This document shows, in pieces, positions 1 through 64,000 of a stretch of DNA of 64,000 nucleotides. This DNA is from an uncultured Actinomycetota bacterium (GTDB lineage: Bacteria; Actinomycetota; Acidimicrobiia; Acidimicrobiales; Bog-793). The notes under the pieces were generated by a model. That model ran no database searches. It worked only from the letters and a program-made list of their open reading frames with translations, and was not told where the DNA came from. Location of the stretch: the NCBI GenBank assembly GCA_963735115.1, contig CAVTJR010000003.1, positions 1,096,641 through 1,160,640 of the forward strand, given 5' to 3'. The position numbers were made by a program, and so were the translations under genes. Each line of letters begins with the position of its first letter. The first letter of the stretch is position 1.

Positions 1-27
1 GACCGAACCGCGCCCGTCTTCGCTCCC

Positions 28-273
28 ATGACCGAGCAAGACGCCGTTGTCGACATCCTCGCGCGAGAGACGGCCCTGAGCGCCTCGGATTTGTCGAGCG
101 AGTGGTCACTCATCGATCTCGGCGTGACCTCGTTCGTGATCGTGCGCGTCCTCGTCGCCTTCGAGGACCATTTCGAGACGGAATTCTCCGTCGAGCAGAT
201 GGAGGAAGTCGTGAGCACTCCGGTGGCTCAGCTGCCGGAGTTCGTCCGACGAGCGCTCGCAGTCGGGAGCTGA
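28..273 (+). CDS. stand-alone carrier protein (PCP/ACP-like)
   Basis: 81-aa ORF with a carrier-protein helix pattern. Candidate phosphopantetheine serine in LIDLGVTSF. Stop lies 3 nt before the adenylase start. Confidence 0.7.
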   Translation: MTEQDAVVDILARETALSASDLSSEWSLIDLGVTSFVIVRVLVAFEDHFETEFSVEQMEEVVSTPVAQLPEFVRRALAVGS

Positions 274-276
274 GCA

Positions 277-1821
277 GTGGACGTCCTCGAGCTGATCCTG
301 GATCGTGCGCGCACCAGCCCCGATCGTCCCGCCGCAAAGGACCGTTCGAGCGATATCACCTACGGCGAGCTGGAGCAGGCGGTCGCCGAGCTCGCGAGCG
401 GACTCGGCGAACAGGGTGTCCGGGAAGGCGATCGCGTGTGTCTCCACCTCCCGAATTCAGTCGAGTTCCTGGTGGCGGCGCTCGCCTGTATGTGGGTGGG
501 GGCGATCTTCGTGCCGCTGGCGACGACGGATCCGGCGCCCCGCCGGCGCGCCGTCGTCGAGAACTGCGAGCCGGCGCTCGTGCTCGCCGACGCCGAGATG
601 CTGTCGGTTGCAGAGCGCGATGGCGAGCGGCTCTACGAGGGACGCCTGGTCCTTCCCGTAACTGCCGTCAACCGACCTGCCGGTGCGGCGCCGGCCCGGG
701 CGGACGACGACGACCGGCCGGCGTACTGCATCTATACGTCGGGCACGACGGCTTTGCCGAAGGGGGTGCTCATCGGGCATCGCTCTTTTCTCTGCGCGGT
801 TCTCGCCGCCGCCGAGCTGCTCGAGCTCGACGAGACGACTCGTTCCCTCTGCGTCTCGTCGTTTCACTTCGACGGTTCCTACGGCACCTTGTTCCCCACA
901 CCCGTCGCTGGGGGGTCGCTCGTGATCCCGCGACGCGAGGCCTTGATGCTCCCGCGGCTCTTCTTCAGGACGGTGGCGGACGAGCAGGTGACTCATACGA
1001 GCATGTCCCCGACTTACCTCCGGCTCCTGCTGCCCAGCCGCCACCTGCCCGAGCTGGCCCGGACGCCGCTTCGTACCATGGCCTTCGGCGGGGACGCCCT
1101 CTTCGCCGACGATCTCGAGCGGCTCTGGGCTTCGGTGCCCAGCCTTCGCGTCTTCAACCGCTACGGGCCGACCGAGACCACGATCGCCGTGACCACGCAC
1201 GAGCTGACGCCGGAGATTGTGGCTCTCGGGGATCCGCTGCCCATCGGTCGGCCACACGCAGGCGTCACCTTCTGGCTCGTCGACGACGAGGGCAAGATCA
1301 TCGACCGCCCGGGCGACGTGGGCGAGCTCTACATCGGCGGCAATCATCTCATGATCGGGTACTGGCGCGAACCGGCACTCATGAGCGAGGTGATGCGCAC
1401 CGACGTCGTGCCGGGAGAGACGGTCTACCGGACCCGCGACCTGGTGTTTCGCGATGACTCAGGTAGCTATCACTACGTCGACAGGTCGGATCGAGTGGTG
1501 AAGCGCAGCGGCATGCGCATCTCCCTTGTCGAGATCACCGCCTCCTTGACGAGCCTGAGCAGCATCTCGAAGGCGCACTGCGTGGCCTACGACAAAGACG
1601 GTGGAGTCGGCATCGCGGCTTTTGTCGTGCCGATCGTCGCCATCACCGGCCCGGAGCTTCGCCATGCAGCCCGCGACCGCCTGCCGGCGACGATGCTGCC
1701 GGACGTCATCGAAGTCGTGGCCGACTTCCCCCTCACCGGCTCCAACAAGGTGGACGAGCGGGCGATGCTGCAAGCCGCCGGGTTGCAGGAGTTGGGCAAG
1801 GAGGGACTCCGGTCCGGCTGA
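277..1821 (+). CDS. stand-alone NRPS-type adenylation enzyme (ANL superfamily)
   Basis: Core motifs: A3 YTSGTTALPKGV, A4 FHFDGS, A5 NRYGPTETT, A7 YRTRDL, A8 YVDRSDRVVKRSGMRISLVEI, A10 PLTGSNKVD. Confidence 0.9.
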   Translation: MDVLELILDRARTSPDRPAAKDRSSDITYGELEQAVAELASGLGEQGVREGDRVCLHLPNSVEFLVAALACMWVGAIFVPLATTDPAPRRRAVVENCEPALVLADAEMLSVAERDGERLYEGRLVLPVTAVNRPAGAAPARADDDDRPAYCIYTSGTTALPKGVLIGHRSFLCAVLAAAELLELDETTRSLCVSSFHFDGSYGTLFPTPVAGGSLVIPRREALMLPRLFFRTVADEQVTHTSMSPTYLRLLLPSRHLPELARTPLRTMAFGGDALFADDLERLWASVPSLRVFNRYGPTETTIAVTTHELTPEIVALGDPLPIGRPHAGVTFWLVDDEGKIIDRPGDVGELYIGGNHLMIGYWREPALMSEVMRTDVVPGETVYRTRDLVFRDDSGSYHYVDRSDRVVKRSGMRISLVEITASLTSLSSISKAHCVAYDKDGGVGIAAFVVPIVAITGPELRHAARDRLPATMLPDVIEVVADFPLTGSNKVDERAMLQAAGLQELGKEGLRSG

Positions 1822-1870
1822 GGGCGCTGTCTGCGGCCCGTTGTCGCGGGTCGCGAAACCGCCGGCCGCA

Positions 1871-3682
1871 TCAGCGGAGAAAGTGCCGGCTGGCGTAGTC
1901 GACGATCAAGTCGGACACCTCGTCTCGATCCCTCGGATGGCGTAGGGCGTGATCGAGGGCGGAGATCATCTCGAGCTGCAGCTCTCCTGCGTTGGCGGAT
2001 CGCAGGCGAGGGTGGTCTGCCGCGTGCCGGAAGGGTCGTATCTCCTCAGAGCCGCAGATCAACAGCACGTTCGATCCAGCTAACACGAGGTCCGCCAGGT
2101 GCTCGCTCGGGCCGCTTTTCGGGCCTCCTGGGCGGGTTCCCAAACGCCACACAAGTGTGCGGTAGGGCCGGCCGAGTCGATCGAGGGCCGAGCGGATGCT
2201 TCGCCGCGCCCTCACCGTGGCCATCGGGTAGCGGGTGCCGATCCACCGGACGAGCGGAACCTGCTCCTCGAGCCATCGAATCGATGTCACTTTGTTCGTC
2301 GCCGTTGCGAGATGCGGTTCCGGGAGGAAGAACTTGCGTCGCGGATCGGCCGCACCGCCGTGCTCCATCTCCGGCGCCGGGAACGACACAGCCGGGTTCA
2401 GCGCGCAGACGCCCCGCGGCGACAGGATGGCCGCGGCCTCGAGTACGTGGTAGCCGCTCGAGCACAAGCCGAAGAGCACGACGTTCGAGGGTGCCTCTGG
2501 CGAGAGGGCGCGGGCGACGTCAACGACATCCTCGATCGCCGAGTAGGGGTAGACCCGCGGGGGCGTCGAGCCCCTCGGAGGGCTGTCGCCGACGCCGCTG
2601 AGATCCATGCGAACGCACCGGAGCCCCGCGGTGGCAAGGCGACGGCTGAGGTCGACCCAGAGTCGTCCGGGGCCGATGCGATGCTCGTTGGCGACGTTGA
2701 CGAACAGACACACCGGGCCGGTTGCGCCCTCCTTCGGCTCGGTCGATATCGAGAACAGCCCGAAGGGCCCGAGACGCACAGCACGCTCGACGACCGGCGT
2801 CGGCAGTCGGTCGCCGCTCTCGGACGCAGCCGCCCGATTGTGGCGCAAGGTGACGGCCACCTCGGCAGGCCGCGGCAGGGTGACCGAATGGCGGTCCTTT
2901 GGCATGACGTCGTCGATCCAGTCGACGATGGTTGCCAAGGCGCCGGCCGGCACGACCTGGAGCGGCGTTGGCATATCGAGGAGGTCGTCTTGGCCTGCCA
3001 CCTTGCGGTGCTCCACGTTCGGCAGGACGAGGCGGTCCACGAGGGTGCGCTCGGCCGGGTGGTCGACTCGAGTGAGCAGGAGCACCCGCTCCGCCAGAGT
3101 CGCCGTCGTCTCGTCGAATTCGAGCAGCGAGAGCTCACGCAGGATCTCTGGCGGGAGGAGGAAACCCGGAATGTCGTCTGGGGAGATGTTCGATTTACCC
3201 GCAACCTGGATGCGCAGGCTCAGCATGCGTTGCTCTCGAACGAACGACCGTCCGCTCGCGCACGGGTCCCACATGACGAGGGCTTCGAATGGTTCGAGGG
3301 CGCTGGTGAGTCCGGCAAGGAGGGCGCCGACGCGCATGCCCACGAGAGCGATGCGGGTCGCTCCCAACCCTCGCACGAAGTCAACGGCGTGGCGCACGTC
3401 ATCGAGCAACCCGATCGTGGCGTCCTGCTGATCGGTCCGGTCGAACGAGTCACCCGTCGAGCGGTAGTCGAAGCGGAGAGCGAGCAAGCCGGCGTCTGCG
3501 AGACTCCCGGCCAGGCGAGCGAATGTGGAGTATGCGCTCGTGTGCTCCCTGCCAAGCGGCGGGCAGAGAACGACGGCGCCGCGAACCTCGGCGCTGTTGG
3601 TATTGATGAGCCCGAACAGCGGTGATTCCTCCGGGCCGAACCAGGCCGACAGCGGCTGGTCAGGCGGGCGCTCGGACTTCAT
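1871..3682 (-). CDS. fused double alpha/beta-hydrolase-fold protein (N-half elbow GMRVG, C-half elbow GLCSS)
   Basis: 603 aa in two homologous halves (..LRFDYRSTGDS.. and ..VRMDLSGVGDS..). Nucleophile-elbow positions read directly from the translation. Lies 12 nt downstream of the ATP-grasp gene. Confidence 0.7.
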   Translation of the reverse strand: MKSERPPDQPLSAWFGPEESPLFGLINTNSAEVRGAVVLCPPLGREHTSAYSTFARLAGSLADAGLLALRFDYRSTGDSFDRTDQQDATIGLLDDVRHAVDFVRGLGATRIALVGMRVGALLAGLTSALEPFEALVMWDPCASGRSFVREQRMLSLRIQVAGKSNISPDDIPGFLLPPEILRELSLLEFDETTATLAERVLLLTRVDHPAERTLVDRLVLPNVEHRKVAGQDDLLDMPTPLQVVPAGALATIVDWIDDVMPKDRHSVTLPRPAEVAVTLRHNRAAASESGDRLPTPVVERAVRLGPFGLFSISTEPKEGATGPVCLFVNVANEHRIGPGRLWVDLSRRLATAGLRCVRMDLSGVGDSPPRGSTPPRVYPYSAIEDVVDVARALSPEAPSNVVLFGLCSSGYHVLEAAAILSPRGVCALNPAVSFPAPEMEHGGAADPRRKFFLPEPHLATATNKVTSIRWLEEQVPLVRWIGTRYPMATVRARRSIRSALDRLGRPYRTLVWRLGTRPGGPKSGPSEHLADLVLAGSNVLLICGSEEIRPFRHAADHPRLRSANAGELQLEMISALDHALRHPRDRDEVSDLIVDYASRHFLR

Positions 3683-3694
3683 ATTCGCCTGACG

Positions 3695-4972
3695 CTACTC
3701 ATAGACGACCGAGACCTCCTCACGCAGGCGTCGATCGAGAGCCCGAAGCTCCGCGACGTCGTCCACGGTGCCCTCGGCGGCAAAGACGAAGTCTCGATAG
3801 CCCTTGCGCCAATCGACCGACTGGCCAGGGCCGCGGTTGAGCAGCAGGTGCTCCACGCCCGGAAACGTCGCAGCCTCGTCGAATCCCTGCAGGCTGAGGA
3901 CACGGTGAGCGGACATGGGGGCCTGGATCACGGATCGAAACACGACTCGATCCATCTGCAGCAGCCTCTCGTGGGGAAGCTGCTCACCGAGTGCCAGTCG
4001 ACACCCCACATCGTAGAGGTCGAGCTTGCTCAGACGCCCGATCATCTCCGGTATTCCGCCGCCTGGTCGTCCGTTCACCTCGATGAGGCGAGGGCCGCTC
4101 GGCGCCAGCTTGATCTCCGTGTGCAGGCAGCCGCTTTCTATCTCGAGTGCCCTGGCTGCATCGACCGCCAGTTGGAGAACGGCGGCTCCATCCTCGTCGG
4201 AGAGCTCTGCCGGCATGAAATTGCCGGTCTCGCGAAACGGCTCGACGAAGCGGAAACGCCCCGTCATGGCGACGTTGCTCACGCGCCCGCCGCTCACGTA
4301 GCTCTCGACCGAGACGACTGGGGCGATCTGCTCGTCTCGTGACGGAGCTGCCGGTATGAACTCCTCCACCAGCATGGCTTCGCCGATCCCGTCTCGAGAG
4401 AGCTGCGACAGCGCCTCGAGGAGATGAGGGAACGACGGCACCGAGACGACGTTTTCGCTGCCCGTTCCGTGCCGTGGCTTGAGCACCGCCGGGAAGGAGA
4501 TGCGGCTCTCGATGTCGGCCAGGGCAGCGCCGTCGCCCGCCGGGGGAACCTCGGCGTAGCGAGGGACGGCAACGCCGCCTTGGTGGAGGGCGCGCCGCTG
4601 CACGAATTTGTCGACGAGCCGCTCCGCCACCTTCGGGGTATGAAAGGGCAGCTCGAGCTCCGCGGCGATCTCCGCCAGCCTGAGCATGCCGGCGTCCTGG
4701 AAGGTCACGATGCCGTCGGGTCTGTGGCGTCTGATGGCGGTGGCTGCCTGCGAAGTAGGCAGGCCTTCCAGGTGAACGACGTCCCCGAGCTTGCGCAGCA
4801 TCGCCGCGTGCACGGCGGCGACGTGGCGGTGCACCGGAGGGGTGGAATCGACCAGCCAGAGCAGCTCGTACCGCCCGGCCGCGAGGGGTGCGAGCGCCAT
4901 GGGGGACAGCTCCAACGGACTCGTCAGCACGGCCATGAGCGGCCGGCTGCGCTGCGGGCGAGCGGGCATCAT
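3695..4972 (-). CDS. ATP-grasp enzyme, L-amino-acid-ligase-like
   Basis: ATP-grasp hallmarks LVEEFI and HTEIKLAPSGPRLIEVNGRPGGG. ORF is open to 5203, but the first ~77 codons have poor third-position GC. Start placed at ATGATG 4972/4969; 4936 is an alternative. Confidence 0.75.
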   Translation of the reverse strand: MMPARPQRSRPLMAVLTSPLELSPMALAPLAAGRYELLWLVDSTPPVHRHVAAVHAAMLRKLGDVVHLEGLPTSQAATAIRRHRPDGIVTFQDAGMLRLAEIAAELELPFHTPKVAERLVDKFVQRRALHQGGVAVPRYAEVPPAGDGAALADIESRISFPAVLKPRHGTGSENVVSVPSFPHLLEALSQLSRDGIGEAMLVEEFIPAAPSRDEQIAPVVSVESYVSGGRVSNVAMTGRFRFVEPFRETGNFMPAELSDEDGAAVLQLAVDAARALEIESGCLHTEIKLAPSGPRLIEVNGRPGGGIPEMIGRLSKLDLYDVGCRLALGEQLPHERLLQMDRVVFRSVIQAPMSAHRVLSLQGFDEAATFPGVEHLLLNRGPGQSVDWRKGYRDFVFAAEGTVDDVAELRALDRRLREEVSVVYE

Positions 4973-5165
4973 CGCAGGTCCTGGCCGAAGGTTGCGGCCG
5001 TATCCGCCGACACGCCCGTCCGCCCGGGAGTCAGAGTCGCCTCGCCTGGGTGGCAAGGCAGCACCCTCAGGAGCGAGTCCAGCGGGCCGTGAAGTCACCC
5101 TCACCTCGGTGGCGCTTCCAGCACTCGGGCGGAGCCGGCTCCCACCCCCCGACTCACTTCGCGAG

Positions 5166-6941
5166 TCATCCGAGCAGCTCCTCGACGCAGCGTTGAGCGT
5201 CAAGGAAGACGCGTAGTCTGCTCTTCGGCGAGGGGAGATAGTGCGTGAAGTACCGCACGCCCTCCGTCAGCGCTCCCAGCAGGGAAAGATGCTGCTGCAC
5301 GCGCCCGTCTCGGTCGATGGGGTGGAAGTCCCTCGTGAGGGCCACGCTGCCGACGGGGGTGTCACCGTACTTGAACTGCTGCAGCCGTCCCTGCTGATAC
5401 AGGTTCGTCAGCAGCGGCGATGAGGAGCGATGCAGGGTCGGGTCCTCAAGATACCCCTGTACCAGCACGTCCACCGGTGCGGAGAAGGGCGTGTCGAGCT
5501 CCCTCGAACGGACCGTCCGACCGGAGTGTGACGTCGTCAGTCGAGGAGCAGGGCCGAAGGGGGCTTTCACGACCCCTGCGTCCATCAGCGCCAGCAGCTG
5601 CTGGGAGCGGATCGCCGGAGGTCCCGCCACGAGGCGGCTCACCTTGGAGCGGATGTTCGACTGGAAGTCGAGGTACGACTCGAGCGAGAGCCCGCCGAAC
5701 TCGATGACGGTTCGCATGGCGTCGCGCTGGAAGCGGAGCACCTCAGAAGCGGCCTTGACGGCGCTCGCCGGACCCTTCAGCGCCTCGTCCAGGTCCGTTT
5801 CGACCATGGCGTACACGCGGTCCTGGTAGTCCGTCGCCGACACGAAGCTGTCCTCGGGAGCGAAGAAATTTCGGCTGGCGTCGAACGAGCCGTAGCGCGC
5901 CGCGTAAGGCGCCACGACCGACTCGAAGTCGTTGATCGAGGACTGCTCCAGCCGGGCACGCACCTCTTTGGCGGCGTCCGGGCCTGCGGCCAGAGCAGCC
6001 GAGTGCAGGTAGTACCGGGCCTGCATCTCTGCGAAGATGAGGGGAAGCATCGTCGTCCGGAGATCGACGCGGCCGGCATCGGCCCGAATGGCGGCGACGG
6101 CCTCCTCGGTGCAGATGACCGAGGCATAGTCGTCGGTCTCGTCCAGAGCTTCGACGGCCTTGGCACAGTATGGGAATCCGCTTCGTGAGAACACGTAGAT
6201 GCGCGGCTCACGTCCGCTCGCCCGGTATCGCAAGCGATCGCCGCGCGGCACGAAGGAGCCGCCGTTGCCGAGCGTGAGCGCCGTGATGGCGTCAGTGGCA
6301 ACAAGGCCCATACCGACGATGCCGACAGAGGCGGTCGAGGGGATGGCGTCGACGTAGGGCGTGACGGGATACGGCCTCACCAGGTGCTCGGGATGATCGA
6401 GGTTGCCCGTGTGACCGGTCGTGAGGATGACGTGGTTGACGGCAAGGACCTCGCCGGTGTTGAGATACACGTGCTCGAGTCCGTCCGGTTGGCTGACGAT
6501 GTCGACGGCGAGCGCTCGGTGCGGGACGATCTCGAGCGGCCACGGCGCGTCCTCCACGAGCGTTTCGAAGAACCATTGCAGGTAAGCCCCGAGGACGCGC
6601 CGAGGCAGGTAGTCGTGGGGCGTGACCTCGCGTCCCGAGCGCGAGACGCGGCAACTGTCGCCGTTCCAGCGGTAGCCGACCTGCTTCGTCCATTCGTACA
6701 GGCCGACGCCGTAGCGGGGGGAGGCTCCCTCGTCGTCCCACGGGTAGAGCGAGAGCTGGCCGCACGGCGTGTTCAGGAGGAGGTACTCGGGCTCGTCCAA
6801 GGCGTACACGCCGGGTCCGGCCGTGCCGACCTCTACGACATGGACTCGAGTCGGGCACCGCTCAGTGCGAACAGCGTCCGCCAGACGCTCCAGCACGCAC
6901 AGCCCCCAGGCGCCGGCTCCGACGAGCGCGACCTCATTCAT
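5166..6941 (-). CDS. FAD/NAD(P)-binding oxidoreductase (YdhS/NAD_binding_9-like)
   Basis: Start placed at MNEVALVGAGAWGLCVLERL (GxGxxG dinucleotide fold). ORF is open to 7052, but that extension covers a structured intergenic hairpin. Confidence 0.7.
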   Translation of the reverse strand: MNEVALVGAGAWGLCVLERLADAVRTERCPTRVHVVEVGTAGPGVYALDEPEYLLLNTPCGQLSLYPWDDEGASPRYGVGLYEWTKQVGYRWNGDSCRVSRSGREVTPHDYLPRRVLGAYLQWFFETLVEDAPWPLEIVPHRALAVDIVSQPDGLEHVYLNTGEVLAVNHVILTTGHTGNLDHPEHLVRPYPVTPYVDAIPSTASVGIVGMGLVATDAITALTLGNGGSFVPRGDRLRYRASGREPRIYVFSRSGFPYCAKAVEALDETDDYASVICTEEAVAAIRADAGRVDLRTTMLPLIFAEMQARYYLHSAALAAGPDAAKEVRARLEQSSINDFESVVAPYAARYGSFDASRNFFAPEDSFVSATDYQDRVYAMVETDLDEALKGPASAVKAASEVLRFQRDAMRTVIEFGGLSLESYLDFQSNIRSKVSRLVAGPPAIRSQQLLALMDAGVVKAPFGPAPRLTTSHSGRTVRSRELDTPFSAPVDVLVQGYLEDPTLHRSSSPLLTNLYQQGRLQQFKYGDTPVGSVALTRDFHPIDRDGRVQQHLSLLGALTEGVRYFTHYLPSPKSRLRVFLDAQRCVEELLG

Positions 6942-6997
6942 GGTGCGCAATGGCCTGACCGCTCGTGTGCTCCCCGCCGACCCACTCTTATACGCTA

Positions 6998-7062
6998 CCG
7001 CCACGGGGCTCTGCCCATTTTCAAGTGGGCAGCGTGGCGGTGTTTCAGGCATCGCAGATGCC
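6998..7062. other. interrupted 15-bp hairpin (6998-7040) plus 6-bp hairpin (7048-7062) in the divergent intergenic region
   Basis: CCGCCACG/CGTGGCGG outer stem and CTGCCCA/TGGGCAG inner stem with a 5-nt bulge. Second hairpin is GGCATC-gca-GATGCC. Read directly from the sequence. Confidence 0.5.
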
Positions 7063-7132
7063 AGGGAGACTGCTCGTGAGCCACGCGAGGGGTCGGATCG
7101 AGGGTTGAATCAACAGGGTCACGCGGCTCTCT

Positions 7133-8245
7133 ATGCTGGTCACGGGTCCCACTCGTTCAGTGGAGGTGTTACATCCCAGTCTTTATCGACTCGGCGGAGC
7201 CCAGGTCGTCCCAAGCGAACGGCACGGGGGGAGCGCGCGTGGTCGCGGCGGCGGTCAGCCGGCGCTCGAGATCGCGATCGTCAACAACATGCCTGACGCC
7301 GCCTTTGCTGACACTGAAGATCAGTTCACGACCTTGCTCAACGAAGCCGCCGGTCATCTCGAGCTGCGCGTCGGGCTCTATAGCCTGCCCGGGCTACGGC
7401 GCAACGAGGGCACCGCGAGTTACATCGCGGCGAACTATCGAAGCATCGAGCAGCTGTTCGACCGGCGAGTCGACGCCGCCATCGTGACGGGGACCGAGCC
7501 GCTCGCCGGGCGCCTGCCGGACGAGCCCTATTGGGCTGCTTTGACGGAGCTGATCAGTTGGGCAGAGGTATCGACCACCTCTACCGTCTTGTCCTGCTTG
7601 GCAGCTCACGCTGCGGTTCTGCTCTTCGACGGTATCGAGCGGGAGCGACTTCCGCAGAAGTGCTCCGGTGTCTTCGCTCATGAGTCGCTCACGTCGCACC
7701 CTCTCGTCGAGGGCCTGCGTGGACCTGTATTCGTGCCCCACTCGCGCCTCAACGACGTCCCGGGTCACCACCTGTCGGACGGCTATGCAAGCTTGCTCGG
7801 ATCACCCGAGATCAGCTGGACCGTGTTGGCACGGGAGAGCGGCAATTGCCTGTTCATGTTCGTGCAGGGCCACCCCGAGTACTGGACGACGAGCCTGTTG
7901 CGGGAGTACAAGCGCGATTTACAGCGCTACCTCCGAGGCGAGCGTGACTCGTCGCCCCCCGTCCCGCTCCATTACCTCGACGAAGAAGGAGAGCGCCTGC
8001 TCACTCGATTCGCCACCGAGGCACGGGCGCGTCCCTCGTCGGCGGACCCGATGGCGGGCTTCCCTTTCGATGAGGTCAAGGAACGCGTGGTAAATACGTG
8101 GCGGCCCCACGGGGCGCGCTTGTACAAGAACTGGATCCAGGAGATCCTGCGGCGGAGGCAGGACGGCCCCCCAGGCAACGGCGAGGCGCCGGCGCCGGAT
8201 CGGGCCGTCGACGAGCAAGGAACGAGGTCTGTTGGTGCGGGATGA
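7133..8245 (+). CDS. metA: MetA-family homoserine O-acyltransferase
   Basis: IAIVNNMPD (cf. ILNLMPKK), IVTGTEPL, catalytic-Cys region VLSCLAAHAA, HSRLND, GHPEYW. N-terminal ~45 aa and exact start are uncertain. Confidence 0.8.
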   Translation: MLVTGPTRSVEVLHPSLYRLGGAQVVPSERHGGSARGRGGGQPALEIAIVNNMPDAAFADTEDQFTTLLNEAAGHLELRVGLYSLPGLRRNEGTASYIAANYRSIEQLFDRRVDAAIVTGTEPLAGRLPDEPYWAALTELISWAEVSTTSTVLSCLAAHAAVLLFDGIERERLPQKCSGVFAHESLTSHPLVEGLRGPVFVPHSRLNDVPGHHLSDGYASLLGSPEISWTVLARESGNCLFMFVQGHPEYWTTSLLREYKRDLQRYLRGERDSSPPVPLHYLDEEGERLLTRFATEARARPSSADPMAGFPFDEVKERVVNTWRPHGARLYKNWIQEILRRRQDGPPGNGEAPAPDRAVDEQGTRSVGAG

Positions 8246-9515
8246 GACGATTGCTCTCCACGGCGGGTACACACCTGATTCGACGAAGGCCGTGGCGGTG
8301 CCTATCTATCAGACCGTCGCCCATGAGTTCGACGACGCCGATCATGCGGCAGCCGTGTTCGACATGGACATCCCGGGGTTCCACTACAACCGGCTGAACA
8401 ACCCAACCAACCAGGTTCTGGAGCATCGCCTTGCAGCCCTTGAACTCGGCGTCGGCGCCCTCACGCTCAGCTCGGGCACAGCGGCCGTGCTGTACTCGTT
8501 GCAGAATCTCGCCGGCCTCGGTGACAACATCGTCTCCGCCCCGCAGTTGTACGGAACGACCTACACCCTGTTCGTGCACATCCTGCCTCAGCAGGGTCTC
8601 GAGGTTCGCTTGGCGGCGGACGACACCCCAGCCGCCATGGAAGCCCTCATCGACGACCGCACGAAGGCGATCTTCTGCGAGAGCATCGGCAACCCCGCCG
8701 GCAACGTCGTCGATCTCGAGGCCGTAGCGGCGCTCGCCCACTTCCACGGCATACCGCTCATCGTCGACAACACGGTGGCCACGCCGATGATGATCAAGCC
8801 CGTCGAGCACGGCGCCGACATCGTCGTGCACTCGCTGACGAAGTTCGTCGGCGGCCACGGCACGACGCTGGCGGGAGGCATCGTCGACAGCGGCAAGTTC
8901 CCGTGGGCCGACCACCCGGACAGGTTCCCCATGTTCTCCCGACCGGAACCCTCCTTCCACGGGGTCGTATACCCAGAGCGCTTCGGTGACGCCGCCTATA
9001 TCGTGCGCTGCAGAACGGTGGGTCTGCGAAACGCCGGGGCGACACTGTCGCCGTTCAGCGCCTTTTTGGTATTGCAGGGTCTCGAGACCATGTCGGTCCG
9101 ACTCGACCGCCACGAGGTGAACGCCCGAGCTGTTGCCGCCTACCTCGCCGAGGATCGGCGCGTCTCCTGGGTGGACTTCGCCGGTTTCCCCGATCACCCC
9201 TATCACGAGCTTTCTGAGCGCTATCTGAAGGGGCGGTGCTCGTCGCTGTTCACCTTCGGTGTCGTCGGTGGCTATGACGCCGGCTTGCGGTTCTTCAACT
9301 CGGTGAAGCTCTTCAAGCGACTCGTCAACCTGGGGGACGCCAAGTCGCTCGTGAGCCATCCGGCCTCGACCACCCACCGACAGCTGACAGCCGAGGACCT
9401 GAAGGTCGTAGGCGTCACGCCGGACATGATCCGACTGTCGGTTGGGATCGAGCACATCGACGACATCATCGAAGACATCGACCAAGCGCTGAGTGCCGCC
9501 TGCGGCGCCGAGTAA
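8232..9515 (+). CDS. metY: O-acetylhomoserine sulfhydrylase / aminocarboxypropyltransferase (PLP, Cys/Met-metabolism family)
   Basis: 427 aa with PLP-lysine motif HSLTKFVGGHGT. N-terminus TIALHGGY..PIYQT. Overlaps the metA stop by 14 nt. Confidence 0.9.
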   Translation: MVRDETIALHGGYTPDSTKAVAVPIYQTVAHEFDDADHAAAVFDMDIPGFHYNRLNNPTNQVLEHRLAALELGVGALTLSSGTAAVLYSLQNLAGLGDNIVSAPQLYGTTYTLFVHILPQQGLEVRLAADDTPAAMEALIDDRTKAIFCESIGNPAGNVVDLEAVAALAHFHGIPLIVDNTVATPMMIKPVEHGADIVVHSLTKFVGGHGTTLAGGIVDSGKFPWADHPDRFPMFSRPEPSFHGVVYPERFGDAAYIVRCRTVGLRNAGATLSPFSAFLVLQGLETMSVRLDRHEVNARAVAAYLAEDRRVSWVDFAGFPDHPYHELSERYLKGRCSSLFTFGVVGGYDAGLRFFNSVKLFKRLVNLGDAKSLVSHPASTTHRQLTAEDLKVVGVTPDMIRLSVGIEHIDDIIEDIDQALSAACGAE

Positions 9516-9559
9516 CATCTGGCGGTGTTCGGACATTGCTGCAGTCAAAGGAGAGTTCG

Positions 9560-9724
9560 TTGCACCATGCCATCGAGTGCATCGGCGACGATCCTCGGAC
9601 GCGGTCGGTGGTTCTGCGGTTGATCGGAGGCGCCTCAGCACTCACTGAGCCGCTCCACTTGGGGGTCCGGTTCGCCGCCCGCCTTGACGACGCCGGCGCT
9701 ACGGCGGACCTGGCGGGATCATGA
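9560..9724 (+). CDS. possible 54-codon coupling ORF or crotonase-like remnant
   Basis: AAGGAG 6 nt upstream of TTG 9560. Stop TGA overlaps the ATG of the next carrier-protein gene (ATGA). Third-position GC is high. No recognisable full domain. Confidence 0.25.
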   Translation: MHHAIECIGDDPRTRSVVLRLIGGASALTEPLHLGVRFAARLDDAGATADLAGS

Positions 9725-10014
9725 CCTTGGGAACGGAGCCATCGATGACCGACGAGATTCGCCGGGTGGTGGCCCAGCACGGTCGCCTCTCGGTCCCGAT
9801 GTCGCAAGTGGCGGACGACGACGACCTCTACTTCGCCGGCATGACCTCACACGCGAGCGTCAGCATGCTGATCGCCCTGGAGGAAGCCTTCGGACTGGAG
9901 TTCCCAGAGGAAATGCTGCGCCAGAGCACGTTTCAGTCGGTCAATTCGATCGCGGCAGCGCTCGACGTTCTGATCGAGGACAAAAAGGCCGCTGAGCTTG
10001 GCCCACGAACCTGA
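9721..10014 (+). CDS. stand-alone acyl/aminoacyl carrier protein
   Basis: 97 aa with DLYFAGMTSHASVSMLIALEEAFGLEF (Ppant-serine context). Stop overlaps the next gene. Confidence 0.75.
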   Translation: MTLGTEPSMTDEIRRVVAQHGRLSVPMSQVADDDDLYFAGMTSHASVSMLIALEEAFGLEFPEEMLRQSTFQSVNSIAAALDVLIEDKKAAELGPRT

Positions 10015-10915
10015 GGAGGATTTTCGCTCGGGGCTGATGACCGCCGGCCTGCTCATCGCCACCGAGGTCGATGGGATCTACCTCCGGTCCGGGAACTTCG
10101 AGAGCGTGGCACGCGCCATCGATGTCCTCGTGAGCGCGGCCGGATCGGATCAGAACGCTGAGGTCTTGCATCTGCCGGCAGTCATGCCGCGTAGCGTCCT
10201 CGAGCAGTCCGCCTACATCCGGGCGTTCCCGGACCTCGTCGGCTCGGTCAACACATTCGAGGGTAATGACGCCCTGCACATCGAGATCCTGCGCCGCCTC
10301 GAACGCGGCGAGGACTGGGCAGAGCTCTTCGGCCGCTCCGACGTGGTGCTCTGTTCGGCGGCTTGTCACCTGGTCTACCCGACGTGTCGTGGCCGGTTGC
10401 CCGAGGGTGGTCGACGCTTCGAGGTCTTCGGTCAGTGCTTCCGGCACGAGCCGAGCCTCGATCCGGCGCGGATGCAGGCCTTTCGCATGCACGAATTCGT
10501 CTACGTGGGCGACGCCGAGGGCGCCGTGGCCCATCGGGATGCCTGGCTCGAGCGGGCCGCCCAGCTGCTCGGCGGGCTCGGGCTTCCCGTCACGGCGGTG
10601 CTGGCGAGTGACCCCTTCTTCGGCCGGGCGGGCAAGCTGCTCTCGGCGAATCAACGGGCGGAAGCCTTGAAGCACGAGGTCGTGACCTCGGTGCAGCCGG
10701 GAGAGGGGCCGGTCGCCGTCGCGTCGTCCAACTGCCATCTCGACCACTTCGGCCGTGCTTTCGGCATCGAGAGCGCGGACGGAACCGTCGCCCATAGCGC
10801 CTGTGTCGGCTTTGGGACCGAGCGCATCGTGCTGGCGCTGCTGGCAGCGCACGGGCTCGACCCGGTGTGCTGGCCGTCCAACGTGCGCGATCAGCTGTGG
10901 CCGTCGAGGACTTGA
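9998..10915 (+). CDS. class-II aaRS-like amino acid:[carrier-protein] ligase (truncated SerRS-type catalytic core)
   Basis: 305 aa with motif-2-like CFRHEPS and motif-3-like VGFGTERIVLALL. No tRNA-binding domain. Cys/Glu/Cys candidates for the Zn site. Adjacent to a carrier protein. Alternative start ATG 10037. Confidence 0.75.
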   Translation: MAHEPEEDFRSGLMTAGLLIATEVDGIYLRSGNFESVARAIDVLVSAAGSDQNAEVLHLPAVMPRSVLEQSAYIRAFPDLVGSVNTFEGNDALHIEILRRLERGEDWAELFGRSDVVLCSAACHLVYPTCRGRLPEGGRRFEVFGQCFRHEPSLDPARMQAFRMHEFVYVGDAEGAVAHRDAWLERAAQLLGGLGLPVTAVLASDPFFGRAGKLLSANQRAEALKHEVVTSVQPGEGPVAVASSNCHLDHFGRAFGIESADGTVAHSACVGFGTERIVLALLAAHGLDPVCWPSNVRDQLWPSRT

Positions 10916-10933
10916 GGGCGGCGACCGCCCCGC

Positions 10934-13732
10934 TCAGCCGAGCGCCTTCGCCAGGGCCGTCACGATCGGCGTTCCCAGGCCAGTAGCCATGTCGTAATGC
11001 TTCGTGGCTGGGTAGAGGCCTCCGTTCGTCGTCGTGTAGTCGTTGTTGCCGACCTTGACGTCGTTGACGACGGCCTTGCCTTCGGCCACCAGCTTGTAGA
11101 GGGCAGGGTTCAAGAAGCCCAGCTTGTGGACCTTGCCCTTGTAGGCGTCGAGGAGGGCGGTCAATGCCGCCCAGAGGGGCGTGGCGGCACTCGTGCCGCC
11201 GACGACCGTCCACTTGCCGCCGAAGACGATGACGTAGCCATGGGACGGGTCGGCGCTGGCGGAGACGTCGGGGAGCTCTCGACAGAGCGTTCTGCCCGTG
11301 GCGCCGCAGGGGACCCCCGAACTGAGCGAGCTCACGACGCCGGGGCCGCGCTGGTACTTGGGCATCGTCCACCAGGAAGAGATGCCGCCCGTGCCGGCGC
11401 CCTCGGCGAACAGGGGCTCGTCCCAGACCGACTGCGTGGGCGCAGGGCCGAGCTTGGTGAGATCGGTGCCGCCCACGCCGGTCACGAACGGCTGCTCGGA
11501 CGGATCCTCCACGCTCAAGAAGAGCGGCATCCAGACGAAGCCGCCGGCTGCATCGGCAACCCAGGCATAGTCCAAGAGCGGGTCCGTGGCGACGGCGTAA
11601 GGGTCGGTGATACCCGTAATGAGCCTCGTCACCTTGTTCGTCCCGCCGGAGATGACCGCTACGCCGGCTCCGCTGCCGTCGGAGCCTTCAGCTGTGACCA
11701 GGACACCGCTCCCGTTCGGATCGACGGCCAGCGACGTGGGGATGACCAACCCACTTAGCGTCGCTGTCGCCACGAAGTCGCCGGTGCTCGCCTCCAGCAC
11801 CGTCACGGTGTCGCTCTCGGCGTTGCCGATGTAGAGCTTGTTCGAGGAGGCGTTGACGGCGAGCCCGTACGGCTCCTCGCCGACCGATACCTCGGCCAGC
11901 GTCAGCGAGGTGGGGCAGCCGCTCGTGGTGGTGGCGTCACATGCCGCGCCGCTGAACTCGCCAACTTCGTCGTCGCCGAAGTCGGTGAGGAACACCTGGT
12001 TGGTGGAAGCGTCCACCGCCACGTCTGCCGGCTCGTCGCCGCCGTATGCACCAACGATGGTGAGCGCCGACTCGTCGATGACGCCGATGTCGTCAATGCC
12101 GGCAAGGGCCACGTAGGCGGTGCCGGTGGCGCTGTCGACGGCGATACCGATGGGCTCGCTACCGGGGTCGTTGATGACCGTCATGGGGGTGGCGCTGCAG
12201 CCGGACTGGTTGGCGCTGTCGCACGTCGCCCCGTCGATCTCGGCGACGATGCCAAGGGCGTCTTCCGAGACCCAGAGTTGGTTCGTGGTCGGATCCACGG
12301 CGAGGCCCTCTGGCTCGGTCGTCGATCCGAGAGCGATCGTCCCGACGGTTTCGAGCGTGGCCTCGTTGGCGACGGTGATGTCCCCGGTGATCGAATTGGC
12401 GAAGTAAACGGTCTGGGTCGCCGGGTCCACGGCGACGGCGTCAGGCCCAGGAGGCTGGCTGATCTCGGCCGGCGAACCGTTCGCCATGCAGCCTTCCGAG
12501 CCCACGTCACCGTCGGCCACGAAGGTGGACTGCCCCTGGATGGCGGCCTCCTTGAAGATGGAGTTCTCCGCCTTGATGACTGACTCGGGGACGAAGACGT
12601 CACAGCCGAAGGGGGCGGTCGACCAGCTCGAGGAGATGACCTGTGCCTTGTCCTGAGTGACGATCTTGTCGTAGCCATCTGTCGGGCCCGTACCGCTCCC
12701 GATCGTCTCGTAGACCCGTACAGATGCCTTGGGGGCGAGGCCGATGACGGTTTCGATGTCGAGGGCCGCCTCAGGAGAGAAGTCGGCGTCCTTGCTTCCG
12801 CCGTCGACGGACACGTTCGTGAGCGGGACATGGGTGTGGTAGCAGGACTGGAACTTCGCGATGTCGCTCTTGGAGTACGTCTGCTCCTCGAACAGGGCGA
12901 TGGTGACGCCTTTGCCGAGATCGCCCTTGGCGAAGACCCCGTCGAAGGAGTACGCCTGCGCGAGCTGCGTCTCGGTCCAGCCGGAGAACTCCTTGGCCAC
13001 CGCCTTGGCTGTCGCGCAGGCGATGGGGCCGCTCGTGGGGACGACGGAGGGAACGGCCGTCAGTCGTGGGTGACGGTGGGCGGCGATCGGACCGGGCGCA
13101 CGTGAGCTGACGGTGTCGAGGCCGATGATCCCCTGCACGTCTCGGGCGATGGCGCTCGGCAGCGTGGGGGCGTCGGTGTTCACGATGGCCGTGGCCGGCA
13201 CGGTGCCGGCCGGCTGGCGGTAGAGGCGCAGTGAGACGTGCAGCGCTCTTTCCACGAGCCCGACGTTGGCGCTCACCGGGATGATCAGGTGGTCAGGGGT
13301 GATGGCGCCAGGCCGCAGGCCGGCCTGGCGAAGCACGGCCGTGACCGCCGAGATGGTGGCAGGCGTAGGCCCGAAGACGGAGGCGAATTGACCGCGGGCA
13401 AGGAAGTGGCCATAGAGGGGGTTGCCCGGGGTGGAGACGGCCGTGGCGAACGAGGTCATGGCCGCCGGGTTGCGCGGCTCGAGCACGACGTCGATGTGCA
13501 GTGGGGTAGCCGCCCGGGCGGCACCGAGCGGGTGGTCGGCCAGCGGGACGGCGGCGGCCTTGCCCACAGGGGCCAGGTACGACGTGAGCACGGCATGCAG
13601 GCGACCGGCGGACGCCGCTGCCTGGTCGCCGGCTCCAGCCGTGGCGAGAGCGACCAAAGCGGAGCACACGAGCAACGTCCCACCTAGGCGGAACCGAAAG
13701 TTCCGACGGCTCGTCCGGCGAGTGACCATCAT
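10934..13732 (-). CDS. secreted sedolisin (S53) peptidase with pro-kumamolisin-type propeptide and an internal 6-7-blade YVTN-like beta-propeller
   Basis: Signal peptide and activation domain. Catalytic blocks are AALDIETVIGLAPKASVRVYE, ISSSWS, ADGDVGSEGC, then about 330 aa of 40-50-aa repeats (DPxT..LYV.., ..P.GLAV). The core resumes at PFVTGVGGT and VVGGTSAATPLWAAL. Confidence 0.85.
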   Translation of the reverse strand: MMVTRRTSRRNFRFRLGGTLLVCSALVALATAGAGDQAAASAGRLHAVLTSYLAPVGKAAAVPLADHPLGAARAATPLHIDVVLEPRNPAAMTSFATAVSTPGNPLYGHFLARGQFASVFGPTPATISAVTAVLRQAGLRPGAITPDHLIIPVSANVGLVERALHVSLRLYRQPAGTVPATAIVNTDAPTLPSAIARDVQGIIGLDTVSSRAPGPIAAHRHPRLTAVPSVVPTSGPIACATAKAVAKEFSGWTETQLAQAYSFDGVFAKGDLGKGVTIALFEEQTYSKSDIAKFQSCYHTHVPLTNVSVDGGSKDADFSPEAALDIETVIGLAPKASVRVYETIGSGTGPTDGYDKIVTQDKAQVISSSWSTAPFGCDVFVPESVIKAENSIFKEAAIQGQSTFVADGDVGSEGCMANGSPAEISQPPGPDAVAVDPATQTVYFANSITGDITVANEATLETVGTIALGSTTEPEGLAVDPTTNQLWVSEDALGIVAEIDGATCDSANQSGCSATPMTVINDPGSEPIGIAVDSATGTAYVALAGIDDIGVIDESALTIVGAYGGDEPADVAVDASTNQVFLTDFGDDEVGEFSGAACDATTTSGCPTSLTLAEVSVGEEPYGLAVNASSNKLYIGNAESDTVTVLEASTGDFVATATLSGLVIPTSLAVDPNGSGVLVTAEGSDGSGAGVAVISGGTNKVTRLITGITDPYAVATDPLLDYAWVADAAGGFVWMPLFLSVEDPSEQPFVTGVGGTDLTKLGPAPTQSVWDEPLFAEGAGTGGISSWWTMPKYQRGPGVVSSLSSGVPCGATGRTLCRELPDVSASADPSHGYVIVFGGKWTVVGGTSAATPLWAALTALLDAYKGKVHKLGFLNPALYKLVAEGKAVVNDVKVGNNDYTTTNGGLYPATKHYDMATGLGTPIVTALAKALG

Positions 13733-13836
13733 GATTTTCCCCTCCTCGTCCGGGGTCCCCGCCCGGCGCCTCCGCTACCGTAGCCAACCCCGTTCGTCGC
13801 CGCAGGGGAACCGCCCGGTGGCGCCGCTCGGCCGGC

Positions 13837-13925
13837 TGCCTGCTCGCGATGATCCCCGGAGCGACAACGATTCCGGCCGAGTGCCTGCTCGGGACGATCC
13901 CCGGACGCGACAACGCCTCCGGCGA
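13837..13925. repeat. two imperfect ~45-bp direct repeats upstream of the S53 peptidase gene
   Basis: tgcctgctcgcgatgatccccggagcgacaacgattccggc versus tgcctgctcgggacgatccccggacgcgacaacgcctccggc. Each has CCGGA..TCCGG arms. Coordinates are approximate to a few nt. Confidence 0.55.
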
Positions 13926-14073
13926 AGGGGGGTGCCGGAGGCGGTCGCAACGCTTTGGAACAGGCTTCGTAAATTGTCGGCCGGCTGTCGGCTGGACTTG
14001 AGTCTTTGCCGAAAGTTTCTTCTCGCTTCCCACGCCGCCTGCGCCCGGCCGGTGGCGCCCGCTGCGGGCGCCG

Positions 14074-14235
14074 TCAGCCGGCGGCTTTGCGGGGACCGTG
14101 AGCCTGGTCGGGAGCTACCAACCAGGCGTACGCCTCGGCGAGGGTGAGGAGCGTCTCGGACGTCATGTTCCGCGAGGTGATCGCCTCCAGCATCCGCTCT
14201 CGCAGCGCGTCGACGATCTGATCTTGAGTGGGCAT
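14074..14235 (-). CDS. small hypothetical protein (53 aa)
   Basis: ATG 14235 preceded by AGGAGA at 6 nt. Helical-looking sequence MPTQDQIVDALRERMLEAI... No family recognised. Confidence 0.4.
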   Translation of the reverse strand: MPTQDQIVDALRERMLEAITSRNMTSETLLTLAEAYAWLVAPDQAHGPRKAAG

Positions 14236-14275
14236 CTCGTTCTCCTGTGGGCGGTACCGGTGCCCCCGTCCTAGC

Positions 14276-16216
14276 ATGCGCGCAGTGCCTCCCTCAGGCT
14301 TGCGGCCGGCGCAAGATCGGCGCCGCATCGACCGATGCGTCGGACTCGATCACCCCAACCGGCGACGTGCAGCCGTCGTGCTCGGTTGCGGACTCCTCGT
14401 CGTCGCGCTCGCCCCCTGGTCGCCCTGGGCGCCGCCCCTGAGCGCCAGCCAGCTGTCGCCTGGCGGGCCCCGCCCCTTCGGGAGGCTGTCCTGCGAACCC
14501 CGCTACGGCATCCGCTTGTGCGTCGGCGGGCAGGTGAACGGAAAGGATCGTCGCGTCCCGAGCTTCGACGGCGTCCCCCTCGACGCCGACGTGGCCTTGC
14601 CAGCCACGGGCAGAGGCCCGTTCCCACTCATCGTCATGCTGCACGGCCTCGGCGGCTCCAAGACCGTTTGGGAGACGACGCGTGATGACGGCCTCCTCGA
14701 CGACGTCACCTTCGCTGCCATGGGGTACGCCGTGTTGATGTACACGGCGAGGGGTTTCGGCGACTCCTGCGGCACGGCGCAATCACGTGTTGGCACGCCT
14801 GCGTGCGCCGAGGGTTACATCCACGTCGCCGATCAGCGCTATGAGATTCACGACACCCAGTACCTCGCGGGCATGCTCGTCGACGAAGGGATCGCGCAGC
14901 CTGACATCGCCGTGCTCGGCATCTCCTATGGGGCGGCAGAGGCCCTCGAGCTGGCGGTGCTGAAGAACCGCGTGCGCGAACCGGACGGCTCGCTCGTGCC
15001 GTGGAGGAGCCCCAAACGGCGCATCCCGATGGAGATCGCGGCCGCCTACGCGGAGTGGCCCTGGGACGACCTCGCCTCCGCCCTCGCCCCGAACGGCCGG
15101 CTGCTGACGGCGACGGACGCCGGTCCGCAAAGCGACCTGCAACCCGTCGGCGTGGAGAAACAGTCGTGGGCCGATCTTCTCTACAGCGCCTCTACCGCTT
15201 TCTACCTGCCTCCACCGGGGGCGGAGGCGACGGCGAACATGACCGATTGGTTCGACGCCATCAGCGCGGGGGAGCCGTACGGGGCACCGGCTGAGGAGGC
15301 GCTGCAGGCGATGCAGGAGTACCACTCGCCCATCGACATCCCCATACCGGCCGGGGGCCCGGCCCCGACGGTGATACAGAACGGGTGGACCGACACCTTG
15401 TTCCCGGTCTCAGAAGCCCTCCACTACGCCGACAAACTGCAAGCCGCCGGCGTCCACAGCCCACTGCTGATGATCTTTGACGACGTCGGCCACGGCTGGG
15501 CGCAGAACAAGGCGGCCGACGTCCTCCTCCAGAACGCCAAGGTCATCGCCTTCCTCAATGCCGTTATGTTGCAGCATTCCACCCCGGAGACCGGTGTCAT
15601 CGCCGTGGGGACGACCTGCCCGAAGAGCGCTCCCTCGGGGCCTGTGCTGGACGCCTCGACGTTCGCCGGGTTGCAGGCGGGGGCGCTCTCGTTCGGCTCG
15701 CCGGCCGCACAAGTCGTGACGTCGTCCGGCGGCTCGCGCCAGGTGGCCGCCGAGCTCAACCCGGTCTACGCCCCGTATTGCCGGCAGCTGCCGGGCGCCC
15801 AGGAGCCGGGGACGGCCGTCTACCAGCTGGCCGTGGCGCAGTCGACGGCGGTCGTGGGCGGCCTCCTCATCCACGCCGAGCTGCACGTCACGGGCAGGTT
15901 CCCGGAGCTCATCGGTCGTCTCTGGGACCTCAACCCGAAGACCGGCTACCGCCAGCTCATCGAGGCCGGCGATCTGCGTCCGAGCGTCGACCAGGTAGCC
16001 GACACGACTTCGAGAAGCTCCGGGCGCCAATCCGTCACCTTCCAGCTGGAACCGAACCTCTACACGGTCCCCGCCGGGCACATCCTGGAGCTCGAGCTCG
16101 TTGGCAGCACGGCACCGTGGTTTCGGGCATCGAGCGGTCGATTTCGCATCACGTTGACCGGACTGACGGCGACGATCGGCAGAGCCAAGGCGGAAGCGTC
16201 CTCGCCTCAAGGGTAG
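14276..16216 (+). CDS. secreted CocE/NonD-family (S15-like) alpha/beta hydrolase
   Basis: N-terminal RRR + hydrophobic signal, LIVMLHGLGGSK, nucleophile elbow GISYG. C-terminal beta-sandwich pattern (..GRLWDLNPKTGYRQLI..AGHILELELVGS). Start chosen to avoid the small minus-strand gene. Confidence 0.75.
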   Translation: MRAVPPSGLRPAQDRRRIDRCVGLDHPNRRRAAVVLGCGLLVVALAPWSPWAPPLSASQLSPGGPRPFGRLSCEPRYGIRLCVGGQVNGKDRRVPSFDGVPLDADVALPATGRGPFPLIVMLHGLGGSKTVWETTRDDGLLDDVTFAAMGYAVLMYTARGFGDSCGTAQSRVGTPACAEGYIHVADQRYEIHDTQYLAGMLVDEGIAQPDIAVLGISYGAAEALELAVLKNRVREPDGSLVPWRSPKRRIPMEIAAAYAEWPWDDLASALAPNGRLLTATDAGPQSDLQPVGVEKQSWADLLYSASTAFYLPPPGAEATANMTDWFDAISAGEPYGAPAEEALQAMQEYHSPIDIPIPAGGPAPTVIQNGWTDTLFPVSEALHYADKLQAAGVHSPLLMIFDDVGHGWAQNKAADVLLQNAKVIAFLNAVMLQHSTPETGVIAVGTTCPKSAPSGPVLDASTFAGLQAGALSFGSPAAQVVTSSGGSRQVAAELNPVYAPYCRQLPGAQEPGTAVYQLAVAQSTAVVGGLLIHAELHVTGRFPELIGRLWDLNPKTGYRQLIEAGDLRPSVDQVADTTSRSSGRQSVTFQLEPNLYTVPAGHILELELVGSTAPWFRASSGRFRITLTGLTATIGRAKAEASSPQG

Positions 16217-19200
16217 GAGACCTGAACCCCCGAGACGAGATGGCGGTCGGTGTAAGTGCCAGTGGCGGCGGTGAAGCCGAGATAGACGTGCTTCGGCAGC
16301 CTCAGCTTCGTGGCGAGGAGCGTGAAGCCGTCGAGCTCCACGGTCACCGTCCCCCCGGCGATGGTGACGGTCACCTGCAGGGGGAGGCGGCGAAGGGACG
16401 AGCTGCTGTCGATGAGCTGGCGCCACACGAGAGCGGTTCCCCCGGCCGTCGAGGTGACGACACCGATGGAGTTGCGGTTCGGGTTCTGGGCGCTTGGAGA
16501 GCTCTGGAGAGCCACCGCCACCGCTGGTAGCCCGGCGAGACCGAGCCCCGGGCCGTCGAGGCCCGCACGGCCGGGTGGGGAGCGGCCGCTCACGAGCGCA
16601 AAGGTGAGCCCGCTGCCTCCGCTGCCTCCGGTCATGTCAGCCGTGAACGACGCCCGCAGACCCACGGGCGCGATCGGCTCGGACCAGAACGCCGCCCCGG
16701 CGGCGTCTGCGCTCGCCGGCGTGAGCTGCAGGTACCCGTGGCTTCGCGACGCTCGGCCGCTCAGGTGCCAGCCGGGCCGTAGCGGCGACGGAAGCCGGTG
16801 CTCCCTGGCGCCAGTCCCGGTGAAGGTCACGGTTTGCAAGCCTGAGCCGTCGTCGCCGTTGATCACCCAGGTGGCAGAGGCTCTGCCGGCTCGCTCGGGC
16901 GAGAAGCGCACTGTCTCGACGAGGGCGTGGTGGGCCGCGATCTCGCTCCCTTCCGGCAGGGAGGTCACCGGGGAGAACCCGTCGGCGACGGGGGGCTTGG
17001 ACTTGTTGATGGCGAGCGGTGTCCCCCCCCGATTGCCCACCGTGAAGCTCACGATGCCGCTCTGGCCGATGGCCACGGTGCCGACGTTCAACTTGAGGGA
17101 ACTGATGGCGATCTGCGGAGGAGGCGCCGCCTGCCCCTCGAGGGGGACGGTGGCCTCTCCGACGCTCGTCGTGACCACGAGATGGTCGCTGAAGGTCTGT
17201 ACGAAGTCCCCCGAGGTGGCGGGTGGGGTGAAGTCGACCGGCACGCTCAGAGAGGCTCCGGCCGCCAGGATCTCAGGTGGCGCAAAACCGTTGGCGAGAG
17301 AAAAGGGAGCGGGTGAGCCGGATTCGATGCCGACCGAGTCGACCGTGAACGACGACGGGGACGTGTTCTTGAAGGACACCGTTTCGACGACGGGCCCGCC
17401 TCCGATCGGCTGGATCCCAAAGCTCACCGACGGCGGCGTGGCCGCGATGGGAACGCCTTCGGGTATGCCCCTTCCGCTCAGGCGTACCGACACGGTCCCG
17501 AGGTTGGTCGTCAGCGTCAACGTGCCTTCCTGCCCGCCGACGATCTCCGGCACGAACTTGACCGGCAGGCTGATGCGCTTGCCGGCGGTGAGGTGCAGCT
17601 GCTTGGAGAGCGGCGGGGTGCGAAACGCTCCCGACGCGCCAGCCGTCGACACGCTGACCGAAACGCTCCGGACCGTCACCGGGCCGGAGGCGCTCAAAGT
17701 GGCGGTGGTCTCGGAGCTGGAGCCGAGGACGGTGTCGGCCGCCTCGACATTGGCGCCGGTGAGCGGTGGCGCGTTCTTGCGCGGACCGAAGGCGAGGACC
17801 TGTCCGTCGTAGTTGGCGACATAGATGCGCCCTTGATACGCGAGGGGAGGGTTGAACTTCGTCGAGTTGCCGACGCTGCCCTCCCACAGCAGCGGCAGGC
17901 TGGCGGCCGGTGTCGTGCTGTTGCCTGCCACCGGCACCGCCCCGAGGGCCATCAGCTTGGCGCTGTTGCCCGTGCCCGTCCGCACGACCTCCCAGACGAT
18001 GGCGCTGCCGGCCTGCGAGCGGTCGGAGGTGACGATGGGGGCGCTGCTGCCGAAGGGATTCTCGGGACCCGTGCCGACCCAGTTGAGCGACACCTGCCCG
18101 TCGGTGACGACCCGCTGGTAGACGTCGAGCTCGCCGGTGCTGGCCGCCGCCGTCGAACCGGCGCTCGCCGTTGTGATGTAGAGGTAGCCGCCGTCGCCCG
18201 GCCAGGCCGCCGGATGGGACCAGACGCCACCGCGCGGGCCTGTCTCGCTCACGACGTCGTCGAGATCGCTCGGCGGCCCCTGATCGACCCCTCCGAGATC
18301 GTTCCGGTTGAGGAGGTAGACCTCGCCTGACTTGCCGACCTGGACGAGCAGGTCGGGCTCGCTCGGGGTTCCGAACGACGCCGGCAGCCCGATGGGCGAT
18401 CCGGACCCGAGGTCGCCGTCGTAGGTGTTTAGGGCGGCGGCGTCCGACGGGCAGAAGTAGTCGGTCAGCTGCAGGTGGGCACCGCCGGTGGAGAGCTTGA
18501 TGACGCATTCGCCCAGGCCGGCGGGCTCGGGAACGTCGAGACCGGGGCCTGGCGAGGGTGTGCCGCCGTTGCCCGTGGCCACATAGAGGTTGCCCGAGTT
18601 GTCGACGACAATGCCTCCTGGGCCCCAGATGCCACCGCCGTCGGCGCTGTCGGTGGTCTCGTCGACCCACATGTCGTTCAAGACGCCCGTCGATCGCACG
18701 CCGGCGATCCAGCCGTACCAGGTCGACTCGTCGCAATGAGCGCCGAAGGCGGCATACACCTCACCGTTGACGAGGGCCAGACCGGGGCGCTGCATCTGGT
18801 ACACCGGGTTGAACGTCGGGTCGAAGCTGTCGCCGAGCAGGTTGGTGGCAGCGCCCTCGATGGCGACAGGGAATTTCGCCATCTCCGTGCCGGTGGCGAG
18901 ATGGACGGCCTGCATCTGCCAGAGGGCACCGCCGTCGGGCGTCGCCGTGTCCGTCGTGAAATACGCCACCCCCGTGGCGGTGTCGACGACCGGGGTGCCG
19001 GTGATACCGACGGTTGGCGCCAGGTCTCCGCAGTTGATCGTGCTCGACTGCCAGGCCGGCCCGAAGTTGCGGGACCACTCGACCGCCCCCGTGCGCGGGT
19101 TGAGGCCGTAGGCGTTGTCGTCCTCGGTCGCTACGAGCAAGATGCCGTTCGCGACGATCGGCTGGGCGTAGATCTCGCCGGGTGCGACCCCGTCGACCTT

Positions 19201-19470
19201 CGGAAGTGTGATGTCGAAGAGCTGACCGAAGTCCTTGTTGTTGACCTGCGCCGGTGAGATGGCGGCATGCGGATACCAGTTCGTGCCCAACTCGTCGGCA
19301 TCGGCACCCACCACCGAGGAGCCGGCGGCGGTAGACGGTTTCGCGGCGGAGCCGGCAGCCAACTGTGGAAGGACGGCGATCTGCAGAGCCGCCACGATCG
19401 ACAACACCAGACCAGCCCGACCTGCGCGCCAGCGGGCGGCGCCAGCACAGGCAGGGTCGACTGATCGCAT
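16207..19470 (-). CDS. large secreted protein: PQQ-like beta-propeller + Ig-like (choice-of-anchor-D-type) domains + C-terminal L-type (legume-like) lectin domain
   Basis: Start at ATG 19470 with GGAGGGA upstream, followed by a signal peptide. Propeller repeats (AQPIVANGILLVAT..AYGLNPRTGAVEWS). Three Ig-like modules. C-terminus YLQLTPA..AGAAFW..FTADM..GLTFALV..YLGFTAATG. Confidence 0.8.
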   Translation of the reverse strand: MRSVDPACAGAARWRAGRAGLVLSIVAALQIAVLPQLAAGSAAKPSTAAGSSVVGADADELGTNWYPHAAISPAQVNNKDFGQLFDITLPKVDGVAPGEIYAQPIVANGILLVATEDDNAYGLNPRTGAVEWSRNFGPAWQSSTINCGDLAPTVGITGTPVVDTATGVAYFTTDTATPDGGALWQMQAVHLATGTEMAKFPVAIEGAATNLLGDSFDPTFNPVYQMQRPGLALVNGEVYAAFGAHCDESTWYGWIAGVRSTGVLNDMWVDETTDSADGGGIWGPGGIVVDNSGNLYVATGNGGTPSPGPGLDVPEPAGLGECVIKLSTGGAHLQLTDYFCPSDAAALNTYDGDLGSGSPIGLPASFGTPSEPDLLVQVGKSGEVYLLNRNDLGGVDQGPPSDLDDVVSETGPRGGVWSHPAAWPGDGGYLYITTASAGSTAAASTGELDVYQRVVTDGQVSLNWVGTGPENPFGSSAPIVTSDRSQAGSAIVWEVVRTGTGNSAKLMALGAVPVAGNSTTPAASLPLLWEGSVGNSTKFNPPLAYQGRIYVANYDGQVLAFGPRKNAPPLTGANVEAADTVLGSSSETTATLSASGPVTVRSVSVSVSTAGASGAFRTPPLSKQLHLTAGKRISLPVKFVPEIVGGQEGTLTLTTNLGTVSVRLSGRGIPEGVPIAATPPSVSFGIQPIGGGPVVETVSFKNTSPSSFTVDSVGIESGSPAPFSLANGFAPPEILAAGASLSVPVDFTPPATSGDFVQTFSDHLVVTTSVGEATVPLEGQAAPPPQIAISSLKLNVGTVAIGQSGIVSFTVGNRGGTPLAINKSKPPVADGFSPVTSLPEGSEIAAHHALVETVRFSPERAGRASATWVINGDDGSGLQTVTFTGTGAREHRLPSPLRPGWHLSGRASRSHGYLQLTPASADAAGAAFWSEPIAPVGLRASFTADMTGGSGGSGLTFALVSGRSPPGRAGLDGPGLGLAGLPAVAVALQSSPSAQNPNRNSIGVVTSTAGGTALVWRQLIDSSSSLRRLPLQVTVTIAGGTVTVELDGFTLLATKLRLPKHVYLGFTAATGTYTDRHLVSGVQVSYP

Positions 19471-19664
19471 TCTCGAGTGTTCCCTCCGCGTGAGCCAGCC
19501 CTTGCGAATACTCGGCAACCGTAGCTGGAGGGTCAGCCCATCGCTCTTGTCCACCGCTGGTGCCCACGGCGCAACGACCGAGCGAGGGGAGAGGACGTGT
19601 CAACAAGCCGGGCCGAGCCCGCCTCTAGCCATGCCGGCTTCGCCTCCACCGATAGTCTCTCAGC

Positions 19665-20642
19665 GTGGAGGCGGCACCGTTCGCGTCTGACGAGACCGGG
19701 CGGCTCTTCGCGTTGCAGGAGCTGCGGTTGTTGGACACAGCACCTGAGGCGCGGTTCGACCGCGTCGTGCAGCTGGCCGCTCGTCTCAGCGGCGCGCCGA
19801 TCGGCATCATGAGCGTGGTCGCCGAGCGGCGGATCTTCTTCAAGTCGGCCTACGGTGCGAAACCCGCCGGCATTTCACTCGGCCAGCCACCGCGCGAGTA
19901 CTGGTTCTGCTCTCACATCGTCTCCTCCGGTCGTCCTCTCGTGGTGGCGAACGCCCGGGCGGACGAGCGTTTCCGGGACATCACGTCCGTCGTGTCCGAG
20001 CCGGGGCTCGTCGCCTACGCCGGCGTCCCCATCCACGCTCCAGGCGGCGAGATCATCGGGGCCCTCGCCGTGTTCGACATGGCGGAACGGCAATTCTCAG
20101 AGTCGGAGGTGGCGGTTCTCACCGACCTCGTCGCCCTCATCGAGGCGGAGCTGTCCCCTTTGCCCTATGTCACGACGGACGCCCTCACGGGCGCCATGAA
20201 CGCCCGCAGCTTCGAGCGGGTCGGCAACCGCATGCTGGCATTCAGCGATCGCCGTGCCCTCGGCTCGGTCATGCTGCGGGCGGACGTGGCGGGTCTCGAC
20301 CACGTCAACCGCACACTCGGTTCCGACGTGGGCGATCGCCTCCTCGCTGAGGCGGGCCAAATGCTGCAGCACACGGTCCGCGGATCCGACTTGCTCGCAC
20401 GTATCGACTCCGACGAGTTCGCCATCCTCCTCATCGGCGCCGACACCAACGCTGCCCGCCTCGTCATCGACCGCATCGTCGTGCATGCGCTCGAGTACAA
20501 CCGCAGCTCGGGCAACCCCTACACCCTGGCCTTTCACCTCGGAGGCGCCGTGCACGTGCCGGGGGAGGCGGCCGACGTCGCCGGCCTCCTCGTCACGGCG
20601 GCGCCGCAACGGCAGGCCGCTCCCGGCGCCGCCATCGTCTGA
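19665..20642 (+). CDS. GAF-GGDEF protein with degenerate active site (DSDEF) and retained RxxD I-site
   Basis: N-terminal GAF pattern. DALTGAMNARSF start of the GGDEF domain. RGSDLLARIDSDEFAILL in place of RxxD-x5-GGDEF. Confidence 0.85.
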   Translation: MEAAPFASDETGRLFALQELRLLDTAPEARFDRVVQLAARLSGAPIGIMSVVAERRIFFKSAYGAKPAGISLGQPPREYWFCSHIVSSGRPLVVANARADERFRDITSVVSEPGLVAYAGVPIHAPGGEIIGALAVFDMAERQFSESEVAVLTDLVALIEAELSPLPYVTTDALTGAMNARSFERVGNRMLAFSDRRALGSVMLRADVAGLDHVNRTLGSDVGDRLLAEAGQMLQHTVRGSDLLARIDSDEFAILLIGADTNAARLVIDRIVVHALEYNRSSGNPYTLAFHLGGAVHVPGEAADVAGLLVTAAPQRQAAPGAAIV

Positions 20643-20809
20643 GGTAACGGGGGCGATGGCGCTTGCCGGCGTCGGCGAGCCGGCGCGCCGTTGCCCTCTC
20701 GGGGATCCGGCCCCGGCGTGGGCGCCCGCTCCCTCCAGGTTGCTTTCAGCGGACGCGGCGCTGTACGCGGCATGATCGCGAGAGCGCAGCGCCGATCGGA
20801 GGAGATCGA

Positions 20810-22174
20810 TTGAGGAAGGGCCCGGCTCGACTCAGCATTCACAACTTGGAAGGCCTCGTGGCCGAGGACGACGTCGATACCGTTCTCGTCGTCTTCACCG
20901 ACATGCAGGGCCGCCTGCAGGGGAAGCGCTTCGACGCCCGCCACTTCCTCGGCGAGGTCGTCGAACACGCCACCGAAGGGTGCAGCTACCTGCTCGCCGT
21001 CGATGTCGACATGAACACCGTGGCGGGCTACGAGATGTCGTCCTGGGACACGGGCTACGGCGACTTCGTCATGCAGCCCGACCTGAAGACGATGCGGGCG
21101 ATGCCCTGGCACGAAAAGACGGTGGTCTGCCAGGCCGATCTTCGCTGGGAGGACGGCGCCCCCGTGGCGGCCGCACCGCGGCAGATCTTGCTCGAGCAGG
21201 CTGCTCGACTGGCCGACCGAGGTTGGACCGGCCTCGCCGGCACCGAGCTCGAGTTCATCGTGTTCGAGAACTCCTATGAGGACGCCTGGGACCGCGGCTA
21301 CCGCGGCCTCACCCCGGCCAACCGCTACAACGTCGACTACTCGATCCTCGGCACGTCTCGCCTCGAGCCCCTCCTCGGCCGCATCAGGCGGGAGATGACC
21401 GATGCCGGCATGTGGGTGGAGTCGGTGAAGGGGGAGTGCAACCTCGGTCAACACGAGATCGCCTTCCGGTACGACGAGCTCATCCCGAAGGCCGACGAGC
21501 ACGCCTTGTTCAAGACGGGCACGAAGGAGATCGCCTCACAGGAGGGGTGCTCCATCACTTTCATGGCCAAGTACAACGAGCGAGAAGGCAACAGCTGCCA
21601 CATCCACGTCTCGCTCCGCGACGCCGACGGCGTCCCGCTGTTCGCCGGCGCCGGCAAGCACGGCATGTCGGAGCTCTTCGAGCAGTTCCTCGCCGGCATG
21701 CTCGCCTGCACGGGCGACCTCACGCTGCTGCTCGCCCCCAACATCAACAGCTACAAGCGTTTCGCCGACGGCTCCTTCGCTCCTACGGCGCTCGCCTGGG
21801 GCCGGGACAACCGGACGTGCTCGTTCCGCGTCGTCGGCCACGGTGAGGCGATCCGGGTCGAGTGCCGCGTGCCAGGCGGCGACGTCAACCCCTACCTCGC
21901 CATCGCCGCTCTTGTCGCCGGCGGCGTGCACGGGGTCGACAACGCCCTCGTGCTCGAGCCGGAGTTCGTCGGCAATGCCTACACCTCGGCGGCTCCCCGG
22001 CTGCCGAAGACGATGCGGGAGGCGGCGGATCGTTTCGCTGCCAGTGCCATCGCCCGCGAGGCCTTCGGCCAGCGCGTCGTCGAGCACTACGCGAACATGG
22101 CAGAGGTGGAGATGGCCAACTTCGGCTCGAGCGTGACGGACTGGGAGCGCTATCGCTCGTTCGAGCGGATGTGA
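20810..22174 (+). CDS. glutamine-synthetase-family gamma-glutamyl-amine ligase (GlnA-like)
   Basis: TTG 20810 with GGAGGAG 5 nt upstream. GS motifs NSCHIHVSL, NSYKRF, and GRDNRTCSFRV. Confidence 0.85.
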   Translation: MRKGPARLSIHNLEGLVAEDDVDTVLVVFTDMQGRLQGKRFDARHFLGEVVEHATEGCSYLLAVDVDMNTVAGYEMSSWDTGYGDFVMQPDLKTMRAMPWHEKTVVCQADLRWEDGAPVAAAPRQILLEQAARLADRGWTGLAGTELEFIVFENSYEDAWDRGYRGLTPANRYNVDYSILGTSRLEPLLGRIRREMTDAGMWVESVKGECNLGQHEIAFRYDELIPKADEHALFKTGTKEIASQEGCSITFMAKYNEREGNSCHIHVSLRDADGVPLFAGAGKHGMSELFEQFLAGMLACTGDLTLLLAPNINSYKRFADGSFAPTALAWGRDNRTCSFRVVGHGEAIRVECRVPGGDVNPYLAIAALVAGGVHGVDNALVLEPEFVGNAYTSAAPRLPKTMREAADRFAASAIAREAFGQRVVEHYANMAEVEMANFGSSVTDWERYRSFERM

Positions 22175-22184
22175 GGGCCGTGTC

Positions 22185-23552
22185 GTGAGCATCACCCGTG
22201 ACGTCGTCAACCCGTCCGACGAACAGATCATCGCCCATATCAGCCTCTTCGAGCTCGAAGAAGCCGACGCAGCCATCGCACGCGCCGCCGTCGCCCAGAA
22301 GGGCTGGGCCGCACTCGCTCCGGGGGATCGCGCCCGGCTGCTGCGGCGAGCGGCCGACGCTGTGGACGGCGCCCGCGAGGAGCTTGCCCTCCTCGAGGTC
22401 CGAAACTCCGGTCACACGATCTCGAACGCCCGCTGGGAGGCGGGCAACGTCCGCGACGTGCTCGCTTACTACTCCGGGGCACCCGAGCGCCTGTTCGGCC
22501 GGCAGATTCCTGTCGGGGGCGGCGTCGACGTCACCTTCCGGGAGCCGCTCGGCGTCGTCGGCGTCATCGTTCCCTGGAATTTCCCCATGCCCATCGCCTC
22601 CTGGGGGTTCGCACCGGCATTGGCAGCCGGCAATGCCGTCGTCCTGAAGCCGGCCGATCTGACGCCGCTGACGGCCATCCGGATCGGCGAGCTTCTCCTC
22701 GAGGCCGGTATCCCCGAGGGCGTCTTCCAGGTGCTGCCTGGCCGGGGGAGCGTGGTCGGATGGCGCTTCGTCACGCACCCGCTCGTCCGCAAGGTGTGCT
22801 TCACGGGCTCGACCGAGGTGGGCAAGCGCATCATGGCCGGCTGTGCCGAGCAGATGAAGCGCGTCACCCTCGAGCTCGGCGGCAAGAGCGCCAACGTCGT
22901 CTTCGCCGATGCCGACCTCGAGCGAGCGGCCGCCACGGCACCGGCGTCCGTCTTCGACAACGCCGGGCAAGATTGCTGCTCCCGATCCCGGCTCCTCGTG
23001 GAGGCGAGCGTGCACGATCGCTTCCTCGAGCTGCTCGAGCCGGCCGTGCGAAACTTCCGCGTGCTCGATCCCAGCGACGAGACGAGCGAGATGGGCCCGC
23101 TCATCAGCGCCGAGCAGCGCGCGGCGGTAGCGGCATACGTCCCCGAGGGCGCCCCCGTGGCCTTCGCGGGCACGGCGCCGTCCGGTCCGGGGTACTGGTT
23201 CCCACCCACGGTGCTCGCCCCCGTGGCGCGGGATTCGGCCGCCTTCCGGGAGGAGATCTTTGGGCCCGTCCTGGCGGTGATGCCCTTTGAGGACGAAGCC
23301 GATGCCATCGAGATCGCCAATGACACGCCCTACGGGCTGTCGGGCTCGATCTGGACGCGAGACATCGCCAAGGCCTTCCGAGTTGCCCGCGGGATCGAGA
23401 CGGGCGCCCTCTCGGTGAACTCGCACTCCTCCGTGCGCTACTGGACACCCTTCGGCGGCTTCAAGCAGTCTGGACTCGGCCGCGAGCTCGGACCCGACGC
23501 CCTCGACGGGTTCACCGAGGTGAAGAACGTCTTCATCGCCACGGCTGACTGA
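22185..23552 (+). CDS. NAD(P)-dependent aldehyde dehydrogenase
   Basis: VTLELGGKSA, catalytic Cys region FDNAGQDCCSRSR, PYGLSGSIWT. Confidence 0.9.
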   Translation: MSITRDVVNPSDEQIIAHISLFELEEADAAIARAAVAQKGWAALAPGDRARLLRRAADAVDGAREELALLEVRNSGHTISNARWEAGNVRDVLAYYSGAPERLFGRQIPVGGGVDVTFREPLGVVGVIVPWNFPMPIASWGFAPALAAGNAVVLKPADLTPLTAIRIGELLLEAGIPEGVFQVLPGRGSVVGWRFVTHPLVRKVCFTGSTEVGKRIMAGCAEQMKRVTLELGGKSANVVFADADLERAAATAPASVFDNAGQDCCSRSRLLVEASVHDRFLELLEPAVRNFRVLDPSDETSEMGPLISAEQRAAVAAYVPEGAPVAFAGTAPSGPGYWFPPTVLAPVARDSAAFREEIFGPVLAVMPFEDEADAIEIANDTPYGLSGSIWTRDIAKAFRVARGIETGALSVNSHSSVRYWTPFGGFKQSGLGRELGPDALDGFTEVKNVFIATAD

Positions 23553-23617
23553 CCCGACCGGTCGGGCCGAGGGGCGGCGGCACACTCGCGGATCACGACG
23601 ACAAGGAGCCAGGCACA

Positions 23618-24382
23618 ATGGGACGCCTCGACGGCAAGGTTGCAGTCATCACGGGAGCCGCCAGCGGCATCGGCAAGGCGAGCGCCAAGCGCTTTGCCGC
23701 CGAGGGGGCCAGCGTTGTCGTCGTTGACCTGGTCGACGAGCCGGGCGAGTCCCTCGCAGCCGAGATCGGCGGTCTCTACATCCATGCCGACGTCACCGAT
23801 GCGGGTGAGGTCGAGGCCATGTACGACGCCGCCATCGAGCGGTTCGGCACCCTCGACGTCTGCTTCAACAACGCCGGCATCTCCCCGCCCGACGACGACT
23901 CCATCCTCGAGACAGGGATCGAGGCGTGGAACCGGGTTCAGCAGGTCAACCTGACGAGCGTCTTCCTCTGTTGCAAGGCTGGCATCGCCCGACTGCTCGA
24001 GCATGGGGGCGGCAGCGTCATCAATACGGCCTCCTTCGTCGCCATCCTCGGGGCGGCCACCTCGCAGATCTCCTACTCGGCCTCGAAGGGCGGAGTGCTC
24101 TCGATGTCGCGAGAGCTCGGCGTGCAGTTCGCCCGCCAGGGGGTGCGGGTGAACGCCCTCTGCCCCGGGCCGGTCAACACGCCCCTACTGCAGGAGCTGT
24201 TCGCCAAGGATCCGGAGCGGGCCGCCCGCAGGCTCGTGCACGTCCCGATGGGTCGCTTCGGCGAGCCGGAGGAGATCGCGGCGGCGGCTGCCTTCCTCGC
24301 CTCCGACGACGCCTCGTTCATCACCGCCGCCACCTTCCTCGTCGACGGCGGCATCTCCGCCGCCTACGTCACGCCCCTGTGA
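23618..24382 (+). CDS. short-chain dehydrogenase/reductase
   Basis: TGAASGIGKA, NNAG, YSASK. AAGGAG-type RBS upstream. Confidence 0.9.
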   Translation: MGRLDGKVAVITGAASGIGKASAKRFAAEGASVVVVDLVDEPGESLAAEIGGLYIHADVTDAGEVEAMYDAAIERFGTLDVCFNNAGISPPDDDSILETGIEAWNRVQQVNLTSVFLCCKAGIARLLEHGGGSVINTASFVAILGAATSQISYSASKGGVLSMSRELGVQFARQGVRVNALCPGPVNTPLLQELFAKDPERAARRLVHVPMGRFGEPEEIAAAAAFLASDDASFITAATFLVDGGISAAYVTPL

Positions 24383-25104
24383 GCGCCCGGCCGATCATCG
24401 GGATCACGGCCTACGAGGAACAGGCCCGCTGGAACCAGTGGGACAAGCGCGCCAGCCTGCTGCCGGCGAGCTACGTGCACTCGGTCGAGGCCGCCGGAGG
24501 TCTTGCGATGCTCATCCCGGTTCAGGAGCTCTCGGTCGAGGACGCCCGGCGGCTGCTCTCGCGCCTCGACGGCGTCGTCCTCTCCGGCGGCCCGGACGTC
24601 GACCCGGGGCGCTACGGCGCCGACGCCCACGCCGCCACGAGCGTGCCGCGGAGCGAGCGGGACGAGCTCGAGGCGACCCTCGTCGAGGCTGCGCGGCGTG
24701 AGCAGCTGCCGACGCTGGCGATCTGTCGGGGCCTGCAGGTCCTGAACGTCGCCCGCGGGGGCACGCTCCTACAGCACCTGCCCGACGTGGTGGGGGACGC
24801 CAGCCATGCTCCGGTCGCCAACGATCACGGCCTTCACGACGTGCGCGTGCAACCGGGGACGCTGCTGGCCAAGGCCGTCGGCTGGGAGCGCTCGGGCGTG
24901 CCGACGGCGCACCATCAAGCCATCGACCGGCTGGGCGAGGGCCTCGTGGCTTCCGCCTGGGCGGACGACGGGACGATCGAGGGCGTGGAGGACCCCTCCA
25001 TCCCGTTCCTCCTCGGGGTGCAGTGGCATCCGGAAGCGGGCGACGATCTCAGCCTGTTCCATGCCTTGGTCGACAGTGCGATGTCCAGGTCACACGTCGT
25101 CTGA
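24379..25104 (+). CDS. class-I glutamine amidotransferase-like gamma-glutamyl hydrolase (PuuD/peptidase C26-like)
   Basis: GTG 24379 overlaps the SDR stop (GTGA). AICRGLQVLNVARGGTL (Cys nucleophile), GVQWHPE. Confidence 0.85.
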   Translation: MSARPIIGITAYEEQARWNQWDKRASLLPASYVHSVEAAGGLAMLIPVQELSVEDARRLLSRLDGVVLSGGPDVDPGRYGADAHAATSVPRSERDELEATLVEAARREQLPTLAICRGLQVLNVARGGTLLQHLPDVVGDASHAPVANDHGLHDVRVQPGTLLAKAVGWERSGVPTAHHQAIDRLGEGLVASAWADDGTIEGVEDPSIPFLLGVQWHPEAGDDLSLFHALVDSAMSRSHVV

Positions 25105-25140
25105 GTCGTTCCGCCTCCGCCGGCGTCAGTGCTGCCGGCG

Positions 25141-26322
25141 TCAGCGCTTGAAGTCGACTTCTGGAGCCGCTTCGATCTCCTCTCGCAGGGCGTTGAGTGC
25201 GGCGATGCAGCGCCCTCGTACGATCTCCCAGGTCGAGCCCCACTCGGCTGTCGGCAGGACGATGCCGAGGCGTCGCATGGCGCGGCGTCCCTTCGCCTCG
25301 GCATCGCCGCCGTTTTGGCGGGCCGCCCGGAGATGCAGCAACGCCCGCAGGTCCTCGATGGCGGCGCCGGCACGATCGGCGGCCTCGCTGGCGAGCTTGC
25401 TCGTCACGTAGGCCTGCAGGTCCGCGAGGTCGGTCTTGTCACCCGGGAACTTCGCCTGACCGATGATGCTGCACAGGGCACACATGCGGGAGTCGAACTC
25501 GTCAGAGCCATCGCAGCCGAGGGCCAGTTTCGCGGCCGACTCCACGTTGTGAGCCCTCCCGAAGAGCGGCCCTGTGGAGCGCAGCTCCCAGACCACGTTC
25601 AGGTAGTCGATCGCCTCGGGAAGCGCCAGAGCGGAAGGATTGGCGACTCTCGCCGGCGCTGGCGGCGAGATCTGATCGAGGAGGTGATCGAGGTACTCCT
25701 CTACCGCGGTGACCCCTGCGTATCGTCGGAGCCCGGTCGAAAGGGTCATCACCCAATGTGGGCTGGGCGGCCGCTCACGTTGCAGACGGCACAGCCAGGT
25801 CGATGGCTCGGTATCGACCTGGGAGAGGATGAACTCGAGGGTGTCAACAGAAAGCGTCATCTGGTGCTTTCGCCAGAACGCCGCCAGTAGTTCATCGGAC
25901 CTGATGGCCGTGGGCACCACCTCGGTCGGCGACGGCCGGATGGATCGCTCGGCCTCCACGAGGCAAGCGAGCGCTCTCAAGAAGATCTCCACCTTCGGGG
26001 CCCACTCGGGAAGTTGGACGAGACCGGCGACCGTGAGGTACACCCGGTCGTCCGGCCGAGGGCTGAGAGATCCTGTTGCCACGCGAAACCACCCGTAGTG
26101 AGCGACTCCGAAGGTGACCCGCGGGCAGGTGAGCATCACCTCGGTGGCGTCCAGACCGCCGCCCTCGTAGAGCACCTGCTCGACGTACTGAAAGAAGGGC
26201 CATTGGTGACCCTCGGCGATCTCGCGACCGTGAGCGACCACCTCGAGGAGCTGGCGCTGGTTGGAGTTCGGAGGTCCGAGCAAGGAGTGAGCCGGCTGCG
26301 GCGTCTCGACCTCTTTTGACAT
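25141..26322 (-). CDS. orphan hypothetical protein (394 aa)
   Basis: ATG 26322 with GGGAGG 8 nt upstream. No motif I can assign. The longer track ORF (to 26556) runs into the repeat region. Confidence 0.6.
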   Translation of the reverse strand: MSKEVETPQPAHSLLGPPNSNQRQLLEVVAHGREIAEGHQWPFFQYVEQVLYEGGGLDATEVMLTCPRVTFGVAHYGWFRVATGSLSPRPDDRVYLTVAGLVQLPEWAPKVEIFLRALACLVEAERSIRPSPTEVVPTAIRSDELLAAFWRKHQMTLSVDTLEFILSQVDTEPSTWLCRLQRERPPSPHWVMTLSTGLRRYAGVTAVEEYLDHLLDQISPPAPARVANPSALALPEAIDYLNVVWELRSTGPLFGRAHNVESAAKLALGCDGSDEFDSRMCALCSIIGQAKFPGDKTDLADLQAYVTSKLASEAADRAGAAIEDLRALLHLRAARQNGGDAEAKGRRAMRRLGIVLPTAEWGSTWEIVRGRCIAALNALREEIEAAPEVDFKR

Positions 26323-26530
26323 CTCGGTCGCCTCCCAGCTACCGGCTGAGGGCTTCGCTGACGTCTTGCACGCCCACCGACGATACGCAGTCCGAGCGCT
26401 GACGGGAGGCTTACGCGAATCGGAATCGCCCGGCCATCGCCGGACGGCATCCGGACCGTCCTCCCGGAGGGTGAAGGCGAGTCGAGGTGTGAGGGAGGCT
26501 CTCGAGCACTGCGGCTGCGGGCGTCGGGAT

Positions 26531-26716
26531 GAACTGTGTGCGAAGAGCGACCGCATGCGGGCTGTACAGGCGGCTCAGGCGGAAGGTTCGAGCCGTGCGA
26601 GCATTCGGCCGCGAACTGTGTGCGAAGAGCGACTGCATGCGGGCTGTGCAGGCGGCTCAGGCGGAAGGTTCGAGCCGTGCGAGCATTCGGCTACGAACGG
26701 TCTGCCAAGAGAGTCG
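26531..26716. repeat. 82-bp tandem direct repeat, about 2.3 copies, intergenic
   Basis: Copies start at 26531, 26613 and 26695 (partial). Copies 1 and 2 differ at about 4 positions. Each contains hairpin CGGCTC-N13-GAGCCG (26571-26595 and 26653-26677). Confidence 0.85.
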
Positions 26717-26821
26717 GGACCGAACCGGGGCCGGCACGGGAGCCGTGGGCGCGCAAGTCCGCCCGAAACGAGCGACCGGCGCCGTCAGCGTCCCGGACTG
26801 ACGCGACCGTAGACTCCGATC

Positions 26822-27637
26822 GTGGGGTCGGAGACTGCAGCAGACGGTGCGGCCGACACCGCTGCCACCGGGGGCACGCTAGGCACCGGAGGCACGCTAG
26901 GCACGGGGGCCACGGCGGGCACCGAGGTCACGGCGGGCACCCCCGCCGCGGCGACGGCACACGCCGCGCCCACGGCACACGCCGCGCCCACGGCACACGC
27001 CGCGCCCACGGCGCCTGCCGCTGGCGGGGCAGGCACGGTGGACGACTCGGGACTCGACCGCATCTGGACCGTCCCGAACCTGCTCTCGGTCGGCCGCCTC
27101 GCACTCGTCGGGATCTTCCTCTGGCTGCTCTTCGGTGAGCACGAGCGGATCGCCGCCACGGTGGTGCTCATGGTCACCGGCACGACGGACTTTCTCGATG
27201 GGTACGTTGCCCGCCGGCTGCACCAGGTGACGACACTGGGCAAGGTGCTCGACCCGACGGCGGACCGCATCGTGCTCGGAGCCGGTGTGATCGCCATTGC
27301 CGCCTACGGCGCCGTGCCCTGGTGGCTCGCCGGTGTCGTCCTCGGTCGCGAGGTGGTCGTCTCCGCCGCGGTTCTAGCCCTGGCGGCCATCGGCGCCCGC
27401 CGCATCGATGTTCTCTGGGTCGGGAAGGCGGGCACGTTCGGACTCATGGGATGCTTCCCGCTCTTTCTGCTGGGCGACTCGGCGGCCCGTTGGGCCCGCG
27501 ACGTCCGTGATGTCACCTGGGTGCTCCTCGTGCCGGCGCTCGCCTTCAGCCTGACAGCAGCTCTGGCCTACATCCCCCTCGCCCGCCGTGCCCTCGCGGA
27601 ACGCAGCGCTCCACCGACCGGCGTGGCGGCGTCATGA
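26822..27637 (+). CDS. CDP-alcohol phosphatidyltransferase (PgsA/Pis-type)
   Basis: DFLDGYVARRLHQVTTLGKVLDPTADRI, which fits D-x2-DG-x2-AR..G-x3-D-x3-D. Multiple TM segments. The first 72 codons are hexapeptide repeats, so GTG 27038 is an alternative start. Confidence 0.85.
   Translation: MGSETAADGAADTAATGGTLGTGGTLGTGATAGTEVTAGTPAAATAHAAPTAHAAPTAHAAPTAPAAGGAGTVDDSGLDRIWTVPNLLSVGRLALVGIFLWLLFGEHERIAATVVLMVTGTTDFLDGYVARRLHQVTTLGKVLDPTADRIVLGAGVIAIAAYGAVPWWLAGVVLGREVVVSAAVLALAAIGARRIDVLWVGKAGTFGLMGCFPLFLLGDSAARWARDVRDVTWVLLVPALAFSLTAALAYIPLARRALAERSAPPTGVAAS
26870..27028 (+). repeat. 18-bp-periodic tandem array (about 9 units, three sub-families)
   Basis: GGTLGT x2, (G/E)xTAGT x2, then acggcacacgccgcgccc x3 perfect copies (26954-27007) plus one degenerate unit. 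Lies in or just upstream of the phosphatidyltransferase ORF. Confidence 0.8.
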
Positions 27638-27740
27638 TGGAAGCCCTGACATGGAAGCCCCTGACATCGAAGCCCCTGACATCGAAGCCCCTGACATCGA
27701 AGCCCCTGACATCGACGCCCCTGACATGGAAGCCCTGAGA
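27634..27740 (+). repeat. 15-bp tandem repeat (ctgacatcgaagccc, about 6.5 copies) filling the whole intergenic spacer; encodes a 34-codon mini-ORF
   Basis: Units start at 27646, 27661, 27676, 27691, 27706 and 27721. Mini-ORF 27634-27738 reads MMEALTWKPLTSKPLTSKPLTSKPLTSTPLTWKP. Its ATG overlaps the upstream stop (ATGA) and its stop lies 1 nt before the next ATG. Confidence 0.9.
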
Positions 27741-30232
27741 TGAAGGCCGTCATCATGGCGGGCGGCGAAGGCACCCGCCTGCGCCCCCTCACCGCCAACC
27801 AGCCAAAACCGATGCTCCCCATGGCAAACCGACCCATGGCCGAGCACGTCGTCAACTTGCTGCGCCGCCACGGCTTCGAGGACATCGTCGTCACGGTGGC
27901 CTTCCTCGCCAACCACGTGCGGACGTATTTCGGCGACGGCTCCGAGTTCGGCGTTCGTATGGTGTACGCCACCGAGGAGACACCGCTCGGCACTGCCGGT
28001 TCGGTTCTCAACGCCCGCGACGAGCTCGACGAGCGCTTCCTCGTCATCTCAGGAGACGTCCTCACCGACATCGACCTCACCGAGCTCGTGGCGTTCCACG
28101 ACAAGCAGGCTTCGGTCGTCACCCTGGCGCTCAAGGCGATGGAGAACCCTCTCGAGTTCGGCATCGTGATCACGGGAGGCGACGGCCGCGTCGAACGCTT
28201 CCTCGAGAAACCCAGCTGGGGCGACGTCTTCTCCGACACCATCAACACCGGCATCTACGTGCTCGAGCCAGAGGTGCTCGAGTGGATCCCGCAGGGCCGA
28301 CAGGTCGACTTCTCCGCCGAAGTGTTCCCGACGATGCTGGAGGCGCGGCGGCCGATGTACGGCTTCGTGGCGGGCGGCTACTGGGAGGACGTCGGTACTC
28401 ACGACGCCTACCTGCGCGCGCACGCAGACATCCTCGACGGCAAGGTCGACGTCGACGTCCCGGGGTTCCCGTTGCGTCCGGGCGTGTGGATCGGCGAGGG
28501 GGTCGAGATCCACCCGAGCGCCGAGGTCGTCGGGCCGGCCCTCATCGGCGACAACTGCCGCATCGGCCCGGAGTCGCTCGTGCGCGATCACAACGTGCTC
28601 GGGGCGAACGTGCGAGTGGGGGAGAACTCGCTCATCGAGCGCACCGTCGTGCACGAGAACTCTTACCTGGCCGCCGGTGTGACCGCCCGCGGTGCAGTGA
28701 TCTCCCGATCCTGTGACATCCGCCAGGGCAGCCACCTCGAGGAAGGCGTCGTCGTCGGCGATGGCTGTCGTATCGGTCGGGGAGCCGTCCTGAGGGCAGG
28801 CGTGAAGGTCTACCCGGACAAGACGATCGAGCCCGGCGCCGTCGTGAGCTCCTCGATCGTGTGGGAATCGAAAGGCTCGCGTGCCCTCTTCGGCCGCCAC
28901 GGCGTCACCGGACTTGCCAACGTCGACCTCTCGCCCGAGCTGGCCATGCGTGTCGCCATGGCGTACGCCTCCGTACTGCCGAAGGGCTCGATCGTGACGA
29001 CCTCGCGGGACTCGAGCCGGGCTGCGCGCGTCCTCAAGCGGGCGGTCATGGTGGGCATCACGGCTGCCGGCTGCAACGTAGAGGACCTCGAAGCCGCCAC
29101 CGTCCCGGTGACCCGCTTCCAGATCCGCACGAGCGGATCGAGCGGTGGCGTGACGGTCCGCCTCGTGGCGGGGGATCCGCAGTCAGTCAACCTGAGATTT
29201 CTCGACGCCGATGGGGTCGACCTCGACGAAGCCTCCCAGCGCAAGATCGAGCGGCTGCACGACCGAGAGGAGTCCCGCAGGGTGCTGGCGGCCGAGATCG
29301 GCGACATCGACTTCCCCTCGAGGACGCTCGAGTCCTACACGCTCGACCTGACGGGGTCGCTCGATCTTGCGGCCATCCGAGGAGCCCACTTCAAACTCGT
29401 CCTCGACTACGCCTTCGGGACGGCGAGCTTCGTCATGCCGAACGTGCTCGCCAAGCTCGGGGCCGACGTGCTCGTCATCAACCCGCACGTCTCGACGCCA
29501 GGCGTGCTCAGCTTCGAGCGCGCCACCCACGCCGCCAGGGTGGGGGAGCTCGTGAAGTCATCCGGCGCTCACCTCGGCGCCCTCTTCGAGCCCGACGGAG
29601 AGCAGCTCACGATTGTGGACGACACCGGCCGGGTGCTCTCGGACGACGAGGCACTCTGCACGATGGTGCGCCTCGTGGTCGGCGACGGCCCCGGCGGCAC
29701 CATCGCGGTTCCGGTCAACGCTCCCCGCGAGGTGGAGCGGCTCTGTCTGGAGACCTCCTCCAAGCTCGTCTGGACCAAGCTCGGGTCGGCCGATCTGATG
29801 GAGGCCGCCGGCGGCACGGCGGTGAGCTTCGGAGGAAACACCGAGGGCGGCTTCATCTTCCCGGACTTCCTGCCGGCCTTCGACGCAGTCGCCAGCCTCG
29901 TGAACCTGCTGGCCATGCTCGCCCGCAGTGGCGGCCGTCTCTCCGCCGTCGTAGACGGTCTCCACCTGCCCTCGATCGTCCGCCTCGAAGTCCCGACTCC
30001 CTTCGAGCAGAAAGGTCTCGTGATGCGGGTCCTGCTGGAGCGCACCCCGCCCGATCGCGTGCTGATCGACGGCGTGAAGGTGACCGACGACTCCGGCTGG
30101 ACGCTCGTGCTGCCCGACCCGGAGGCGGCGGCCACGCTCGTCACGGCCGAAGACGAGTCACCCGCCGCCGCCGGCGCTCGCGCACAAGCGATGGCAGACG
30201 AGATCACCGCCATCCTCGCGGGCGCATCCTGA
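27740..30232 (+). CDS. sugar-1-phosphate nucleotidyltransferase (ManC/GMP-like) fused to a PGM/PMM-like domain with degenerate catalytic loops
   Basis: MKAVIMAGGEGTRLRPLT, then a left-handed beta-helix region, then four-domain PMM-like architecture. The TASHNP loop reads VRLVAGDP and the DxDxDR loop reads EPDGEQ. Confidence 0.85.
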   Translation: MKAVIMAGGEGTRLRPLTANQPKPMLPMANRPMAEHVVNLLRRHGFEDIVVTVAFLANHVRTYFGDGSEFGVRMVYATEETPLGTAGSVLNARDELDERFLVISGDVLTDIDLTELVAFHDKQASVVTLALKAMENPLEFGIVITGGDGRVERFLEKPSWGDVFSDTINTGIYVLEPEVLEWIPQGRQVDFSAEVFPTMLEARRPMYGFVAGGYWEDVGTHDAYLRAHADILDGKVDVDVPGFPLRPGVWIGEGVEIHPSAEVVGPALIGDNCRIGPESLVRDHNVLGANVRVGENSLIERTVVHENSYLAAGVTARGAVISRSCDIRQGSHLEEGVVVGDGCRIGRGAVLRAGVKVYPDKTIEPGAVVSSSIVWESKGSRALFGRHGVTGLANVDLSPELAMRVAMAYASVLPKGSIVTTSRDSSRAARVLKRAVMVGITAAGCNVEDLEAATVPVTRFQIRTSGSSGGVTVRLVAGDPQSVNLRFLDADGVDLDEASQRKIERLHDREESRRVLAAEIGDIDFPSRTLESYTLDLTGSLDLAAIRGAHFKLVLDYAFGTASFVMPNVLAKLGADVLVINPHVSTPGVLSFERATHAARVGELVKSSGAHLGALFEPDGEQLTIVDDTGRVLSDDEALCTMVRLVVGDGPGGTIAVPVNAPREVERLCLETSSKLVWTKLGSADLMEAAGGTAVSFGGNTEGGFIFPDFLPAFDAVASLVNLLAMLARSGGRLSAVVDGLHLPSIVRLEVPTPFEQKGLVMRVLLERTPPDRVLIDGVKVTDDSGWTLVLPDPEAAATLVTAEDESPAAAGARAQAMADEITAILAGAS

Positions 30233-30319
30233 CTACGATCCGCCTCGGTCCTACGGGGCGCCCTCGAGCGTGCGGGCATGTGAGCGAGCACACAGCGATG
30301 ACAAAGGAGCCGGAGTGCG

Positions 30320-30700
30320 ATGAACGTCCCAGACGATCTGCGTTACACGAGCGACCACGAGTGGGTGCGTCCGTCGGAGGCGACGGTGCGCGTCGGGATC
30401 ACCGACTTCGCACAGGATGCCCTCGGTGACGTCGTGTTCGTAGAGCTGCCGGCGGTCGGCACCGTCGTCAGCAAGGGTGGGCCGCTCAGTGAAGTCGAGT
30501 CGACGAAATCCGTCTCGCAGATCTACGCACCCGTTTCGGGCACGGTGGTAGAGGCGAATGAGCAGCTTCGGGGCGCCCCCGAGCTGCTCAACTCCGAGCC
30601 TTACGGCGAAGGCTGGATCTGCGCCATCGAGGCGAGCGATCCGGGGGAGCTGGACTCGCTCCTTGGACCAGAGGAGTACCGGTCGGCCACCGACGCATGA
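30320..30700 (+). CDS. gcvH: glycine cleavage system protein H
   Basis: 126 aa. Y(T)SDHEWV and lipoyl-lysine motif EVESTKSVSQIYAPVSG. Confidence 0.9.
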   Translation: MNVPDDLRYTSDHEWVRPSEATVRVGITDFAQDALGDVVFVELPAVGTVVSKGGPLSEVESTKSVSQIYAPVSGTVVEANEQLRGAPELLNSEPYGEGWICAIEASDPGELDSLLGPEEYRSATDA

Positions 30701-30869
30701 GCAGCCGCCGCCGGCAACTCTCGACATCAAGCAACGGTGCCGCCGTGGCGGCCGGGCCTGCAGCTCGCCTCGAGCACCCTGCAAAAACAGGCGACGAACG
30801 CCGGCTCACGGCCGAAGAAACCCCCACGTTCCGGATGCGGAACACCGATCTCGGCACTAGCTTTGGAGT

Positions 30870-31340
30870 GTGTTCTGCAACAACTGTGGTCATCGCAACC
30901 CGGTCGATGCGAACTTCTGCTCTTCCTGTGGCAGCCCCCTTTCTCCAGGACCGGACACGACCGTTTCCTTCGTGCCCCAGGATCCATCCGGCGAGCAGGG
31001 TGAAGACGAGGTCAACGTCGCCGTGTCCGAGCTGGCTGACGGCACTGGGGTGCTCGTGGTCAAGCGCGGTCCGGACGTGGGCGCCAAGTACCTCCTCGAC
31101 AAGGACGTCACCCACGTCGGCCGCCATCCGGAGAGCGAGATCTTCCTCGATGACATCACGGTCTCGCGCCGGCATGCCGAGTTCGTGCGGAGCGGGCACA
31201 ACTACCTCGTCAAGGATGTGGGATCGCTGAACGGGACCTATGTGAACCGCGAACGCATCGACGAGGCGAGCCTCGTCAGCGGCGACGAGGTGCAGATCGG
31301 GAAATTCAAGCTGCTGTTCATTTCGACCGGCGCGAGCTGA
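30870..31340 (+). CDS. zinc-ribbon + FHA domain protein (GarA/OdhI-position homologue)
   Basis: CNNCGH..CSSCG ribbon. FHA core [37 protein letters not shown]. Confidence 0.85.
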
Positions 31341-31347
31341 GGCCGGC

Positions 31348-32610
31348 GTGAACGAGCACTCTCACCTTTCAATTGGCGAGGTCCTCTCGCTCCTGCGGCA
31401 GGAGTTCCCGGACATCACGATCTCGAAGATCCGCTTTCTCGAGAGCCGCGGCCTGCTCGTTCCCGAGCGCACGCCGTCGGGATACCGGAAGTTCTACGAC
31501 CGTGACGTCGATCGCCTCCGGTGGATCCTCCGCCAGCAGCGGGAGAACTTCCTGCCGCTGAAAGTCATCAAGGGCCGCCTGGAGGGTCAGGAACCAAGCT
31601 CGGAGCCGACGCAGCTGTTCGAGGTCGCGGGTTCCGAGGACGCCGTCCCGCTCGAGCCGGTGTTCGCCGCCCAACCCGCCAACGGCTCCCGCGGGCGTGT
31701 CGACGAGGGCGCCACGCACGCATCGACGACCGTGCGGGAACGGAGCACACCGATGCCCGCCCTCGCCGGCGTGAGCCCTGCAGCCCGCGCGAGCGCGGGT
31801 GCCGCCTCGGTGGCGGCGCGTCCACCCCTCGAACAGGCCACCGACCCGTCGGGACCATCCCATGGCGCCGAGGGGTTGGCCCGGGCGGACACCGACCCAC
31901 CCGCCGAGCAGGCGCGGTCTTCGCGCACGGTGCTCAGCAGCCCCGCGGCGGGTGGTGCGGTGCCGGCGCAGCGCGCTCCCCAGGCGGGTGTGACGGCGGT
32001 CGAATCGAGCCACGGCATGGTGAGCCCGCCACCGCCGAAGGATCACCCTGAGGCCGATCTGCCCGAGTCAGCGGGCACCCGGCCGGGCGCAGCGGTGGCA
32101 CACGAAGGCACCGCCGGCGCGGTCACCTTGGGGGCGTCGACGCCAGCCGCCGCAGGTGTCGGATCCGACAGGACGACGGCGGCCCCCCGGGCCGAGGTGC
32201 CGTCGGCGCGGCCTGACCCGGAGCTCGCGGGCGCCAGCCTGACGGCCTCCGAGCTTTCGCAGGCAAGCGGTCTCGACGTGCGCCAAATCGAGGAGCTCGA
32301 GTCCTACGGGCTCATCGAGAGCCGGACGGTTGCGGGCGTGAGCTGCTTCGACGAGGAGGCGCTCATCGTGGCGGGGCTGGCGGCCGGCTTCGCCCGTTTC
32401 GGTGTGGAGGCGAGGCACCTTCGCATGTTCAAGATGGCGGCCGAGCGGCAGGCGAGCATGTACTCCCAGATCGTCATGCCGCTGCTCCGTCAGCGCAACC
32501 CCGACGCCCGTCGGCGCGCCCACGAGGACCTCACGCGCCTCACGGAGCTGGGCGCTTCGATGCAGGCCTGCTTTGCCAAAGCGGTGCTGCGCGACCTCAC
32601 CGGCGGATGA
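31348..32610 (+). CDS. MerR-family transcriptional regulator with a long Ala/Pro/Ser-rich linker
   Basis: N-terminal [40 protein letters not shown]. About 230-aa low-complexity middle. Conserved C-terminal domain. Confidence 0.8.
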
Positions 32611-33197
32611 CCATCCCCGGCCTGGCCGGGCGCACCCTCCTCGAGCCGGACGAGCTGTCCTCGATCGTGCGGAGGTTCGGTCAGGCCATCTCCGCCGATC
32701 ATCCGGACGGCGTCGTGCTCGTGGGCATCTTGAAAGGGAGCGTCTGCTTGGTGGCCGACCTCGCCCGGGAGATCTCGGTTCCCTGCGCCGTCGACTTCCT
32801 TGCCCTCTCGGCCTACGGTGCCGGCGGGGCGCGCATCCGCCTTTCGAAAGATCTCGAGGCGGACGTTGCCGGGCGCTCGGTTGTGGTCGCCGTCGACATC
32901 GTCGACAGCGGCCTCACGGTGAGCTACGTCCGGAGGCTGCTGAACGAGCGCGGCGCCCGCTCGACCGACGTGTGCACCCTGCTCGACCGCCGGCCCCGGC
33001 GACTGCTGCCTGTGGAGCTGCGCTACGTCGGCCTCGAGATCGGCGACGAATACGTGGTCGGGTACGGACTCGACTTCGAGGAGCGCTATCGCAACCTCCC
33101 GATGCTCATGGTCGTCGATCCTGCCAACCTGCCGGCGGCGGAGCCGAGCAAAGTTGATGGCCCGATCGCGAGTGTGCAAGGCCTCTCGGGCCACTAA
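32607..33197 (+). CDS. hpt: hypoxanthine phosphoribosyltransferase
   Basis: PRPP loop [13 protein letters not shown] and [17 protein letters not shown]. Start overlaps the MerR stop (ATGA). Confidence 0.85.
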
Positions 33198-33207
33198 CTT
33201 TTCTTGC

Positions 33208-33711
33208 ATGGTGGAAGTGCGGCTCTCCCGGGTCCGAGTCGACCTCACGTCGAGCACGCCCGTCGTCTTGTTGCAGGAGACGGAGGGCACGCATCGCTCG
33301 CTCCCGATCTTCATCGGACCGCCCGAAGCGGCCGCTATCGCTCTCGCCCTGCAGGGCGTCGAGCTGCCCCGGCCCATGACCCACGATCTCATGAGCGTTC
33401 TCCTGGACGCCCTCGGGGGTCGCCTCCTGCGGGTCGTGGTCACCGAGTTGCGCGAATCCACTTTCTACGCCGAGCTGCAGATACGGGCCGGAGAGAGGGA
33501 CGTCACCGTCTCGTGCCGGCCCTCGGACGGGATCGCACTGGCTGCTCGCACCCATTCCCCCCTCTATGTCGCCGACGAGCTCATGGATGCCGAAGGACTC
33601 GTCGTCGAGCCGGACGACGATGACGTGCGGGAGGGTGGCACGCCCGAGGAGCTGGTCGACGAGTTCCAGAAGTTCCTCGACACGATCACGCCAGAGGACT
33701 TCGCTCCCTAA
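33208..33711 (+). CDS. bifunctional nuclease (DUF151/BFN) family protein
   Basis: MVEVRLSRVRVDL..PVVLLQE..RSLPIFIGPPEAAAIALALQGVELPRPMTHDL. Confidence 0.8.
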   Translation: MVEVRLSRVRVDLTSSTPVVLLQETEGTHRSLPIFIGPPEAAAIALALQGVELPRPMTHDLMSVLLDALGGRLLRVVVTELRESTFYAELQIRAGERDVTVSCRPSDGIALAARTHSPLYVADELMDAEGLVVEPDDDDVREGGTPEELVDEFQKFLDTITPEDFAP

Positions 33712-33730
33712 CTGCACCGACTGTGTGCCA

Positions 33731-33757
33731 GCCTCGGACCCAAAACGGGACCGAGGC
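33731..33757 (+). terminator. GC-rich hairpin downstream of the nuclease gene (no U-tract)
   Basis: GCCTCGGACCC-aaaac-GGGACCGAGGC, an 11-bp stem with one mismatch, 20 nt after the stop. Confidence 0.35.
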
Positions 33758-33948
33758 GTGCACACCGCCAGCGCAGGCATTCTCGGCTCAGAGACCTGCT
33801 GGCTGCAGAGGTGTGGGTGGAGAGATTCCTCGTTTTGAGGCAGCTCGCCACGCACAGTTCCCGAGGCTGTCAGTGGATGCTCGAGCTGCAAGGTTGAGCT
33901 GTGGTTGATGTCGAGGTTCACGGTTCCTGCGAATCTCTCAACTGGTGG

Positions 33949-33977
33949 TTGACGTGGAGCCCACCGGCCCGTAGCGT
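33949..33977 (+). promoter_or_regulatory. candidate promoter (TTGACG-17 nt-TAGCGT) for the downstream MerR gene
   Basis: Hexamers read directly. Located in a 345-bp lower-GC spacer, about 80 nt upstream of ATG 34057. Confidence 0.3.
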
Positions 33978-34056
33978 GGATGACGGTCATGTAGTTACGT
34001 TGCTGTTGTCCGAGTCTCAGGCCCGGGCCGCGGTTCGAGTGACAGGGGCAGCCACC

Positions 34057-34548
34057 ATGCCGCAAGAGGGATATCGCGGTCCGCAGGTCTGCAAGATCGT
34101 CGGCATCACCTATCGTCAGCTCGACCATTGGGATCGCACCGGTCTCAAGTCACCCTCGCTCGAGCAGGCGAAGGGAAGCGGCACTCAGCGGCTCTACTCC
34201 TACCAGGACGTCGTCGAGCTGCGGATCATCAAGCAGCTGCTGGATGCAGGCGTCACGTTGCAGCGGGCGCGCAAGGCCATCGACTTCCTGCGTGAGTCCG
34301 GTGACGACCTCGCCAGCGCCAGCCTCGTACTGGGGGCTGCCGGCTCGGTGCTCGTTCGCGATGACGAGGAGCTGCTCGACCTGCTCCGGGGTGGTCAGCG
34401 TGTCTTCAACGTCGTGGCTCTCTCCGGCGTGAAGGGGGACGTGGACTCGGCCATCGTGCAGATCGTCGGCGACACCTCCTCGGGTGACGTCCACGCCAGC
34501 GCCAAAGAGTCGGCACCACCGCCTGCCCGCCCGGCGAACCTCGCCTAG
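34057..34548 (+). CDS. MerR-family transcriptional regulator
   Basis: YRGPQVCKIVGITYRQLDHWDRTGL..RLYSYQDVVELRIIKQL. The track ORF starts earlier (33901), but the HTH begins right after ATG 34057. Confidence 0.8.
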   Translation: MPQEGYRGPQVCKIVGITYRQLDHWDRTGLKSPSLEQAKGSGTQRLYSYQDVVELRIIKQLLDAGVTLQRARKAIDFLRESGDDLASASLVLGAAGSVLVRDDEELLDLLRGGQRVFNVVALSGVKGDVDSAIVQIVGDTSSGDVHASAKESAPPPARPANLA

Positions 34549-34739
34549 GAAGTCAGACGATCGCTCGGCACCCGCTCCGCTTCGGACCGCATCGGCACGA
34601 TCGCCGCTGGGGCGTTGCGCCGGTTCCGCTGCGGCCGCCGGCGCCACGTGCGGTTCGATTCGCCCACGAGTCCGAGCGCCTTTTTGCCGAGCTCCTTGAC
34701 TTCTACGAAGTCGCCTGGGAGTACGAGCCCGTCGAGTTC

Positions 34740-34985
34740 GTGCTCGCCTGGCGTCCGGACGGGTCGCCGCTGCAGGCGTTCCGGCCGGACTTCTACCTGC
34801 CCGAGCACGGCATCTTCTTGGAGCTCACGACACTGCGTCAGGATCTCGTGACGGTCAAGAACCGCAAGGTACGTCAGCTCACCGAGCTGTACCCGGACGT
34901 TCAGGTCAAGATGCTCTACCGCCGCGACATCGTGGCCCTCATCGCGAAATACCGCCTCGACTCCACGTCGAGATTGGCCGGGTGA
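34740..34985 (+). CDS. small conserved-looking hypothetical protein; start unresolved
   Basis: GTG 34740 is the first canonical start, but the protein-like frame (RFAHESERLFAELLDFYEVAWEYEPVEF) continues upstream. Stop overlaps a GTG (GTGA) as in translational coupling. Confidence 0.4.
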   Translation: MLAWRPDGSPLQAFRPDFYLPEHGIFLELTTLRQDLVTVKNRKVRQLTELYPDVQVKMLYRRDIVALIAKYRLDSTSRLAG

Positions 34986-35021
34986 ACGACACGCCTAGAT
35001 TGGCCGGGTGAACGACACGCC
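34971..35021 (+). repeat. perfect 25-nt tandem duplication (period 26) of the gcvT start region
   Basis: agattggccgggtgaacgacacgcc occurs at 34971-34995 and again at 34997-35021. Each copy carries the GTGA stop/start junction. Confidence 0.85.
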
Positions 35022-36118
35022 CGACGCCGCAGGCTCCGGCGGCAGCCCAGGTCTTCGGAATTCGCCTCTTCGAAGCGAGCACGAGGCGCTCGGCGCCCGC
35101 CTCGTCGACTTCGGAGGGTGGGAGATGCCGCTCTCCTACCCGAGCGGGACGATCGCCGAGCACCTGGCCTGTCGACACGCGGCCGCCTGCTTCGACGTCA
35201 GCCACCTCGGCACCGTGCGCGTCACCGGCGAAGCGGCGCTCTCGCTGTTGCAGGCCAACCTGACGAACGATCTCACCAAGGTCGCACCGGGGCGAGCGCA
35301 ATACACCCACCTGCTCGATCCGGAGGATGCTTCGGTGCTCGACGACATCATCGTGTGGTGGGTGTCGCCGGAGCGTTTTGACGTCATGCCGAACGCCTCC
35401 AACACCGAGCGCGTCCGTGCCGCCATCGGAGGCAACGACGTCACGGCCGAGCGCGCCATCATCGCCGTGCAGGGCCCGACCGCCCGGGCCGTGCTGGCCT
35501 CGGTGGCGCCGGAGGCGGCGGCGGTCGGTCACTTCCACGTCACGCCGTTCACCTGGGGCGGCGTCGATTGCATCGCCGCCGGCACCGGCTACACAGGGGA
35601 GGACGGCGTCGAAGTGGCCGTTCCAGCGGCCCAGGCGGCTGAGTTTTGGCGCGCCGTTCTGGCTGCGGGCGCCCAGCCGGCCGGTCTCGGCGCCCGCGAC
35701 ACGCTTCGCCTCGAAGCCGGGCTGCCCCTCCACGGGCACGAGCTCGGACCGGGCATCACCCCGCTGCAGGCAGGGCTCGGGTGGGTCGTCGGTTGGAACA
35801 AGGGACCCTTCCGGGGGCGCCAGCCCCTCGAGGCGGAACGGGCGGCCGGGCCGCGCCGGCTGTTGAAGGGCCTCCTCACCTCGGGCCGCCGCCCGCCACG
35901 GGCCGGTGACCGAGTCGTCGTCGGCGACAACCTAAGCGGGGAGGTCACGAGCGGCAACTACTCTCCGGTGCTCGAGCGCGGCATCGCGCTCGGCATTCCT
36001 GCCACCGGCTACCCCGGAAGGACACATGGTCGAGATCGAGATCAGAGGAACGCCGGTGACGGCGGAGGTTGTGCGCCCACCGTTCCACAAGCTTGCCACC
36101 GGCTCGAAGGCGTCATGA
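35008..36118 (+). pseudogene. gcvT: glycine cleavage aminomethyltransferase GcvT with an apparent +1 frameshift near 35995
   Basis: The frame from 35008 matches GcvT up to ..SPVLERGIALG. The canonical C-terminus FLPPATPEGHMVEIEIRGTPVTAEVVRPPFHKL..* is in the +1 frame (35996-36118). Its TGA overlaps the gcvPA ATG. Confidence 0.8.
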
Positions 36119-37473
36119 GCGCACCCTTTGTTCCCCATACCGACGGCGAGATCTCCGAGATGCTCGCCTTTCTCGGCCTCTCCAGCTTGGACGAGCTCTT
36201 TGCCAGTGTGCCGGCGGCCATACGGCTCGCGGGAGGACTGGACCTTCCCGACCAGTGGAGCGAAGCGGACCTGCGCGACCGCCTGGAGGATCTGGCCGCG
36301 AACAACAGACCGGTGGGCCGCCAGCTCGTGTGCTTCGCCGGCGCCGGTGCCTACGACCACGAGATCCCCGCCGTCGTGCGCGCCCTCGCCTCCCGCTCGG
36401 AATTCGTCACGGCCTACACGCCGTACCAGCCCGAGGTCGCCCAGGGCGTCCTGCAGGCACTCTTCGAGTACCAGACGATGGTTGCGAGACTGACCGGGCT
36501 CGAGATCGCCAACGCCTCGCTCTACGACGGCGCCGCCGCCCTCGTGGAGGGTGTCAACATGGCGGTGGCGCACACCGGTCACTCGAGCGTCCTCGTGTCC
36601 GACGGCGTCAACCCACGCTGGCGCCAGCAGCTGCAGACGTTCTCCCGTGGTCCTGGCCACGAGATCGCTCGTGTGCCCCTTGTCGGCGGCGTGACCGACT
36701 GGGAGCACGCTGCCGCCGCCACGGCCGACCGTGTCGGAGCTGTCGTCGTGGCCACGCCCAACTACCTCGGCTGCCTGGAGGACCTCTCCGCCGCCCAGCA
36801 GGTGTCCCACCGCCTCGGCGCCGGTCTCGTCGTCTGCTTCGACCCGGTCGCAGCCGGCGTCCTCAAGACGCCCGGTTCGCTCGGCGCCGACATCGTCGTG
36901 GGGGAGGGCCAGGCCTTCGGCACCCCACTCAGCTTCGGCGGCCCTTACCTCGGCTTGTTCGCCTGCCGCCTCGAGGACGTCCGCCGCCTGCCGGGTCGGC
37001 TCGTGGGAGAGACCGTGGACGTCGAGGGGCGCACCGCCTACGTCACCACCCTGCGGGCGCGCGAGCAGGACATCCGGCGTGAGCGAGCCTCGTCGAACGT
37101 CTGTACGAATCAGACCCTCATGGCGGTGACGGCGGCCATCCAGCTCGGATGGCTGGGCACGGCGGGCCTCGTCGAGGTGGCAACCCGATCCGCCCGGGCG
37201 GCCCGCTACTGCCGGGAGGCCCTGCTGGCCCTCGATGGTGTCGAGCCCGCCGCCCCAGCCCCCGTGTTGCGTGAGTTCGCCCTGCGCACGCCGCTCGAAC
37301 CTCAGTTGCTGATCGAGCGGCTGTTGGAGGAAGGTTTCTTGGCGGGCACCCCCGTGGAGGAGGGGTTCGTCGGGACCGACTACGCCGGGTCGCTCCTTGT
37401 GGCAACGACCGAGCGGCGTACGCGTGCCGAGATTGACGCCTTCGCGGCCGCCTTCGACAAGGCCGTGCGATGA
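36115..37473 (+). CDS. gcvPA: glycine dehydrogenase (decarboxylating) subunit 1
   Basis: MSAPFVPHTDGEISEMLAFLGLSSLDELF, YTPYQPEVAQG. The track shows it merged with gcvT only because of the frameshift. Confidence 0.9.
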   Translation: MSAPFVPHTDGEISEMLAFLGLSSLDELFASVPAAIRLAGGLDLPDQWSEADLRDRLEDLAANNRPVGRQLVCFAGAGAYDHEIPAVVRALASRSEFVTAYTPYQPEVAQGVLQALFEYQTMVARLTGLEIANASLYDGAAALVEGVNMAVAHTGHSSVLVSDGVNPRWRQQLQTFSRGPGHEIARVPLVGGVTDWEHAAAATADRVGAVVVATPNYLGCLEDLSAAQQVSHRLGAGLVVCFDPVAAGVLKTPGSLGADIVVGEGQAFGTPLSFGGPYLGLFACRLEDVRRLPGRLVGETVDVEGRTAYVTTLRAREQDIRRERASSNVCTNQTLMAVTAAIQLGWLGTAGLVEVATRSARAARYCREALLALDGVEPAAPAPVLREFALRTPLEPQLLIERLLEEGFLAGTPVEEGFVGTDYAGSLLVATTERRTRAEIDAFAAAFDKAVR

Positions 37474-38990
37474 GCGCCGCAGGCGGTCGCGCCACCAGCG
37501 CTCCCCTCATGGGCAGGGCGAGCGAGCCTTCGCTCTTCGAGCTCGGCGAGCAGGGGCGGCGGTCGGCCTCGTTCCGCACGAACGGTCTACCCGAGTGGTC
37601 GATCTCAGAGCTCGTGCCGGAGCGATTCCGGGCGGCCGAGCCGGTGGCGCTCGCCGAGGTGGCCGAGCGCGACCTTGTCGCCCACTTCACGCGCCTCACG
37701 CATCGCCAGTACTCAGTCGACCTGGGCGCCTACCCGCTCGGGTCGTGCACCATGAAGTACAACCCGAAGTCCTGCGATGCGGCCGCCGCCATGCCGGGCT
37801 TCGCCGAGGTGCACCCGGGCTCTCCGCCCTCCATCATCCAGGGCTGGCTCGAGGTCCTTGTCGAGCTCGAAGAAGCCCTCTGCGCCATCACAGGCATGGC
37901 GGCGGCGACGCTGCAGCCGGCAGCCGGCGCAGCCGGTGAGCTGACCGGCCTCCTGCTCATGCGGGCATATCACGACGCCCACGGTGAGCACCGCCCCCGC
38001 GTCATCATCCCCGACTCCGCCCACGGCACGAACCCCGCCTCCGTCGCCCTCTCGGGCTACGAGGTCGTCACGGTCGGCACGAACGCCCGCGGAGGAGTGG
38101 ATCTCGATCACCTGCGGGAGGTGCTCGACACCGACGTCGCCGGCATGATGCTCACGAACCCGAACACCCTAGGGCTCTTCGAGGAGGACATCGTCGAAGT
38201 CACGAACGCCGTACACGACGTCGGGGGCCTCATGTACTACGACGGCGCCAACCTGAATGCCATTCTCGGCGTGGTGCGGCCGGGGGACATGGGCTTCGAC
38301 ATCGTGCACTTGAACGTGCACAAGACCTTCGCAACCCCCCACGGGGGCGGAGGGCCTGGCGCCGGCCCCGTGGCCGTCAACGAGCACCTGACGGACTTCC
38401 TGCCCGGCCCAAAGCCGGTGCGCCTGCCCGACGGGCACTTCGGCTTCGAGACGCCGCCCCGTTCGATCGGGCGGCTGCACTCCTGGCACGGGAACGCTCT
38501 CGTGTTGTTGCGCGCCTGGGCGTACCTCCGCTTGAACGGGGCGGACGGTTTGCGGGGCGTGGCCGAGGCGGCCGTGCTGAACGCCAACTGGTTGAAGGAG
38601 CGCTTGCGGGGCGTCTATGAGATCCCCTTCGACCGACCCGTCATGCACGAGTGCGTCCTCTCGGCAGAGACGCTCGAGAAGGAGACCGGTCTGCGCGCCC
38701 TCGACGTCGCAAAACGCCTCCTCGAGCTCGGCTTCCATGCTCCCACGGTGTACTTCCCGCTCATCGTGCACGAGGCGCTCATGATCGAGCCGACCGAGAC
38801 CGAGAGCCCGCAGACCGTGGCGGCGCTCGCCGAGGCCCTCGAGCTCATCGCCACAGAAGCGCGAGCAGCCGGCTCGGCAGAGCAGGCGAAGGCCGCACCG
38901 CGCACGACGCCCGTGGGTCGGGTGGACGAGACGCGGGCGGCTCGCCACCTCGTCGCCACCTTCGACCAGCGCGGCGACGTCGCCGATTGA
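37470..38990 (+). CDS. gcvPB: glycine dehydrogenase (decarboxylating) subunit 2
   Basis: SAHGTNPAS and PLP-lysine region HLNVHKTFATPHGGGGPG. ATGA overlap with gcvPA. Confidence 0.9.
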   Translation: MSAAGGRATSAPLMGRASEPSLFELGEQGRRSASFRTNGLPEWSISELVPERFRAAEPVALAEVAERDLVAHFTRLTHRQYSVDLGAYPLGSCTMKYNPKSCDAAAAMPGFAEVHPGSPPSIIQGWLEVLVELEEALCAITGMAAATLQPAAGAAGELTGLLLMRAYHDAHGEHRPRVIIPDSAHGTNPASVALSGYEVVTVGTNARGGVDLDHLREVLDTDVAGMMLTNPNTLGLFEEDIVEVTNAVHDVGGLMYYDGANLNAILGVVRPGDMGFDIVHLNVHKTFATPHGGGGPGAGPVAVNEHLTDFLPGPKPVRLPDGHFGFETPPRSIGRLHSWHGNALVLLRAWAYLRLNGADGLRGVAEAAVLNANWLKERLRGVYEIPFDRPVMHECVLSAETLEKETGLRALDVAKRLLELGFHAPTVYFPLIVHEALMIEPTETESPQTVAALAEALELIATEARAAGSAEQAKAAPRTTPVGRVDETRAARHLVATFDQRGDVAD

Positions 38991-39044
38991 CCACCGTGGC
39001 GCCTGTGAGGACCACCGCCGCCCGGCGAGCCCTAGCCTGGTGAC

Positions 39045-39518
39045 ATGAAGAGCGGCTGGTGGTCGCCGCGGGCGATCACCCTGCACATCGCCCTCGTCGT
39101 GGTGGTGCCCGTGTTCCTCACCCTGGGCGCCTGGCAGCTGAGTCGCGCCTTGCACGGCAACTTGTTGAGTTGGGCCTACACCTTCGAGTGGCCCTTCTTC
39201 GCCCTCTACGCCACCTGGATGTGGTGGAAGCTCGTGCACGAGGAGGTGGCCGAGCGGGCCGAGGCGGTTCGCAAGGCGCCGGAGGCAGCTGTCGACGACG
39301 TTTCGGCCGCCAGCGGCGACAGTGCTTCCACCAGCGGCGACGGTGCTTCCGCCAGCGTCGGCGGCTCGGTCTCCAGCGACGATGCTGCCGAGTCGGCGCA
39401 GGCGAGGGAGCCGGCTCTGCCGGCGACCGACTGGGACCCCTACGACGAGGCGGACCCGGAGCTGGCCGCCTACAACCGTTACCTCGCCAGCTTGCACACC
39501 GAGCAGCGAAAGCGCTGA
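39045..39518 (+). CDS. hypothetical membrane protein
   Basis: Two N-terminal TM segments and an acidic/Ser-rich tail with a 21-bp in-frame repeat (SGDSAST/SGDGASA). Confidence 0.55.
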   Translation: MKSGWWSPRAITLHIALVVVVPVFLTLGAWQLSRALHGNLLSWAYTFEWPFFALYATWMWWKLVHEEVAERAEAVRKAPEAAVDDVSAASGDSASTSGDGASASVGGSVSSDDAAESAQAREPALPATDWDPYDEADPELAAYNRYLASLHTEQRKR

Positions 39519-39526
39519 TCGCCCCG

Positions 39527-39856
39527 GTGCCTGGGGATCTGCGAGCAGCGCTTCGCCGCTACCAGGTCATGTCCATCGTGGTCGGAGTGATGCTCCTCGT
39601 CCTCGTCGGAGTGGCGATGCCACTGCAGTACGTCGGCCACAGGCCGGCCATGGCGAACGTCGTCTCGGTCGTGCACGGGCTGCTGTACATCGTCTACCTG
39701 CTGACGGCTGCCGACCTCGGGCGGCGAGCACGCTTCTCCCTTCCGCAGTTAGTGGCGGTCGTGTGTGCGGGTTTCCTGCCGTTTCTCGCCTTCTACGTCG
39801 AGTGGCGCACGACGCGACGCCTGCAATCGCTTTTCACAGCAGAGGCGCAGGGTTAA
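39527..39856 (+). CDS. DUF3817-like small membrane protein
   Basis: ALRRYQVMSIVVGVMLLVLV..VHGLLYIVYL..CAGFLPFLAFYVEWR. GTG 39527 chosen within the longer shadow ORF. Confidence 0.6.
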   Translation: MPGDLRAALRRYQVMSIVVGVMLLVLVGVAMPLQYVGHRPAMANVVSVVHGLLYIVYLLTAADLGRRARFSLPQLVAVVCAGFLPFLAFYVEWRTTRRLQSLFTAEAQG

Positions 39857-39877
39857 CGGTCCAGTAAGAATGACGGC

Positions 39878-40942
39878 GTGAAGCTCCCTGTCATGCCGCC
39901 GGTGGCGCCGATGCTCGCCAAGTCGGTCGCCGACATCCCCTCCACCGGATCGTTCGAACCGAAGTGGGATGGCTTTCGCGCCATCATCTTCCGCCACGGG
40001 GACGAGATCGAGATCGGCAGCCGCAACGAGAAGCCGATGACGCGCTACTTCCCGGAGCTCGTCGCCGCCTTCAAGGCCGAGTTGCCGGAGCGCTGCGTCG
40101 TCGACGGCGAGATCGTCATCGCCACGGACGACGGTCTCGACTTCGAAGCCCTCCAGCAGCGCATTCACCCTGCGGTCTCGCGGGTGAACCTGCTCGCCGA
40201 GCAGACTCCGGCCTCGTTCATCGCGTTCGACCTGCTCGCCCTCGACGACGACGACCTCATGAGGACGCCCTTCGCCACCCGCCGTGAGCTGCTCGAGGCC
40301 GCGCTGGCGAGCTCGCGGCCACCGGTGCACGTCACGCCGGCCACGAGGGATCGTGAGCTGGCGCTGCGATGGTTCTCGGAGTTCGAGGGGGCCGGTCTGG
40401 ACGGGATCGTCGCCAAGCCGCTCGAGGGCACCTACCAGCCCGACAAGCGCGTCATGTTCAAGATCAAGCACGAGCGCACGGCCGACTGTGTCGTCGCCGG
40501 CTACCGCCTGCACAAGTCCGGGCCGGACGCGATCGGCTCCCTCCTGCTCGGCCTCTACAACGAGGAGGGCACGCTCGCCTCCGTGGGCGTCATCGGGGCC
40601 TTTCCCATGGAGCGCCGCCACGAGCTCTTCAACGAGCTGCAGAGGTTGGTGACGACATTCGACCAGCACCCATGGAACTGGGCGGAGGTGCCGGAGGCGA
40701 GCCGGACCCCACGCTCGGGCGAGACCTCACGATGGAACGCCGGCAAGGACCTCTCCTTCACGCCCTTGCGGCCCGAGCGGGTGGTCGAGGTGCGCTATGA
40801 CCACATGGAAGGCACCCGCTTTCGCCACACGGCGCAGTTCTCGCGTTGGCGACCGGATCGCACACCGGAGTCCTGCACGTTCGAGCAGCTGGATCGCCCC
40901 GTCACCTTCGACCTCGACGACATCGTCCCGGGACTCGCCTGA
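39878..40942 (+). CDS. ATP-dependent DNA ligase (LigC-type, catalytic core only)
   Basis: MKLPVMPPVAPMLAK, motif I KWDGFRA, GLDGIVAKP, and an OB-fold C-terminus. Confidence 0.9.
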   Translation: MKLPVMPPVAPMLAKSVADIPSTGSFEPKWDGFRAIIFRHGDEIEIGSRNEKPMTRYFPELVAAFKAELPERCVVDGEIVIATDDGLDFEALQQRIHPAVSRVNLLAEQTPASFIAFDLLALDDDDLMRTPFATRRELLEAALASSRPPVHVTPATRDRELALRWFSEFEGAGLDGIVAKPLEGTYQPDKRVMFKIKHERTADCVVAGYRLHKSGPDAIGSLLLGLYNEEGTLASVGVIGAFPMERRHELFNELQRLVTTFDQHPWNWAEVPEASRTPRSGETSRWNAGKDLSFTPLRPERVVEVRYDHMEGTRFRHTAQFSRWRPDRTPESCTFEQLDRPVTFDLDDIVPGLA

Positions 40943-40991
40943 AGCGACCGTCCGCACCGTCCCGACGGCTCGGGGCGGCCTTCGTCTCGGC

Positions 40992-41762
40992 CTAGGCGGG
41001 GGCGCGGTTCACGAGGTGCACCCGCGCCTGATCGCGCGGGCGGATGACGAGCTGGTCGATGTCGACATGGCTCGGTCTCGTGACGATGAAGGCGATGCAG
41101 TCGGCGATGTCCTCAGCCGTCAGCGGTGTCACGCCCCGGTAAACGGCCTCCGCCCGCTCGCTGTCGCCGGCGAAGCGCACGAGTGAGAAGTCGGTCTGCA
41201 CCATGCCGGGGTCGATCTCGCTCACCCGCACGGGCTTGCCCAGCAGCTCCATGCGCAGCACGTCGCTGATGGCGCGCACGCCCGCCTTGGCGGCGTTGTA
41301 GCCGGCCCCGCCCACGTAGGGCTCGAAGGCGGCGACGGAGCCGACGTTGAGGATGAAGCCGTCGCCGGAGGCGATGAGGGCGGGCAGGAGCGCCTTTGTC
41401 ATACGAAGCGTGCCGAGCACGTTCGAGTCGTACATCTGCTGCCACTTCGCCTCGTCCGCCTCGGCGATGGCATCGAGCCCGAGGGCGCCGCCGGCATTGT
41501 TGACGAGGAGACGACAGTCGCCGACGGCTTCGCAGAAGTGGGCGACGGACGCCGGCACGGTCACATCGAGTGGGAGCGCACGAGCCGGCGGGCCGAGCTC
41601 GGCCGCGATTGCCTCAGTGGCGTCGAGGCGGCGGGCGCCGAGCACGACGGCAAAGCCGGCGCCGGCAAGGGCGCGGGCGGCGGCGGCGCCGATGCCGCTC
41701 GAGGCGCCAGTGACGACGGCCGTCCCCCGGCCGCTTCCTTCGCGAGAACTCGCCCCAGACAC
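40992..41762 (-). CDS. short-chain dehydrogenase/reductase
   Basis: VVTGASSGIGAAAA, NNAG, YNAAK. Confidence 0.9.
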   Translation of the reverse strand: MSGASSREGSGRGTAVVTGASSGIGAAAARALAGAGFAVVLGARRLDATEAIAAELGPPARALPLDVTVPASVAHFCEAVGDCRLLVNNAGGALGLDAIAEADEAKWQQMYDSNVLGTLRMTKALLPALIASGDGFILNVGSVAAFEPYVGGAGYNAAKAGVRAISDVLRMELLGKPVRVSEIDPGMVQTDFSLVRFAGDSERAEAVYRGVTPLTAEDIADCIAFIVTRPSHVDIDQLVIRPRDQARVHLVNRAPA

Positions 41763-41765
41763 TCG

Positions 41766-42797
41766 TCAGACGTCGGGTTCGAACCCCGCGTCAGCTCCGT
41801 TCTCGCCCTCCTCAGCGGGTTGGCCGCGTCCCTCGAGCCAGCTCGAGACCTTGTCGAAAGCGGTGGCGACACCATTTCCCGTCCGCTCCACGAAGGATGA
41901 GAAACGCTGCCGGTAGTGGACGAAAGCAGCATCGAACTCCGCCGAGGGGGGAGGCTCCTGACCGCGATGGACGTAGACGCCCGACCGGATGCGGTCGTAG
42001 TCGCCGGACGCCACCCAATCGATCAGCTCTCTCACCCGGCGCACTGGGTAGGGGTGGGCTGCAGTGATCTCGCTCCAGAAGCGCTGGTAACGGGCGAAGG
42101 GGCTCGGCTCTTCGAGGTACTCGGTCGCCTGACGGATGAAGGCGTCGAGGTTGAGGTCCTTCACGGGGCCGCCGGCGATGCGCATGAGAGTCCGGCAGGG
42201 GAGGAGGGGATCTCCCGTGACGAGGGCGCTCGCCCGGTCTGCGGTCAGCTCGGCCATGCGGTGCCACTCGAGCAAGGCGTAGTAGAGCGCCCGCAGCGGC
42301 AGGCCGATGAGGAACTGCCCGCGGAGGACGCCGGTGAGAATGCGTTTTGTCAGCTCCAGCTGCGTCGTGAGTCCGACGTGGTCGGCGAGCACGTGGCCCA
42401 TCTCGTGGGCGAGCACCGAGCGGACCTCGTCCTCGTCGAAGGACGCGATGAGCCCGGAGGCCACGAGGGTGACCGGTTCGTGGGTGCCGATCGTCGTTGC
42501 CTGCCCGACCGGCTGTTGGGTGACATAGAGGGGGGGACACCGCTCGATGTCGAGCGTGTTGGCGCATTGCCGCTGTATCGCCCAGGCCGACGGCATCTGA
42601 TCCTCGCCGAGGCGGACGGCGTTGCCTAACAAGAGCTGGCGGAAGTTGCTCTCGAATTGGAACTCGGAGAGCTTCTTCACCACCTTGTCGAGGATCGGTA
42701 TCGAGTGCAACGCTGCCGCCGCCGCTCGGTCGGCCGGGTGGGCGAAGGCCTGCGCGCTGATCTCGGGGTATCTGACGGCCGGCTCGATCGTGGTCAT
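41766..42797 (-). CDS. M48-family zinc metallopeptidase
   Basis: HEMGHV (HExxH). ATG 42797 preceded by AAGGAGG. Confidence 0.8.
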   Translation of the reverse strand: MTTIEPAVRYPEISAQAFAHPADRAAAAALHSIPILDKVVKKLSEFQFESNFRQLLLGNAVRLGEDQMPSAWAIQRQCANTLDIERCPPLYVTQQPVGQATTIGTHEPVTLVASGLIASFDEDEVRSVLAHEMGHVLADHVGLTTQLELTKRILTGVLRGQFLIGLPLRALYYALLEWHRMAELTADRASALVTGDPLLPCRTLMRIAGGPVKDLNLDAFIRQATEYLEEPSPFARYQRFWSEITAAHPYPVRRVRELIDWVASGDYDRIRSGVYVHRGQEPPPSAEFDAAFVHYRQRFSSFVERTGNGVATAFDKVSSWLEGRGQPAEEGENGADAGFEPDV

Positions 42798-42909
42798 GGC
42801 GGCCTCCTTGTGTCGCGGGTCCCTGTCTAGTTCACGCCGCACCGTTATGCGGCGCGTGGGGAGCGAGGCGGCGGATCCGCCCACGAGGTGAGCGCCGCTT
42901 AGCCCTCGA

Positions 42910-44289
42910 TCAGGTCGGCGCGGTCGCTGGCGTGTCCCCGCCCGTCGCGAAGCGGGCGTGGCGTCCGCCTCCGCTGGCGCGAGCCTGGGTCATCGCCTCG
43001 TAGGCCTCGCGCAGGAGCTCGTCGGCCGGGGTGCTACTCGCCTCCGCCCAGGCGATCCCGATGCTGGCGCTCGGCCGCAGCTCTTTGCCGCCGAGCGAGA
43101 GCGGTGCCGAGAGGGTTTCGAGCACCCGGTCGGCGATCATCTCGGCGTCGGCGACGTCCTTCAAATCCTCCGCCACGATGACGAACTGCTCCTCGTCGTA
43201 GCGTGCCACCGTGTCGCTCGCCCGGATGGCGACCGAGAGGCGCCGGGAGACGCCCAAGAGGAGCTCGTCCTCCGCCTCGGGGGGCAGGTCCCTCGTCATG
43301 GCCCGGCTCTCGTCGAGGTCGAGGAGCATGACCGACACCTTCGTCACGCGCCGCGACATCCGAGAGAGCGCAAGGGCGAGGCGATCGCCCAGCAGGGCGC
43401 GGTTCGGCAGCTTTGTGAGGGGGTCGACGAAGCCGTGACCGGCGAAACGGGCTTCCGTCTCCTTGCGGGGACCGATGTCGCGCACGAGCACCTGCAGCTG
43501 GAACCGTCCGCCCAGCTCGAACTGCAGCACGGAGACCTCGACGGGGAAGCGCCGTCCGTTCCGGTCCATACCGATCATCTCGAAGGACCGTTCCAGCAGG
43601 TTCGCCACATCCCCGGCGGCGGCGCGGTAGAAGCGGCCGAGGTAGCGCTCGCGATCCTCCGGGGGGATGAGCAGGTTGGCGACCTCGCGCCCGAGTGCCT
43701 CGCCGGCGGACCAGCCGAACAGGTGGGCGGCAGACGGGTTCCAGGCCGTGATGCGGTCGTCCGGCGCGATGGCGAAAATCGCATCGCTCGCCAACTCGAC
43801 CGTCTTTCGGAACAGGACCTCGCTCTCGCGGCGGGCGTCGTCGGCCGAGTGGCGGGCCGACACGTCGCGGAAGTGGCCGACGATGCCGCGGATGAGCGGC
43901 TCGTCTCTCAGGTCCGTGAGGGTGAACTCGTACCACACCCAGCTCCCATCGGCCCGGCAGAGCCGCCACTCCCGCGTGATGGAGCTGCCGGCCGAGATGG
44001 CCGTGACGACGTCCTCGAGATCAGCGGCGAGGTCGTCCGGGTGCACGAAGTCGAAGCCCTGCGTGCCTACGAGCTCGTCGGCGCGATAACCCGAGACCGC
44101 CTCCATCGACGGGGTTACGTAGAGGATCGTTCCGTCGCTGTCGAACACCATGGCGATGTCGGTCGAGTGCAGCACCAACGCCTCGTATTGCTCCTCACCG
44201 CGCGGCACGAGACGCATGCTAATTGTCGGCCCCTCCGGACGGTCAGCTTTCGCCTGCGGAGCGTCCGAGGGGGGCGGCGCCTGCGGCAT
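42910..44289 (-). CDS. PAS-PAS-GGDEF protein with fully degenerate active site (YDEEQF), I-site RxxD retained
   Basis: Two PAS modules. DPLTKLPNRALL then RASDTVARYDEEQFVIV. Start is 44289 or 44217. The upstream 260 codons of the track ORF are shadow over the MOSC gene. Confidence 0.8.
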   Translation of the reverse strand: MPQAPPPSDAPQAKADRPEGPTISMRLVPRGEEQYEALVLHSTDIAMVFDSDGTILYVTPSMEAVSGYRADELVGTQGFDFVHPDDLAADLEDVVTAISAGSSITREWRLCRADGSWVWYEFTLTDLRDEPLIRGIVGHFRDVSARHSADDARRESEVLFRKTVELASDAIFAIAPDDRITAWNPSAAHLFGWSAGEALGREVANLLIPPEDRERYLGRFYRAAAGDVANLLERSFEMIGMDRNGRRFPVEVSVLQFELGGRFQLQVLVRDIGPRKETEARFAGHGFVDPLTKLPNRALLGDRLALALSRMSRRVTKVSVMLLDLDESRAMTRDLPPEAEDELLLGVSRRLSVAIRASDTVARYDEEQFVIVAEDLKDVADAEMIADRVLETLSAPLSLGGKELRPSASIGIAWAEASSTPADELLREAYEAMTQARASGGGRHARFATGGDTPATAPT

Positions 44290-44334
44290 GATGGAGGCAT
44301 CGGGCACGCCACGACGGAGGAGCTGACAACGGGG

Positions 44335-44862
44335 ATGGACGAGGTCCGGCGGTCGCCCGCCGACGGCGGGCGCGTGCAGCTGCTCGTGCGCCGCCCGGCC
44401 GTCGACGAGCGGGAGACGCCGGCGGAGGTGGTGCTGGACCGCGTTGAAGGCGTCGTGGGGGACAATTGGCGCTCGCGGGGCAACAGCCACAGCCCGGACG
44501 GGTCGGCCAACCCCGAAGAGCAGGTCACGGTGATGAATGCTCGGGTGGCGGCCCTCGTCTCCGGCGGCGACGACGAGCGCTGGCAGCTCGCCGGCGACCA
44601 GATCTACGCCGACCTCGACCTGAGCGTGTCGAACCTGCCGCCCGGGACCCGCCTGCGGATCGGCACGGCCGTGCTCGAGATCTCCGCCCGGCCGCACACC
44701 GGTTGCTCGAAGTTCGCCGCCCGCTTCGGGCCCGAGGCGACGCGTCTCGTGAACTCGCCGGAGGGGCGCCAGCTCCGTCTCCGAGGGGTCAACTGCCGCG
44801 TCATCGCCGGGGGAGTTGTCCGGCTGGGCGACACCATCACGAAGGAGCCTGATCCGAAGTGA
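44335..44862 (+). CDS. MOSC-domain protein (YiiM-like)
   Basis: ..VMNARV..GDQIYADLDLS..PGTRLRIGTAVLEISARPHTGCSKF. GGAGGAG upstream of ATG 44335. Confidence 0.75.
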   Translation: MDEVRRSPADGGRVQLLVRRPAVDERETPAEVVLDRVEGVVGDNWRSRGNSHSPDGSANPEEQVTVMNARVAALVSGGDDERWQLAGDQIYADLDLSVSNLPPGTRLRIGTAVLEISARPHTGCSKFAARFGPEATRLVNSPEGRQLRLRGVNCRVIAGGVVRLGDTITKEPDPK

Positions 44863-45647
44863 CCCGGACCGACGAGGACGTAGCCCTCCTCGAGGGCCTC
44901 TTGGCGCAGCTGGCGGAAGAGGGATACGCCACCGTGGAGGGTTTCTTGTCGCCGCAGCAGGTGGCGGCGGCCCGCTCCGACCTCGAAGCCATCCTGCAAT
45001 CGACGCCGTACGGCCGCAACGACTTCGAGGGCCATCAGACGCGTCGTGTGTATGCCCTCTTTGCAAAGACCCGCACCTTCGACGCCGTCGCCGTCCACCC
45101 GCTCATCCTTGGCGTGCTCGACAAGGTGCTGGGCGAGTACCACCTGAGCGCCCCCGTGGGCATCTGCATCGGGCCCGGCAACCCCGCCCAGGCGCTTCAT
45201 CCTGACGACGGCACCTACCCGATCGCCCGACCGCACGCAGAGCTGGTCGTCAACATCATGCTGCCCCTCGTGGACTTCACGGCCGAGAACGGCGCCACGA
45301 GGATCGTCCCCGGCAGCCATCGCTGGCTGGACCGCCGCCCGGCGCCGGACGAGGTGACCGTGGCGCCGCCCCTCAAGGCCGGCAGCGCCCTGTTCTTCCT
45401 CGGGAGCCTCTGGCACGGCGGCGGCGCCAACGAGACCGGCGTCGACCGACTCGGCGTCATCCTCCACTACAGCGCCGCCTGGCTGCGACCCGTCGAGAAC
45501 CACGTGCTCGCCGTGCCGGCGGAGGTCGTGTGCCGGCTCGAGCCCCGCCTGCAGGAGCTGCTCGGTTACAACATCGCCTCGCCCTTCACGGGCTACGTGG
45601 ACGGCCGGCACCCTCGCCGGTTGCTGGAGGGCCGGGCGTCCGTCTAG
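44859..45647 (+). CDS. phytanoyl-CoA dioxygenase (PhyH) family Fe(II)/2-oxoglutarate oxygenase
   Basis: ALHPDDG, GATRIVPGSH, GSLWHGGGAN. GTGA overlap with the MOSC gene. Confidence 0.8.
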   Translation: MTRTDEDVALLEGLLAQLAEEGYATVEGFLSPQQVAAARSDLEAILQSTPYGRNDFEGHQTRRVYALFAKTRTFDAVAVHPLILGVLDKVLGEYHLSAPVGICIGPGNPAQALHPDDGTYPIARPHAELVVNIMLPLVDFTAENGATRIVPGSHRWLDRRPAPDEVTVAPPLKAGSALFFLGSLWHGGGANETGVDRLGVILHYSAAWLRPVENHVLAVPAEVVCRLEPRLQELLGYNIASPFTGYVDGRHPRRLLEGRASV

Positions 45648-45662
45648 CGGACGCTGCCCTCG

Positions 45663-46475
45663 TCAGGCTCCTGGGTGCGTGCGAAGGAGCGGGCGCAGGG
45701 CGGGAGGGATCTCCATCGGCCGCCACGCCCCGGTCGCCTGTGCGAGGCGGTCGGCGATCGCCCAGAGGGCGGCAGGGTGGTGACCGAGCCCGCAATGGCT
45801 GCCGGTCACCTCGAGCGTCTCGTGCGGCCCGCCGATGGTGTCGAGACACGCTCGCCAGGGCACGACCCCGTCCGTCCTCGAGAAGATGGAGGTGGAGGGC
45901 ACCGGCAGGGGGACGTCACCAGCCGAGAAACGAGGCCGCTCGACGCGGCCACGCGCCGCCATCGCCCGCATGACGGGTGCGGTCACGCTCTCCTCGCCCT
46001 CCACGCGGCGAAAAGGGCTCCCGAGGGTGACGACGAGCCGGACCCAGTCGGGCGCCTGCCGGGCGATCTGGCGTGCGTAGATGCCTCCGAGGCTCCAACC
46101 CACGATGCTCGTGGGACGCCCATCTTGTATGCGCAGGTCGGACAGGCGGTCGCGCAGACGCAGCATCAGCTCCGGAGTGGGCAGGTTGCGTCCGAGCTGG
46201 AAGCCGATGACGTCGTAGCCGAGACTTCCTAGGAACGAGCGCATCGGCCCGGTGGAGCGGTCACTCGCCATCAAGCCCGGTAGCACGAGCACCGGATGGC
46301 CATCTCCCCTCGGTGCGCGGGCGAGCATCCGTCGGGAGGCGCCGAACCAAGCGAGCTCGGCAACGGCGCGAGGAGCCTCGCCGGCGACAAGGAGCGGGTG
46401 CGGGCGCCGCGCTCGCACGGAGCCGCCGCTCGAATCGCTCGGGCCCGCCCCATCGGTCATCTGCGGTGAGACCAT
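45663..46475 (-). CDS. alpha/beta hydrolase
   Basis: HPVLVLPG and elbow VGWSLGG. Start trimmed to ATG 46475 so as not to overlap the divergent gene. Confidence 0.75.
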   Translation of the reverse strand: MVSPQMTDGAGPSDSSGGSVRARRPHPLLVAGEAPRAVAELAWFGASRRMLARAPRGDGHPVLVLPGLMASDRSTGPMRSFLGSLGYDVIGFQLGRNLPTPELMLRLRDRLSDLRIQDGRPTSIVGWSLGGIYARQIARQAPDWVRLVVTLGSPFRRVEGEESVTAPVMRAMAARGRVERPRFSAGDVPLPVPSTSIFSRTDGVVPWRACLDTIGGPHETLEVTGSHCGLGHHPAALWAIADRLAQATGAWRPMEIPPALRPLLRTHPGA

Positions 46476-46549
46476 GTGCCTCGAACTGTACCGTGGAGCT
46501 GGGCAAGCGTGCCCCTTACGACGACGAGGAGCAGGTGGCTGTGGAGCGG

Positions 46550-47932
46550 ATGAGCCCTCTCGATGCAACGTTTCTCCACGTGGAAGATGACGTCACTCAC
46601 ATGCATATCGCCTCCACGCTGATCTTCGAGGGCCCGGCGCCCCGCTACGAGGACTTTCTTTCGATGATCGAGGGCAAGCTCCCCCTCGTCGAGAAGTACC
46701 GCAAGGTCGTGCAGTTCGTGCCGCTCAACCTCGGGCGGCCGGTGTGGGTGGACGACACCCACTTCAACCTCGAGTATCACGTCCGCCACACCGCCCTGCC
46801 CCCACCTGGAGGCGCCACCGAGCTGCGTCGCCTCATCGGGCGCGTCATGAGCCAGCAGCTGGATCGCAACCGGCCTCTCTGGGAGCTCTGGATGGTCGAG
46901 GGGCTCGACGACGGCGGCTGGGCGATCATGTCGAAGGTGCACCATTGCATGGTCGATGGCGTCTCGGGCACCGAGCTGCTCACGGTCGTGCTCGACGCCG
47001 ACCCCGACCCGACCCGCCCCGTGCCCGCTCCGTGGTCGCCGACCGAATCACCCTCCGGCATGGAGCTCGCCGTCGAGGCCGTTGCGGCCATGGCGGTGAG
47101 CCCCTTCGAGCAGATGCGGGCCGTGCGGGCTGCCACCCGCGTCCCCCGCCACGCCCTCGAGCAGCTGCGCCAGGCCGGCAAGGGCCTCGCCGGGCTCTCC
47201 GGCGTCATCCGCCCCACGGTGGCCTCCAGCCTCAATGGGCCGATCGGGCCGCACCGCCGCTACGACTGGGCGGCGACGTCGGTCGACGACATCAAGCGGG
47301 TCCGCAAGGGCCTAGGCGGCTCCTTCAACGACGTCGTGTTGGCAGCCATCACGGGTGGCTTCCGCGCCCTGCTCGAGTCGCGGGGCGAGCCGCTCGAGCG
47401 CGTGCTGCGCACGATGGTGCCCGTCTCGGTGCGACCCCGCGACGAGCGCGGTATCGCCGTCGGCGACGGCAGCCTCGCCAACAAGGTGTCGGCCATGTTC
47501 GCCGAGCTGCCCGTGGCGCTCTCTGACCCGGTCGAGCGACTGCATGCCGTCAGCGCCCAGCTGGCCAACCTGAAGGAGTCCCGCCAGGCCGTGGCGGGGG
47601 AGGCGCTGACGTCGCTGTCCGGTTTCGCCCCGCCGGCGCTGCTCGCCCTCGGCGCCCGCATCGCCACGAAGACGGCGCAGCGGAACATCAACACCGTGAC
47701 GACGAACGTCCCCGGTCCGCAGATCCCCCTCTACGTCCTCGGGCGGCGCATGCTGGCTGCCTACCCATACGTGCCTCTGGCCGGCCAGATTCGCATCGGC
47801 ATAGCCATCTTCTCCTACGACGGCAGCGTCACCTTCGGCGTCACTGGCGACTACGACGCCGCTCCCGACATCGAGATCCTCTGCCGAGGCATCGAGGAGG
47901 AGATGCGCACCCTCGTGGCCCTGGCGGCGTGA
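46550..47932 (+). CDS. wax ester synthase/diacylglycerol acyltransferase (WS/DGAT)
   Basis: MSPLDATFLHVED and active site HHCMVDGVSG. C-terminal NVPGP. Confidence 0.85.
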   Translation: MSPLDATFLHVEDDVTHMHIASTLIFEGPAPRYEDFLSMIEGKLPLVEKYRKVVQFVPLNLGRPVWVDDTHFNLEYHVRHTALPPPGGATELRRLIGRVMSQQLDRNRPLWELWMVEGLDDGGWAIMSKVHHCMVDGVSGTELLTVVLDADPDPTRPVPAPWSPTESPSGMELAVEAVAAMAVSPFEQMRAVRAATRVPRHALEQLRQAGKGLAGLSGVIRPTVASSLNGPIGPHRRYDWAATSVDDIKRVRKGLGGSFNDVVLAAITGGFRALLESRGEPLERVLRTMVPVSVRPRDERGIAVGDGSLANKVSAMFAELPVALSDPVERLHAVSAQLANLKESRQAVAGEALTSLSGFAPPALLALGARIATKTAQRNINTVTTNVPGPQIPLYVLGRRMLAAYPYVPLAGQIRIGIAIFSYDGSVTFGVTGDYDAAPDIEILCRGIEEEMRTLVALAA

Positions 47933-47938
47933 TCGTTC

Positions 47939-49219
47939 CTACGGCAGGCTGATGACGCCGGCGGGCGAGATGCGAGCGGCGCTGGCGCCGAAGTCCTGCA
48001 GCGAGAGCTGGCTCACGAAGCCGACACCGCCACCGCCGGGCACGGGTTGTCCTTCGGCTGCGAACTGGATCGGGAAGATTCGACCGCCCTCGAAGACGCC
48101 CGTGGACGACAGAGTCACGTGCAGGATCACGCTCATGTCGAGGTCGCCGTCGGTGGAGAAGTTCTCGTAGCTGGCGAAATTGCCGAGGCTGTAGGCGCAG
48201 AGGTGCCCTTTGTAGAACTGCATGCCACGATCAACGTGCGGCCCGCTGGCGACGACGAGGCTGGCGCCGGCGTTGATCGCCATGTGGGCGAAGGCCTCCG
48301 GGTTCCCGCGATCCTCCCCGAGGTAGGACTCCTCTTGACCGGAGACGTGGTCGGCATTGGGCCCTTCGGCACCGGCGTGCATGTAGACGACGACGAGCCT
48401 CGCCTCCCGGCGCGCTTTCTCGATGAGGGCTTTGGCGGCCGGCAGGTCGAGCAGGTTGGCGTCGTAGCTGTAGGGCGCAAAGGCGAGAAACGCCACCCTG
48501 ACGCCGTTCGCCCTCACGAGGGTGATCTCGCCCGGCAGCCCGCTCTGGGCGAGGCCGGCGGCACGGATCACCGCCACGGTCTGCGCCTGTCCGGCAGCAC
48601 CGAAGTCGTAGGAGTGGTTGTTGGCGTTGTTCAGGATCGTGAAGCCGGCGTCCTTGTAGTACTGGATGTAGCCCGGCGGGTCCCGGAAGGCGAAGCAGAC
48701 CGGCGGTCGGCTGCCGGTGCCGCACTTGCTCGTGGAGGCGGTCGTGAGGTCGCCTTCGAGGTTGCCGAAGACGATGTTTGCGCCAGAGACGAGCTCGGGC
48801 TTGACGGCGTCCAGGTAGGAGGCCGGGTTGGGCGGCAGTACGGGCGTGTTGCCGAGCATCGTGTCGCCGACGGCGGCGATCGTCACGAGCACCGGCTTTC
48901 TGGCCCGCGGTCGGGTGGTCGTGGTCGAACTGGAGCTCGAGCTGGCGCCCGGGCTCGAGGCGGGCGACGTCGGCGTGCTCCTTCCGGCCTTGGTGGCAGG
49001 GCCTCTCGCAACCGGGTGATCGTGGCCGCCGAGGATGACGGCGCCTACGATGGCCGCCGCCACGAGGCACGCCGCAAGGAAAAACGCCGCCAGGCGTCTC
49101 GGACCTGCCAGTGCCGCAGCCGGCCCTGAGGGGGTTGGGCGATGGGCGATGGCTCGACGATAGGCGACCAGGAGCGGTTCGATGCGGATTTCGGCGGGTG
49201 ATGGCAGTGTGCTGACCAC
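47939..49219 (-). CDS. CapA-family (PGA_cap metallophosphatase-like) membrane-anchored protein
   Basis: TM anchor, AAVGDTMLGN, GNLEGDLT, NNANNHSYDFG, VVYMHAGAEG. Start is uncertain (GTG 49219 chosen). Confidence 0.75.
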   Translation of the reverse strand: MVSTLPSPAEIRIEPLLVAYRRAIAHRPTPSGPAAALAGPRRLAAFFLAACLVAAAIVGAVILGGHDHPVARGPATKAGRSTPTSPASSPGASSSSSSTTTTRPRARKPVLVTIAAVGDTMLGNTPVLPPNPASYLDAVKPELVSGANIVFGNLEGDLTTASTSKCGTGSRPPVCFAFRDPPGYIQYYKDAGFTILNNANNHSYDFGAAGQAQTVAVIRAAGLAQSGLPGEITLVRANGVRVAFLAFAPYSYDANLLDLPAAKALIEKARREARLVVVYMHAGAEGPNADHVSGQEESYLGEDRGNPEAFAHMAINAGASLVVASGPHVDRGMQFYKGHLCAYSLGNFASYENFSTDGDLDMSVILHVTLSSTGVFEGGRIFPIQFAAEGQPVPGGGGVGFVSQLSLQDFGASAARISPAGVISLP

Positions 49220-49264
49220 AGATTTGCCCGCAAGGTACCGGCCTCGTCTAGCGTCGTTCCCACC

Positions 49265-50548
49265 GTGACTCGACGTTTTCGCATCGCCGCGCTCGTAGTT
49301 TCGACGGTGGTCGTCCTCGGCCTCGTCGGCGGCATCGTCGCTGTCAACTCCCACAAATCGGACGGCAAGGCGGCGCCTCACTGCGCGCCGGGGGAGTCGT
49401 CGGCGGCCTGTGCGGCCGCCTCGACGAAGGCCCGCAGCACGACATCGGTGACGTCATCGACGGTCGCACGGCGACGGCGCCGGCTTCCGAGGCGCATCGA
49501 CGACGGCTCGCTCGGGAGCCAGGCGACTCGGATCGCCTGCACCTTGCTGAGCCGTGCGCAGATCGCCAAGCAATTCGGGGGCCCCGTGGGGGCGCCCACC
49601 CCGACGTACCCATACTGCCAGTGGCTGGTGGGGCGGAACTCCTTCCTCGCCCTTGCCGTCGAGCCTCACACGTCCTTCAACACCGCCACGCAGTACGTCG
49701 ACACATTGGTGACGGTGAACGGCCTCGGGCAGGAGGCCATCATCGCCAACAACCGCTTCCTGTACTTCACCGAGGGCTCGACGTCGTATTGGTTGCTGTG
49801 GCAAACGCCCGGGGACTTCTCCTCGCTCAATGCACGCCAACTCGTTGCGCTCGGCCGCGAGGTCCTCGCCCACGGGCTGCCGATCGGGCGTGTCGGGCTT
49901 CCCCGCGCCGGCCCGCCCGGCCCGCCCATCTACTTCGCGGGCGACTCCACGGCCGCCGGACCGGAGTGGGCCTGGTGGGCGCTGCACGAGAACTCCACGA
50001 CCACGAGGACCTTGGCCGAGTACCAGGTGGGCACCGGTATGGTCGCATCGTATTTCTTCAACTGGCCGAAGCACCTCCTGGCGGTGGCGGCCGAGCGCCG
50101 GCCCAAGCTCGTCATCTGGATGGGGAGCGCGAACGACGGCCAGGAGCTCCTCGTCGACGGCGCATACCGCCCGGTGGGGAGCCGCCTGTGGGACGTGGCG
50201 TACGGCCAAATGGTCGGGAGCACGATGAGGTCGTTGGTCGACGAGGGCTGCAAGGTGCTCTGGATCGGCGAGCCGGCCATGCAGGATCCCTCTCTCAACG
50301 TCTCCATGCAGCTGATCGATCGCATCTACGCCAAGGAGGCCGCCCACCGCCGGGGTGTCGTCTTCTACAACCCCGGAGCCGTCCTCAACACCCGCGCCGG
50401 CGGGTACGCCGGCAGCCTGTGGATTGACGGGGTGCTCACACCGGTACGGCTCGACGGAATACACCTCAACATCGCCGGCAGCGAGGTGCTCGCCGACGCC
50501 CTTGCTCCCATCATCCACCGGCTGCTCGGCCTGCGGACCGCCCGGTAG
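49265..50548 (+). CDS. membrane-anchored SGNH/GDSL-family hydrolase
   Basis: N-terminal TM, IYFAGDSTAAG (block I) and DGIHLN (block V). Confidence 0.75.
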   Translation: MTRRFRIAALVVSTVVVLGLVGGIVAVNSHKSDGKAAPHCAPGESSAACAAASTKARSTTSVTSSTVARRRRRLPRRIDDGSLGSQATRIACTLLSRAQIAKQFGGPVGAPTPTYPYCQWLVGRNSFLALAVEPHTSFNTATQYVDTLVTVNGLGQEAIIANNRFLYFTEGSTSYWLLWQTPGDFSSLNARQLVALGREVLAHGLPIGRVGLPRAGPPGPPIYFAGDSTAAGPEWAWWALHENSTTTRTLAEYQVGTGMVASYFFNWPKHLLAVAAERRPKLVIWMGSANDGQELLVDGAYRPVGSRLWDVAYGQMVGSTMRSLVDEGCKVLWIGEPAMQDPSLNVSMQLIDRIYAKEAAHRRGVVFYNPGAVLNTRAGGYAGSLWIDGVLTPVRLDGIHLNIAGSEVLADALAPIIHRLLGLRTAR

Positions 50549-50553
50549 GCGTC

Positions 50554-50913
50554 TCAGCGCCGGCGCGAAGACAGCTGCGATGGGCTGGTGCGGCCGTTAC
50601 GTGCCAGTCGGACCCGCACCGGCACACCGCCGAGCGCGACGCCTTCGCTGCGCAGGCGCCTGGCGTGCTCGGCCTCCTGACCGGGCACGAGGCGTCCCGT
50701 CGAGGTGACCACCCGCCACCAGGGAAGCTCGGACCCCTCGCGGGCGAGCAGCGTGCCCACGGCGCGGGCGGCACCCTCATGGCCGGCCTCGCGGGCGACC
50801 TCGCCGTAGGTGACGACTTCGCCAGGCCGGAGGCTTCCGATGACGCCGCGGACCGAGGCGGCAAAGCCCGGCTGGGCACCGGGCGCGGCGGAAAAACGTG
50901 CTCGGTCGTGCAT
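50554..50913 (-). CDS. alkyltransferase-like (ATL) protein: MGMT DNA-binding fold without the acceptor cysteine
   Basis: VVTYGEVA..AARAVG.. and LPWWRVV in place of PCHRV. Confidence 0.75.
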   Translation of the reverse strand: MHDRARFSAAPGAQPGFAASVRGVIGSLRPGEVVTYGEVAREAGHEGAARAVGTLLAREGSELPWWRVVTSTGRLVPGQEAEHARRLRSEGVALGGVPVRVRLARNGRTSPSQLSSRRR

Positions 50914-51008
50914 CGGCGATGAGTGTTTCCTCTGCTGGCCTGTGACGGGAAACCTACCTTCGCTTAGATTGACCGGCATGCAGCTCGAGCAGACGCAGAC
51001 CTGAGACG

Positions 51009-51647
51009 ATGCTCATCCACCGCTGGGACGAGGCCGTCAGCGAGGAGCAGTGGCGTGCGTTCGTGCACGCGCAAGGCTTCGGACACCTCGTGGCCGCCGG
51101 CAAGGACCGGGACTACTCCGTTGTCGTGCCGACGCAATTCGCCCTCACGGTGGGGGAGGGGGGCGAGGACGTCATCCTCATGCACCTTGCCCGCCCGAAC
51201 CCCATCTGGGAGGCGCTGGCGGAGAACCCGCACGTGGTCATGAGCGTCGCCGGCGACTGGGCCTTCATCCCGGCGTCCTGGAAGGCCATCGGCGAGGAGG
51301 ATCCTGCTTGGGGAATCCCGACGACGTACTACGCGGCGGTGCAGTTGCTCGGGACGGCAGAGGTGACGAACGAGGCCGAGGAGAAAGCCGTCATCCTGCG
51401 CCGACAGCTCGGCGCCCTCCCGAAGGACGAGGGCCAGGTCGATCCCATCGAGCACGGCGCCACCCTGGCGGCCATCCGTGGTCTTCGCATCACCGTTCAC
51501 GAAGTCCGTGCCAAGTTCAAATACGGCGGCAACGTCGACGTCGAGCACCGCTTGGCGGTGGAAGCACGCCTGCTGGCCCGCGACGGCCCAGGAGACCGAG
51601 CGGCCGTTCGTCACCTGCGGGAGCGGCTCGAAACCGAAGAGGTCTGA
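51009..51647 (+). CDS. PaiB-like FMN-binding putative transcriptional regulator
   Basis: ..VVPTQFAL..LMHLARPNPIWEAL..KFKYGGN. Confidence 0.7.
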   Translation: MLIHRWDEAVSEEQWRAFVHAQGFGHLVAAGKDRDYSVVVPTQFALTVGEGGEDVILMHLARPNPIWEALAENPHVVMSVAGDWAFIPASWKAIGEEDPAWGIPTTYYAAVQLLGTAEVTNEAEEKAVILRRQLGALPKDEGQVDPIEHGATLAAIRGLRITVHEVRAKFKYGGNVDVEHRLAVEARLLARDGPGDRAAVRHLRERLETEEV

Positions 51648-51652
51648 GCAAG

Positions 51653-52036
51653 GTGCCGGCGGCGGCTCTCTTCCCGGGCGTGCCCTACGAGTACGCCGCC
51701 GTCGTCTCGGACGGCTCGATCATCTTCACGGCCGGAGCCTGCCCGCTCGATGCCGACGGTCAGGTGGTGGGCGAGGGGGACGTCGCCGCCCAAGCCAACG
51801 CCGCCTTCGACAACCTGCTGGCGGTCTTGGCTCAACACGGCGCCTCCGCCGAGGCCCTCGTCCGCACGACGATCTATGTCGTGGGCGGGCGGTCGCAGCT
51901 CCTCGAGGCCTGGGAGACCCTGGCAGGCCGGCTCGCACCCCACCGTCCCCCGAGCACCCTGCTCGGGGTGGCCGCCCTCGGGTACCCCGAGCAGCTCGTG
52001 GAGATCGACGGCATCGCTGCCCTCCGGCCCGAGTGA
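51653..52036 (+). CDS. RidA/YjgF-family enamine/imine deaminase
   Basis: IIFTAGACPLDADGQVVGEGDVAAQANAAFDNL..TTIYV..VEIDGIA. GTG 51653 chosen inside the shadow ORF. Confidence 0.8.
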   Translation: MPAAALFPGVPYEYAAVVSDGSIIFTAGACPLDADGQVVGEGDVAAQANAAFDNLLAVLAQHGASAEALVRTTIYVVGGRSQLLEAWETLAGRLAPHRPPSTLLGVAALGYPEQLVEIDGIAALRPE

Positions 52037-52317
52037 TCGCCGAGTCGCGCCCCTTCGATGCCAAAGCCGCGATGGGACGGCTCTGTCTCGCCGTCGCGCA
52101 AGCTCCCGAAGAACATCGCGCTGCGGTTCCAGGATGGCAACAACCTGGTGATCTTCCGGCGGGGCGCTGGTGGTCCCTCGACGGCGCAATTCATCTCGGT
52201 CGCCACAGGAACCTGCGCGGAGATCTCGATGTGCCGCTTTTGATCCTGTTGGCTTGGAACCTGGTGGTGGCGAACCCGCCCTGTCATTAGGCGAGCGGCA
52301 GCACCACCGTCATCTGC

Positions 52318-53052
52318 TCAGGGGGCAGAGGGCGAGAAGATGGCGCGCTTGATGATGAGCCAGAGCGCCTCCTCTGCGCTCGTGGACCACTGCGAGACAG
52401 GCGTGAAGATCGAGCGCGTCTCGCCCCCGAAGAAACCCGACGTTGTCGGCGTGAGAATCGTCAACGCGTAGACGATGTGGACCGCCACGCCCTCGTAGAC
52501 GCCGGTCAGTTCGGTCGCCTGCGTCTCCCCGGCGGCATTCCGCTCGTTCGGCGACTGGCAGATGACCTTGATGTCGGAGACGCCGGAAAGGAGCTCTCCG
52601 GTCAGCTCGGCATAGCTCAACGGTGACAAGCCACTGGGGTTGCCGAGGCTTGCATCCGAGTGTCCGTCAGGCGAGACGATGTCGGCTCCGCCGGCCGTGC
52701 TCGCCGACAGGTGCCAGGAACCGTTCGGGACAAAGACGGTCCAGTTGCTGGCGCTGAGCGTCACCCAAGAAGCCGTACGAGCTTCGTCGGCGCTGGCGGA
52801 CTCGCCCGAGATCGCCTCGATGACGCTGAGCGAGCAAACGCTCGCCGATGTGGTGGTCGGGGGGGAAGAGGAGGTCGTCGGCTGCGCCGGCGCCGTTGTG
52901 GAAGGGCCGGAGGCGGGCGGCGCCGTCGTCGGCAACGCGCCGGAGGAGCCCCCGCAGGCGGCGGCGAGTGCGGGGATGGCGAGGGCAAGAGCGATGAGCC
53001 GGCGCCCGCGCCGGTGAATCCGAACTCTCGGCGGATCCTTCTTGGGCGGCAC
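52318..53052 (-). CDS. hypothetical lipoprotein
   Basis: Lipobox LAAACGG after a hydrophobic signal, followed by a Pro/Thr/Ser linker. Confidence 0.65.
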   Translation of the reverse strand: MPPKKDPPRVRIHRRGRRLIALALAIPALAAACGGSSGALPTTAPPASGPSTTAPAQPTTSSSPPTTTSASVCSLSVIEAISGESASADEARTASWVTLSASNWTVFVPNGSWHLSASTAGGADIVSPDGHSDASLGNPSGLSPLSYAELTGELLSGVSDIKVICQSPNERNAAGETQATELTGVYEGVAVHIVYALTILTPTTSGFFGGETRSIFTPVSQWSTSAEEALWLIIKRAIFSPSAP

Positions 53053-53105
53053 CCGGCGCAGCCTACTGCGGACCTAGTCGCAGCAACGGGGGAGTCGGTT
53101 CCTGG

Positions 53106-53729
53106 TCAGGCGGGCACAACGGCCGAGATCGCCGCCGTTGCAGCATCGAAGTTGCAACTGTTGTGAAGGATGTTGCGAGCGACGCACAGGGCTCCTCCCG
53201 CATAGGCGGGGGAGCTGAACTGCTGGCCGTCGAGAACGTAGGTCACATTCATGCCGGCCCAGGCGTACATCGTTGCGCTACCGCTCGCCGTCACCCCATA
53301 AACGAGCTCGCTGACCGAGCGCGGCGACGTCGTGAGGGCGACTCTCAAACCGCCGATGGAGAGCAGGCGGTCGCCGGCAAGTTCCAGCGGTGGCCAACCA
53401 CGGTCGCTGCCGAGTGACGGGGGAGCGACCACGACGGCGTGGACCAATGTCGGAAGGGGGTAGCCCGGCACGGAGATGAGGCTCACGTGCTGCAGCGTGA
53501 TCGTTTCATCGCTGGTCGTCCCGAGGATGACACCGAAGTCACCGACCTGGCCGTTGAGCACCGGCAAGCCGGTAATGCCGTCGCTGGCAAAGGTGACGGG
53601 TCGGGGAGCTTGTGCAAGGCCGAGTCCGACCCCGAGGACGGTGGCGAGCAGGAGGGCGAGCAAAGCCGTGAACGGCCACCACCGGAGCCGATCCGTCGGC
53701 CGCACTGGCGCAAGCTGCGACTCCAGCAC
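53106..53729 (-). CDS. hypothetical membrane-anchored protein
   Basis: Single N-terminal TM (WWPFTALLALLLATVLGVGLGL). No recognisable domain. Confidence 0.55.
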   Translation of the reverse strand: MLESQLAPVRPTDRLRWWPFTALLALLLATVLGVGLGLAQAPRPVTFASDGITGLPVLNGQVGDFGVILGTTSDETITLQHVSLISVPGYPLPTLVHAVVVAPPSLGSDRGWPPLELAGDRLLSIGGLRVALTTSPRSVSELVYGVTASGSATMYAWAGMNVTYVLDGQQFSSPAYAGGALCVARNILHNSCNFDAATAAISAVVPA

Positions 53730-53787
53730 GACGGCACGCTACTGCGCAGCGAGTCACCCGATCTGATCGTTCTGCACGCTCGGCGCC

Positions 53788-55356
53788 GTGGCAACGGTAG
53801 GTGGGCAAGTAACCTGCCACGCCGTGCCCGGGCGACACTCCACGGCTCAGTGGCCGGCAGCGGTCGCCATCTGGGTTGGCGTGTCCGCCTTTGCCCTCAT
53901 GGCAGCCTGGAGCCTGGCTGCGCCTGTCTACTCCGGACCTGACGAGCCGGCCCAGGTCATCCGCGCAGTGTCCGTCGCCCACGGCGAGATCGTCGGGCAA
54001 CCCTTCCGCGGACCGAAGAACGCCAACACGAGGGTGGTAGTGCCGCAGGCGTACGCGATCGGCCACCATCTCGTGAACTGCTACAAATTCCACCCCGAGG
54101 TGCCGGCCTCGTGCGCCACGCCGGTGTCGATCTCTTCGAAACCGGTTCGGACCGTCACGTACGCGGGCCGTTACCCGCCGCTCTATTACCTGCTCGTGGG
54201 TTGGCCGTCGCTGATCGTCACGTCCAGCCTCGGAGTGCACCTGATCCGCCTCGTCGGCGCGCTGCTCGGCGCTCTCATGCTGGGGCTTGCCGTCTACGCC
54301 GTTCGCCGCTGGTCGACGGCGAGGACACTTCCGCTCGGGGTCTTGGTCGCCGCCACGCCGATGGCGCTCTACCTGGGTGGTGTCGTGAACCCAAACGGTC
54401 TCGAGATCACGGCTGCCATCTGCCTGTGGACGTCGGGACTGGTGCTGTTCACCGAGAACCGTCATGACCCTCCGCCTGGCCTTCTCGCCATCGTCACGCT
54501 CTCGGCGGCCGTGCTCACCTCGATGCGGGGCTTGTCGCCGCTGTGGACCGTTCTCATCCTGGCGATCGTCATCTCGCTCGGCTCCTGGCGTGACACCTGG
54601 CGGCTTCTGCGTACCCGACGGGGCGTCCAGATCTCCGCGGCCGTTCTCCTCGCCGTTGGCGTCGCCGCCGTCGCCTGGATCCTGGGCGACCATGCCCTCG
54701 ATCTGATCCACGCAGGCCTGCAGATCTCGCCCGGGACGTCCAACGGACAGGTCCTTTCGCTCTCGGTGCGCTCTGCTCCCTCGTGGATCCCTCAGATGGT
54801 CGGCATTTTTGGTTCGCTCGATACGCCGGCGCCATCGTGGGCTCTCGACGTCTGGTACGGCTGTGCTCTTGCGGTATTCGCTCTGGGCATGCTGGGCGCC
54901 ACGGCCCGCCGCCGCGCCGCCCTCATCGGGATTGTCCTCGTCGGATTCGTGCTCTCGGTGCTCGTGCAGTACGGGCAAGCCCGTCGTGTCGGTCTCGTGT
55001 GGGAAGGGCGCTACCTGCTGCCTTTTGCCGTCGGACTCGTGCTCGTGTCAACGGCCACCTCCGACCGGCCATCCTGGGGGTGCCCTCTTTGGCGGGCGCT
55101 GACGCCGATTCTCGCCATAGGGGTCTTCGCCGCCGACGCAGGGTCCCTCTTCCAACTGCTCCGGCGCTACACCGTTGGCGCCACTGGCCCCCTCGACCTC
55201 CGCGGCCCGTGGCGACCGCCCGGAGGCCCGTGGCTGCTGCTCGCCATGGCGGCGGTCGCCTCCGCCGCCTTCGCCGGCGGCATGGTGGCCGCCTCTCGAG
55301 GACCGCGTGAAGCCCCTCTGACAACCCTTGGCCCGTCGCTCGACCTTGGCGAATAG
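53788..55356 (+). CDS. DUF2142-like polytopic membrane protein (envelope glycan assembly context)
   Basis: YSGPDEPAQVIRAVSVAHGE after TM1, then at least 10 further TM segments. Confidence 0.65.
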   Translation: MATVGGQVTCHAVPGRHSTAQWPAAVAIWVGVSAFALMAAWSLAAPVYSGPDEPAQVIRAVSVAHGEIVGQPFRGPKNANTRVVVPQAYAIGHHLVNCYKFHPEVPASCATPVSISSKPVRTVTYAGRYPPLYYLLVGWPSLIVTSSLGVHLIRLVGALLGALMLGLAVYAVRRWSTARTLPLGVLVAATPMALYLGGVVNPNGLEITAAICLWTSGLVLFTENRHDPPPGLLAIVTLSAAVLTSMRGLSPLWTVLILAIVISLGSWRDTWRLLRTRRGVQISAAVLLAVGVAAVAWILGDHALDLIHAGLQISPGTSNGQVLSLSVRSAPSWIPQMVGIFGSLDTPAPSWALDVWYGCALAVFALGMLGATARRRAALIGIVLVGFVLSVLVQYGQARRVGLVWEGRYLLPFAVGLVLVSTATSDRPSWGCPLWRALTPILAIGVFAADAGSLFQLLRRYTVGATGPLDLRGPWRPPGGPWLLLAMAAVASAAFAGGMVAASRGPREAPLTTLGPSLDLGE

Positions 55357-55423
55357 CCTTATCGGAGCCATTCGACAAGAGCGTCACCGTCTGAGACAGT
55401 CGTTGCGGCCGGATCTCCAGCGG

Positions 55424-55820
55424 ATGGGGGTCGTGAGGGTGTCTCAGCGGGCGGCACGAGTGGTGGCGGTCGTTCTCGCCGCAGCCGCTCTCGTCGGCGT
55501 CGGCTTCTGGGGTGGCACGATGCTCCCGACTGGCACGGCCACACCGCAGGTCATCACAGGCGTCGTCGGGCTCGTCGGCGGGGTCGGGAACGAGTTCTAC
55601 CTCCGTCCGGTCGGCTCCGGCCAACCCGCCAGCTACGGGCTTTCCGACGACATCCCTTGGCGTGATTGCACACGGCACGTGGAATGAGGGCGTCGCGGCC
55701 ATTGCCTGCATGAAGCCCCTGTCGCATGGTCAACGCATCACGTTCGGGGTCGTCAACGCGAAGACCGAGCAAGGTGCACCCGGCGGGCCGATGGTCGTGT
55801 GGCTGGAGTGTCCCAGCTAG
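55424..55820 (+). pseudogene. small secreted protein split by an apparent +1 frameshift near 55665
   Basis: Signal/TM then ..SYGLSDDIPWRD in one frame. It continues naturally as AHGTWNEGVAAIACMKPL..VVWLECPS in the +1 frame. Confidence 0.35.
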
Positions 55821-55868
55821 GGCGAACGAGTCGGCGGGAGGTGCACCGCCACGGCGGACAACGAGTAG

Positions 55869-56939
55869 GTGTTTACCTCGGTGAACCTCCGGCGAGCTAT
55901 ACACGCTGCGTCGACGGGCACCAGACTTGGGACTGTGGAGCTGATCATCGCCCGGAATCCCGACCCCGACAGCACTCTGCCCTACCTCATGCGGTTGCCG
56001 ATCGGCGACGGGTTGGTGTTCCGAACCAAGGACACGTGGCCGCGAACCGCGGCCGTGTACTGCCACCCGGTTCCCCTCGACGAGTGGCCGGCCGATCCCG
56101 AGGTAGTCGAGCACATGCGCTTGCTGGCGTGCACCCGCCGCGGTGCCGCCATCGACATCGTCGTGGACCGGGGGCGTGAGCAACGCTCGCAGATCGTCTT
56201 CACGACGGCCCGCGGTCGTGACGTGGTCTTCTGGCAGTCGGCCCGGACGCGCAAAAAGGCGCGGCCCGACGTACGCCTCCCGACCGCCCGAGCCGCCCAT
56301 ATCGAACTGTTGGAAATCGCCGTCGACGCTCACGAGCGCTACGCCTACCGATTCGGTGCCCAGCAGGTCCGGGTCGTGGTTCGCGCCCTGCCGTGCGGCG
56401 ATTACGCAGTCACCCTCGCTGGGCGGCTAGTGGCCTCGGTCGAGCGCAAGTCGCTCGCCGACCTGGTGTCCAGCCTGACCACGGGACGCCTCGGTTTCGC
56501 CCTCGGGCAGCTCGCCACGCTGCCGCGTGCGGCAGTGGTGGTGGAGGATCGCTACTCCGAGATCTTTGCCGGCAAGTGGGTACGACCCGCCGTCGTCGCC
56601 GACGCACTGGCCGAGGTACAAGTCCGCTGGCCGAGCGTGCCCATCGTGTTCTGCGAGAACCGCAAGCTGGCTGAGGAGTGGACCTACCGGTACCTCGCCG
56701 CCGCTCACCTCTGGGCCGAGACCGAGGCCCCAGCGATGGCCCGGATGGGCCTTGCCGACGATCAAGCTGCCGGCCCCGCCGCGCCCGAGCCGTCCAGCGC
56801 CGAGCTGCGGGAGTGGGCCCGTGCAAACGGTCTCACCGTCTCCGACCGTGGCCGCATACGACCCCACGTGTTGCAGGCGTGGAAAGACGCCCACGGCGGA
56901 CCCTTGGTCGGCCAAGCGACGGAGGAATGGCCCCGCTAG
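55869..56939 (+). CDS. ERCC4/XPF-type nuclease domain fused to an Lsr2-type C-terminal DNA-binding domain, with an uncharacterised N-terminal domain
   Basis: GDYAV..SVERKSLADLVSSLTTGRLGFALGQL (GDxn-ERKxxxD signature). C-terminus ELREWARANGLTVSDRGRIRPHVLQAW matches the Lsr2 RGRI DNA-binding motif. Confidence 0.75.
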   Translation: MFTSVNLRRAIHAASTGTRLGTVELIIARNPDPDSTLPYLMRLPIGDGLVFRTKDTWPRTAAVYCHPVPLDEWPADPEVVEHMRLLACTRRGAAIDIVVDRGREQRSQIVFTTARGRDVVFWQSARTRKKARPDVRLPTARAAHIELLEIAVDAHERYAYRFGAQQVRVVVRALPCGDYAVTLAGRLVASVERKSLADLVSSLTTGRLGFALGQLATLPRAAVVVEDRYSEIFAGKWVRPAVVADALAEVQVRWPSVPIVFCENRKLAEEWTYRYLAAAHLWAETEAPAMARMGLADDQAAGPAAPEPSSAELREWARANGLTVSDRGRIRPHVLQAWKDAHGGPLVGQATEEWPR

Positions 56940-57026
56940 CCGGAGAGGGCGCCCGGCGACTTGAAGGCGATCGCAATCAAGCCGATTCCTGCGGCCATCA
57001 TTTTTTACAAAAGAGTTGAACCGTCG

Positions 57027-57878
57027 TCAGGCGTCCAGGCTCAACGTGAAGGTCGGCTTCGGCGAGGTGGCGGGCAGCTTGTGCTCATCCGCCAGGAAGC
57101 GGATCGCCGTGCCGGTAGCGAGGAATTCCGTCGCGTGCTCGCCCCACACGTGGTTGAGGACGGCGACGTGGACGCCGACGATCCCACTCGACCTTGCTTG
57201 GCTCGCCTCGGCCTGCATGCGCGACAGCGCCAGCTCACGGGCTTCGTAGATGCCCTGCGTGAAGACCAGCATCTCCTGGTTCTGTCCCGTCTGGCGGAGA
57301 GACTGCATGGCCGACTGATGGGCGATGTGGTACACGCACGTCCCGAGAACAAAGGCGACGGGAACCGAGCCGCCGGCGAGAAGGCGGAAGAAGTCCTGCA
57401 CCGAAAGGTCGGACGTGAAGGGCCTGCCGTCTGGCGCTCGGTGGGCACCGGAACCCCCAATCGCTCTCACCGCGGTCCCTGTGGCGATGAACTCGAGCAC
57501 CTCCTGGCCCCAGACGTAGCTCTGCAGTCGTAGCTCCACCCCGACGATGCCGTCTGCGCCGAGATGCTCCGCTTCAGCTTGCATTCGGCTCATAGCGAGC
57601 TCGCGGGCGTTGTACATCGCCTGCGTGAGGACCTGGAGCTCCTGGTTCTGCGACCAACGCGCAACCTGAAGCCCGATGTGATAAATGGACGACCCGATCA
57701 CGAAGCCGAGTGGCTCGAAACCAGCCTCGCCCAAAAGGACGTACTCAGCCACAGACAGGTCCGACGTGAAGACGCCGGCCGCGTCGGCACCCGCCGTATG
57801 GGCGAGGCGGCCGGCCGCTGCCTCCGGCTCCCAACCGGAGCTTGTCGGATCCGAAGCGGTCCTCCCGAAGAGCGGCAT
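57027..57878 (-). CDS. tandem YbjQ/DUF74 (UPF0145) domain protein
   Basis: Two copies of ..FTSDLSV..F..L...G..P.G.V.G..VYHI.. and ..ARELA(M/L)SRMQAEA...GA(D/S)GIVGV. Confidence 0.8.
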   Translation of the reverse strand: MPLFGRTASDPTSSGWEPEAAAGRLAHTAGADAAGVFTSDLSVAEYVLLGEAGFEPLGFVIGSSIYHIGLQVARWSQNQELQVLTQAMYNARELAMSRMQAEAEHLGADGIVGVELRLQSYVWGQEVLEFIATGTAVRAIGGSGAHRAPDGRPFTSDLSVQDFFRLLAGGSVPVAFVLGTCVYHIAHQSAMQSLRQTGQNQEMLVFTQGIYEARELALSRMQAEASQARSSGIVGVHVAVLNHVWGEHATEFLATGTAIRFLADEHKLPATSPKPTFTLSLDA

Positions 57879-58166
57879 CGAGCCTCCTTCTGACGTGGCT
57901 TCTGTGACGGCGCCTGCGCGGGCGTCGCGGCGAGAGCCGGGCTCGAGCGGATGCTACCGCGGACCCGTCGTAGCCGGTCTGTGTGACCGACGACCTGCAT
58001 GCGTCGGGTCGCTGGCCGCTGCGCCATTACGTCGGCGGCACAACCCCAGGCGAGCGTCATGGGGGGAGCGGCGCCTGTCGCATCTCGGGGCATTCCGCCG
58101 AAACGCGACATAACGGACATTATCGGCGGTTGGGAAGTCGAAGCCGACCTGAATCAGCTGGCGGTG

Positions 58167-58511
58167 TCAGGGCGGCGATACGGCCAGCTCAAATCCTCGA
58201 AGCTCTACCGCGGCTGCGTACAGGTGCCGAAACGCCGCCTCGAAGTCGCCGTCTTCGGCGCAATCCGCGTCGACGTCCTCGAGGGCTGCGGTGATTCGGT
58301 AGACGCCGTCGCGGAGCCGTTCGAAGTCAGAAACGCTGATGGGCACTTCATGCGCCTGCAACGTGCCGGTCAGCTGACGCCTCCTCAGCTCGTAGGCCCG
58401 CTGGCGGCACGACTGGCGGCAGTACTGACGCGGCCGTCCGCGCGCTTCATCGCTCTCGACCAAACTTCGGCCGCACCACTGGCACCTGGGGACCCCGCGT
58501 CCTTTCGTCAC
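58167..58511 (-). CDS. small zinc-ribbon hypothetical protein
   Basis: CQWCG..x17..YCRQSCRQRAYELRRR. GTG start without a clear RBS. Preferred over the overlapping + strand ORF 57999-58607. Confidence 0.45.
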   Translation of the reverse strand: MTKGRGVPRCQWCGRSLVESDEARGRPRQYCRQSCRQRAYELRRRQLTGTLQAHEVPISVSDFERLRDGVYRITAALEDVDADCAEDGDFEAAFRHLYAAAVELRGFELAVSPP

Positions 58512-58587
58512 AGTACGAAAATAGCGTCACAGAGGGCGGCAGAAGCTCAGTTCCGGTATCGCGACCGAGAGAGGAGTTCCGGCCTTC

Positions 58588-59085
58588 TCATAGCGGACGG
58601 CGCATGAGCGACTCGGACAAGGAGGGGTTGCTGCGAACCGGTGCGATCTCGCCAGTGGCCACGAAACCGCAGCGCTCGTAGAAACGGCGAGCTCGGTCGT
58701 TCCCGATCACGACCCAGAGGCTCAGCGTGCGAGCACCATCCGCCACCGCCCAGTCAGCCAGCGTCTCGACGAGCAGGTCGGCCACACCGTGACCTCGGTG
58801 CGCCGGATGGACCCACATAGAGACGACGTGGCGGTCGTCCGGCTCGGTGTCCGGCGCCGAATCGAACGCCGCGATCATCCCCACCGGTTGGCCCTCGCGC
58901 CACGCCAGCCACCATGGAGAGCGTTCGATGCGGGCGCGCCACGCCGAGGAGTCAAAGGAGAGCTCGCGCTCGTAGGTGGAACCGAACGCCGTCGGCGAAT
59001 CCAACATGGCGGCCAAGCGCACGCCCCTCAGGACCTCCCAATCGTCAGCCGTGACAATCCGGATCGACACGCCGTCGGCGCTCAC
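58588..59085 (-). CDS. GNAT-family N-acetyltransferase
   Basis: VHPAHRGHGVADLLVE (acetyl-CoA loop) and RRFYERCGF. Confidence 0.85.
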   Translation of the reverse strand: MSADGVSIRIVTADDWEVLRGVRLAAMLDSPTAFGSTYERELSFDSSAWRARIERSPWWLAWREGQPVGMIAAFDSAPDTEPDDRHVVSMWVHPAHRGHGVADLLVETLADWAVADGARTLSLWVVIGNDRARRFYERCGFVATGEIAPVRSNPSLSESLMRRPL

Positions 59086-59098
59086 TGTCCCGCCGGCC

Positions 59099-59413
59099 TT
59101 ACTTGGCCAACTCCCGCCGTTGCGGCGGGGTGGCGCCGAGCAGGTCGAGGTCCTGCAGCCACGCCAGCGGCGCCACGAGCGAGTCCTTCCGTAGAAAAAA
59201 GAGTCGTACCCGAGCGTCGCTCTGTGAGCGTTCGTCGTCGACGATCCCCGAGCTGAGGAGGATTCGTAAGTGGCGGCTCATGACGGGCGCCGATACGTGG
59301 ACAGCATCAGCGAGGTCGCCCGCCCGCCGTGGTCCGTCTCGCAAGAGCTCGATCACGGCTCTGCGCGTCGCATCGCCGAGCACGGCGAAGAGGCGATCCA
59401 TCTCTTGACTCAT
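59099..59413 (-). CDS. ArsR/SmtB-family transcriptional regulator
   Basis: FAVLGDATRRAVIELLRDGPRRAGDLADAVHVSAPVMSRHLRIL. ATG 59413 (TTG 59416 in the track). Confidence 0.85.
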   Translation of the reverse strand: MSQEMDRLFAVLGDATRRAVIELLRDGPRRAGDLADAVHVSAPVMSRHLRILLSSGIVDDERSQSDARVRLFFLRKDSLVAPLAWLQDLDLLGATPPQRRELAK

Positions 59414-59440
59414 CAAAACTCAATCATTACCATCTAATCT

Positions 59441-59466
59441 AACTATTTGCAAGACAGCCAATAGTT
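59441..59466. promoter_or_regulatory. inverted repeat AACTATT-N12-AATAGTT in an AT-rich spacer (candidate ArsR operator)
   Basis: Perfect 7-bp arms, 25-50 nt upstream of the arsR-like start, in the most AT-rich stretch I noticed in the window. Confidence 0.4.
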
Positions 59467-59585
59467 TCCAATCTGGCCCTCAATCGGCGACGGCCGTGGC
59501 AAGGACGGCCGGCACCGGCCGAGGCTCTCGTAGCACGGGAGGTGCTGTCGGCGAAGGCTGCATCCACTACGCCAGCGTCACGTAC

Positions 59586-62015
59586 TCAGTGGATCACGGT
59601 CACCTTCGTCGACACCTCGTCTGGAAAGAGCATGGGTTGCTGGTACCACCCGAGAACGTAGTGCGACAGCGTCCGGCGCCAGCTGCCTGCCAGGTGGAGC
59701 TGGAGCACCGCCGTGTCGTCGGACTGAAGGGCGATGTAGGCCCCGTAGACGTTGCGCCCACCTTCGAACTGGCTCGTCAGGTCAACCGGACGACCGTTCT
59801 CGCTCGCCGAGAGCAGCCTCCAGGGTGAGTAGATGGAGACCCACACGAGCGCCTCACCCGGCCGTGTGTCCGTCCCCTGAAACCCGTCGATGACCGTGGG
59901 TGGCTGCCCGGAGGAGGGTGCGGAATTCGTGAGTGTGAGCGTGAGGGTGGAAGTGATCGTCCGGCTCGGCAGGTTGAGCGTGGCGTCGTAGGCGATCTTT
60001 CGTCTCAGGTACCAGTCGATCTTGTTGCCTGCTCCGTTCTGGGTGACGACCCCGACGAAGTCGCCGGCGGGCGGTGGATACGGCCAGGAGGCGCCGGCGA
60101 TGCGCACGTCCTTGAAGAAGCTCTCGGTGGGCGCTGAGTCGCTGTACATCATCAGGTGGCCACCCTCGACGGCCGGGCGGAGGTCCTCGACCATCTGTGA
60201 CACGGGCGGGAGGGAACGGGAGACGAGATCGTCGAATACCTGTTTGAGGAGGCTCTCGACGAACTTGATGCGCACGGCGTCGTCCGGGAACTCCACGAAC
60301 TCGTCGTGCGCCAGGAACGGGACGACATTGTCTCGTGTCACCGGCTCGCCCAAGCCCGTCGCCCGTACTGGCCCGATCATCTCCAGCAGCCCGGCCAAGG
60401 CGACCGGGTCGACGCTGATCACCCCGTTGACGGCGACGCCACCGGACTGAGGAAACAGGTAGGAGGCCACCTCCCCCACCGTCTCGAAGTCCGGCGACAT
60501 CACGATGTTCTGCCAGTGACCCTGAGGAAAGTACGACTCGTATCGATCGATGAAGTCCGTCATGCTGCGGCGGTTGGCACTCGTGATGGCTGGCAGCTTT
60601 CGATCCACCGGTGGAACGCCGTCGTTGTTCAGTTGCTCGACTGAGCCCACCTTGACGAGGTGAAGGCGGCCGTCGTCGGCGCGCACTTCGGCGTAATCAC
60701 CGATCACTCCCCCACTCGCCCGGCTCTCTGCCGGATTCTCGACCAGCACTAGGTAGGTGCGTGGCCCGGTCGCCCCGAGGATGATGGGTACCTGCTGAGA
60801 ACCGAGGAGGGCGATCATGGCGTCCCGTTGTGCTCGTTGCAGCCTGGACCTCTCGACGGCGAGCTTGTGCTTGAGTGCTCCCAGCAGCCAAGGTGAGGAC
60901 CAGGACGAGGTCTCGGAGTTCACTCTGGCGAGAATGGCGAGGTCCTCCCGGAAGATCGGTTCGTAGGACTCGAGTTGGCGGACCGGGAAGGTTCCGCTGA
61001 CTACGGCCAGCTGCGAAACGCTGGCCGACGTGGCCGTCGTGAGGCCAGCTCGAGCGAGGGATCGCCCGACGGCGGCAGCCGACCGGATCGCCCGCACCTG
61101 CTGGGAGACGATCGGCACGACTTCGGAGGCACGCGCCCAGGCGAGATCGCCCGAGGCCGACTGGAAAGCGGTGTCGGCGCGTCGGAACTCGGCGATCGCC
61201 GCCGACTGGTCTCCATGTTCCGCCGCGCTCAGCCCGTTGCGTGCCGCCGTCAGGGCCGTTTGCAGGGGCGCGCGAGCCTGCAGGAGCGCCGCCGCCGCCA
61301 CCGCGGAGAGGAGCAAGGCGGCCAGCACGGCGAGGCCGGCAGCGATGATGGCCAAGCGTCTCTCGGCAGCGGGCGCTGCCACGGCGGCGGGAACGAGGAT
61401 CAGGAGCACGACGACTCCCGCCAGCAGCGATGTCATCAGGCTGACGTGAGGCCAGCTCGCCCGCACCGCCATTCCCGCCAGTGAGCCGGCTGCCGCCGAT
61501 CGCGCCGCCCACGACCATGGCCGAGGCCGAGCCGGCTGATCGGTCCGCCACCCCACGAGGGCGATCGCGAGAACCCCGACGGCGACGAGCGCCCCCGCCG
61601 AGCCGTAGCAGGCAGCGGCGGCGACGGCACCGGCAGCCGCCAGGAAGGGCCAAGGCGCCCTGCGGCCGGCAGCGACGCAGACGAGGGCCAGCAAGACCTT
61701 GAAGGCGGTGTCGAGCGGCGCGATACCCGTCGGAGCGCCCCGGGCGAGACCAGTCGCCACCGCGGCGGCGGCGGCGATCGACAGCGTGACGGCCAGCTCC
61801 GGAAAGGAGGCCGGAGAGCGTCCCGACGCATGCCGAGGCACGCCCGCGACGTGGGTCTCCGCAAGGGCGAGCGATGGCCGCGTCGGCGCCGAGGTGAGGT
61901 CGTCCTCGTCTGGCGGCATCCGATCCACGGCCGACATCATGGTCGTTGCCCGCTCGCTTCGCCGTCCGCCCCGCAGCTGCGGACACGGCGACTCGGCCCA
62001 GGCGGGAGTGGTCAA
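59586..62015 (-). CDS. DUF4012-like membrane protein (N-terminal multi-TM, large extracytoplasmic domain)
   Basis: About 8 TM segments then ..NPAESRASGGVIGDYAEVRADDGRLHLVKVGS.., a pattern I associate with DUF4012. Start is uncertain (62015 or 61940). Confidence 0.65.
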   Translation of the reverse strand: MTTPAWAESPCPQLRGGRRSERATTMMSAVDRMPPDEDDLTSAPTRPSLALAETHVAGVPRHASGRSPASFPELAVTLSIAAAAAVATGLARGAPTGIAPLDTAFKVLLALVCVAAGRRAPWPFLAAAGAVAAAACYGSAGALVAVGVLAIALVGWRTDQPARPRPWSWAARSAAAGSLAGMAVRASWPHVSLMTSLLAGVVVLLILVPAAVAAPAAERRLAIIAAGLAVLAALLLSAVAAAALLQARAPLQTALTAARNGLSAAEHGDQSAAIAEFRRADTAFQSASGDLAWARASEVVPIVSQQVRAIRSAAAVGRSLARAGLTTATSASVSQLAVVSGTFPVRQLESYEPIFREDLAILARVNSETSSWSSPWLLGALKHKLAVERSRLQRAQRDAMIALLGSQQVPIILGATGPRTYLVLVENPAESRASGGVIGDYAEVRADDGRLHLVKVGSVEQLNNDGVPPVDRKLPAITSANRRSMTDFIDRYESYFPQGHWQNIVMSPDFETVGEVASYLFPQSGGVAVNGVISVDPVALAGLLEMIGPVRATGLGEPVTRDNVVPFLAHDEFVEFPDDAVRIKFVESLLKQVFDDLVSRSLPPVSQMVEDLRPAVEGGHLMMYSDSAPTESFFKDVRIAGASWPYPPPAGDFVGVVTQNGAGNKIDWYLRRKIAYDATLNLPSRTITSTLTLTLTNSAPSSGQPPTVIDGFQGTDTRPGEALVWVSIYSPWRLLSASENGRPVDLTSQFEGGRNVYGAYIALQSDDTAVLQLHLAGSWRRTLSHYVLGWYQQPMLFPDEVSTKVTVIH

Positions 62016-62063
62016 TCGGGTATGCCTCCGGTAGCATTTCGCCTCCGTGCGACCCAGCTCCCG

Positions 62064-63611
62064 ATGACCGCGACGACCGGAGCGAGGACCCCTTGGGCGC
62101 CGGCGACGCCGGATCGGTCCCTCTCGCTACGAGGCCGGATTCTTCTCCTGCTGATGTTGAACGAGGTGGTGCTGATCGCGTTGTGGCGATACACCGCCCG
62201 GCCAGTGGCAGGCGCCTTCGTGGCAGCGACGGCGTTCTGGGGGCTGCTGGCGCTCTGCCCCAGCGCCGTCAACCAGCGTGTGATCTTCTCGGTGCGCAAT
62301 TACATGCTGTACGCCTTCTGGGGGACGATGGTCCTCGGACCGCCCGTCATGTTGTTCGAGTCCATCTACCCGCGTCTCTACCTTCTTTCCAGCGCGTCGT
62401 GGAACTGGATGGTGGACATCTGGCCCTACATGCTGCCTGCTGCCCTCCTATGGAGCCTTGCCTTCGCCGCGTACGTCATCTCGCAGCGTCCCCGCGTGAG
62501 CGCTCCCGCCACCGCGCCCAACCGCAGGCGCCGAGCCCGGCGCCGTGACGACTCCGGCGAGCGGCCAGCCAGTTGGATGCTCGTCACCGGGATCGTCCTC
62601 ATCGTGGCGGGCGCTGCCGGGATTCTGGCGGTCACCGGGTCGCTTCACGCCCTGCTGTCGGTTGCCGGCAAGGAGAGCAACACGAACGCTGTCTTCCAGA
62701 GCGACTCCGGTACGTACCGCTACACGATCTGGGTGGAGGGCGTTCCCGTCGGCGCCGCCCTCGTCTGGTACTACGTCACCCAGCGCCGACCGATGGGACG
62801 GTTGTCATCGGCCATTTGGCTCGGTGTCCTTTACCTGCCGCTCGTCCCGTTCTACCTCTACAACTCCGGTCGAGAGTCCACCCTCGGGCCCTTGCTAGTC
62901 CTGTTCGCCCTCTATCACCGCTATGTGCTGCCGTTTCGGGCTCGGTGGTTGCTCGTGGGTCTCCTGCTTGCCCTACCGGGTCTCGCCGCCTGGAAGAACT
63001 ACCGGGAAGCCCCCAGCAACGTCTCCATCACTCAGGTGGCCGTGTCACCGGCCAACGTCACTGACACGGTCGCCGGCGACATCTCTCGGTTCGACGTCAG
63101 CGTGGTGAGCCTTGCCGGCTTCGAAACGAACCACATGGGGTACTACCTGGGGACGACGCTCGTGGCGGCCGCCACCGAATGGCTCCCGCCCCCGCTCTCG
63201 AAGGTGTTCCCGGTGAACGGCACGATGGCTCAGGCCCAGACCTTCGTGGGGAACGCCTCCTGGAGGGGCAGTGCCAGCTACGCCACCTCCATGATGACCG
63301 AGAGCTTCCTCAACTTCGGCGTCCTCGGTGTGGCGGTGTTCTTCCTCCTCCTCGGACGATTGGTGCGATGGTTGGATCGTTTCTGTGAGTCCGGCAGCAT
63401 CCTCGCCTATGTCCTCGCCCTCGAGTTCGCCCTTCGGATCCCTTTCGGCATCACGATCAGTCAAGGTGTGAGCGACATCCTTGCCGGGGTCCTACTGCCC
63501 TTCCTCGTGGCGGTGATCGTTCGCGCCCTCCTCGGTGTCCGGCGGCACCGCCGCCTCGACGGTGCCGCCTCGCTCGCCGGCCGAGCGACACGAGGAGCGG
63601 CTGGCGTGTGA
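62064..63611 (+). CDS. polytopic membrane protein, O-antigen polymerase/ligase (Wzy)-like
   Basis: At least 10 TM segments with one larger loop. ATG 62064 chosen because the upstream part of the ORF overlaps the divergent gene. Family call is from context only. Confidence 0.5.
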   Translation: MTATTGARTPWAPATPDRSLSLRGRILLLLMLNEVVLIALWRYTARPVAGAFVAATAFWGLLALCPSAVNQRVIFSVRNYMLYAFWGTMVLGPPVMLFESIYPRLYLLSSASWNWMVDIWPYMLPAALLWSLAFAAYVISQRPRVSAPATAPNRRRRARRRDDSGERPASWMLVTGIVLIVAGAAGILAVTGSLHALLSVAGKESNTNAVFQSDSGTYRYTIWVEGVPVGAALVWYYVTQRRPMGRLSSAIWLGVLYLPLVPFYLYNSGRESTLGPLLVLFALYHRYVLPFRARWLLVGLLLALPGLAAWKNYREAPSNVSITQVAVSPANVTDTVAGDISRFDVSVVSLAGFETNHMGYYLGTTLVAAATEWLPPPLSKVFPVNGTMAQAQTFVGNASWRGSASYATSMMTESFLNFGVLGVAVFFLLLGRLVRWLDRFCESGSILAYVLALEFALRIPFGITISQGVSDILAGVLLPFLVAVIVRALLGVRRHRRLDGAASLAGRATRGAAGV

Positions 63612-63652
63612 CGGGGCGGGCGGGACCGTCACAGGGATCGCCGAAGGGCGAG

Positions 63653-64000
63653 ATGGCGTTCTTCGCGCCCGTCCGAATACGGGACGACGGTGAGCGGCCG
63701 GCGCTGGACTCCTTCAACTGGAAGCGGTTGCGCCTCTTCCTCGAGCCGTTCGCCAACGTGACCCTCTTGGCGGTTCGTGCCGGACCGGAAAGCGTCGCCT
63801 TCGTGGGGAGAGATGCATGGCCGTCGCTGCCGGACTGGGTCGGCGTCAGGCTCGAGCACGGCGACTTCCACCCGCGGGGGGCACCTCGGACGCTGCGGCG
63901 TGCCCTCCTCAGCGTCCCTGTGTGCCTGGCGGTCATGATCCGCGCCCGGCAGGTCGTTCGGGCGAGCGACGCCGTCGGAGTCGCCTGGTCGATCGACCCT
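63653..64000 (+). CDS. partial CDS running off the right edge (hypothetical, possibly glycosyltransferase)
   Basis: 116 codons open from ATG 63653 to the window end. High third-position GC. AAGGG upstream. Absent from the track because it has no stop. Confidence 0.4.
   Translation, partial: MAFFAPVRIRDDGERPALDSFNWKRLRLFLEPFANVTLLAVRAGPESVAFVGRDAWPSLPDWVGVRLEHGDFHPRGAPRTLRRALLSVPVCLAVMIRARQVVRASDAVGVAWSIDP

Follow-up and report, generated by a model that had tools for sequence, protein, structure and literature searches.

What is made by a locus in which two small carrier proteins, each beside a loading enzyme from a different superfamily, are encoded together with an ATP-grasp ligase and with no condensation domain? 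The question is raised by the left end of the window, i.e., the 64,000-nucleotide stretch of DNA analyzed here, for which a sequence-only reading had proposed a co-expressed gene set and an undescribed pathway. This core proposal is supported, in that the genes form a co-conserved set and no characterized cluster with this gene set was found in the literature searched. Chance adjacency, which had been named as the observation that would speak against it, fails as an explanation because neighborhood analysis shows the genes to be co-conserved. The cluster is real, widely conserved, and uncharacterized, it is found in peat and soil Acidimicrobiales, and it constitutes a variant within a much larger family of amino acid:carrier-protein ligase cassettes.

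Gene Content and Extent of the Locus

Profile searches of the window proteins with Pfam and NCBIfam bear out nine protein genes, both in their coordinates and in the families first assigned to them, and the same genes appear in the public calls on 14 contigs carrying an identical adenylase. The operon junctions are likewise as described, with gaps of 3 nt between the first carrier-protein gene (CP1) and the adenylase and of 12 nt between the hydrolase and ATP-grasp genes, and overlaps of 14 nt between the MetA-like and MetY-like genes and of 17 nt between the second carrier-protein gene (CP2) and its ligase. A further mini-ORF at 9536–9724 is unsupported: it has no family match and is uncalled in all six places shown on contigs with the identical adenylase. 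The spacer is too short to hold it in the related loci L087 and L089, and that of L100 has a 53-aa call which is non-homologous to it, with only an 8-residue stretch in common. Conservation within the mini-ORF is limited to one 25-nt element in the MetY–CP2 spacer (9575..9599, + strand), recognized by comparison with L099/L100, where it differs by one mismatch and the spacer around it has diverged; the element has neither an Rfam match nor a folding signal (z = -0.28).

The suspicion that the locus may be larger proved justified, and on its left side it takes in a further fused hydrolase and reaches a Wzx/Wzy polysaccharide cluster. Regarding the functions said to be missing, neither the window nor the 9.7 kb on its left contains a PPTase gene, whereas one is present in most related loci. 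The absence of a transporter holds inside the window and not beyond it, a flippase-like gene lying about 5 kb to the left, and the absence of a thioesterase has to be read with the caveat that the fused hydrolase belongs to the thioesterase fold class and is likely an off-loading enzyme.

Carrier Proteins and Their Loading Enzymes

CP1 (28..273, + strand) is a free-standing carrier protein of 81 aa (PF00550, E = 4e-8), with a weak top NCBIfam match to the PRK07081 model and a predicted phosphopantetheine site at Ser35 in a G-V-T-S motif. It is presumed to be loaded by the stand-alone NRPS-type adenylation domain encoded next to it (277..1821, + strand; 514 aa; AMP-binding, E = 1e-73; TIGR01733, 310 bits against a cut-off of 317), which keeps the Asp that binds the alpha-amino group, in an FDGS motif, and whose closest solved homologues are the LgrA A-domains. 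CP2 (+ strand; 9745..10014, 89 aa, or from 9721, 97 aa) is of the PRK07081 type that accompanies amino acid:carrier-protein ligases (NF005480, 98.7 bits against a cut-off of 72), and its predicted site is again Ser35, here in a G-M-T-S motif. The presumed partner of CP2 (9998..10915, + strand) is a 305-aa amino acid:[carrier protein] ligase. It reaches 393 bits with NF005479, whose cut-off is 357, and is a homologue of the class-II aaRS (atypical SerRS) catalytic core that matches the PDB entries of Bll0957, 3MEY and 4H2W, with E = 1e-64 to 1e-67. Its Cys123, Glu151, and Cys269 align with the Zn ligands and are invariant in 21 relatives. Loading chemistry has been shown for homologues of both the ligase and the adenylation domain.

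The two kinds of loader appear, from the gene content of close relatives, to replace each other. In L099/L100, an orthologue of CP1 with 70% identity is kept and adjoins the hydrolase, the A-domain is absent, and a second aaRS-like ligase, which the window lacks, is present. Similarly, an A-domain homologue occurs in 11 of the 18 well-flanked loci defined below, nine of which have no aaRS-like ligase. A 2022 review still gives the role of the amino acid:carrier-protein ligases as unknown.

Enzymes Predicted to Modify the Amino Acid

The flavoenzyme (5166..6941, - strand; 591 aa; PF13454 FAD-NAD(P)-binding, E = 6e-31) is a class-B flavin monooxygenase, and codon-position GC favors its start at 6941, the shorter form adopted in the sequence-only reading. 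Sequence comparison identifies it as a full-length homologue of the L-aspartate N-hydroxylases of the CreE/FzmM type with an apparently altered substrate chamber. It aligns with PDB 8CP2 over residues 4–567 (E = 1.4e-48) and retains Asn62 and Arg409/412/416, whereas the aspartate-binding residues are replaced, with Trp for Arg13, Asp/Glu for Arg276, and Asp for Asn413; Trp12 and Asp407 do not vary within the subfamily, in which position 271 is occupied by Asp or Glu. In the Streptomyces sp. V2 enzyme, the N413E exchange abolishes aspartate hydroxylation (PMC10404684). Because the pocket is acidic, it suggests a neutral or basic amino acid as the substrate.

The ATP-grasp ligase (3695..4972, - strand; 425 aa) is of the L-amino-acid-ligase type, clearing the PF13535 cut-off of 27 with 31 bits and matching the L-amino acid ligase of PDB 3VOT at E = 1e-12, and codon-position GC again favors the shorter start, 4972, given earlier. 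The MetA-like homoserine O-acyltransferase of the HTS/MetA family (7133..8245, + strand; PF04204, E = 8e-60) may start at 7133, 7172, or 7289, the alternatives coming from public calls; it scores 332 bits with NF003776, under the cut-off of 358, and its catalytic Cys and GHPEY motif align with those of E. coli MetA (PDB 7CBE). The MetY-like PLP enzyme (8232..9515, + strand; PF01053, E = 2e-120) belongs to the O-acyl-homoserine gamma-replacement (aminocarboxypropyl-transferase) family, with 575 bits against a cut-off of 495 for the OAH/OAS sulfhydrylase family model TIGR01326.

The Fused Double Hydrolase

The gene at 1871..3682 (- strand) encodes two fused alpha/beta-hydrolases in 603 aa, the N-terminal half resembling hydr2_PEP and the C-terminal half hydr1_PEP; its AF2 model has a pLDDT of 83 and a pTM of 0.86. 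At the nucleophile elbow, the N-terminal domain has Arg117 (G-x-R-x-G), and the C-terminal domain has Cys407 (G-x-C-x-G) together with His578; R117 and H578 are invariant, and C407 is at least 90% conserved. Some homologues are fused to other domains, P0265 and P0269 to a GT4 glycosyltransferase and P0320 to a carrier protein. The protein probably plays a TE or transferase role, and since the fold search returns generic esterases only, transfer rather than hydrolysis remains a proposal.

Conservation of the Gene Set

Neighborhoods were collected from two seeds. Around the ligase (80 loci, from 80 genomes), a CP2 homologue adjoins the ligase in 74 and double-hydrolase homologues lie beside it in 39, across several phyla, and the trio of flavoenzyme, MetA-like, and MetY-like genes is present in 7. 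An acyl-CoA-dehydrogenase-like (ACAD-like) gene and/or DUF1839 occurs in 61, and the two sets never occur together (0 of 68), so the ligase is found in two mutually exclusive forms of locus. Around the flavoenzyme, A-domain homologues of 44–54% identity are present in 24 of 80 loci, and many loci have a PPTase and a carrier protein of the CP2 type close by. The well-flanked loci, i.e., the 18 flavoenzyme-seeded metagenome loci whose flanks extend for 6 kb or more in each direction, contain the trio in 17 cases, a carrier-protein loader in 15, an ATP-grasp enzyme in 14, and a double hydrolase, a carrier protein, and a PPTase in 12 each. The trio is conserved in its own right, and clustering is retained in loci with a different gene order (L051, L055, and L099/L100).

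Association with Polysaccharide Genes

The left flank of the window encodes, besides the second fused hydrolase, a beta-helix protein and flippase-like, Wzz-like, Wzy-like, and GT4 proteins. Orthologous polysaccharide genes are interleaved between the two halves of the system in L087/L096, L091 has the order FAD-HTS-MetY-CapK_C-GT2-GT4-FemAB-like-GT4 on one strand, and a Tsukamurella plasmid carries the ligase, an ACP, and a PPTase within an annotated EPS cluster. Among 148 flanking proteins, the commonest Pfam families are GT2, sugar epimerase/dehydratase, GT1/GT4, FemAB-like acetyltransferase, and DegT, and the canonical ligase cassette itself includes a GH2-like gene. A GT4 or Bac_transf homologue is present in only 30 of the 80 ligase-seeded loci, as a raw count, many related loci have no glycosyltransferase within 10 kb, and loci of the L008–L011 type have unrelated genes on their flanks. 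As the locus reaches the second fused hydrolase and the Wzx/Wzy cluster, it is probably a module for tailoring a glycan, not a pathway standing by itself.

Comparison with Known Systems

With respect to Bll0957 and Bll6282 of Bradyrhizobium and Atu2573 of Agrobacterium (Mocibob et al. 2010, 2013; 3MEY, 4H2W), the window ligase passes the equivalog cut-off and aligns across the whole catalytic core, the residues aligned to the Zn ligands are conserved, and the ligase gene and a PRK07081-type carrier-protein gene overlap. For these enzymes the loading reaction alone, of Gly or Ala onto the carrier protein, has been characterized. Their usual neighbors are ACAD-like, DUF1839, and GH2-like genes, in place of which the window has the N-hydroxylase homologue, MetA-like, MetY-like, and ATP-grasp genes; the papain-like DUF1839 protein presumably takes the transfer role that would fall here to the alpha/beta-hydrolase.

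Loading without condensation domains is familiar from DltABCD, which D-alanylates teichoic acid, and AlmEFG, which places glycine on Vibrio cholerae lipid A; in both, a free-standing adenylation enzyme loads a small carrier protein and a separate transferase passes the residue to a cell-envelope glycoconjugate. The window lacks homologues of DltB (MBOAT), DltD, and AlmG, its adenylase reaches 216 bits against the DltA cut-off of 476, and it adds the aaRS-like loader, the Arg/Cys double hydrolase as presumed transferase, and the amino-acid-modifying trio. In the butirosin AHBA pathway (BtrI, J, K, O, V, H, G), an ATP-grasp enzyme loads a free-standing carrier protein, the bound amino acid is tailored, and a Cys-type acyltransferase moves it to an amino sugar. 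By comparison, loading in the window would rely on the aaRS-like ligase and the A-domain, with transfer presumably by an alpha/beta-hydrolase and to a polysaccharide rather than an aminoglycoside. The exosortase-A (XrtA/PEP-CTERM) cassette (acyl-CoA ligase TIGR03098, hydrolase 1 TIGR03100, hydrolase 2 TIGR03101), itself uncharacterized, likewise pairs an adenylate-forming ligase with hydrolases, and in both fused hydrolases the two halves have hydr2_PEP and hydr1_PEP of this cassette as their nearest models. However, they score far under the curated cut-offs (73 vs 203 bits; 67 vs 168 bits), the hydrolases are fused in the window, and no exosortase or PEP-CTERM gene was seen.

Turning to the trio, the flavoenzyme shares with CreE, FzmM, and the Streptomyces sp. 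V2 enzyme (8CP2) full-length homology and the catalytic Asn62 and Arg409/412/416; it differs in the aspartate-binding residues of the entry chamber, and the locus has no nitrosuccinate-lyase partner. MetY-family gamma-replacement enzymes act in specialized metabolism as RtxA (rhizobitoxine) and LolC (loline), and another recruited member, FUB7 (fusaric acid), is a close structural-sequence match to the MetY-like protein (E = 6e-123). As in those pathways, an O-acyl-homoserine-type donor and a PLP replacement enzyme stand beside tailoring enzymes. The combination of acyltransferase, PLP enzyme, ATP-grasp, and N-hydroxylation also parallels cycloserine biosynthesis (DcsE, DcsD, DcsG), one carbon longer, by analogy and not by homology of the whole set. 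Unlike the window, none of these pathways is known to use carrier proteins, an aaRS-like ligase, or the fused hydrolase.

Proposed Pathway and Alternative Explanations

We tentatively read the locus as a cytoplasmic, carrier-protein-dependent amino-acid tailoring module of the neighboring Wzx/Wzy polysaccharide locus, one that probably makes an unusual homoserine-derived amino acid and most likely links the product to a surface polysaccharide. The flavoenzyme would N-hydroxylate an amine other than aspartate with NADPH and O2. The MetA-like enzyme would then O-acylate homoserine, and the MetY-like enzyme would pass the 3-amino-3-carboxypropyl unit to a nucleophile, for which both the hydroxylamine of the first step and sulfide fit; with the hydroxylamine, the product would be a non-proteinogenic amino acid containing an N-O or N-C linkage. 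The Zn-dependent ligase would thioesterify an amino acid onto holo-CP2 and the A-domain would do likewise onto holo-CP1, a pairing based on adjacency and on the swapping of loaders in relatives. The ATP-grasp enzyme could form an amide bond, either between two amino acids, to give a dipeptide, or between an amino acid and a sugar acid. Finally, Cys407 would take the aminoacyl or peptidyl group off the carrier protein by transthioesterification and, prior to export, hand it to a sugar of the repeat unit, at a hydroxyl or an amino group, while this unit is linked to a nucleotide or lipid.

The same genes might instead form a self-contained pathway, in which a diffusible amino-acid-derived product (N-O, N-N, or hydroxamate) is built without condensation domains on the carrier proteins and released by the Cys-hydrolase, the polysaccharide adjacency being incidental. 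As precedents, valanimycin biosynthesis (VlmL/VlmA) and the hydrazine synthetases couple an N-hydroxylase to a donor of activated aminoacyl groups, and the D-cycloserine pathway combines an O-acyltransferase with a PLP replacement enzyme and an ATP-grasp enzyme. The gene set is indeed typical of specialized metabolism (N-hydroxylase homologue, PLP gamma-replacement, ATP-grasp, A-domain, carrier proteins, PPTase), loci of the A-domain type recurrently encode further enzymes (amidohydrolase, aldo-keto reductase, luciferase-like oxidoreductase, GNAT, and sometimes a P450), and many related loci have no glycosyltransferases nearby. We nevertheless consider this less likely, given that exporter, regulator, and resistance genes are not among the top families of the 148 flanking proteins, that hydrolase–GT4 fusions exist, that in L087/L096 the system is interspersed with polysaccharide genes, and that in L091 glycosyltransferase genes lie on the same strand as the trio. 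The GT4 fusions, which point to sugars, also make it improbable that the Cys-hydrolase acts like a PHA synthase and polymerizes its substrate into a polyester or poly(amino acid), or that it aminoacylates a protein or lipid as AlmEFG does lipid A. PhaC and the Alm system are precedents for such roles, with which the lipase-box-like G-x-C-x-G around the conserved Cys (at least 90%), the conserved His, the carrier-protein–hydrolase fusion, and the presence in this genome of two fused hydrolases beside two carrier proteins agree; PHA synthase, however, is not among the sequence- or fold-search matches, and the neighborhoods yielded no genes for lipid A or for lipid modification.

It is very improbable that the adjacency is partly due to chance or lineage, with MetA and MetY as ordinary methionine genes beside a ligase cassette and the nine genes not forming one pathway. 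MetA keeps its catalytic residues, and MetY is about as near to solved sulfhydrylases as an ordinary MetY (PDB 8SF5, E = 2e-139); both may also serve methionine synthesis. Yet both fall under every NCBIfam equivalog cut-off, no SAM riboswitch or other Rfam match lies upstream, and in L089 the last 4 nt of the MetY gene are shared with the beginning of the ligase gene. Moreover, the trio and a carrier-protein loader occur together in 15 of the 18 well-flanked loci, which were seeded solely on the flavoenzyme, their clustering survives rearrangement of gene order, and beside the ligase the trio and ACAD/DUF1839 exclude each other in all 68 loci. If the glycan-tailoring reading is true, it would provide the first biological role for the orphan tRNA-synthetase-like amino acid:carrier-protein ligases.

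Gene content of the locus

The locus belongs to a real, widespread and uncharacterised cluster, which we read as a variant form of carrier-protein-dependent, condensation-free amino-acid transfer. Its nine protein genes, proposed with coordinates and families by an earlier sequence-only reading, are borne out by Pfam and NCBIfam, and the public gene calls on 14 contigs with an identical adenylase agree. The G+C of the window is 67–70%. The forward strand opens with a carrier protein, CP1 (28–273), and an NRPS-type adenylation domain (A-domain, 277–1821). These are followed on the reverse strand by a fused double alpha/beta-hydrolase (1871–3682), an ATP-grasp ligase (3695–4972) and a PF13454 flavoprotein, hereafter the flavoenzyme (5166–6941). 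The forward strand then resumes with a MetA-like protein (7133–8245), a MetY-like protein (8232–9515), a second carrier protein, CP2 (9745–10014), and an amino acid:[carrier protein] ligase (aa:CP ligase, 9998–10915), the last two exceeding the cut-offs of NCBIfam PRK07081 and PRK07080, respectively. Longer open reading frames starting at 5203 and 7052 were ruled out by codon-position GC, which favours the shorter starts of that reading.

A mini-ORF that the same reading had placed at 9536–9724 fared differently: it has no family match and is uncalled at all six places shown for the identical-adenylase contigs. Among the numbered loci compared with the window, it is absent from L087 and L089, where the spacer is too short, and the spacer of L100 holds a non-homologous 53-aa call. 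Both a true gene and a PPTase remnant were rejected for this ORF, which is not conserved; what is kept is a DNA element alone, the 25-nt GAGTGCATCGGCGACGATCCTCGGA at 9575–9599 of the MetY–CP2 spacer, which recurs with one mismatch in L099/L100, the remaining spacer having diverged. The element has no Rfam match, and a folding signal is absent from the spacer (z = −0.28); it could be a regulatory site. A tblastn search with 12 PPTases over the window and its left flank returned nothing significant, and scans for promoters and terminators gave counts at chance level and were uninformative.

Past 10915 the genes are unrelated and encode secreted proteases and lectin-like proteins. Three large proteins occupy the ~8.7 kb between the ligase and a GGDEF gene (10934–19554), one with a sedolisin pro-domain and NHL repeats, one an S15/S9-type peptidase, and one with Ig-like and lectin domains; we regard this stretch as a lineage-specific insertion because in L089/L090 and L007 the GGDEF gene comes almost directly after the ligase. 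From 19665–24382 onward there is a conserved syntenic block (GAF-GGDEF, glutamine-synthetase-like, aldehyde dehydrogenase and SDR proteins, with a GATase in relatives) that resembles gamma-glutamyl-polyamine catabolism, followed by a CDP-alcohol phosphatidyltransferase (26822–27637) and an 830-aa fusion of NTP-transferase, hexapeptide and phosphomutase (27740–30232).

A variant of a widespread cassette

A scan seeded with the ligase alignment, one genome per species, gave 591 relatives, and the best 80 of these were examined with 10 kb flanks, the window proteins being searched against them by tblastn. Among these best 80, a CP2 homologue lies near the ligase in 74 and the double hydrolase is present in 39, in loci that span Actinomycetota, Alpha- and Beta-/Gammaproteobacteria, Myxococcales, Planctomycetes, Gemmatimonadota and Holophagaceae. 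A canonical cassette, defined by de novo clustering and Pfam, consists of a PPTase, a carrier protein, an ACAD-like protein, the ligase, DUF1839, a GH2-like protein and the double hydrolase; an annotated example of it sits on plasmid p2 of Azospirillum brasilense Sp7. ACAD-like and/or DUF1839 proteins occur in 61/80 loci, the complete trio of flavoenzyme, MetA-like and MetY-like proteins in 7/80, and both in none; neither ACAD-like nor DUF1839 proteins are found in the window or in any of the seven trio-type loci. Because the two sets never share a locus, the window is a variant of this cassette, in which a different flavoenzyme and the MetA-like, MetY-like and ATP-grasp proteins replace the ACAD-like, DUF1839 and GH2-like ones. 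It keeps the double hydrolase (1871–3682) of the canonical form, and a second copy adjoins the window on the left. In a neighbour-joining tree most ligases of the variant fall into one clade, from which those of L051 and L055 stand apart, and the variant loci change their gene order and keep their clustering. Close homologues are named Acidimicrobiales, and record titles place related MAGs in peat and palsa samples.

Regarding the trio itself, it behaves as a separate module. Homologues of the flavoenzyme with 52–57% identity are abundant and adjoin HTS and MetY-family genes even where the aaRS-like ligase is missing. A metagenome scan seeded on the flavoenzyme alone gave 80 loci, 18 of them with at least 6 kb on each side. 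MetA-like and MetY-like genes are present in 17 of these 18 well-flanked loci, any carrier-protein loader in 15, the ATP-grasp protein in 14, and the double hydrolase, a carrier protein and a PPTase in 12 each; as for the loaders, an A-domain ~50% identical to that of the window occurs in 11/18, the aaRS-like ligase in 6/18, and the two together in 2/18. The gene set is thus co-conserved in ligase- and flavoenzyme-seeded loci alike, and chance adjacency, under which the genes would never be co-conserved elsewhere, was rejected since the clustering recurs across loci, including the 15 of 18 well-flanked flavoenzyme-seeded loci with a loader. Recurring extras in trio loci are Amidohydro_3, an aldo-keto reductase, a luciferase-like oxidoreductase, FrhB-like and GNAT proteins. 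In A-domain-type relatives (L092, L096, L140–L180), Amidohydro_3 lies beside the A-domain or is fused to it (1103 aa, L092), and the aldo-keto reductase and luciferase-like oxidoreductase recur as well; neither the window nor its left flank holds any of these three.

Two interchangeable loaders

The aa:CP ligases are homologues of tRNA synthetases, reportedly discovered in 2010, and load carrier proteins. The one at 9998–10915 scores 393 bits with NF005479/PRK07080, against an equivalog cut-off of 357; its 305 aa correspond to the catalytic core of a class-II aaRS without the tRNA-binding domain, and it aligns with Bll0957 across residues 24–300, that is, the whole core (E = 1e-64 to 1e-67). 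Residues C123, E151 and C269 do not vary among 21 relatives and align with the Cys/Glu/Cys of the Zn site, reportedly the Zn ligands (Mocibob 2010). These features place the protein firmly in the aa:CP ligase family, and it is predicted to drive the aminoacylation of a holo-carrier protein with ATP. CP2, which overlaps the start of the ligase by 17 nt, scores 98.7 bits with NF005480, against a cut-off of 72. The best NCBIfam match of CP1, a weak one, is PRK07081, the model that CP2 passes, and in both carrier proteins (G-V-T-S in CP1, G-M-T-S in CP2) a Thr, not the usual Asp, precedes the predicted phosphopantetheinylated Ser.

The alpha-amino-binding Asp is present in the A-domain, which among solved structures is closest to the LgrA A-domains. 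Motif alignment in GrsA numbering gives the code D-G-G-S-M-F-R-I-A-K, for which we know of no match. With three weak matches in the ligase-seeded loci, CP1 and the A-domain could have been an add-on specific to the window; this reading was rejected, being overturned by A-domain homologues of ~50% identity in 24/80 flavoenzyme-seeded loci.

The relation between the loaders is best seen in L099/L100, two loci whose ligase and double hydrolase are 80% and 75% identical to those of the window. They keep an orthologue of CP1 (70% identical) beside the hydrolase, the A-domain is gone, and beside the first aaRS-like ligase, at a place where the window has no gene, lies a second one that shares ~47% identity with it. 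This second ligase, which is 1463–2371 (+) in L100, is also present in L087 (10950–11858, −); in both it is convergent with the first, and the window has the A-domain by CP1 instead. Together with the flavoenzyme-seeded loci that have an A-domain only, these second ligases show that aaRS-like and A-domain loaders are interchangeable in this system. The same observations support the proposal of a dedicated loader for each carrier protein.

The flavoenzyme, MetA-like, MetY-like and ATP-grasp proteins

The flavoenzyme is homologous over its full length to the L-aspartate N-hydroxylase of Streptomyces sp. V2 (PDB 8CP2, E = 1.4e-48), which is a CreE/FzmM-type class-B monooxygenase (PMC10404684). 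It retains the catalytic Asn62 and Arg409/412/416, and its aspartate-binding entry chamber is altered (Arg13 to Trp, Arg276 to Asp/Glu, Asn413 to Asp), with Trp12 and Asp407 invariant in the subfamily and position 271 either Asp or Glu. In the L-aspartate N-hydroxylase, N413E eliminates aspartate hydroxylation (PMC10404684). No lyase-family match that would correspond to the nitrosuccinate lyase (CreD/FzmL) was found among the proteins scanned from the locus and next to it. We infer that the flavoenzyme, although homologous to CreE/FzmM, stands outside that functional group and is an N-oxygenase with a different, non-acidic substrate.

The MetA-like protein has the PF04204 HTS fold (E = 8e-60), and alignment with E. 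coli MetA (PDB 7CBE) shows that its catalytic Cys and GHPEY motif are retained; it scores under every NCBIfam equivalog cut-off (332 vs 358, 136 vs 495 and 127 vs 460 bits). The MetY-like protein passes the subfamily model TIGR01326 (575 bits vs 495) and is likewise under all equivalog cut-offs (best 632 vs 790 bits). FUB7, a C-C bond-forming gamma-replacement enzyme, is nearly as close to it as true sulfhydrylases are, and with this rough equidistance the nucleophile is unreadable from the sequence. A purely housekeeping role of the two proteins is unlikely, because the module recurs, the scores fall below the equivalog cut-offs, the MetY stop and ligase start overlap by 4 nt in L089, and a SAM riboswitch is absent upstream of the MetA-like gene, an Rfam search of 1–11500 at E <= 1 having given no match. 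The nearest solved relatives of the ATP-grasp protein are L-amino-acid ligases.

The double hydrolase

In the double hydrolase, the N-terminal domain has an Arg at the nucleophile elbow (residues 115–119, G-x-R-x-G), and the C-terminal domain has a Cys in G-x-C-x-G together with a conserved His. This pattern holds across 31 locus-derived and 42 database sequences, the N-terminal Arg being invariant in the latter alignment and conserved in at least 90% of the former; the second copy to the left of the window has this Arg too. Since the conserved Arg occupies the position of the usual catalytic Ser, the alignments suggest that the N-terminal domain may be a ligand-binding pseudo-enzyme; the Cys nucleophile would be apt for exchanging a thioester with a carrier protein. 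AlphaFold models the protein with confidence (pLDDT 83, pTM 0.86), and a Foldseek search of this model against the PDB returned generic single-domain esterases/lipases only, neither a two-domain homologue nor a PHA synthase being among them.

Fusions link this protein to carrier proteins and to glycosyltransferases. Two relatives, P0265 and P0269, are Pfam-confirmed fusions of the double hydrolase with GT4, and a third, P0320, also Pfam-confirmed, has an N-terminal carrier protein fused to the double hydrolase, with the trio and a PPTase present in its locus as well. The three come from L097 and L098, and transposase and integrase genes surround L097.

The polysaccharide neighbourhood

The locus touches the left edge of the window, and its suspected continuation was confirmed with a 257 kb contig of MAG GCA_052148235.1 that encodes the adenylase, the 9.7 kb to the left being L001. 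A second hydr2/hydr1-type fused hydrolase (L001 8083–9645) lies directly left of CP1 and is divergently transcribed, followed further left by a beta-helix protein, a flippase-like protein, a Wzz-like protein, Wzy_C and a GT4 glycosyltransferase; the locus therefore abuts a Wzx/Wzy-type polysaccharide cluster. L087 and L096 share one 3.68 Mb contig, with ~8 kb between them, and there the beta-helix, Wzy, Wzz-like and flippase genes have orthologues that sit between the two ends of the system, with ATP-grasp/hydrolase on one side and FAD/MetA/MetY/CP/ligase on the other. Glycosyltransferase or Bac_transf genes adjoin L089, L051, L055, L099 and L155, and in L091 the order FAD-HTS-MetY-CapK_C-GT2-GT4-FemAB-like-GT4 runs on a single strand. 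On a Tsukamurella plasmid, moreover, an annotated EPS cluster includes the ligase together with ACP and PPTase.

Raw counts point both ways: the top Pfam families among 148 flanking proteins of flavoenzyme-seeded loci are GT2, sugar epimerase/dehydratase, GT1/GT4, Acetyltransf_6 and DegT, and, against a link to glycans, a GT4 or Bac_transf homologue lies within 10 kb in only 30/80 ligase-seeded loci. Also against such a link, the common architecture of L008–L011 and L105–L133 has unrelated flanking genes.

Known systems and a proposed mechanism

Several known systems were compared with the locus. A modular NRPS assembly line has condensation domains joined to A and T domains, whereas no condensation-domain family was found among ten scanned window proteins and five left-flank proteins, as the sequence-only reading had held. 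Envelope-polymer aminoacylation by Dlt or Alm and the butirosin side-chain pathway follow a similar logic, and their defining proteins are all absent here. The DltA equivalog is absent, the adenylase scoring 216 vs 476 and 206 vs 560 bits, and neither an MBOAT (DltB) nor a DltD-like gene was found in the scanned locus and left-flank proteins. The hydrolases recall the XrtA hydrolase pair TIGR03100/TIGR03101, but the one in the window stays below the cut-offs (73 vs 203 and 67 vs 168 bits), the second fused copy scores 108 and 58 bits, and no exosortase was seen across the 74 kb examined. In the literature searched, including that on DUF1839, PF13454/YdhS and the exosortase-associated cassette, no characterised cluster matches this gene set.

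The chemistry that we propose would start with the N-hydroxylation of an amine, followed by the activation of homoserine and the PLP-dependent movement of an aminocarboxypropyl unit. Amino acids would be thioesterified onto CP1 and CP2, an amide would be formed by the ATP-grasp enzyme, and the product would be off-loaded onto a sugar through the Cys. Loading is the only step established experimentally, and that in homologues; the others are derived from families, residues, fusions and neighbourhoods. The transfer is expected to precede the flipping of the repeat unit, because carrier-protein chemistry is cytoplasmic and the hydrolase sequence has no N-terminal hydrophobic segment. In its most specific form this proposal is a long shot: the trio would make an undescribed N-oxygenated, homoserine-derived amino acid (e.g., aminooxy N-O-C or N-hydroxy-N-alkyl), the aaRS-like ligase or the A-domain would thioesterify it to a carrier protein, and the Cys double hydrolase, as a transferase of a new type, would attach it to a polysaccharide repeat unit.

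Significance

The biological role of aa:CP ligases was still called unknown in a 2022 review, and this locus makes the 15-year-old question of their purpose directly testable. It supplies the context of a conserved Arg/Cys double hydrolase, of carrier-protein and glycosyltransferase fusions, and of repeated placement in polysaccharide loci. The exchange of a class-II aaRS-like ligase for an ANL-superfamily A-domain in one pathway is a rare natural non-orthologous replacement, which bridges ribosomal-type and non-ribosomal-type amino-acid activation. Moreover, the altered chamber of an N-hydroxylase homologue, together with homoserine activation, points to amino-acid chemistry that is so far undescribed. 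If the reading that leads from the trio to the polysaccharide is true, it would give aa:CP ligases a first physiological role and glycans a new class of decoration. Acidimicrobiales MAGs from peat and soil commonly carry the cluster, so its product may affect the surface chemistry of abundant uncultured bacteria.

Follow-up and report, generated by a model that had tools for sequence, protein, structure and literature searches.

A fused pair of alpha/beta-hydrolase domains with Arg and Cys elbows in an Acidimicrobiales genome and its possible role in carrier-dependent aminoacyl transfer

The Locus and Its Genes

We analyzed a 64,000-nt stretch of DNA (referred to as the window) from an uncultured actinobacterium. 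Near its left edge, a gene for a fused double alpha/beta-hydrolase lies among genes for carrier proteins, enzymes that load them, and several biosynthetic enzymes:

28..273, + strand: carrier protein (PP-binding, 81 aa; PF00550, 33.7 bits), a candidate acyl donor
277..1821, + strand: stand-alone amino-acid adenylation domain (AMP-binding, 248.6 bits; TIGR01733, 310 bits, with the cutoff at 317)
1871..3682, - strand: fused double alpha/beta-hydrolase (603 aa; matches to Pfam Hydrolase_4/Abhydrolase_1 and NCBIfam TIGR03101/TIGR03100; AlphaFold2 model)
3695..4970, - strand: ATP-grasp ligase directly upstream of the hydrolase, in the same operon (start uncertain)
5166..7052, - strand: FAD-NAD(P)-binding (NAD_binding_9) flavoprotein, with which the same-strand run begins (Pfam match)
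7133-8245, + strand: MetA-like homoserine O-acyltransferase (Pfam/NCBIfam profile matches)
8232-9515, + strand: MetY-like PLP gamma-replacement enzyme (Pfam/NCBIfam profile matches)
9721-10014, + strand: second carrier protein, PRK07081 type (98.7 bits against a cutoff of 72)
9998-10915, + strand: amino acid--[acyl-carrier-protein] (aa:ACP) ligase (393 bits against a cutoff of 357)

The hydrolase gene starts with an ATG at 3682, 12 nt 3' of the stop codon of the ATP-grasp gene. The ATP-grasp open reading frame (ORF) as listed extends to 5203, and its homologues measure 402-425 aa. A scan for terminators and promoters between the convergent adenylation-domain and hydrolase genes found nothing.

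The window contains two carrier proteins and two different loaders. The adenylation domain at 277..1821 would load its neighbor, the carrier protein at 28..273. The aa:ACP ligase matched the Bll0957 structures with E-values from 1e-64 to 3e-67 (230 bits to 4h2w/3mey). Ligases of this type, abbreviated aa:CP for amino acid:carrier protein, are homologous to tRNA synthetases and load carrier proteins; they were discovered and crystallised in 2010-2013. The window shares a ligase and its cognate carrier type with the Bradyrhizobium/Agrobacterium operon (Bll0957, Atu2573), which encodes an ACP, an acyl-CoA dehydrogenase family (ACAD) protein, the ligase, a DUF1839 protein and a GH2-like protein. 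It differs in having no ACAD, DUF1839 or GH2-like genes and in adding the MetA/MetY-like enzymes, the flavoprotein, the ATP-grasp ligase and the second pair of adenylation domain and carrier protein. Searches with Pfam and NCBIfam found no condensation or TE domain in the window cluster. Glycan genes belonging to this locus, if there are any, lie beyond the left edge of the window; L001 and L002, two loci with 75% identity, are the only places where such genes are seen.

Architecture of the Fused Hydrolase

The 603-aa translation contains the strings VVLCPPLGREH...LRFDYRSTGDS and VCLFVNVANEH...VRMDLSGVGDS, on which the first-pass annotation had based its claim that the two halves are paralogous. 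A BLASTP comparison of one half with the other gave a weak match (31% identity over 90 aa, E = 0.004), whereas a profile-profile comparison of the two half-alignments gave 96% probability and E = 2.9e-9 over 122 columns, with R117 aligned directly with C407. By these comparisons, the N-half and the C-half are homologous to each other, in agreement with that claim. In the AlphaFold2 model (pLDDT 86.5, pTM 0.88), R117 lies between strand 111-116 and helix 118-127, and C407 between strand 401-406 and helix 408-420. This strand-residue-helix placement therefore puts both residues at true nucleophile elbows. The domains and key residues, all on the - strand, are as follows:

2852..3682, - strand: N-terminal alpha/beta-hydrolase-fold domain, residues 1-277, hydr2_PEP-like, predicted non-catalytic (TIGR03101 match at residues 19-157; strands and helices of the AlphaFold2 model)
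3326..3340, - strand: N-half elbow G115-M-R117-V-G119 (Arg codon 3332-3334 at the nucleophile position)
3266..3268, - strand: Asp139, after strand beta6 of the N-half
2990..2992, - strand: Gln231, at the catalytic-His position of the N-half, after strand 223-228
1874..2812, - strand: C-terminal alpha/beta-hydrolase domain, residues 291-603, hydr1_PEP-like (TIGR03100 match at residues 325-432; AlphaFold2 secondary structure)
2453..2470, - strand: C-half elbow G405-L-C407-S-S-G410, with Cys as the predicted nucleophile (Cys codon 2462-2464)
2042..2044, - strand: Glu547, predicted acid of the triad (loop following strand 538-543)
1949..1951, - strand: His578, predicted base of the triad (loop joining strand 568-572 to helix 583-600)

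The N-half lacks a full Ollis-fold triad: R117 takes the place of the nucleophile and Q231 that of the His. R117 was present in all 67 close homologues, and Arg occupied this position in 93 of the 98 sequences of a wider set that included Proteobacteria. In phmmer alignments with solved serine hydrolases, it stood opposite the Ser of G-x-S-x-G. Gln231 was likewise found in 67/67 close homologues and in 85/98 of the wider set; the proteobacterial sequences have Y, H or W there. Asp139 (67/67 and 88/98) was invariant in the actinobacterial clade and variable in Proteobacteria. Residue identities and model topology together predict that the N-half is a catalytically dead pseudo-hydrolase that has lost its triad. 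The codons and the replacement of His by a Gln that is as invariant in the close family as the Arg bear out the earlier suggestion that this domain, with Arg in its GMRVG elbow, is probably non-catalytic.

The C-half, into which a helical lid is inserted at approximately residues 431-535 of the model, has a different set of residues. The C407 position was Cys in 61 and Ser in six of the 67 close homologues (95 and three, respectively, of the wider 98). With this constancy and that of R117, neither elbow residue is an accidental replacement. Position 547 was Glu in 57 and Asp in nine of the close homologues; in the wider set, it was Glu in 64 and Asp in 27, i.e., one of the two acids in 91/98. 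His578 was found in 67/67 and 96/98. According to the modeled topology, C407 follows beta5, E547 follows beta7 and H578 follows beta8, and by model and alignment the C-half carries a complete Cys407-Glu547-His578 triad at canonical topological positions. The Cys nucleophile read earlier from the GLCSS motif was thus corroborated by the codons, by its conservation and by the structure prediction that had been suggested as a check, which placed both partners where they would be expected. The best explanation of the sequence and model data is that only the C-terminal domain is catalytic.

The nearest solved structures were the thermostable lipase TTL (7q4h), cinnamoyl/feruloyl esterases (3pf9, 7z2x) and MHETase-like hydrolases (9pjb, 9pid). 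They share the canonical alpha/beta-hydrolase fold (target-normalised TM-score of about 0.7; N-half profile E-values down to 6e-21) but are single-domain Ser-His-Asp hydrolases with 17-20% identity, and none has Arg or Cys at the aligned elbow position.

PhaC has a G-x-C-x-[GS]-G elbow and a Cys-His-acid triad on an alpha/beta fold, and the C-half fits both. A PHA-synthase-like polymerase, in which the Cys domain would join thioester monomers into a polyester or polyamide, is nevertheless hardly credible here. Membership of the PHA synthases was rejected because no PhaC family of Pfam or NCBIfam matched at E <= 0.01; in addition, no PhaC structure was among the top 50 Foldseek matches, and phasin or PHA-related genes were not found nearby. 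Membership of the type II thioesterases was rejected on the same grounds (no match to the family models at E <= 0.01).

Relation to the Exosortase-A Hydrolases

The best family match of the N-half was TIGR03101 (hydr2_PEP, E = 3.7e-20) and that of the C-half was TIGR03100 (hydr1_PEP, E = 1.7e-18). Both are "hypothetical equivalogs" of NCBIfam, and exosortase-A hydrolase 1/2 is a purely bioinformatic label. The resemblance to these hydrolases that the first-pass annotation had suggested, and for which it had proposed a profile comparison, is thus real, but it does not extend to membership. TIGR03101 scored 72.6 bits with the full protein and 58.9 with the N-half alone, against a curated cutoff of 202.75, and aligned over profile positions 9-150 of 266 only. 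TIGR03100 scored 66.9 bits with the full protein and 42.6 with the C-half alone, against 168.45, and aligned over positions 29-134 of 274 only. With profile scores about one third of the cutoffs, the fused halves fall outside both equivalog families.

We read the elbow preferences of the two profiles indirectly, through queries mutated in silico at a single position. With R117 substituted in the N-half, TIGR03101 gave 58.9 bits for R, 55.6 for S, 54.9 for C, 54.8 for G and 55.4 for D, a preference for Arg. With C407 substituted in the C-half, TIGR03100 gave 42.6 for C, 37.0 for S, 37.3 for A, 36.8 for G and 38.2 for D, a preference for Cys. The R117C N-half additionally gained a match to TIGR03100 (32.6 bits). 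Because the profiles of the split genes also prefer Arg and Cys, respectively, the Arg/Cys elbow pattern appears to be ancestral.

The best explanation of these matches is that the fused protein unites in a single chain what exosortase-A polysaccharide loci encode as a gene pair, hydrolase 2 and hydrolase 1. The gene order hydr2-hydr1 of the pair is the domain order of the fusion, and pair and fusion alike are accompanied by an AMP-ligase and a carrier protein in polysaccharide loci. The side-by-side arrangement of the pair takes the form of a fusion here, with an adenylation domain and a carrier protein adjacent, and glycan genes flank close homologues. The differences are that the pair consists of two separate proteins rather than one chain, that the host of the fused gene is an Acidimicrobiales actinobacterium, and that its partner is a tRNA-synthetase (aaRS)-like aa:ACP ligase and/or an amino-acid adenylation domain rather than TIGR03098, which scored 186 bits in the window against a cutoff of 592.

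As stated earlier for this locus, no exosortase is present among the 47 window ORFs scanned with Pfam, nor is a PEP-CTERM system. An exosortase was not seen in the related loci L001-L016 either, which leaves these loci outside the exosortase-A association. A literature search for the function of TIGR03100/TIGR03101 (exosortase hydrolase) found no functional work.

Family Spread, Fusions and Genomic Neighborhoods

A relative is encoded in at least 573 species genomes, and the family was found in Acidimicrobiales, Mycobacteriales, and Alpha- and Betaproteobacteria. Among its cultivable hosts are Azospirillum brasilense Sp7 (AMK58_RS22595), Mycetohabitans (IHE27_RS03220) and Tsukamurella (EL451_RS10705). 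Searching plasmids with each half by tblastn returned only fused genes (approximately 590-1100 aa), and the best 150 matches of an exhaustive phmmer search with the C-half were all fused proteins or fragments. By these searches, the two-hydrolase fusion is the usual form of a widespread uncharacterised family, not an oddity of the locus. The earlier observation that the halves are fused here therefore stands for the single chain, but not as a peculiarity of this DNA. Some family members carry further domains: a PP-binding domain is fused to the N-terminus of P0080, a GT4 glycosyltransferase was independently fused in P0025 and P0029, and a Wzx-type Polysacc_synt membrane domain is attached at either protein end in L009, P0186, P0250 and P0206.

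To look for carrier systems within 10 kb, we surveyed the 57 related genomic loci whose flanks extend for 7 kb or more to either side. A carrier-loading enzyme was found at this distance in 36 loci (63%; aa:ACP ligase in 28, adenylation domain in 12) and a detectable carrier protein in 32; the aa:ACP ligase and the PRK07081-type carrier were the commonest partners of the family. Among 55 records of plasmids or chromids with the hydrolase, at least 34 had an aa:ACP ligase within 25 kb of it, 24 of these within 8.3 kb. Genes for 4'-phosphopantetheinyl transferases adjoin the hydrolase gene in L004, L005, L007 and L012. The pair of MetA-like and MetY-like genes accompanies the hydrolase in 16 of the 57 loci. 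Glycosyltransferases, Wzy, flippases, priming phosphotransferases and UDP-glucose dehydrogenase flank the hydrolase in related loci.

In Azospirillum, Rhizobium sp. NLR16a, Mycetohabitans and the Acidimicrobiales locus L007, the hydrolase is the sixth gene of the aa:CP ligase operon, the proteobacterial order being ACP-ACAD-ligase-DUF1839-GH2-hydrolase. The core operon occurs in Rhizobium leguminosarum and Burkholderia gladioli without the hydrolase.

Most related loci had one loading system only, and both loader types were found together, as in the window, in L043, L044, L046, L072, L073 and L074. These loci bear on the proposal of the first-pass annotation that the enzyme stands in for a missing condensation catalyst between two carrier proteins. 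In such a scheme, Cys407 would take up an aminoacyl group from one carrier and pass it to the second carrier, or to the amine that the second carrier's cargo bears, replacing a condensation domain of nonribosomal peptide synthetases (NRPS), and the dead N-half would dock the second carrier. The two carriers and two loaders of the window in the absence of a condensation domain would suit this scheme, and the Cys-dependent alpha/beta-fold shuttles CmaE and SyrC are documented (PMC8748450). However, with a single loader in most loci and none within 10 kb in about one third (20/57), two carriers cannot be required for the general function of the family. Its fusions are to glycan-assembly proteins rather than to second carriers, and the adjacent ATP-grasp ligase could already make a peptide bond. 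We therefore did not adopt the condensation proposal, which we retain as a quite unlikely alternative.

A further alternative is a carrier-independent glycan esterase or O-acyltransferase that would edit polysaccharide intermediates by using or removing ordinary acyl groups, its gene being only a neighbor of the carrier genes in a large surface-polymer locus. In Shinella L014, genes for a flippase, glycosyltransferases and export surround the hydrolase and a carrier protein is absent from the nearest 8 kb, and in Burkholderia cenocepacia L010, where ORFs were listed within about 2 kb only, a glycosyltransferase-like ORF follows it. Bcam1334, annotated as TIGR03100, adjoins a membrane acyltransferase in the B. 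cenocepacia Bep exopolysaccharide cluster (PMC3584217); a literature search on Bcam1334/Bep found nothing functional. We did not equate the L010 gene with Bcam1334 because its neighboring ORFs differ from the published Bep gene order. Against this carrier-independent activity, megabase replicons of B. cenocepacia, B. multivorans, B. stagnalis and Shinella sp. WSC3-e carry an aa:ACP ligase at 17-24 kb from the hydrolase, so that the 10-kb limit may be what makes some loci seem carrier-less. The PP-binding fusion of P0080 and the frequency of loaders are also hard to reconcile with neighborhood alone, and we regard this alternative as improbable.

Proposed Function

Our leading reading, which we hold tentatively, is that the fused hydrolase is a Cys acyl-enzyme transferase that would off-load carrier-bound amino-acyl groups, probably onto a sugar of a lipid-linked glycan. 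From the fold, the residue conservation, and the neighborhood and fusion statistics, we infer a donor, an acceptor, an acyl-enzyme chemistry and a role for Arg117. The link to carrier proteins is drawn from the loaders in 36/57 loci and at least 34/55 plasmid records, the fusion in P0080 and the phosphopantetheinyl transferase neighbors. A glycan acceptor is favored over condensation between two carriers because the fusions and neighbors of the family point there. The 603-aa sequence shows neither a signal peptide nor a hydrophobic N-terminus, and the protein should therefore act in the cytoplasm.

In the proposed mechanism, an amino acid would be placed on a carrier protein by the aaRS-like ligase or the stand-alone adenylation domain. 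Cys407, activated by His578 and Glu547, would then attack the phosphopantetheinyl thioester to give an acyl-S-enzyme. The acyl group would finally pass to an acceptor, so that the protein would act as a transferase rather than as a simple hydrolase; the most probable acceptor is a sugar hydroxyl or sugar amino group in a lipid-linked glycan intermediate of the cytoplasm. The N-half, with its invariant elbow Arg, may act as a module that binds a partner through an anionic group; the phosphopantetheine phosphate, a pyrophosphate-lipid and a uronate are candidate ligands of Arg117.

CmaE and SyrC use Cys as the nucleophile. Together with LgnA and CouN7, they provide an alpha/beta-fold precedent for such chemistry, moving (amino)acyl groups from a phosphopantetheinyl thioester to an active-site nucleophile and on to another nucleophile (PMC8748450). 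They differ from the fused hydrolase in being single-domain proteins without an Arg-elbow pseudo-domain and in serving small-molecule NRPS pathways rather than glycan loci. In Pfam and NCBIfam, where the fused hydrolase gave generic hydrolase matches only, no sequence kinship to these enzymes was detected. As to the acceptor, a 2010 prediction by Aravind and co-workers has aa:CP-ligase operons aminoacylating a sugar of the cell surface (PMC2922099). A 2022 review describes the part played by aa:CP ligases with the words "remains unknown" (PMC9437257).

Several observations count against the transferase reading. A carrier system within 10 kb is missing from the 20 loci mentioned above, and glycan genes were seen at L001/L002 rather than inside the window. 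The papain-like DUF1839 protein is another candidate transferase in the proteobacterial operon (PMC2922099, PMC10318531), whose core exists without the hydrolase. A Cys nucleophile is also known in true hydrolases, e.g., dienelactone hydrolase.

A rival reading is a thioesterase, in which the C-half would hydrolyse carrier-bound acyl or aminoacyl thioesters, either to release a product or to clear mis-loaded carriers as type II enzymes do. The alpha/beta-hydrolase fold with its complete triad would allow this, and the gene adjoins carrier proteins and loaders in a cluster that yielded neither a condensation nor a TE domain. Among PDB entries, the C-half matched DcsB best by sequence (7d78/7d79, E = 6e-6; also Foldseek match 48); DcsB is a trans-acting thioesterase-like enzyme. 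Yet hydrolysis would give no evident reason for the repeated fusion to Wzx-type flippase domains or GT4, nor would it obviously call for a dead partner domain that is conserved. The Pfam Thioesterase family was unmatched at E <= 0.01, and the near-invariant Cys in place of Ser is unusual for simple thioesterases. On balance, we consider a thioesterase unlikely.

The transferase reading can be carried further, to a possibility that we regard as doubtful: the Arg/Cys double hydrolase may be the missing off-loader of aa:carrier-protein-ligase pathways, a cytoplasmic carrier-dependent glycan aminoacyl-transferase that decorates lipid-linked repeats just before Wzx flipping. Speculatively, this would extend a Dlt-like logic to exopolysaccharides, with the ex-hydrolase domain turned into an Arg-based module that binds either the phosphopantetheine arm or the pyrophosphate-lipid. 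If true, it would explain what the aa:CP ligases and the exosortase-A hydrolase 1/2 pair do biologically, outline a general route to aminoacyl decoration of bacterial surface polysaccharides, and provide a clear case of a pseudo-enzyme domain kept as the partner of its active paralogue. The analysis joins the aa:CP ligases and the exosortase-A hydrolase pair through one widespread family, and gives this family a defined predicted catalytic anatomy of a dead invariant-Arg domain and a Cys-His-Glu/Asp domain.

Dlt D-alanylation employs the DltA ligase, the DltC carrier protein and the transfer proteins DltB/DltD. The parallel lies in the proposed logic: an adenylating enzyme charges a small carrier, and the amino acid ends up esterified to a surface polymer. 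It does not extend to the transfer proteins, which in Dlt are an MBOAT and an SGNH-like protein and here would be an unrelated double alpha/beta-hydrolase, or to the site of transfer, which is across or outside the membrane in Dlt, whereas the fused hydrolase looks cytoplasmic. The adenylation domain of the window scored 216 bits against the DltA model.

Gene and Fold

The features of the fused double alpha/beta-hydrolase, with both elbows checked at the codon level, were as follows:

1871-3682, minus strand: fused double hydrolase ORF (603 aa)
3326-3340, minus strand: N-half elbow G-M-R-V-G, with R117
2453-2470, minus strand: C-half elbow G-L-C-S-S-G, with C407

Upstream of the ATG, a stop codon was reached after only four in-frame codons. 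A same-strand ATP-grasp gene has its stop codon 12 nt ahead of the ATG, and this spacing and shared orientation indicate that the two genes are operonic. GC content was uniform (~67-70%), and the nearest database relatives were from Acidimicrobiales metagenome-assembled genomes. All strings quoted in the first-pass annotation were found in the translation, including the Arg and Cys that it had placed at the elbows (R117 in GMRVG, C407 in GLCSSG).

Pfam gave weak Hydrolase_4 and Abhydrolase_1 matches, one per half. An AlphaFold2 model built from 67 homologues was confident (pLDDT 86.5, pTM 0.88) and contained two alpha/beta-hydrolase cores. In this model, R117 is flanked by strand 111-116 and helix 118-127, and C407 by strand 401-406 and helix 408-420, so both positions are genuine nucleophile elbows. 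In phmmer alignments, R117 fell on the Ser of G-x-S-x-G in solved serine hydrolases, and Q231 takes the place of the catalytic His in the N-half. In the C-half, the structure prediction put the Cys at the elbow and its predicted partners at the canonical acid and base positions: E547 comes after strand 538-543, and H578 is in the loop joining strand 568-572 to the last helix. The N-half is thus predicted to be dead and the C-half live. Foldseek matched the model only to generic esterases and lipases (TM ~0.7 to target, 17-20% identity), and we consider a PHA-synthase-like polymerase, also a Cys-based reading, very improbable.

The two halves had been described as clearly paralogous. Their homology was upheld, but it is distant: BLASTP aligned 90 aa at 31% identity (E=0.004), and profile-profile comparison gave 96% probability (E=2.9e-9, 122 columns), with R117 aligned on C407. 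The observation of an Arg elbow in one half and a Cys elbow in the other is correct and statistically robust.

Residue Conservation

Conservation of selected positions in 67 full-length homologues and in a wider set of 98 homologues including Proteobacteria
Position; full-length set; wider set
R117; 67/67; R 93 (G 3, S 1)
D139; 67/67; 88/98
Q231; 67/67; 85/98
C407; C 61, S 6; C 95, S 3
N429; 65/67; 96/98
E547; E 57, D 9; E 64, D 27
H578; 67/67; 96/98

The occasional Cys-to-Ser exchange at C407 is what would be expected of a true nucleophile, and the invariant Arg at the predicted dead site speaks for a non-catalytic role having been kept. D139 and Q231 are features of the actinobacterial clade only.

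One homologue, on a Shinella zoogloeoides plasmid (L014 7971-9743), has a canonical G-H-S-I-G elbow in its N-half instead of Arg; this may be a relic of an ancestral active state, or both domains may be active. Two fused double hydrolases adjoin each other in two loci (L033 9314-11458 / 11885-13513; L042 9616-11484 / 11971-14118). In each pair one copy has the actinobacterial residues at positions 117/139/231 (R/D/Q) and the other those found in Proteobacteria (R/V/A or R/V/H), which suggests two functionally distinct subfamilies.

Relation to Exosortase-A Hydrolases and Family Spread

A likeness to the exosortase-A-associated hydrolases, proposed in the first-pass annotation, was confirmed with NCBIfam profiles, below the curated cutoffs. 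Residues 19-157 of the N-half matched TIGR03101 hydr2_PEP (72.6 bits, E=3.7e-20; cutoff 202.75), and residues 325-432 of the C-half matched TIGR03100 hydr1_PEP (66.9 bits, E=1.7e-18; cutoff 168.45). The scores are far under the cutoffs, and in each profile no more than the first half was aligned; by profile, the fused hydrolase is a relative and not a member of these families. We probed the elbow preference of the profiles by scoring point mutants of each half. For the N-half against TIGR03101, Arg scored 58.9 bits and Ser, Cys, Gly and Asp 55.6, 54.9, 54.8 and 55.4; for the C-half against TIGR03100, Cys scored 42.6 and Ser, Ala, Gly and Asp 37.0, 37.3, 36.8 and 38.2. On this indirect evidence, the split-gene families likewise favour Arg and Cys, and the dead-plus-Cys pairing appears older than the fusion.

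The scan of 47 window ORFs turned up no exosortase; the remaining window genes are housekeeping. Neither the fusion nor the absence of an exosortase is unusual here. The fusion proved to be the common form of a large family. A word-indexed search yielded 163 clusters, nearly all of 560-660 aa, and exhaustive phmmer with the C-half gave 161 representatives at E<=1e-30, rising to 1336 at E<=1e-10 and to 4310 at E<=1e-3. Relatives are encoded in at least 573 GTDB species genomes. When each half was searched against plasmids and chromids (tblastn), matches always fell on adjacent stretches, which on inspection were single genes of ~590-1100 aa in Azospirillum, Rhizobium, Burkholderia, Cupriavidus, Mycetohabitans, Caballeronia, Shinella, Peteryoungia and Tsukamurella. 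These share the elbows (e.g., GVRAG/GICSG in B. cenocepacia, GLRLG/GVCSG in C. metallidurans CH34) and are labelled by PGAP only as 'alpha/beta fold hydrolase'. One homologue (P0199, 1184 aa) carries four alpha/beta-hydrolase domains, i.e., two double units in tandem.

Carrier-Protein and Glycan Neighbours

The hydrolase lies in a window cluster (28-10915) with a carrier protein, a stand-alone amino-acid adenylation domain, an ATP-grasp ligase, an NAD_binding_9 flavoprotein, MetA- and MetY-like enzymes, a second carrier protein (PRK07081 type) and an amino acid--[ACP] ligase that scored 230 bits against the crystallised Bll0957 family. The cluster is compact and holds two independent loading systems (A-domain plus carrier, aaRS-like ligase plus carrier). 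A carrier-to-carrier shuttle or condensation catalyst, as suggested in the first-pass annotation, is considered an unlikely role for the hydrolase. The MetA/MetY-like pair could be a source of homocysteine or of a different gamma-substituted amino acid. MetA, MetY and flavoprotein genes accompany the hydrolase again in many Acidimicrobiales loci.

Flanks of at least 7 kb on either side were available for 57 related loci. In 36 of them a carrier-loading enzyme lay within 10 kb (an aa:ACP ligase in 28, an A-domain in 12), and a carrier protein was detectable in 32. The MetA/MetY pair was present in 16/57, an ACAD-family gene in 14/57 and DUF1839 in 10/57. None of these carrier genes was found in 20/57. 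A carrier-independent glycan esterase or acyltransferase is likewise considered an unlikely role. On plasmid and chromid records with the hydrolase, an aa:ACP ligase lay within 25 kb in at least 34/55 (24 of those within 8.3 kb), and the 25-kb view added Burkholderia loci that seemed carrier-less at 9 kb. One homologue (P0080) has a PP-binding domain fused at its N-terminus; its gene (L006 10001-11590 and 13132-13623) is split by a DDE transposase insertion, with the C-terminal piece 1.5 kb downstream.

An operon of the order ACP - ACAD - ligase - DUF1839 - GH2-like - fused hydrolase recurs in Azospirillum, Rhizobium sp. NLR16a, Mycetohabitans and one Acidimicrobiales locus. The ACP-ACAD-ligase-DUF1839(-GH2) core occurs with no detectable fused hydrolase on Rhizobium leguminosarum and Burkholderia gladioli plasmids (L097, L098), so the hydrolase is a frequent but dispensable partner.

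Glycan genes flank close homologues: GT4 and beta-helix proteins (L001, L002); Wzy and a flippase (L003); UDP-glucose dehydrogenase, GT4, an asparagine-synthase-type amidotransferase and heparinase-like genes (L004); a priming phosphotransferase, four glycosyltransferases and a flippase (Tsukamurella); and a flippase, glycosyltransferase and export genes (Shinella). Domain fusions give the same link, with GT4 at the C-terminus (P0025, P0029) and a Wzx-type Polysacc_synt membrane domain at the N-terminus (Rhizobium L009, P0186, P0250) or C-terminus (P0206).

Proposed Function

Taken together, the fold and triad, conservation, exosortase-A relation, family spread, and carrier and glycan neighbours are read most economically as a cytoplasmic acyl-transferase. 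Cys407, with His578 and Glu547, would accept the aminoacyl or acyl group that a charged carrier protein holds as a phosphopantetheinyl thioester and hand it to a sugar nucleophile, probably in a lipid-linked repeat unit on the membrane's inner face. Such an acceptor would suit the fusions to Wzx and GT4. The N-half, in which the elbow Arg is invariant, would be a binding module. Precedents are CmaE, SyrC, CouN7 and LgnA, alpha/beta-fold proteins that shift carrier-bound acyl groups via an acyl-enzyme (PMC8748450). Release of the same thioester-bound group by a thioesterase is a less favoured possibility, somewhat more probable than the shuttle.

In a 2010 note added in proof, aa:CP-ligase operons were proposed to aminoacylate a surface sugar, with Atu2574, the ORF adjoining the ligase, as the transferase; the fused hydrolase is absent from that discussion (PMC2922099). 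The gene adjoining the ligase was DUF1839 in the loci inspected, a papain-like family (PMC10318531), and the roles of DUF1839 and the hydrolase must differ where both occur. Mainly because of this co-occurrence, our confidence in the acyl-transferase reading is short of even.

We found no published function for the fused family or TIGR03100/TIGR03101, and no published account of the downstream fate of aa:CP-ligase products (PMC9437257). The protein belongs to a known though uncharacterised family, in which this gene is one among hundreds; the family-level picture offers a concrete, testable candidate for a fifteen-year-old question.

Other Window Genes

Further observations in the window were:

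10934-13732, minus strand: sedolisin-type protease (pro-kumamolisin activation domain) with NHL/beta-propeller repeats, adjoining the cluster, a neighbour that the 75%-identical L001 and L002 loci retain
16207-19599, minus strand: 1130-aa Ig-like/lectin-domain protein, after the protease
27725-30232, plus strand: 835-aa ORF with sugar-phosphate nucleotidyltransferase, hexapeptide repeats and full phosphogluco/phosphomannomutase, suggesting a fused nucleotide-sugar supply enzyme
30302-30700: GcvH, 4 kb upstream of the 824-aa ORF listed next
34999-37473, plus strand: 824-aa ORF with GCV_T (glycine-cleavage T-protein) and GDC-P (P-protein) domains, an apparent GcvT::GcvP-alpha fusion
37437-38990: P-beta subunit, following that fusion
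55869-56939, plus strand: 356-aa ORF with an ERCC4-type nuclease domain and a C-terminal Lsr2 DNA-binding domain

Follow-up and report, generated by a model that had tools for sequence, protein, structure and literature searches.

An Amino Acid:[Carrier Protein] Ligase and Its Carrier as the Probable Loading Unit of a Conserved Actinobacterial Biosynthetic Gene Cluster

Results

Genes at the Locus

The window analyzed in this study is a stretch of 64,000 nucleotides from an uncultured Acidimicrobiales MAG. The genes of interest are a ligase gene with the gene of its carrier protein, a second carrier gene with a stand-alone adenylation gene, and the genes of five further enzymes located between these two pairs (Table 1).

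Table 1. Positions and assignments of the features discussed, counted from the first nucleotide of the window.
Feature	Position	Strand	Basis and remarks
Second carrier protein	28..273	+	81 aa, GVTSF; PF00550 4.4e-08; 4 nt upstream of adenylation gene
Stand-alone NRPS-type adenylation enzyme (second loader)	277..1821	+	PF00501 1.2e-73; TIGR01733 310 bits
Tandem alpha/beta-hydrolase-fold protein	1871..3682	-	603 aa; matches to hydrolase families TIGR03101 and TIGR03100, below cut-off
ATP-grasp enzyme, resembling L-amino-acid ligases	3695..4972	-	PF13535
Class-B flavin monooxygenase (FMO), CreE/FzmM (L-aspartate N-hydroxylase) fold	5166..6941	-	PF13454; divergent from HTS gene
Homoserine O-acyltransferase, HTS (MetA) family	7172..8245	+	PF04204 8.5e-60
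O-acyl-homoserine sulfhydrylase-like PLP enzyme (MetY-like, gamma-replacement)	8235..9515	+	PF01053 1.7e-120
Cognate aminoacyl carrier protein	9745..10014	+	89 aa; putative Ppant Ser in GMTSH; alternative ATG 9721 (97 aa)
Amino acid:[carrier protein] ligase	9998..10915	+	305 aa, TTG start; class-II aaRS (SerRS-like) catalytic core

The Ligase and Its Carrier Protein

The original prediction described a ligase with a class-II aaRS core, its motifs 2 and 3 and a Cys/Glu/Cys zinc site as in methanogen-type SerRS, lacking tRNA-binding and anticodon domains, with a gene start that overlaps the stop of its own carrier protein gene. Both open reading frames exist as described, and all of these traits are borne out by the comparisons below; only the length of the carrier needs to be revised. 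The ligase ORF reaches 393 bits against NF005479, ‘amino acid--[acyl-carrier-protein] ligase’ (cut-off 357), over profile positions 17-316 of 318, and its residues 24-300 match the PDB entries of Bll0957 (4h2w/3mey) with E-values of about 1e-67 to 1e-64. In favor of the TTG start, the alignments of homologues begin at query residue 7-9. The AF2 model (pLDDT 89.8) was superimposed by Foldseek on 4h2s/3mey with TM scores of 0.91-0.95 and an rmsd of 1.6 Å. The predicted zinc ligands C123 (SAACH), E151 (CFRHE) and C269 (HSAC) align to the Cys/Glu/Cys of the Bll0957 motifs AACY, FRRE and TGC, and the ATP-binding arginines are R149 of motif 2 (FRHE) and R276 of motif 3 (GFGTER). These five residues are near-invariant across 83 aligned ligase homologues.

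The methanogen-type zinc-dependent SerRS (M. barkeri 2cim, M. kandleri 3w3s) has the catalytic core and the zinc-ligand positions in common with the ligase, but its N-terminal tRNA-binding domain is absent from the latter. The alignment is limited to the catalytic core (query 117-299 versus SerRS residues 313-508 of 527), and the TMt of the model is 0.94 to the Gly:CP ligase versus ~0.5 to full SerRS. Likewise, the SerRS model NF002120 gives 56 bits (cut-off 611), from the C-terminal core only, and TIGR00415 gives 34 bits (cut-off 490). Both alignment and structure thus side with the aa:CP (amino acid:carrier protein) ligases, with the ATP and zinc residues retained.

The family is neither rare nor restricted to alpha-proteobacteria: more than 3,289 ligase homologues were found, and close relatives are already named aa--[ACP] ligase by NCBI. 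The ligase-carrier pair is a new member of this already known family. Its closest known systems are the glycine:[carrier protein] ligase Bll0957 of Bradyrhizobium japonicum with carrier Bsr0959 and Atu2573 of Agrobacterium with Atu2571 (3mey, 3mf1, 4h2s, 4h2w, 2jq4), with which it shares fold, zinc site, motif 2/3 arginines and a dedicated carrier family at 38-39% identity. Those systems are alpha-proteobacterial, whereas the window ligase is actinobacterial and is also set apart by its embedding in a cluster with FMO, ATP-grasp, HTS and MetY-like genes. Near the zinc ligands, Bll0957, which is specific for glycine, has Tyr at the position of H124, Gly at that of A268 and Arg at those of H150 and H165; glycine specificity is therefore not to be assumed for the window ligase.

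The cognate carrier scores 98.7 bits against NF005480 (cut-off 72) and is matched by Atu2571, the ‘aminoacyl carrier protein’ of 4h2w chain C (E 4e-17); in this alignment the GMTSH serine falls on that of GLSSF in Atu2571. Its stop codon (10012-10014) overlaps the ligase start by 17 nt, which bears out the proposed overlap and points to translational coupling of the two genes. The 97-aa length given originally is less well founded. The start at ATG 9745, yielding 89 aa, is more likely since the family profile begins there, the gene callers chose it and a GGAG lies 6 nt upstream. Of 81 loci, 76 have a carrier homologue no more than 10 kb away from the ligase. The second carrier of the window is not of this type (only 24 bits against NF005480), and its homologues occur only in the closest relatives of the window.

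Neighboring Enzymes

The HTS gene overlaps the MetY-like gene by 11 nt. The HTS protein scores below the MetA equivalog NF003776 (332 bits, cut-off 358), and its translation holds the motifs LSCLAA and GHPEY, presumably the MetA-type catalytic Cys and His-x-Glu. For the MetY-like protein, the score exceeds the subfamily cut-off of TIGR01326 (575 versus 495 bits) but misses all MetY equivalog cut-offs (632 versus 790 bits). A gap of 205 bp separates its gene from the carrier gene, which weighs against assuming their co-transcription. An Rfam scan of positions 1-14500 for SAM, T-box and other riboswitches found none, the only match being a chance sub-threshold sRNA, and a promoter and terminator consensus scan of positions 6800-11200 gave nothing above shuffle expectation.

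The FMO matches PDB 8CP2, a CreE/FzmM enzyme of the nitrosuccinate pathway, over its full length (E 1.4e-48), and Asn62 and the cluster of Arg409, Arg412 and Arg416 are kept among its homologues. The pocket has nevertheless changed: the replacements R13->W, R266->K and N413->D (E in one sequence) are conserved in 57 FMO homologues (W12, K261 and D407 in the window), and the R276 position carries a non-basic residue (D in the window). In the window, W, D and D stand in place of the aspartate-binding Arg13, Arg276 and Asn413; in the reference enzyme, N413E abolishes Asp hydroxylation. We rejected an aspartate-nitrosuccinate pathway for this FMO because these entry-chamber residues are changed and the partner gene, a CreD-type nitrosuccinate lyase, was not found among the cluster ORFs. 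The FMO probably acts, therefore, on a substrate different from aspartate. No CreE-like enzyme described together with HTS/MetY was found in a literature search on PF13454/CreE/FzmM that was crowded by ‘Cree’ papers.

The ATP-grasp enzyme matches the L-amino acid ligases BL00235 (1e-12) and BacD among PDB entries. The elbows of the tandem hydrolase read G-x-R117-x-G in the first half and G-x-C407-x-G in the second, the latter with a Cys at the nucleophile position; neither R117 nor C407 varies across 45 sequences. Its homologues are present in 43 of the 81 ligase loci, often as the next gene downstream of the ligase, or in coupling with the carrier gene, as in locus L090 where the hydrolase gene follows the carrier gene after 2 nt. 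The protein is a candidate off-loading acyltransferase or thioesterase. The likeness of the window proteins to the exosortase-A-associated cassette of ACP, acyl-CoA ligase and hydrolases 1 and 2 appears to be only distant, with scores of 186 bits for TIGR03098 (cut-off 592), 67 for TIGR03100 (168) and 73 for TIGR03101 (203).

Conservation Across Related Loci

An acyl-CoA-dehydrogenase-like (ACAD) gene stands between carrier and ligase in 69 of the 81 related ligase loci, whereas the two genes directly overlap in the window. The commonest ligase context is PPTase-CP-ACAD-ligase-DUF1839 or hydrolase; genes for PPTase, ACAD and DUF1839 were not found in the 64-kb window or in the 10 kb upstream. 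The original prediction that the neighborhood could indicate the purpose of the ligase gains substance here: in the window and in about 10 Acidimicrobiales loci, the ACAD gene is missing and the ligase is combined instead with FMO, ATP-grasp, HTS, MetY-like and tandem hydrolase genes between different flanks. In L011, L013-L018, L036 and L091, all devoid of ACAD, the FMO, HTS and MetY-like genes lie beside the ligase in rearranged order and with unrelated flanks, and the ligases linked to these genes belong to two clades of the ligase. Since the co-occurring loci are related by phylogeny, their counts do not represent independent events. A changed substrate of the FMO-context ligases is unsupported, since they are separated from ACAD-context ligases at only four weak positions (58, 91, 142 and 144), none of them at the zinc site.

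A scan centered on the FMO covered 63 metagenome loci. FMO, ATP-grasp, HTS and MetY-like genes are kept together here, and the ligase occurs only in the organism of the window itself. The MetY-like gene is linked to the FMO in 37 of the 63 loci and in nine genome loci, HTS in 42, and ATP-grasp homologues adjoin the FMO in 36 and also in type II genome loci. The core is found without ligase in other, apparently mycobacterial contigs. Locus L133 has the contiguous order FMO, ATP-grasp, HTS, MetY, A-domain, together with an Atu2571-type carrier like that at 9745-10014, a PPTase and a tandem hydrolase. A PPE gene in locus L127 is indicative of Mycobacterium. In mycobacteria, O-acetylhomoserine is the product of a MetX-type enzyme, and the HTS in an L127-type cluster would therefore be an extra, dedicated copy. 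With the core lacking the ligase in most loci found through the FMO, the ligase may be accessory; the context therefore constrains its role, but does not define it.

Adenylation homologues with 50-55% identity to the enzyme of the window are present in 24 of the 63 FMO-centered loci. In L133, L111 and L113 the adenylation gene directly follows MetY, where the window has the carrier-ligase pair, and L099, L111 and L133 have the Atu2571-type carrier as well. The window itself carries a loader of each kind. LgrA, the top PDB match of this enzyme (E 6e-95), was discarded as evidence for glycine specificity, its score being the sum of two A-domain matches (138 + 182 bits).

Discussion

The aa:CP ligases have been structurally and kinetically characterized since 2010. 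Yet their biological role continues to be described as unknown (PMC9437257). In this study, we propose that the ligase and carrier of the window form a zinc-dependent aa:[carrier protein] ligase with its cognate carrier and serve as loading unit in an actinobacterial biosynthetic cluster that is conserved and spans about 28-10915, a reading that we consider likely. Comparative genomics shows, at the level of sequence, that the pair is a member of this cluster; the chemistry of the cluster we infer as follows. By analogy with the solved homologues, the ligase would use ATP to turn a small amino acid, bound through its alpha-amino group to the zinc held by Cys123, Glu151 and Cys269, into an aminoacyl-adenylate, and would then pass the aminoacyl group on to the phosphopantetheine arm at the Ser of GMTSH as a thioester. 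It would not charge tRNA. The FMO is presumably a CreE/FzmM-type flavin N-hydroxylase that has lost its aspartate-binding residues, the ATP-grasp enzyme an amide ligase, and HTS and the MetY-like enzyme may together attach a 3-amino-3-carboxypropyl unit to a nucleophile. The tandem hydrolase with its Cys nucleophile would remove the acyl group from the carrier.

The pairing of HTS with a MetY-like enzyme has counterparts in known pathways. Fub5/Fub7 of fusaric acid and LolC of the lolines exemplify cluster-encoded pairs of a homoserine O-acyltransferase and a MetY/CGS-like gamma-replacement enzyme, in which O-acyl-homoserine is supplied in a dedicated manner and the PLP enzyme attaches the 3-amino-3-carboxypropyl unit to a non-sulfur nucleophile, which would fit the pair in the window. 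These examples are fungal and have MetX-type acetyltransferases, whereas the window pair has an HTS of the MetA family.

The novelty of the locus is thus not the ligase family, which is known, but the conserved biosynthetic gene cluster around it, which provides a testable lead to the purpose of these ligases. From this locus and the related ones, a small set of partner enzymes can be drawn up for in vitro reconstitution. The practical value is limited by the source, an uncultured MAG, and neither product nor loaded amino acid can be predicted.

The same genes could be read differently. The pair and the tandem hydrolases might aminoacylate an envelope or extracellular polysaccharide in a Dlt-like manner, handing the carrier-bound amino acid on to a glycan produced by the neighboring polysaccharide genes, with HTS, MetY-like enzyme and FMO doing no more than supply or modify the amino acid. 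We hold this to be rather unlikely; it also overlaps with the cluster explanation, and the two do not strictly exclude each other. Polysaccharide genes are indeed at hand: a GT4 glycosyltransferase, a Wzy_C protein and a beta-helix/NosD protein are encoded directly left of the window, the module in L091 adjoins GT4, GFO_IDH and heparinase II/III genes, and 25 Rhodococcus loci share a conserved GT2 gene. Genomic context has led to the proposal that DUF1839, the usual downstream neighbor of the ligase, acts on glycans of the cell wall (PMC10318531). In addition, the hydrolase halves resemble exosortase-A-associated hydrolases 2 and 1, respectively, and the adenylation enzyme resembles DltA, yet the scores against TIGR03098, TIGR03100 and TIGR03101 are far under the cut-offs. 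Moreover, polysaccharide genes are absent beside the module in L090 and L133-type loci, and L133 encodes P450, PhyH and luciferase-like oxygenases that are typical of small-molecule pathways. A DltB/MBOAT-type membrane-bound acyltransferase was not seen in the cluster.

It is less probable still, and in our opinion quite doubtful, that the pair is independent of its neighbors, with HTS and MetY-like genes being ordinary methionine genes and their adjacency an inherited Acidimicrobiales synteny. The passing of the TIGR01326 cut-off and an identity of 65-86% across the module loci compared give the MetY-like protein a housekeeping-like appearance, and both the gap ahead of the carrier gene and the 69 of 81 ligase loci without HTS or MetY nearby agree with such an independence. 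However, both proteins remain under their equivalog cut-offs, and the Rfam scan gave neither a SAM riboswitch nor a T-box. Furthermore, HTS, MetY-like, FMO and ATP-grasp genes stay linked to one another in apparently mycobacterial contigs as well as in Acidimicrobiales, with varied flanks and gene orders, and the ligase is linked to the FMO/HTS/MetY core in two separate ligase clades. That the ligase is a truncated or atypical SerRS still charging tRNA, for instance a resistance or stress paralogue, is exceedingly improbable: the weak homology (56 bits against NF002120; E 1e-10 to PDB 3w3s) and the label ‘seryl-tRNA synthetase’ that JGI auto-annotation gives to many homologues are outweighed by the distance of that score from its cut-off, the lack of an N-terminal tRNA-binding domain (305 aa versus 522-527 aa; TMt ~0.5), the failure to find tRNA genes in the window and the coupling to an Atu2571-type carrier, a carrier type that has been co-crystallized with such a ligase.

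Returning to the biosynthetic cluster, the shared position of the two loaders suggests that enzymes of the aaRS-like and of the NRPS adenylation kind may be interchangeable in the same pathway. We put forward, as a tentative possibility, that one actinobacterial cluster family loads its carrier by an NRPS adenylation enzyme, by a class-II aaRS-like ligase or, as in the window, by both. The core of this family would consist of an altered CreE-like N-hydroxylase, an ATP-grasp ligase, HTS and a MetY-like enzyme, joined by an Atu2571-type carrier, an AcpS-type PPTase and the Cys-nucleophile tandem hydrolase; in the commoner context, the ACAD-like flavoenzyme may play the part that the FMO plays in the window. 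If this is true, it would be a natural non-orthologous exchange, inside a single pathway, between amino-acid activation of the ribosomal and of the non-ribosomal type, and would give the aa:CP ligases a first physiological role, namely to provide a carrier-bound amino acid for an N-oxygenated, homoserine-derived small molecule. Such an interchange is relevant to the evolutionary link that has been proposed to exist between ribosomal and non-ribosomal peptide synthesis. DltA/DltC-like, type II NRPS loading has the same net chemistry as the one proposed for the ligase, an ATP-dependent aminoacyl-thioester on the Ppant arm, but the fold of the adenylation enzyme (ANL superfamily) is unrelated to the class II aaRS fold of the ligase. 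Its Stachelhaus-type code, tentatively D-G-G-S-A-G-R-I-A-K from the GrsA positions, does not seem Gly- or Ala-like, which would speak against a simple redundancy of the two loaders, but the code is of low confidence and we do not rely on it.

Results

The cluster around the ligase (window GC about 0.68, high-GC DNA; see table) has a core of flavin monooxygenase (FMO), ATP-grasp enzyme, homoserine O-acyltransferase (HTS) and MetY-like enzyme, conserved in Acidimicrobiales as well as in probable mycobacteria. Its interest lies in this conservation together with an apparent interchange of aaRS-like and NRPS-type loaders.

Genes of the ligase cluster, in window coordinates
Feature	Position	Strand	Remark
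Carrier protein CP1	28-273	+	
NRPS-type adenylation enzyme	277-1821	+	
Tandem alpha/beta hydrolase	1871-3682	-	
ATP-grasp enzyme	3695-4972	-	
PF13454 flavoprotein (FMO)	5166-6941	-	
HTS-family homoserine O-acyltransferase	7172-8245	+	
MetY-like O-acylhomoserine sulfhydrylase-like PLP enzyme	8235-9515	+	
Carrier protein CP2	9745-10014	+	gap of 205 bp upstream of the gene
aa:CP ligase	9998-10915	+	305 aa
S53 peptidase-like gene	10934-13732	-	convergent; not conserved with the rest of the cluster

The ligase and its carrier protein

CP2 and the ligase form an amino acid:[carrier protein] ligase (aa:CP ligase) pair, enzyme with cognate carrier. In a profile search against NCBIfam NF005479 ('amino acid--[acyl-carrier-protein] ligase', cut-off 357) the ligase reaches 393 bits, against the methanogen-type SerRS model with its cut-off of 611 only 56. 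The crystal structures of Bradyrhizobium Bll0957 align with ligase residues 24-300 (E 3e-67 and 1e-64), whereas M. kandleri SerRS shares the catalytic core alone (SerRS residues 313-508 of 527), which bears out the original prediction of a class-II core without the full SerRS architecture. Structure prediction, proposed there as a check alongside alignment, agrees: the AlphaFold model (35 homologues as input; pLDDT 89.8, pTM 0.89) is closest to glycine:[carrier protein] ligase structures (TM 0.91-0.95, rmsd 1.6 A), followed by methanogen SerRS with a TM of about 0.8 on the query and about 0.5 on the target, i.e., the core only. The proposed Cys/Glu/Cys zinc site (C123, E151, C269) and the arginines of motifs 2 and 3 (R149 and R276, respectively) are near-invariant in an alignment of 83 homologues. 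By analogy with the solved homologues, the ligase would hold the amine of a small amino acid on the zinc, adenylate it and then pass the aminoacyl group as a thioester to the Ppant arm. Residues adjoining the zinc ligands set all actinobacterial members apart from the glycine-specific Bll0957 (H124 for Tyr, A268 for Gly).

CP2 clears the NF005480 cut-off of 72 with 98.7 bits and matches Atu2571 (E 4e-17), an 'aminoacyl carrier protein' co-crystallised with a ligase of the same kind; the serine of GMTSH lies opposite the Ser of GLSSF. The CP2 gene probably starts at 9745 and not, as first assumed, at 9721, since the NF005480 profile begins there, gene callers choose it and GGAG lies 6 nt upstream. 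The TTG start of the ligase at 9998 is supported by homologue alignments beginning at residue 7-9, so that the predicted overlap of the two genes holds and amounts to 17 nt. No tRNA genes were found in the 64-kb window. The pair is a fresh member of an already known family and ordinary for that family: the ligase has over 3,289 matches among database proteins at E <= 1e-10, and close relatives already carry the NCBI name aa--[ACP] ligase.

Two genomic contexts of the ligase

We scored 81 loci (80 genome loci with ligase relatives plus the Acidimicrobiales locus L091; 10-kb flanks) for two sets of genes, the neighbours known from the window and conserved neighbours that emerged de novo. They fall into two mutually exclusive contexts, and an acyl-CoA-dehydrogenase-like flavoprotein (ACAD) and a CreE-like FMO never occur together, in counts that are drawn from related genomes and hence from loci that are not independent. 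Type I comprises 69 of the 81 loci, from Rhodococcus, Gordonia, Williamsia and some Acidimicrobiia. An AcpS-type PPTase comes first, then carrier, ACAD and ligase, with the ACAD gene placed between carrier and ligase, followed by DUF1839 (51 loci) and/or a tandem-hydrolase homologue (43 of the 81 in total). DUF1839 has a papain-like fold, and an action on cell-wall glycans has been proposed for it from genomic context (PMC10318531). L044:8018-14318 is an example, next to 68 other loci within L019-L089; those of Rhodococcus, Gordonia and Williamsia also encode a roughly 900-aa protein that weakly matches Glyco_hydro_2_N2 and PKS_DH_N. Type I loci sit in cultivable strains and should lend themselves to study more readily than the window's MAG.

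Type II comprises the window and about ten Acidimicrobiales loci (L011, L013-L018, L036, L091), probably with L010, L012 and L087. Instead of an ACAD these have the PF13454 flavoprotein, HTS and the MetY-like enzyme, usually with ATP-grasp genes, PPTase, tandem hydrolase and carrier. Gene order and flanking genes vary: GT4, GFO_IDH and heparinase genes flank L091, UDG and FrhB genes border L090, and GT4, Wzy_C and beta-helix genes lie left of the window. In L090, the tandem hydrolase gene starts 2 nt after the carrier gene. FMO-linked ligases split into two separate clades in a neighbour-joining tree. No PPTase gene was found in the 64-kb window or the 10 kb upstream.

FMO-centred loci

A metagenome scan with the FMO returned 63 loci, mostly at about 50-54% identity. 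Its companions are present wherever the contig is long enough (ATP-grasp in 36, HTS in 42, MetY-like in 37 of the 63), and 24 loci encode an adenylation enzyme 50-55% identical to that of the window. L094, from the window's own organism, is the sole locus among these with an aa:CP ligase. The contigs are probably mycobacterial, as L127 carries a PPE gene. In L133, the FMO, ATP-grasp, HTS, MetY-like and adenylation genes are contiguous on one strand, near a CP2-type carrier (50% identity), an AcpS-type PPTase, a tandem hydrolase, a P450, a PhyH dioxygenase and a luciferase-like oxygenase; an aa:CP ligase is absent. Homologues of CP1 are restricted to the window's closest relatives. The same five genes are contiguous in both probable mycobacterial clusters (L133:504-14336 and L127:10001-21558), and we know of no characterised product of this cluster type.

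Partner enzymes

Over its full length the FMO is homologous (E 1.4e-48) to 8CP2, an L-aspartate N-hydroxylase from Streptomyces that belongs to the CreE/FzmM type. In the 8CP2 paper, aspartate is bound by Arg13, Arg276, Asn413, Arg416 and Arg577, and hydroxylation is lost in N413E. Among the window protein and 56 homologues (n=57; 8CP2 numbering), Arg13 is replaced by Trp in 55 and falls in a gap in two, Arg266 is Lys in all, Asn413 is Asp in 56 and Glu in one, and Arg276 is mostly Gln, Glu or Asp; all 57 retain Asn62 and Arg409/412/416. This residue pattern marks a conserved sister clade, which would act on a substrate other than aspartate. The cluster has no gene for a CreD-type lyase.

HTS falls just below the cut-off of the MetA equivalog model (332 against 358) and contains LSCLAA and GHPEY, which we take to be the catalytic Cys and His-x-Glu of MetA. 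The MetY-like enzyme clears a subfamily cut-off only; its HSLTK is presumably the PLP-lysine motif. No riboswitch was found upstream of these two genes. The ATP-grasp protein resembles L-amino-acid ligases. Across 45 homologues of the tandem hydrolase, Arg is invariant in the first nucleophile elbow (G-x-R-x-G) and Cys in the second (G-x-C-x-G), a pattern that fits an enzyme taking over an acyl group from a thioester. The protein distantly resembles exosortase-A-associated hydrolases 2 and 1. A 520-aa paralogue with 37% identity lies just left of the window (L007:8083-9645, minus strand), divergent from CP1 and the adenylation gene. For the latter, an apparent 'glycine' likeness to LgrA arose artefactually from the summing of two domain matches. 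Its pocket residues at the GrsA positions, presumably D-G-G-S-A-G-R-I-A-K, are mostly small with Arg at 322 and would suggest, with low confidence, a larger, acidic substrate rather than Gly/Ala.

Discussion

The rich enzymatic context noted in the original prediction is a cluster of FMO, ATP-grasp, HTS and MetY-like genes in which the pair is embedded, and both observation and interpretation are supported. The slot after the MetY-like gene holds carrier and ligase in the window and L091, PPTase and ligase in L013-L018, and an adenylation enzyme in the FMO-scan loci L133, L111 and L113; both loaders occur in the window, along with two carrier/hydrolase sets. HTS and the MetY-like enzyme may activate homoserine and join its 3-amino-3-carboxypropyl unit to a nucleophile, while the FMO would N-oxygenate a non-aspartate amine, the ATP-grasp enzyme form an amide bond and the Cys-hydrolase unload the carrier. 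Polysaccharide genes adjoin several loci, which keeps Dlt-like polysaccharide decoration a live alternative; the oxygenase-rich surroundings of L133 favour a small molecule. The earlier statement that the downstream fate of the aminoacyl-carrier is not established in the literature stands. The apparent loader interchange makes the question of 2010, what aa:CP ligases are for, experimentally approachable.

Other features of the window and its flanks

The 10 kb left of the window (L007:1-9645) encode GT4, Wzy_C, a beta-helix/NosD protein and two proteins without Pfam matches; near the right end (59586-63611) lie a DUF4012 protein and a Wzy-like polymerase, so that polysaccharide genes occur on both sides. 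The large S53 (pro-kumamolisin) peptidase is fused to NHL/beta-propeller repeats, and a protein of 1,087-1,115 aa (16207-19554, minus strand) has Ig-like and L-type lectin domains. Both are probably secreted and are conserved beside the ligase only in the closest relative, L010. At 19665-24382 (plus strand), genes for a glutamine-synthetase-like protein, an aldehyde dehydrogenase and an SDR come after that of a GAF-GGDEF protein, a set resembling gamma-glutamyl-amine catabolism genes; much of it (GAF-GGDEF, Gln-synt_C, Aldedh, adh_short, Peptidase_C26) recurs downstream of the ligase in L091. In an 830-aa fusion (27740-30232, plus strand), a phosphoglucomutase/phosphomannomutase with all three PGM_PMM domains is joined to a nucleotidyl transferase that has hexapeptide repeats. 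Finally, an 821-aa ORF (35008-37473, plus strand) combines GCV_T (22-330) with a GDC-P subunit-1 domain (374-741), either as a gcvT-gcvPA fusion or as two genes in one frame, and is followed by P-protein subunit 2 at 37470-38990.
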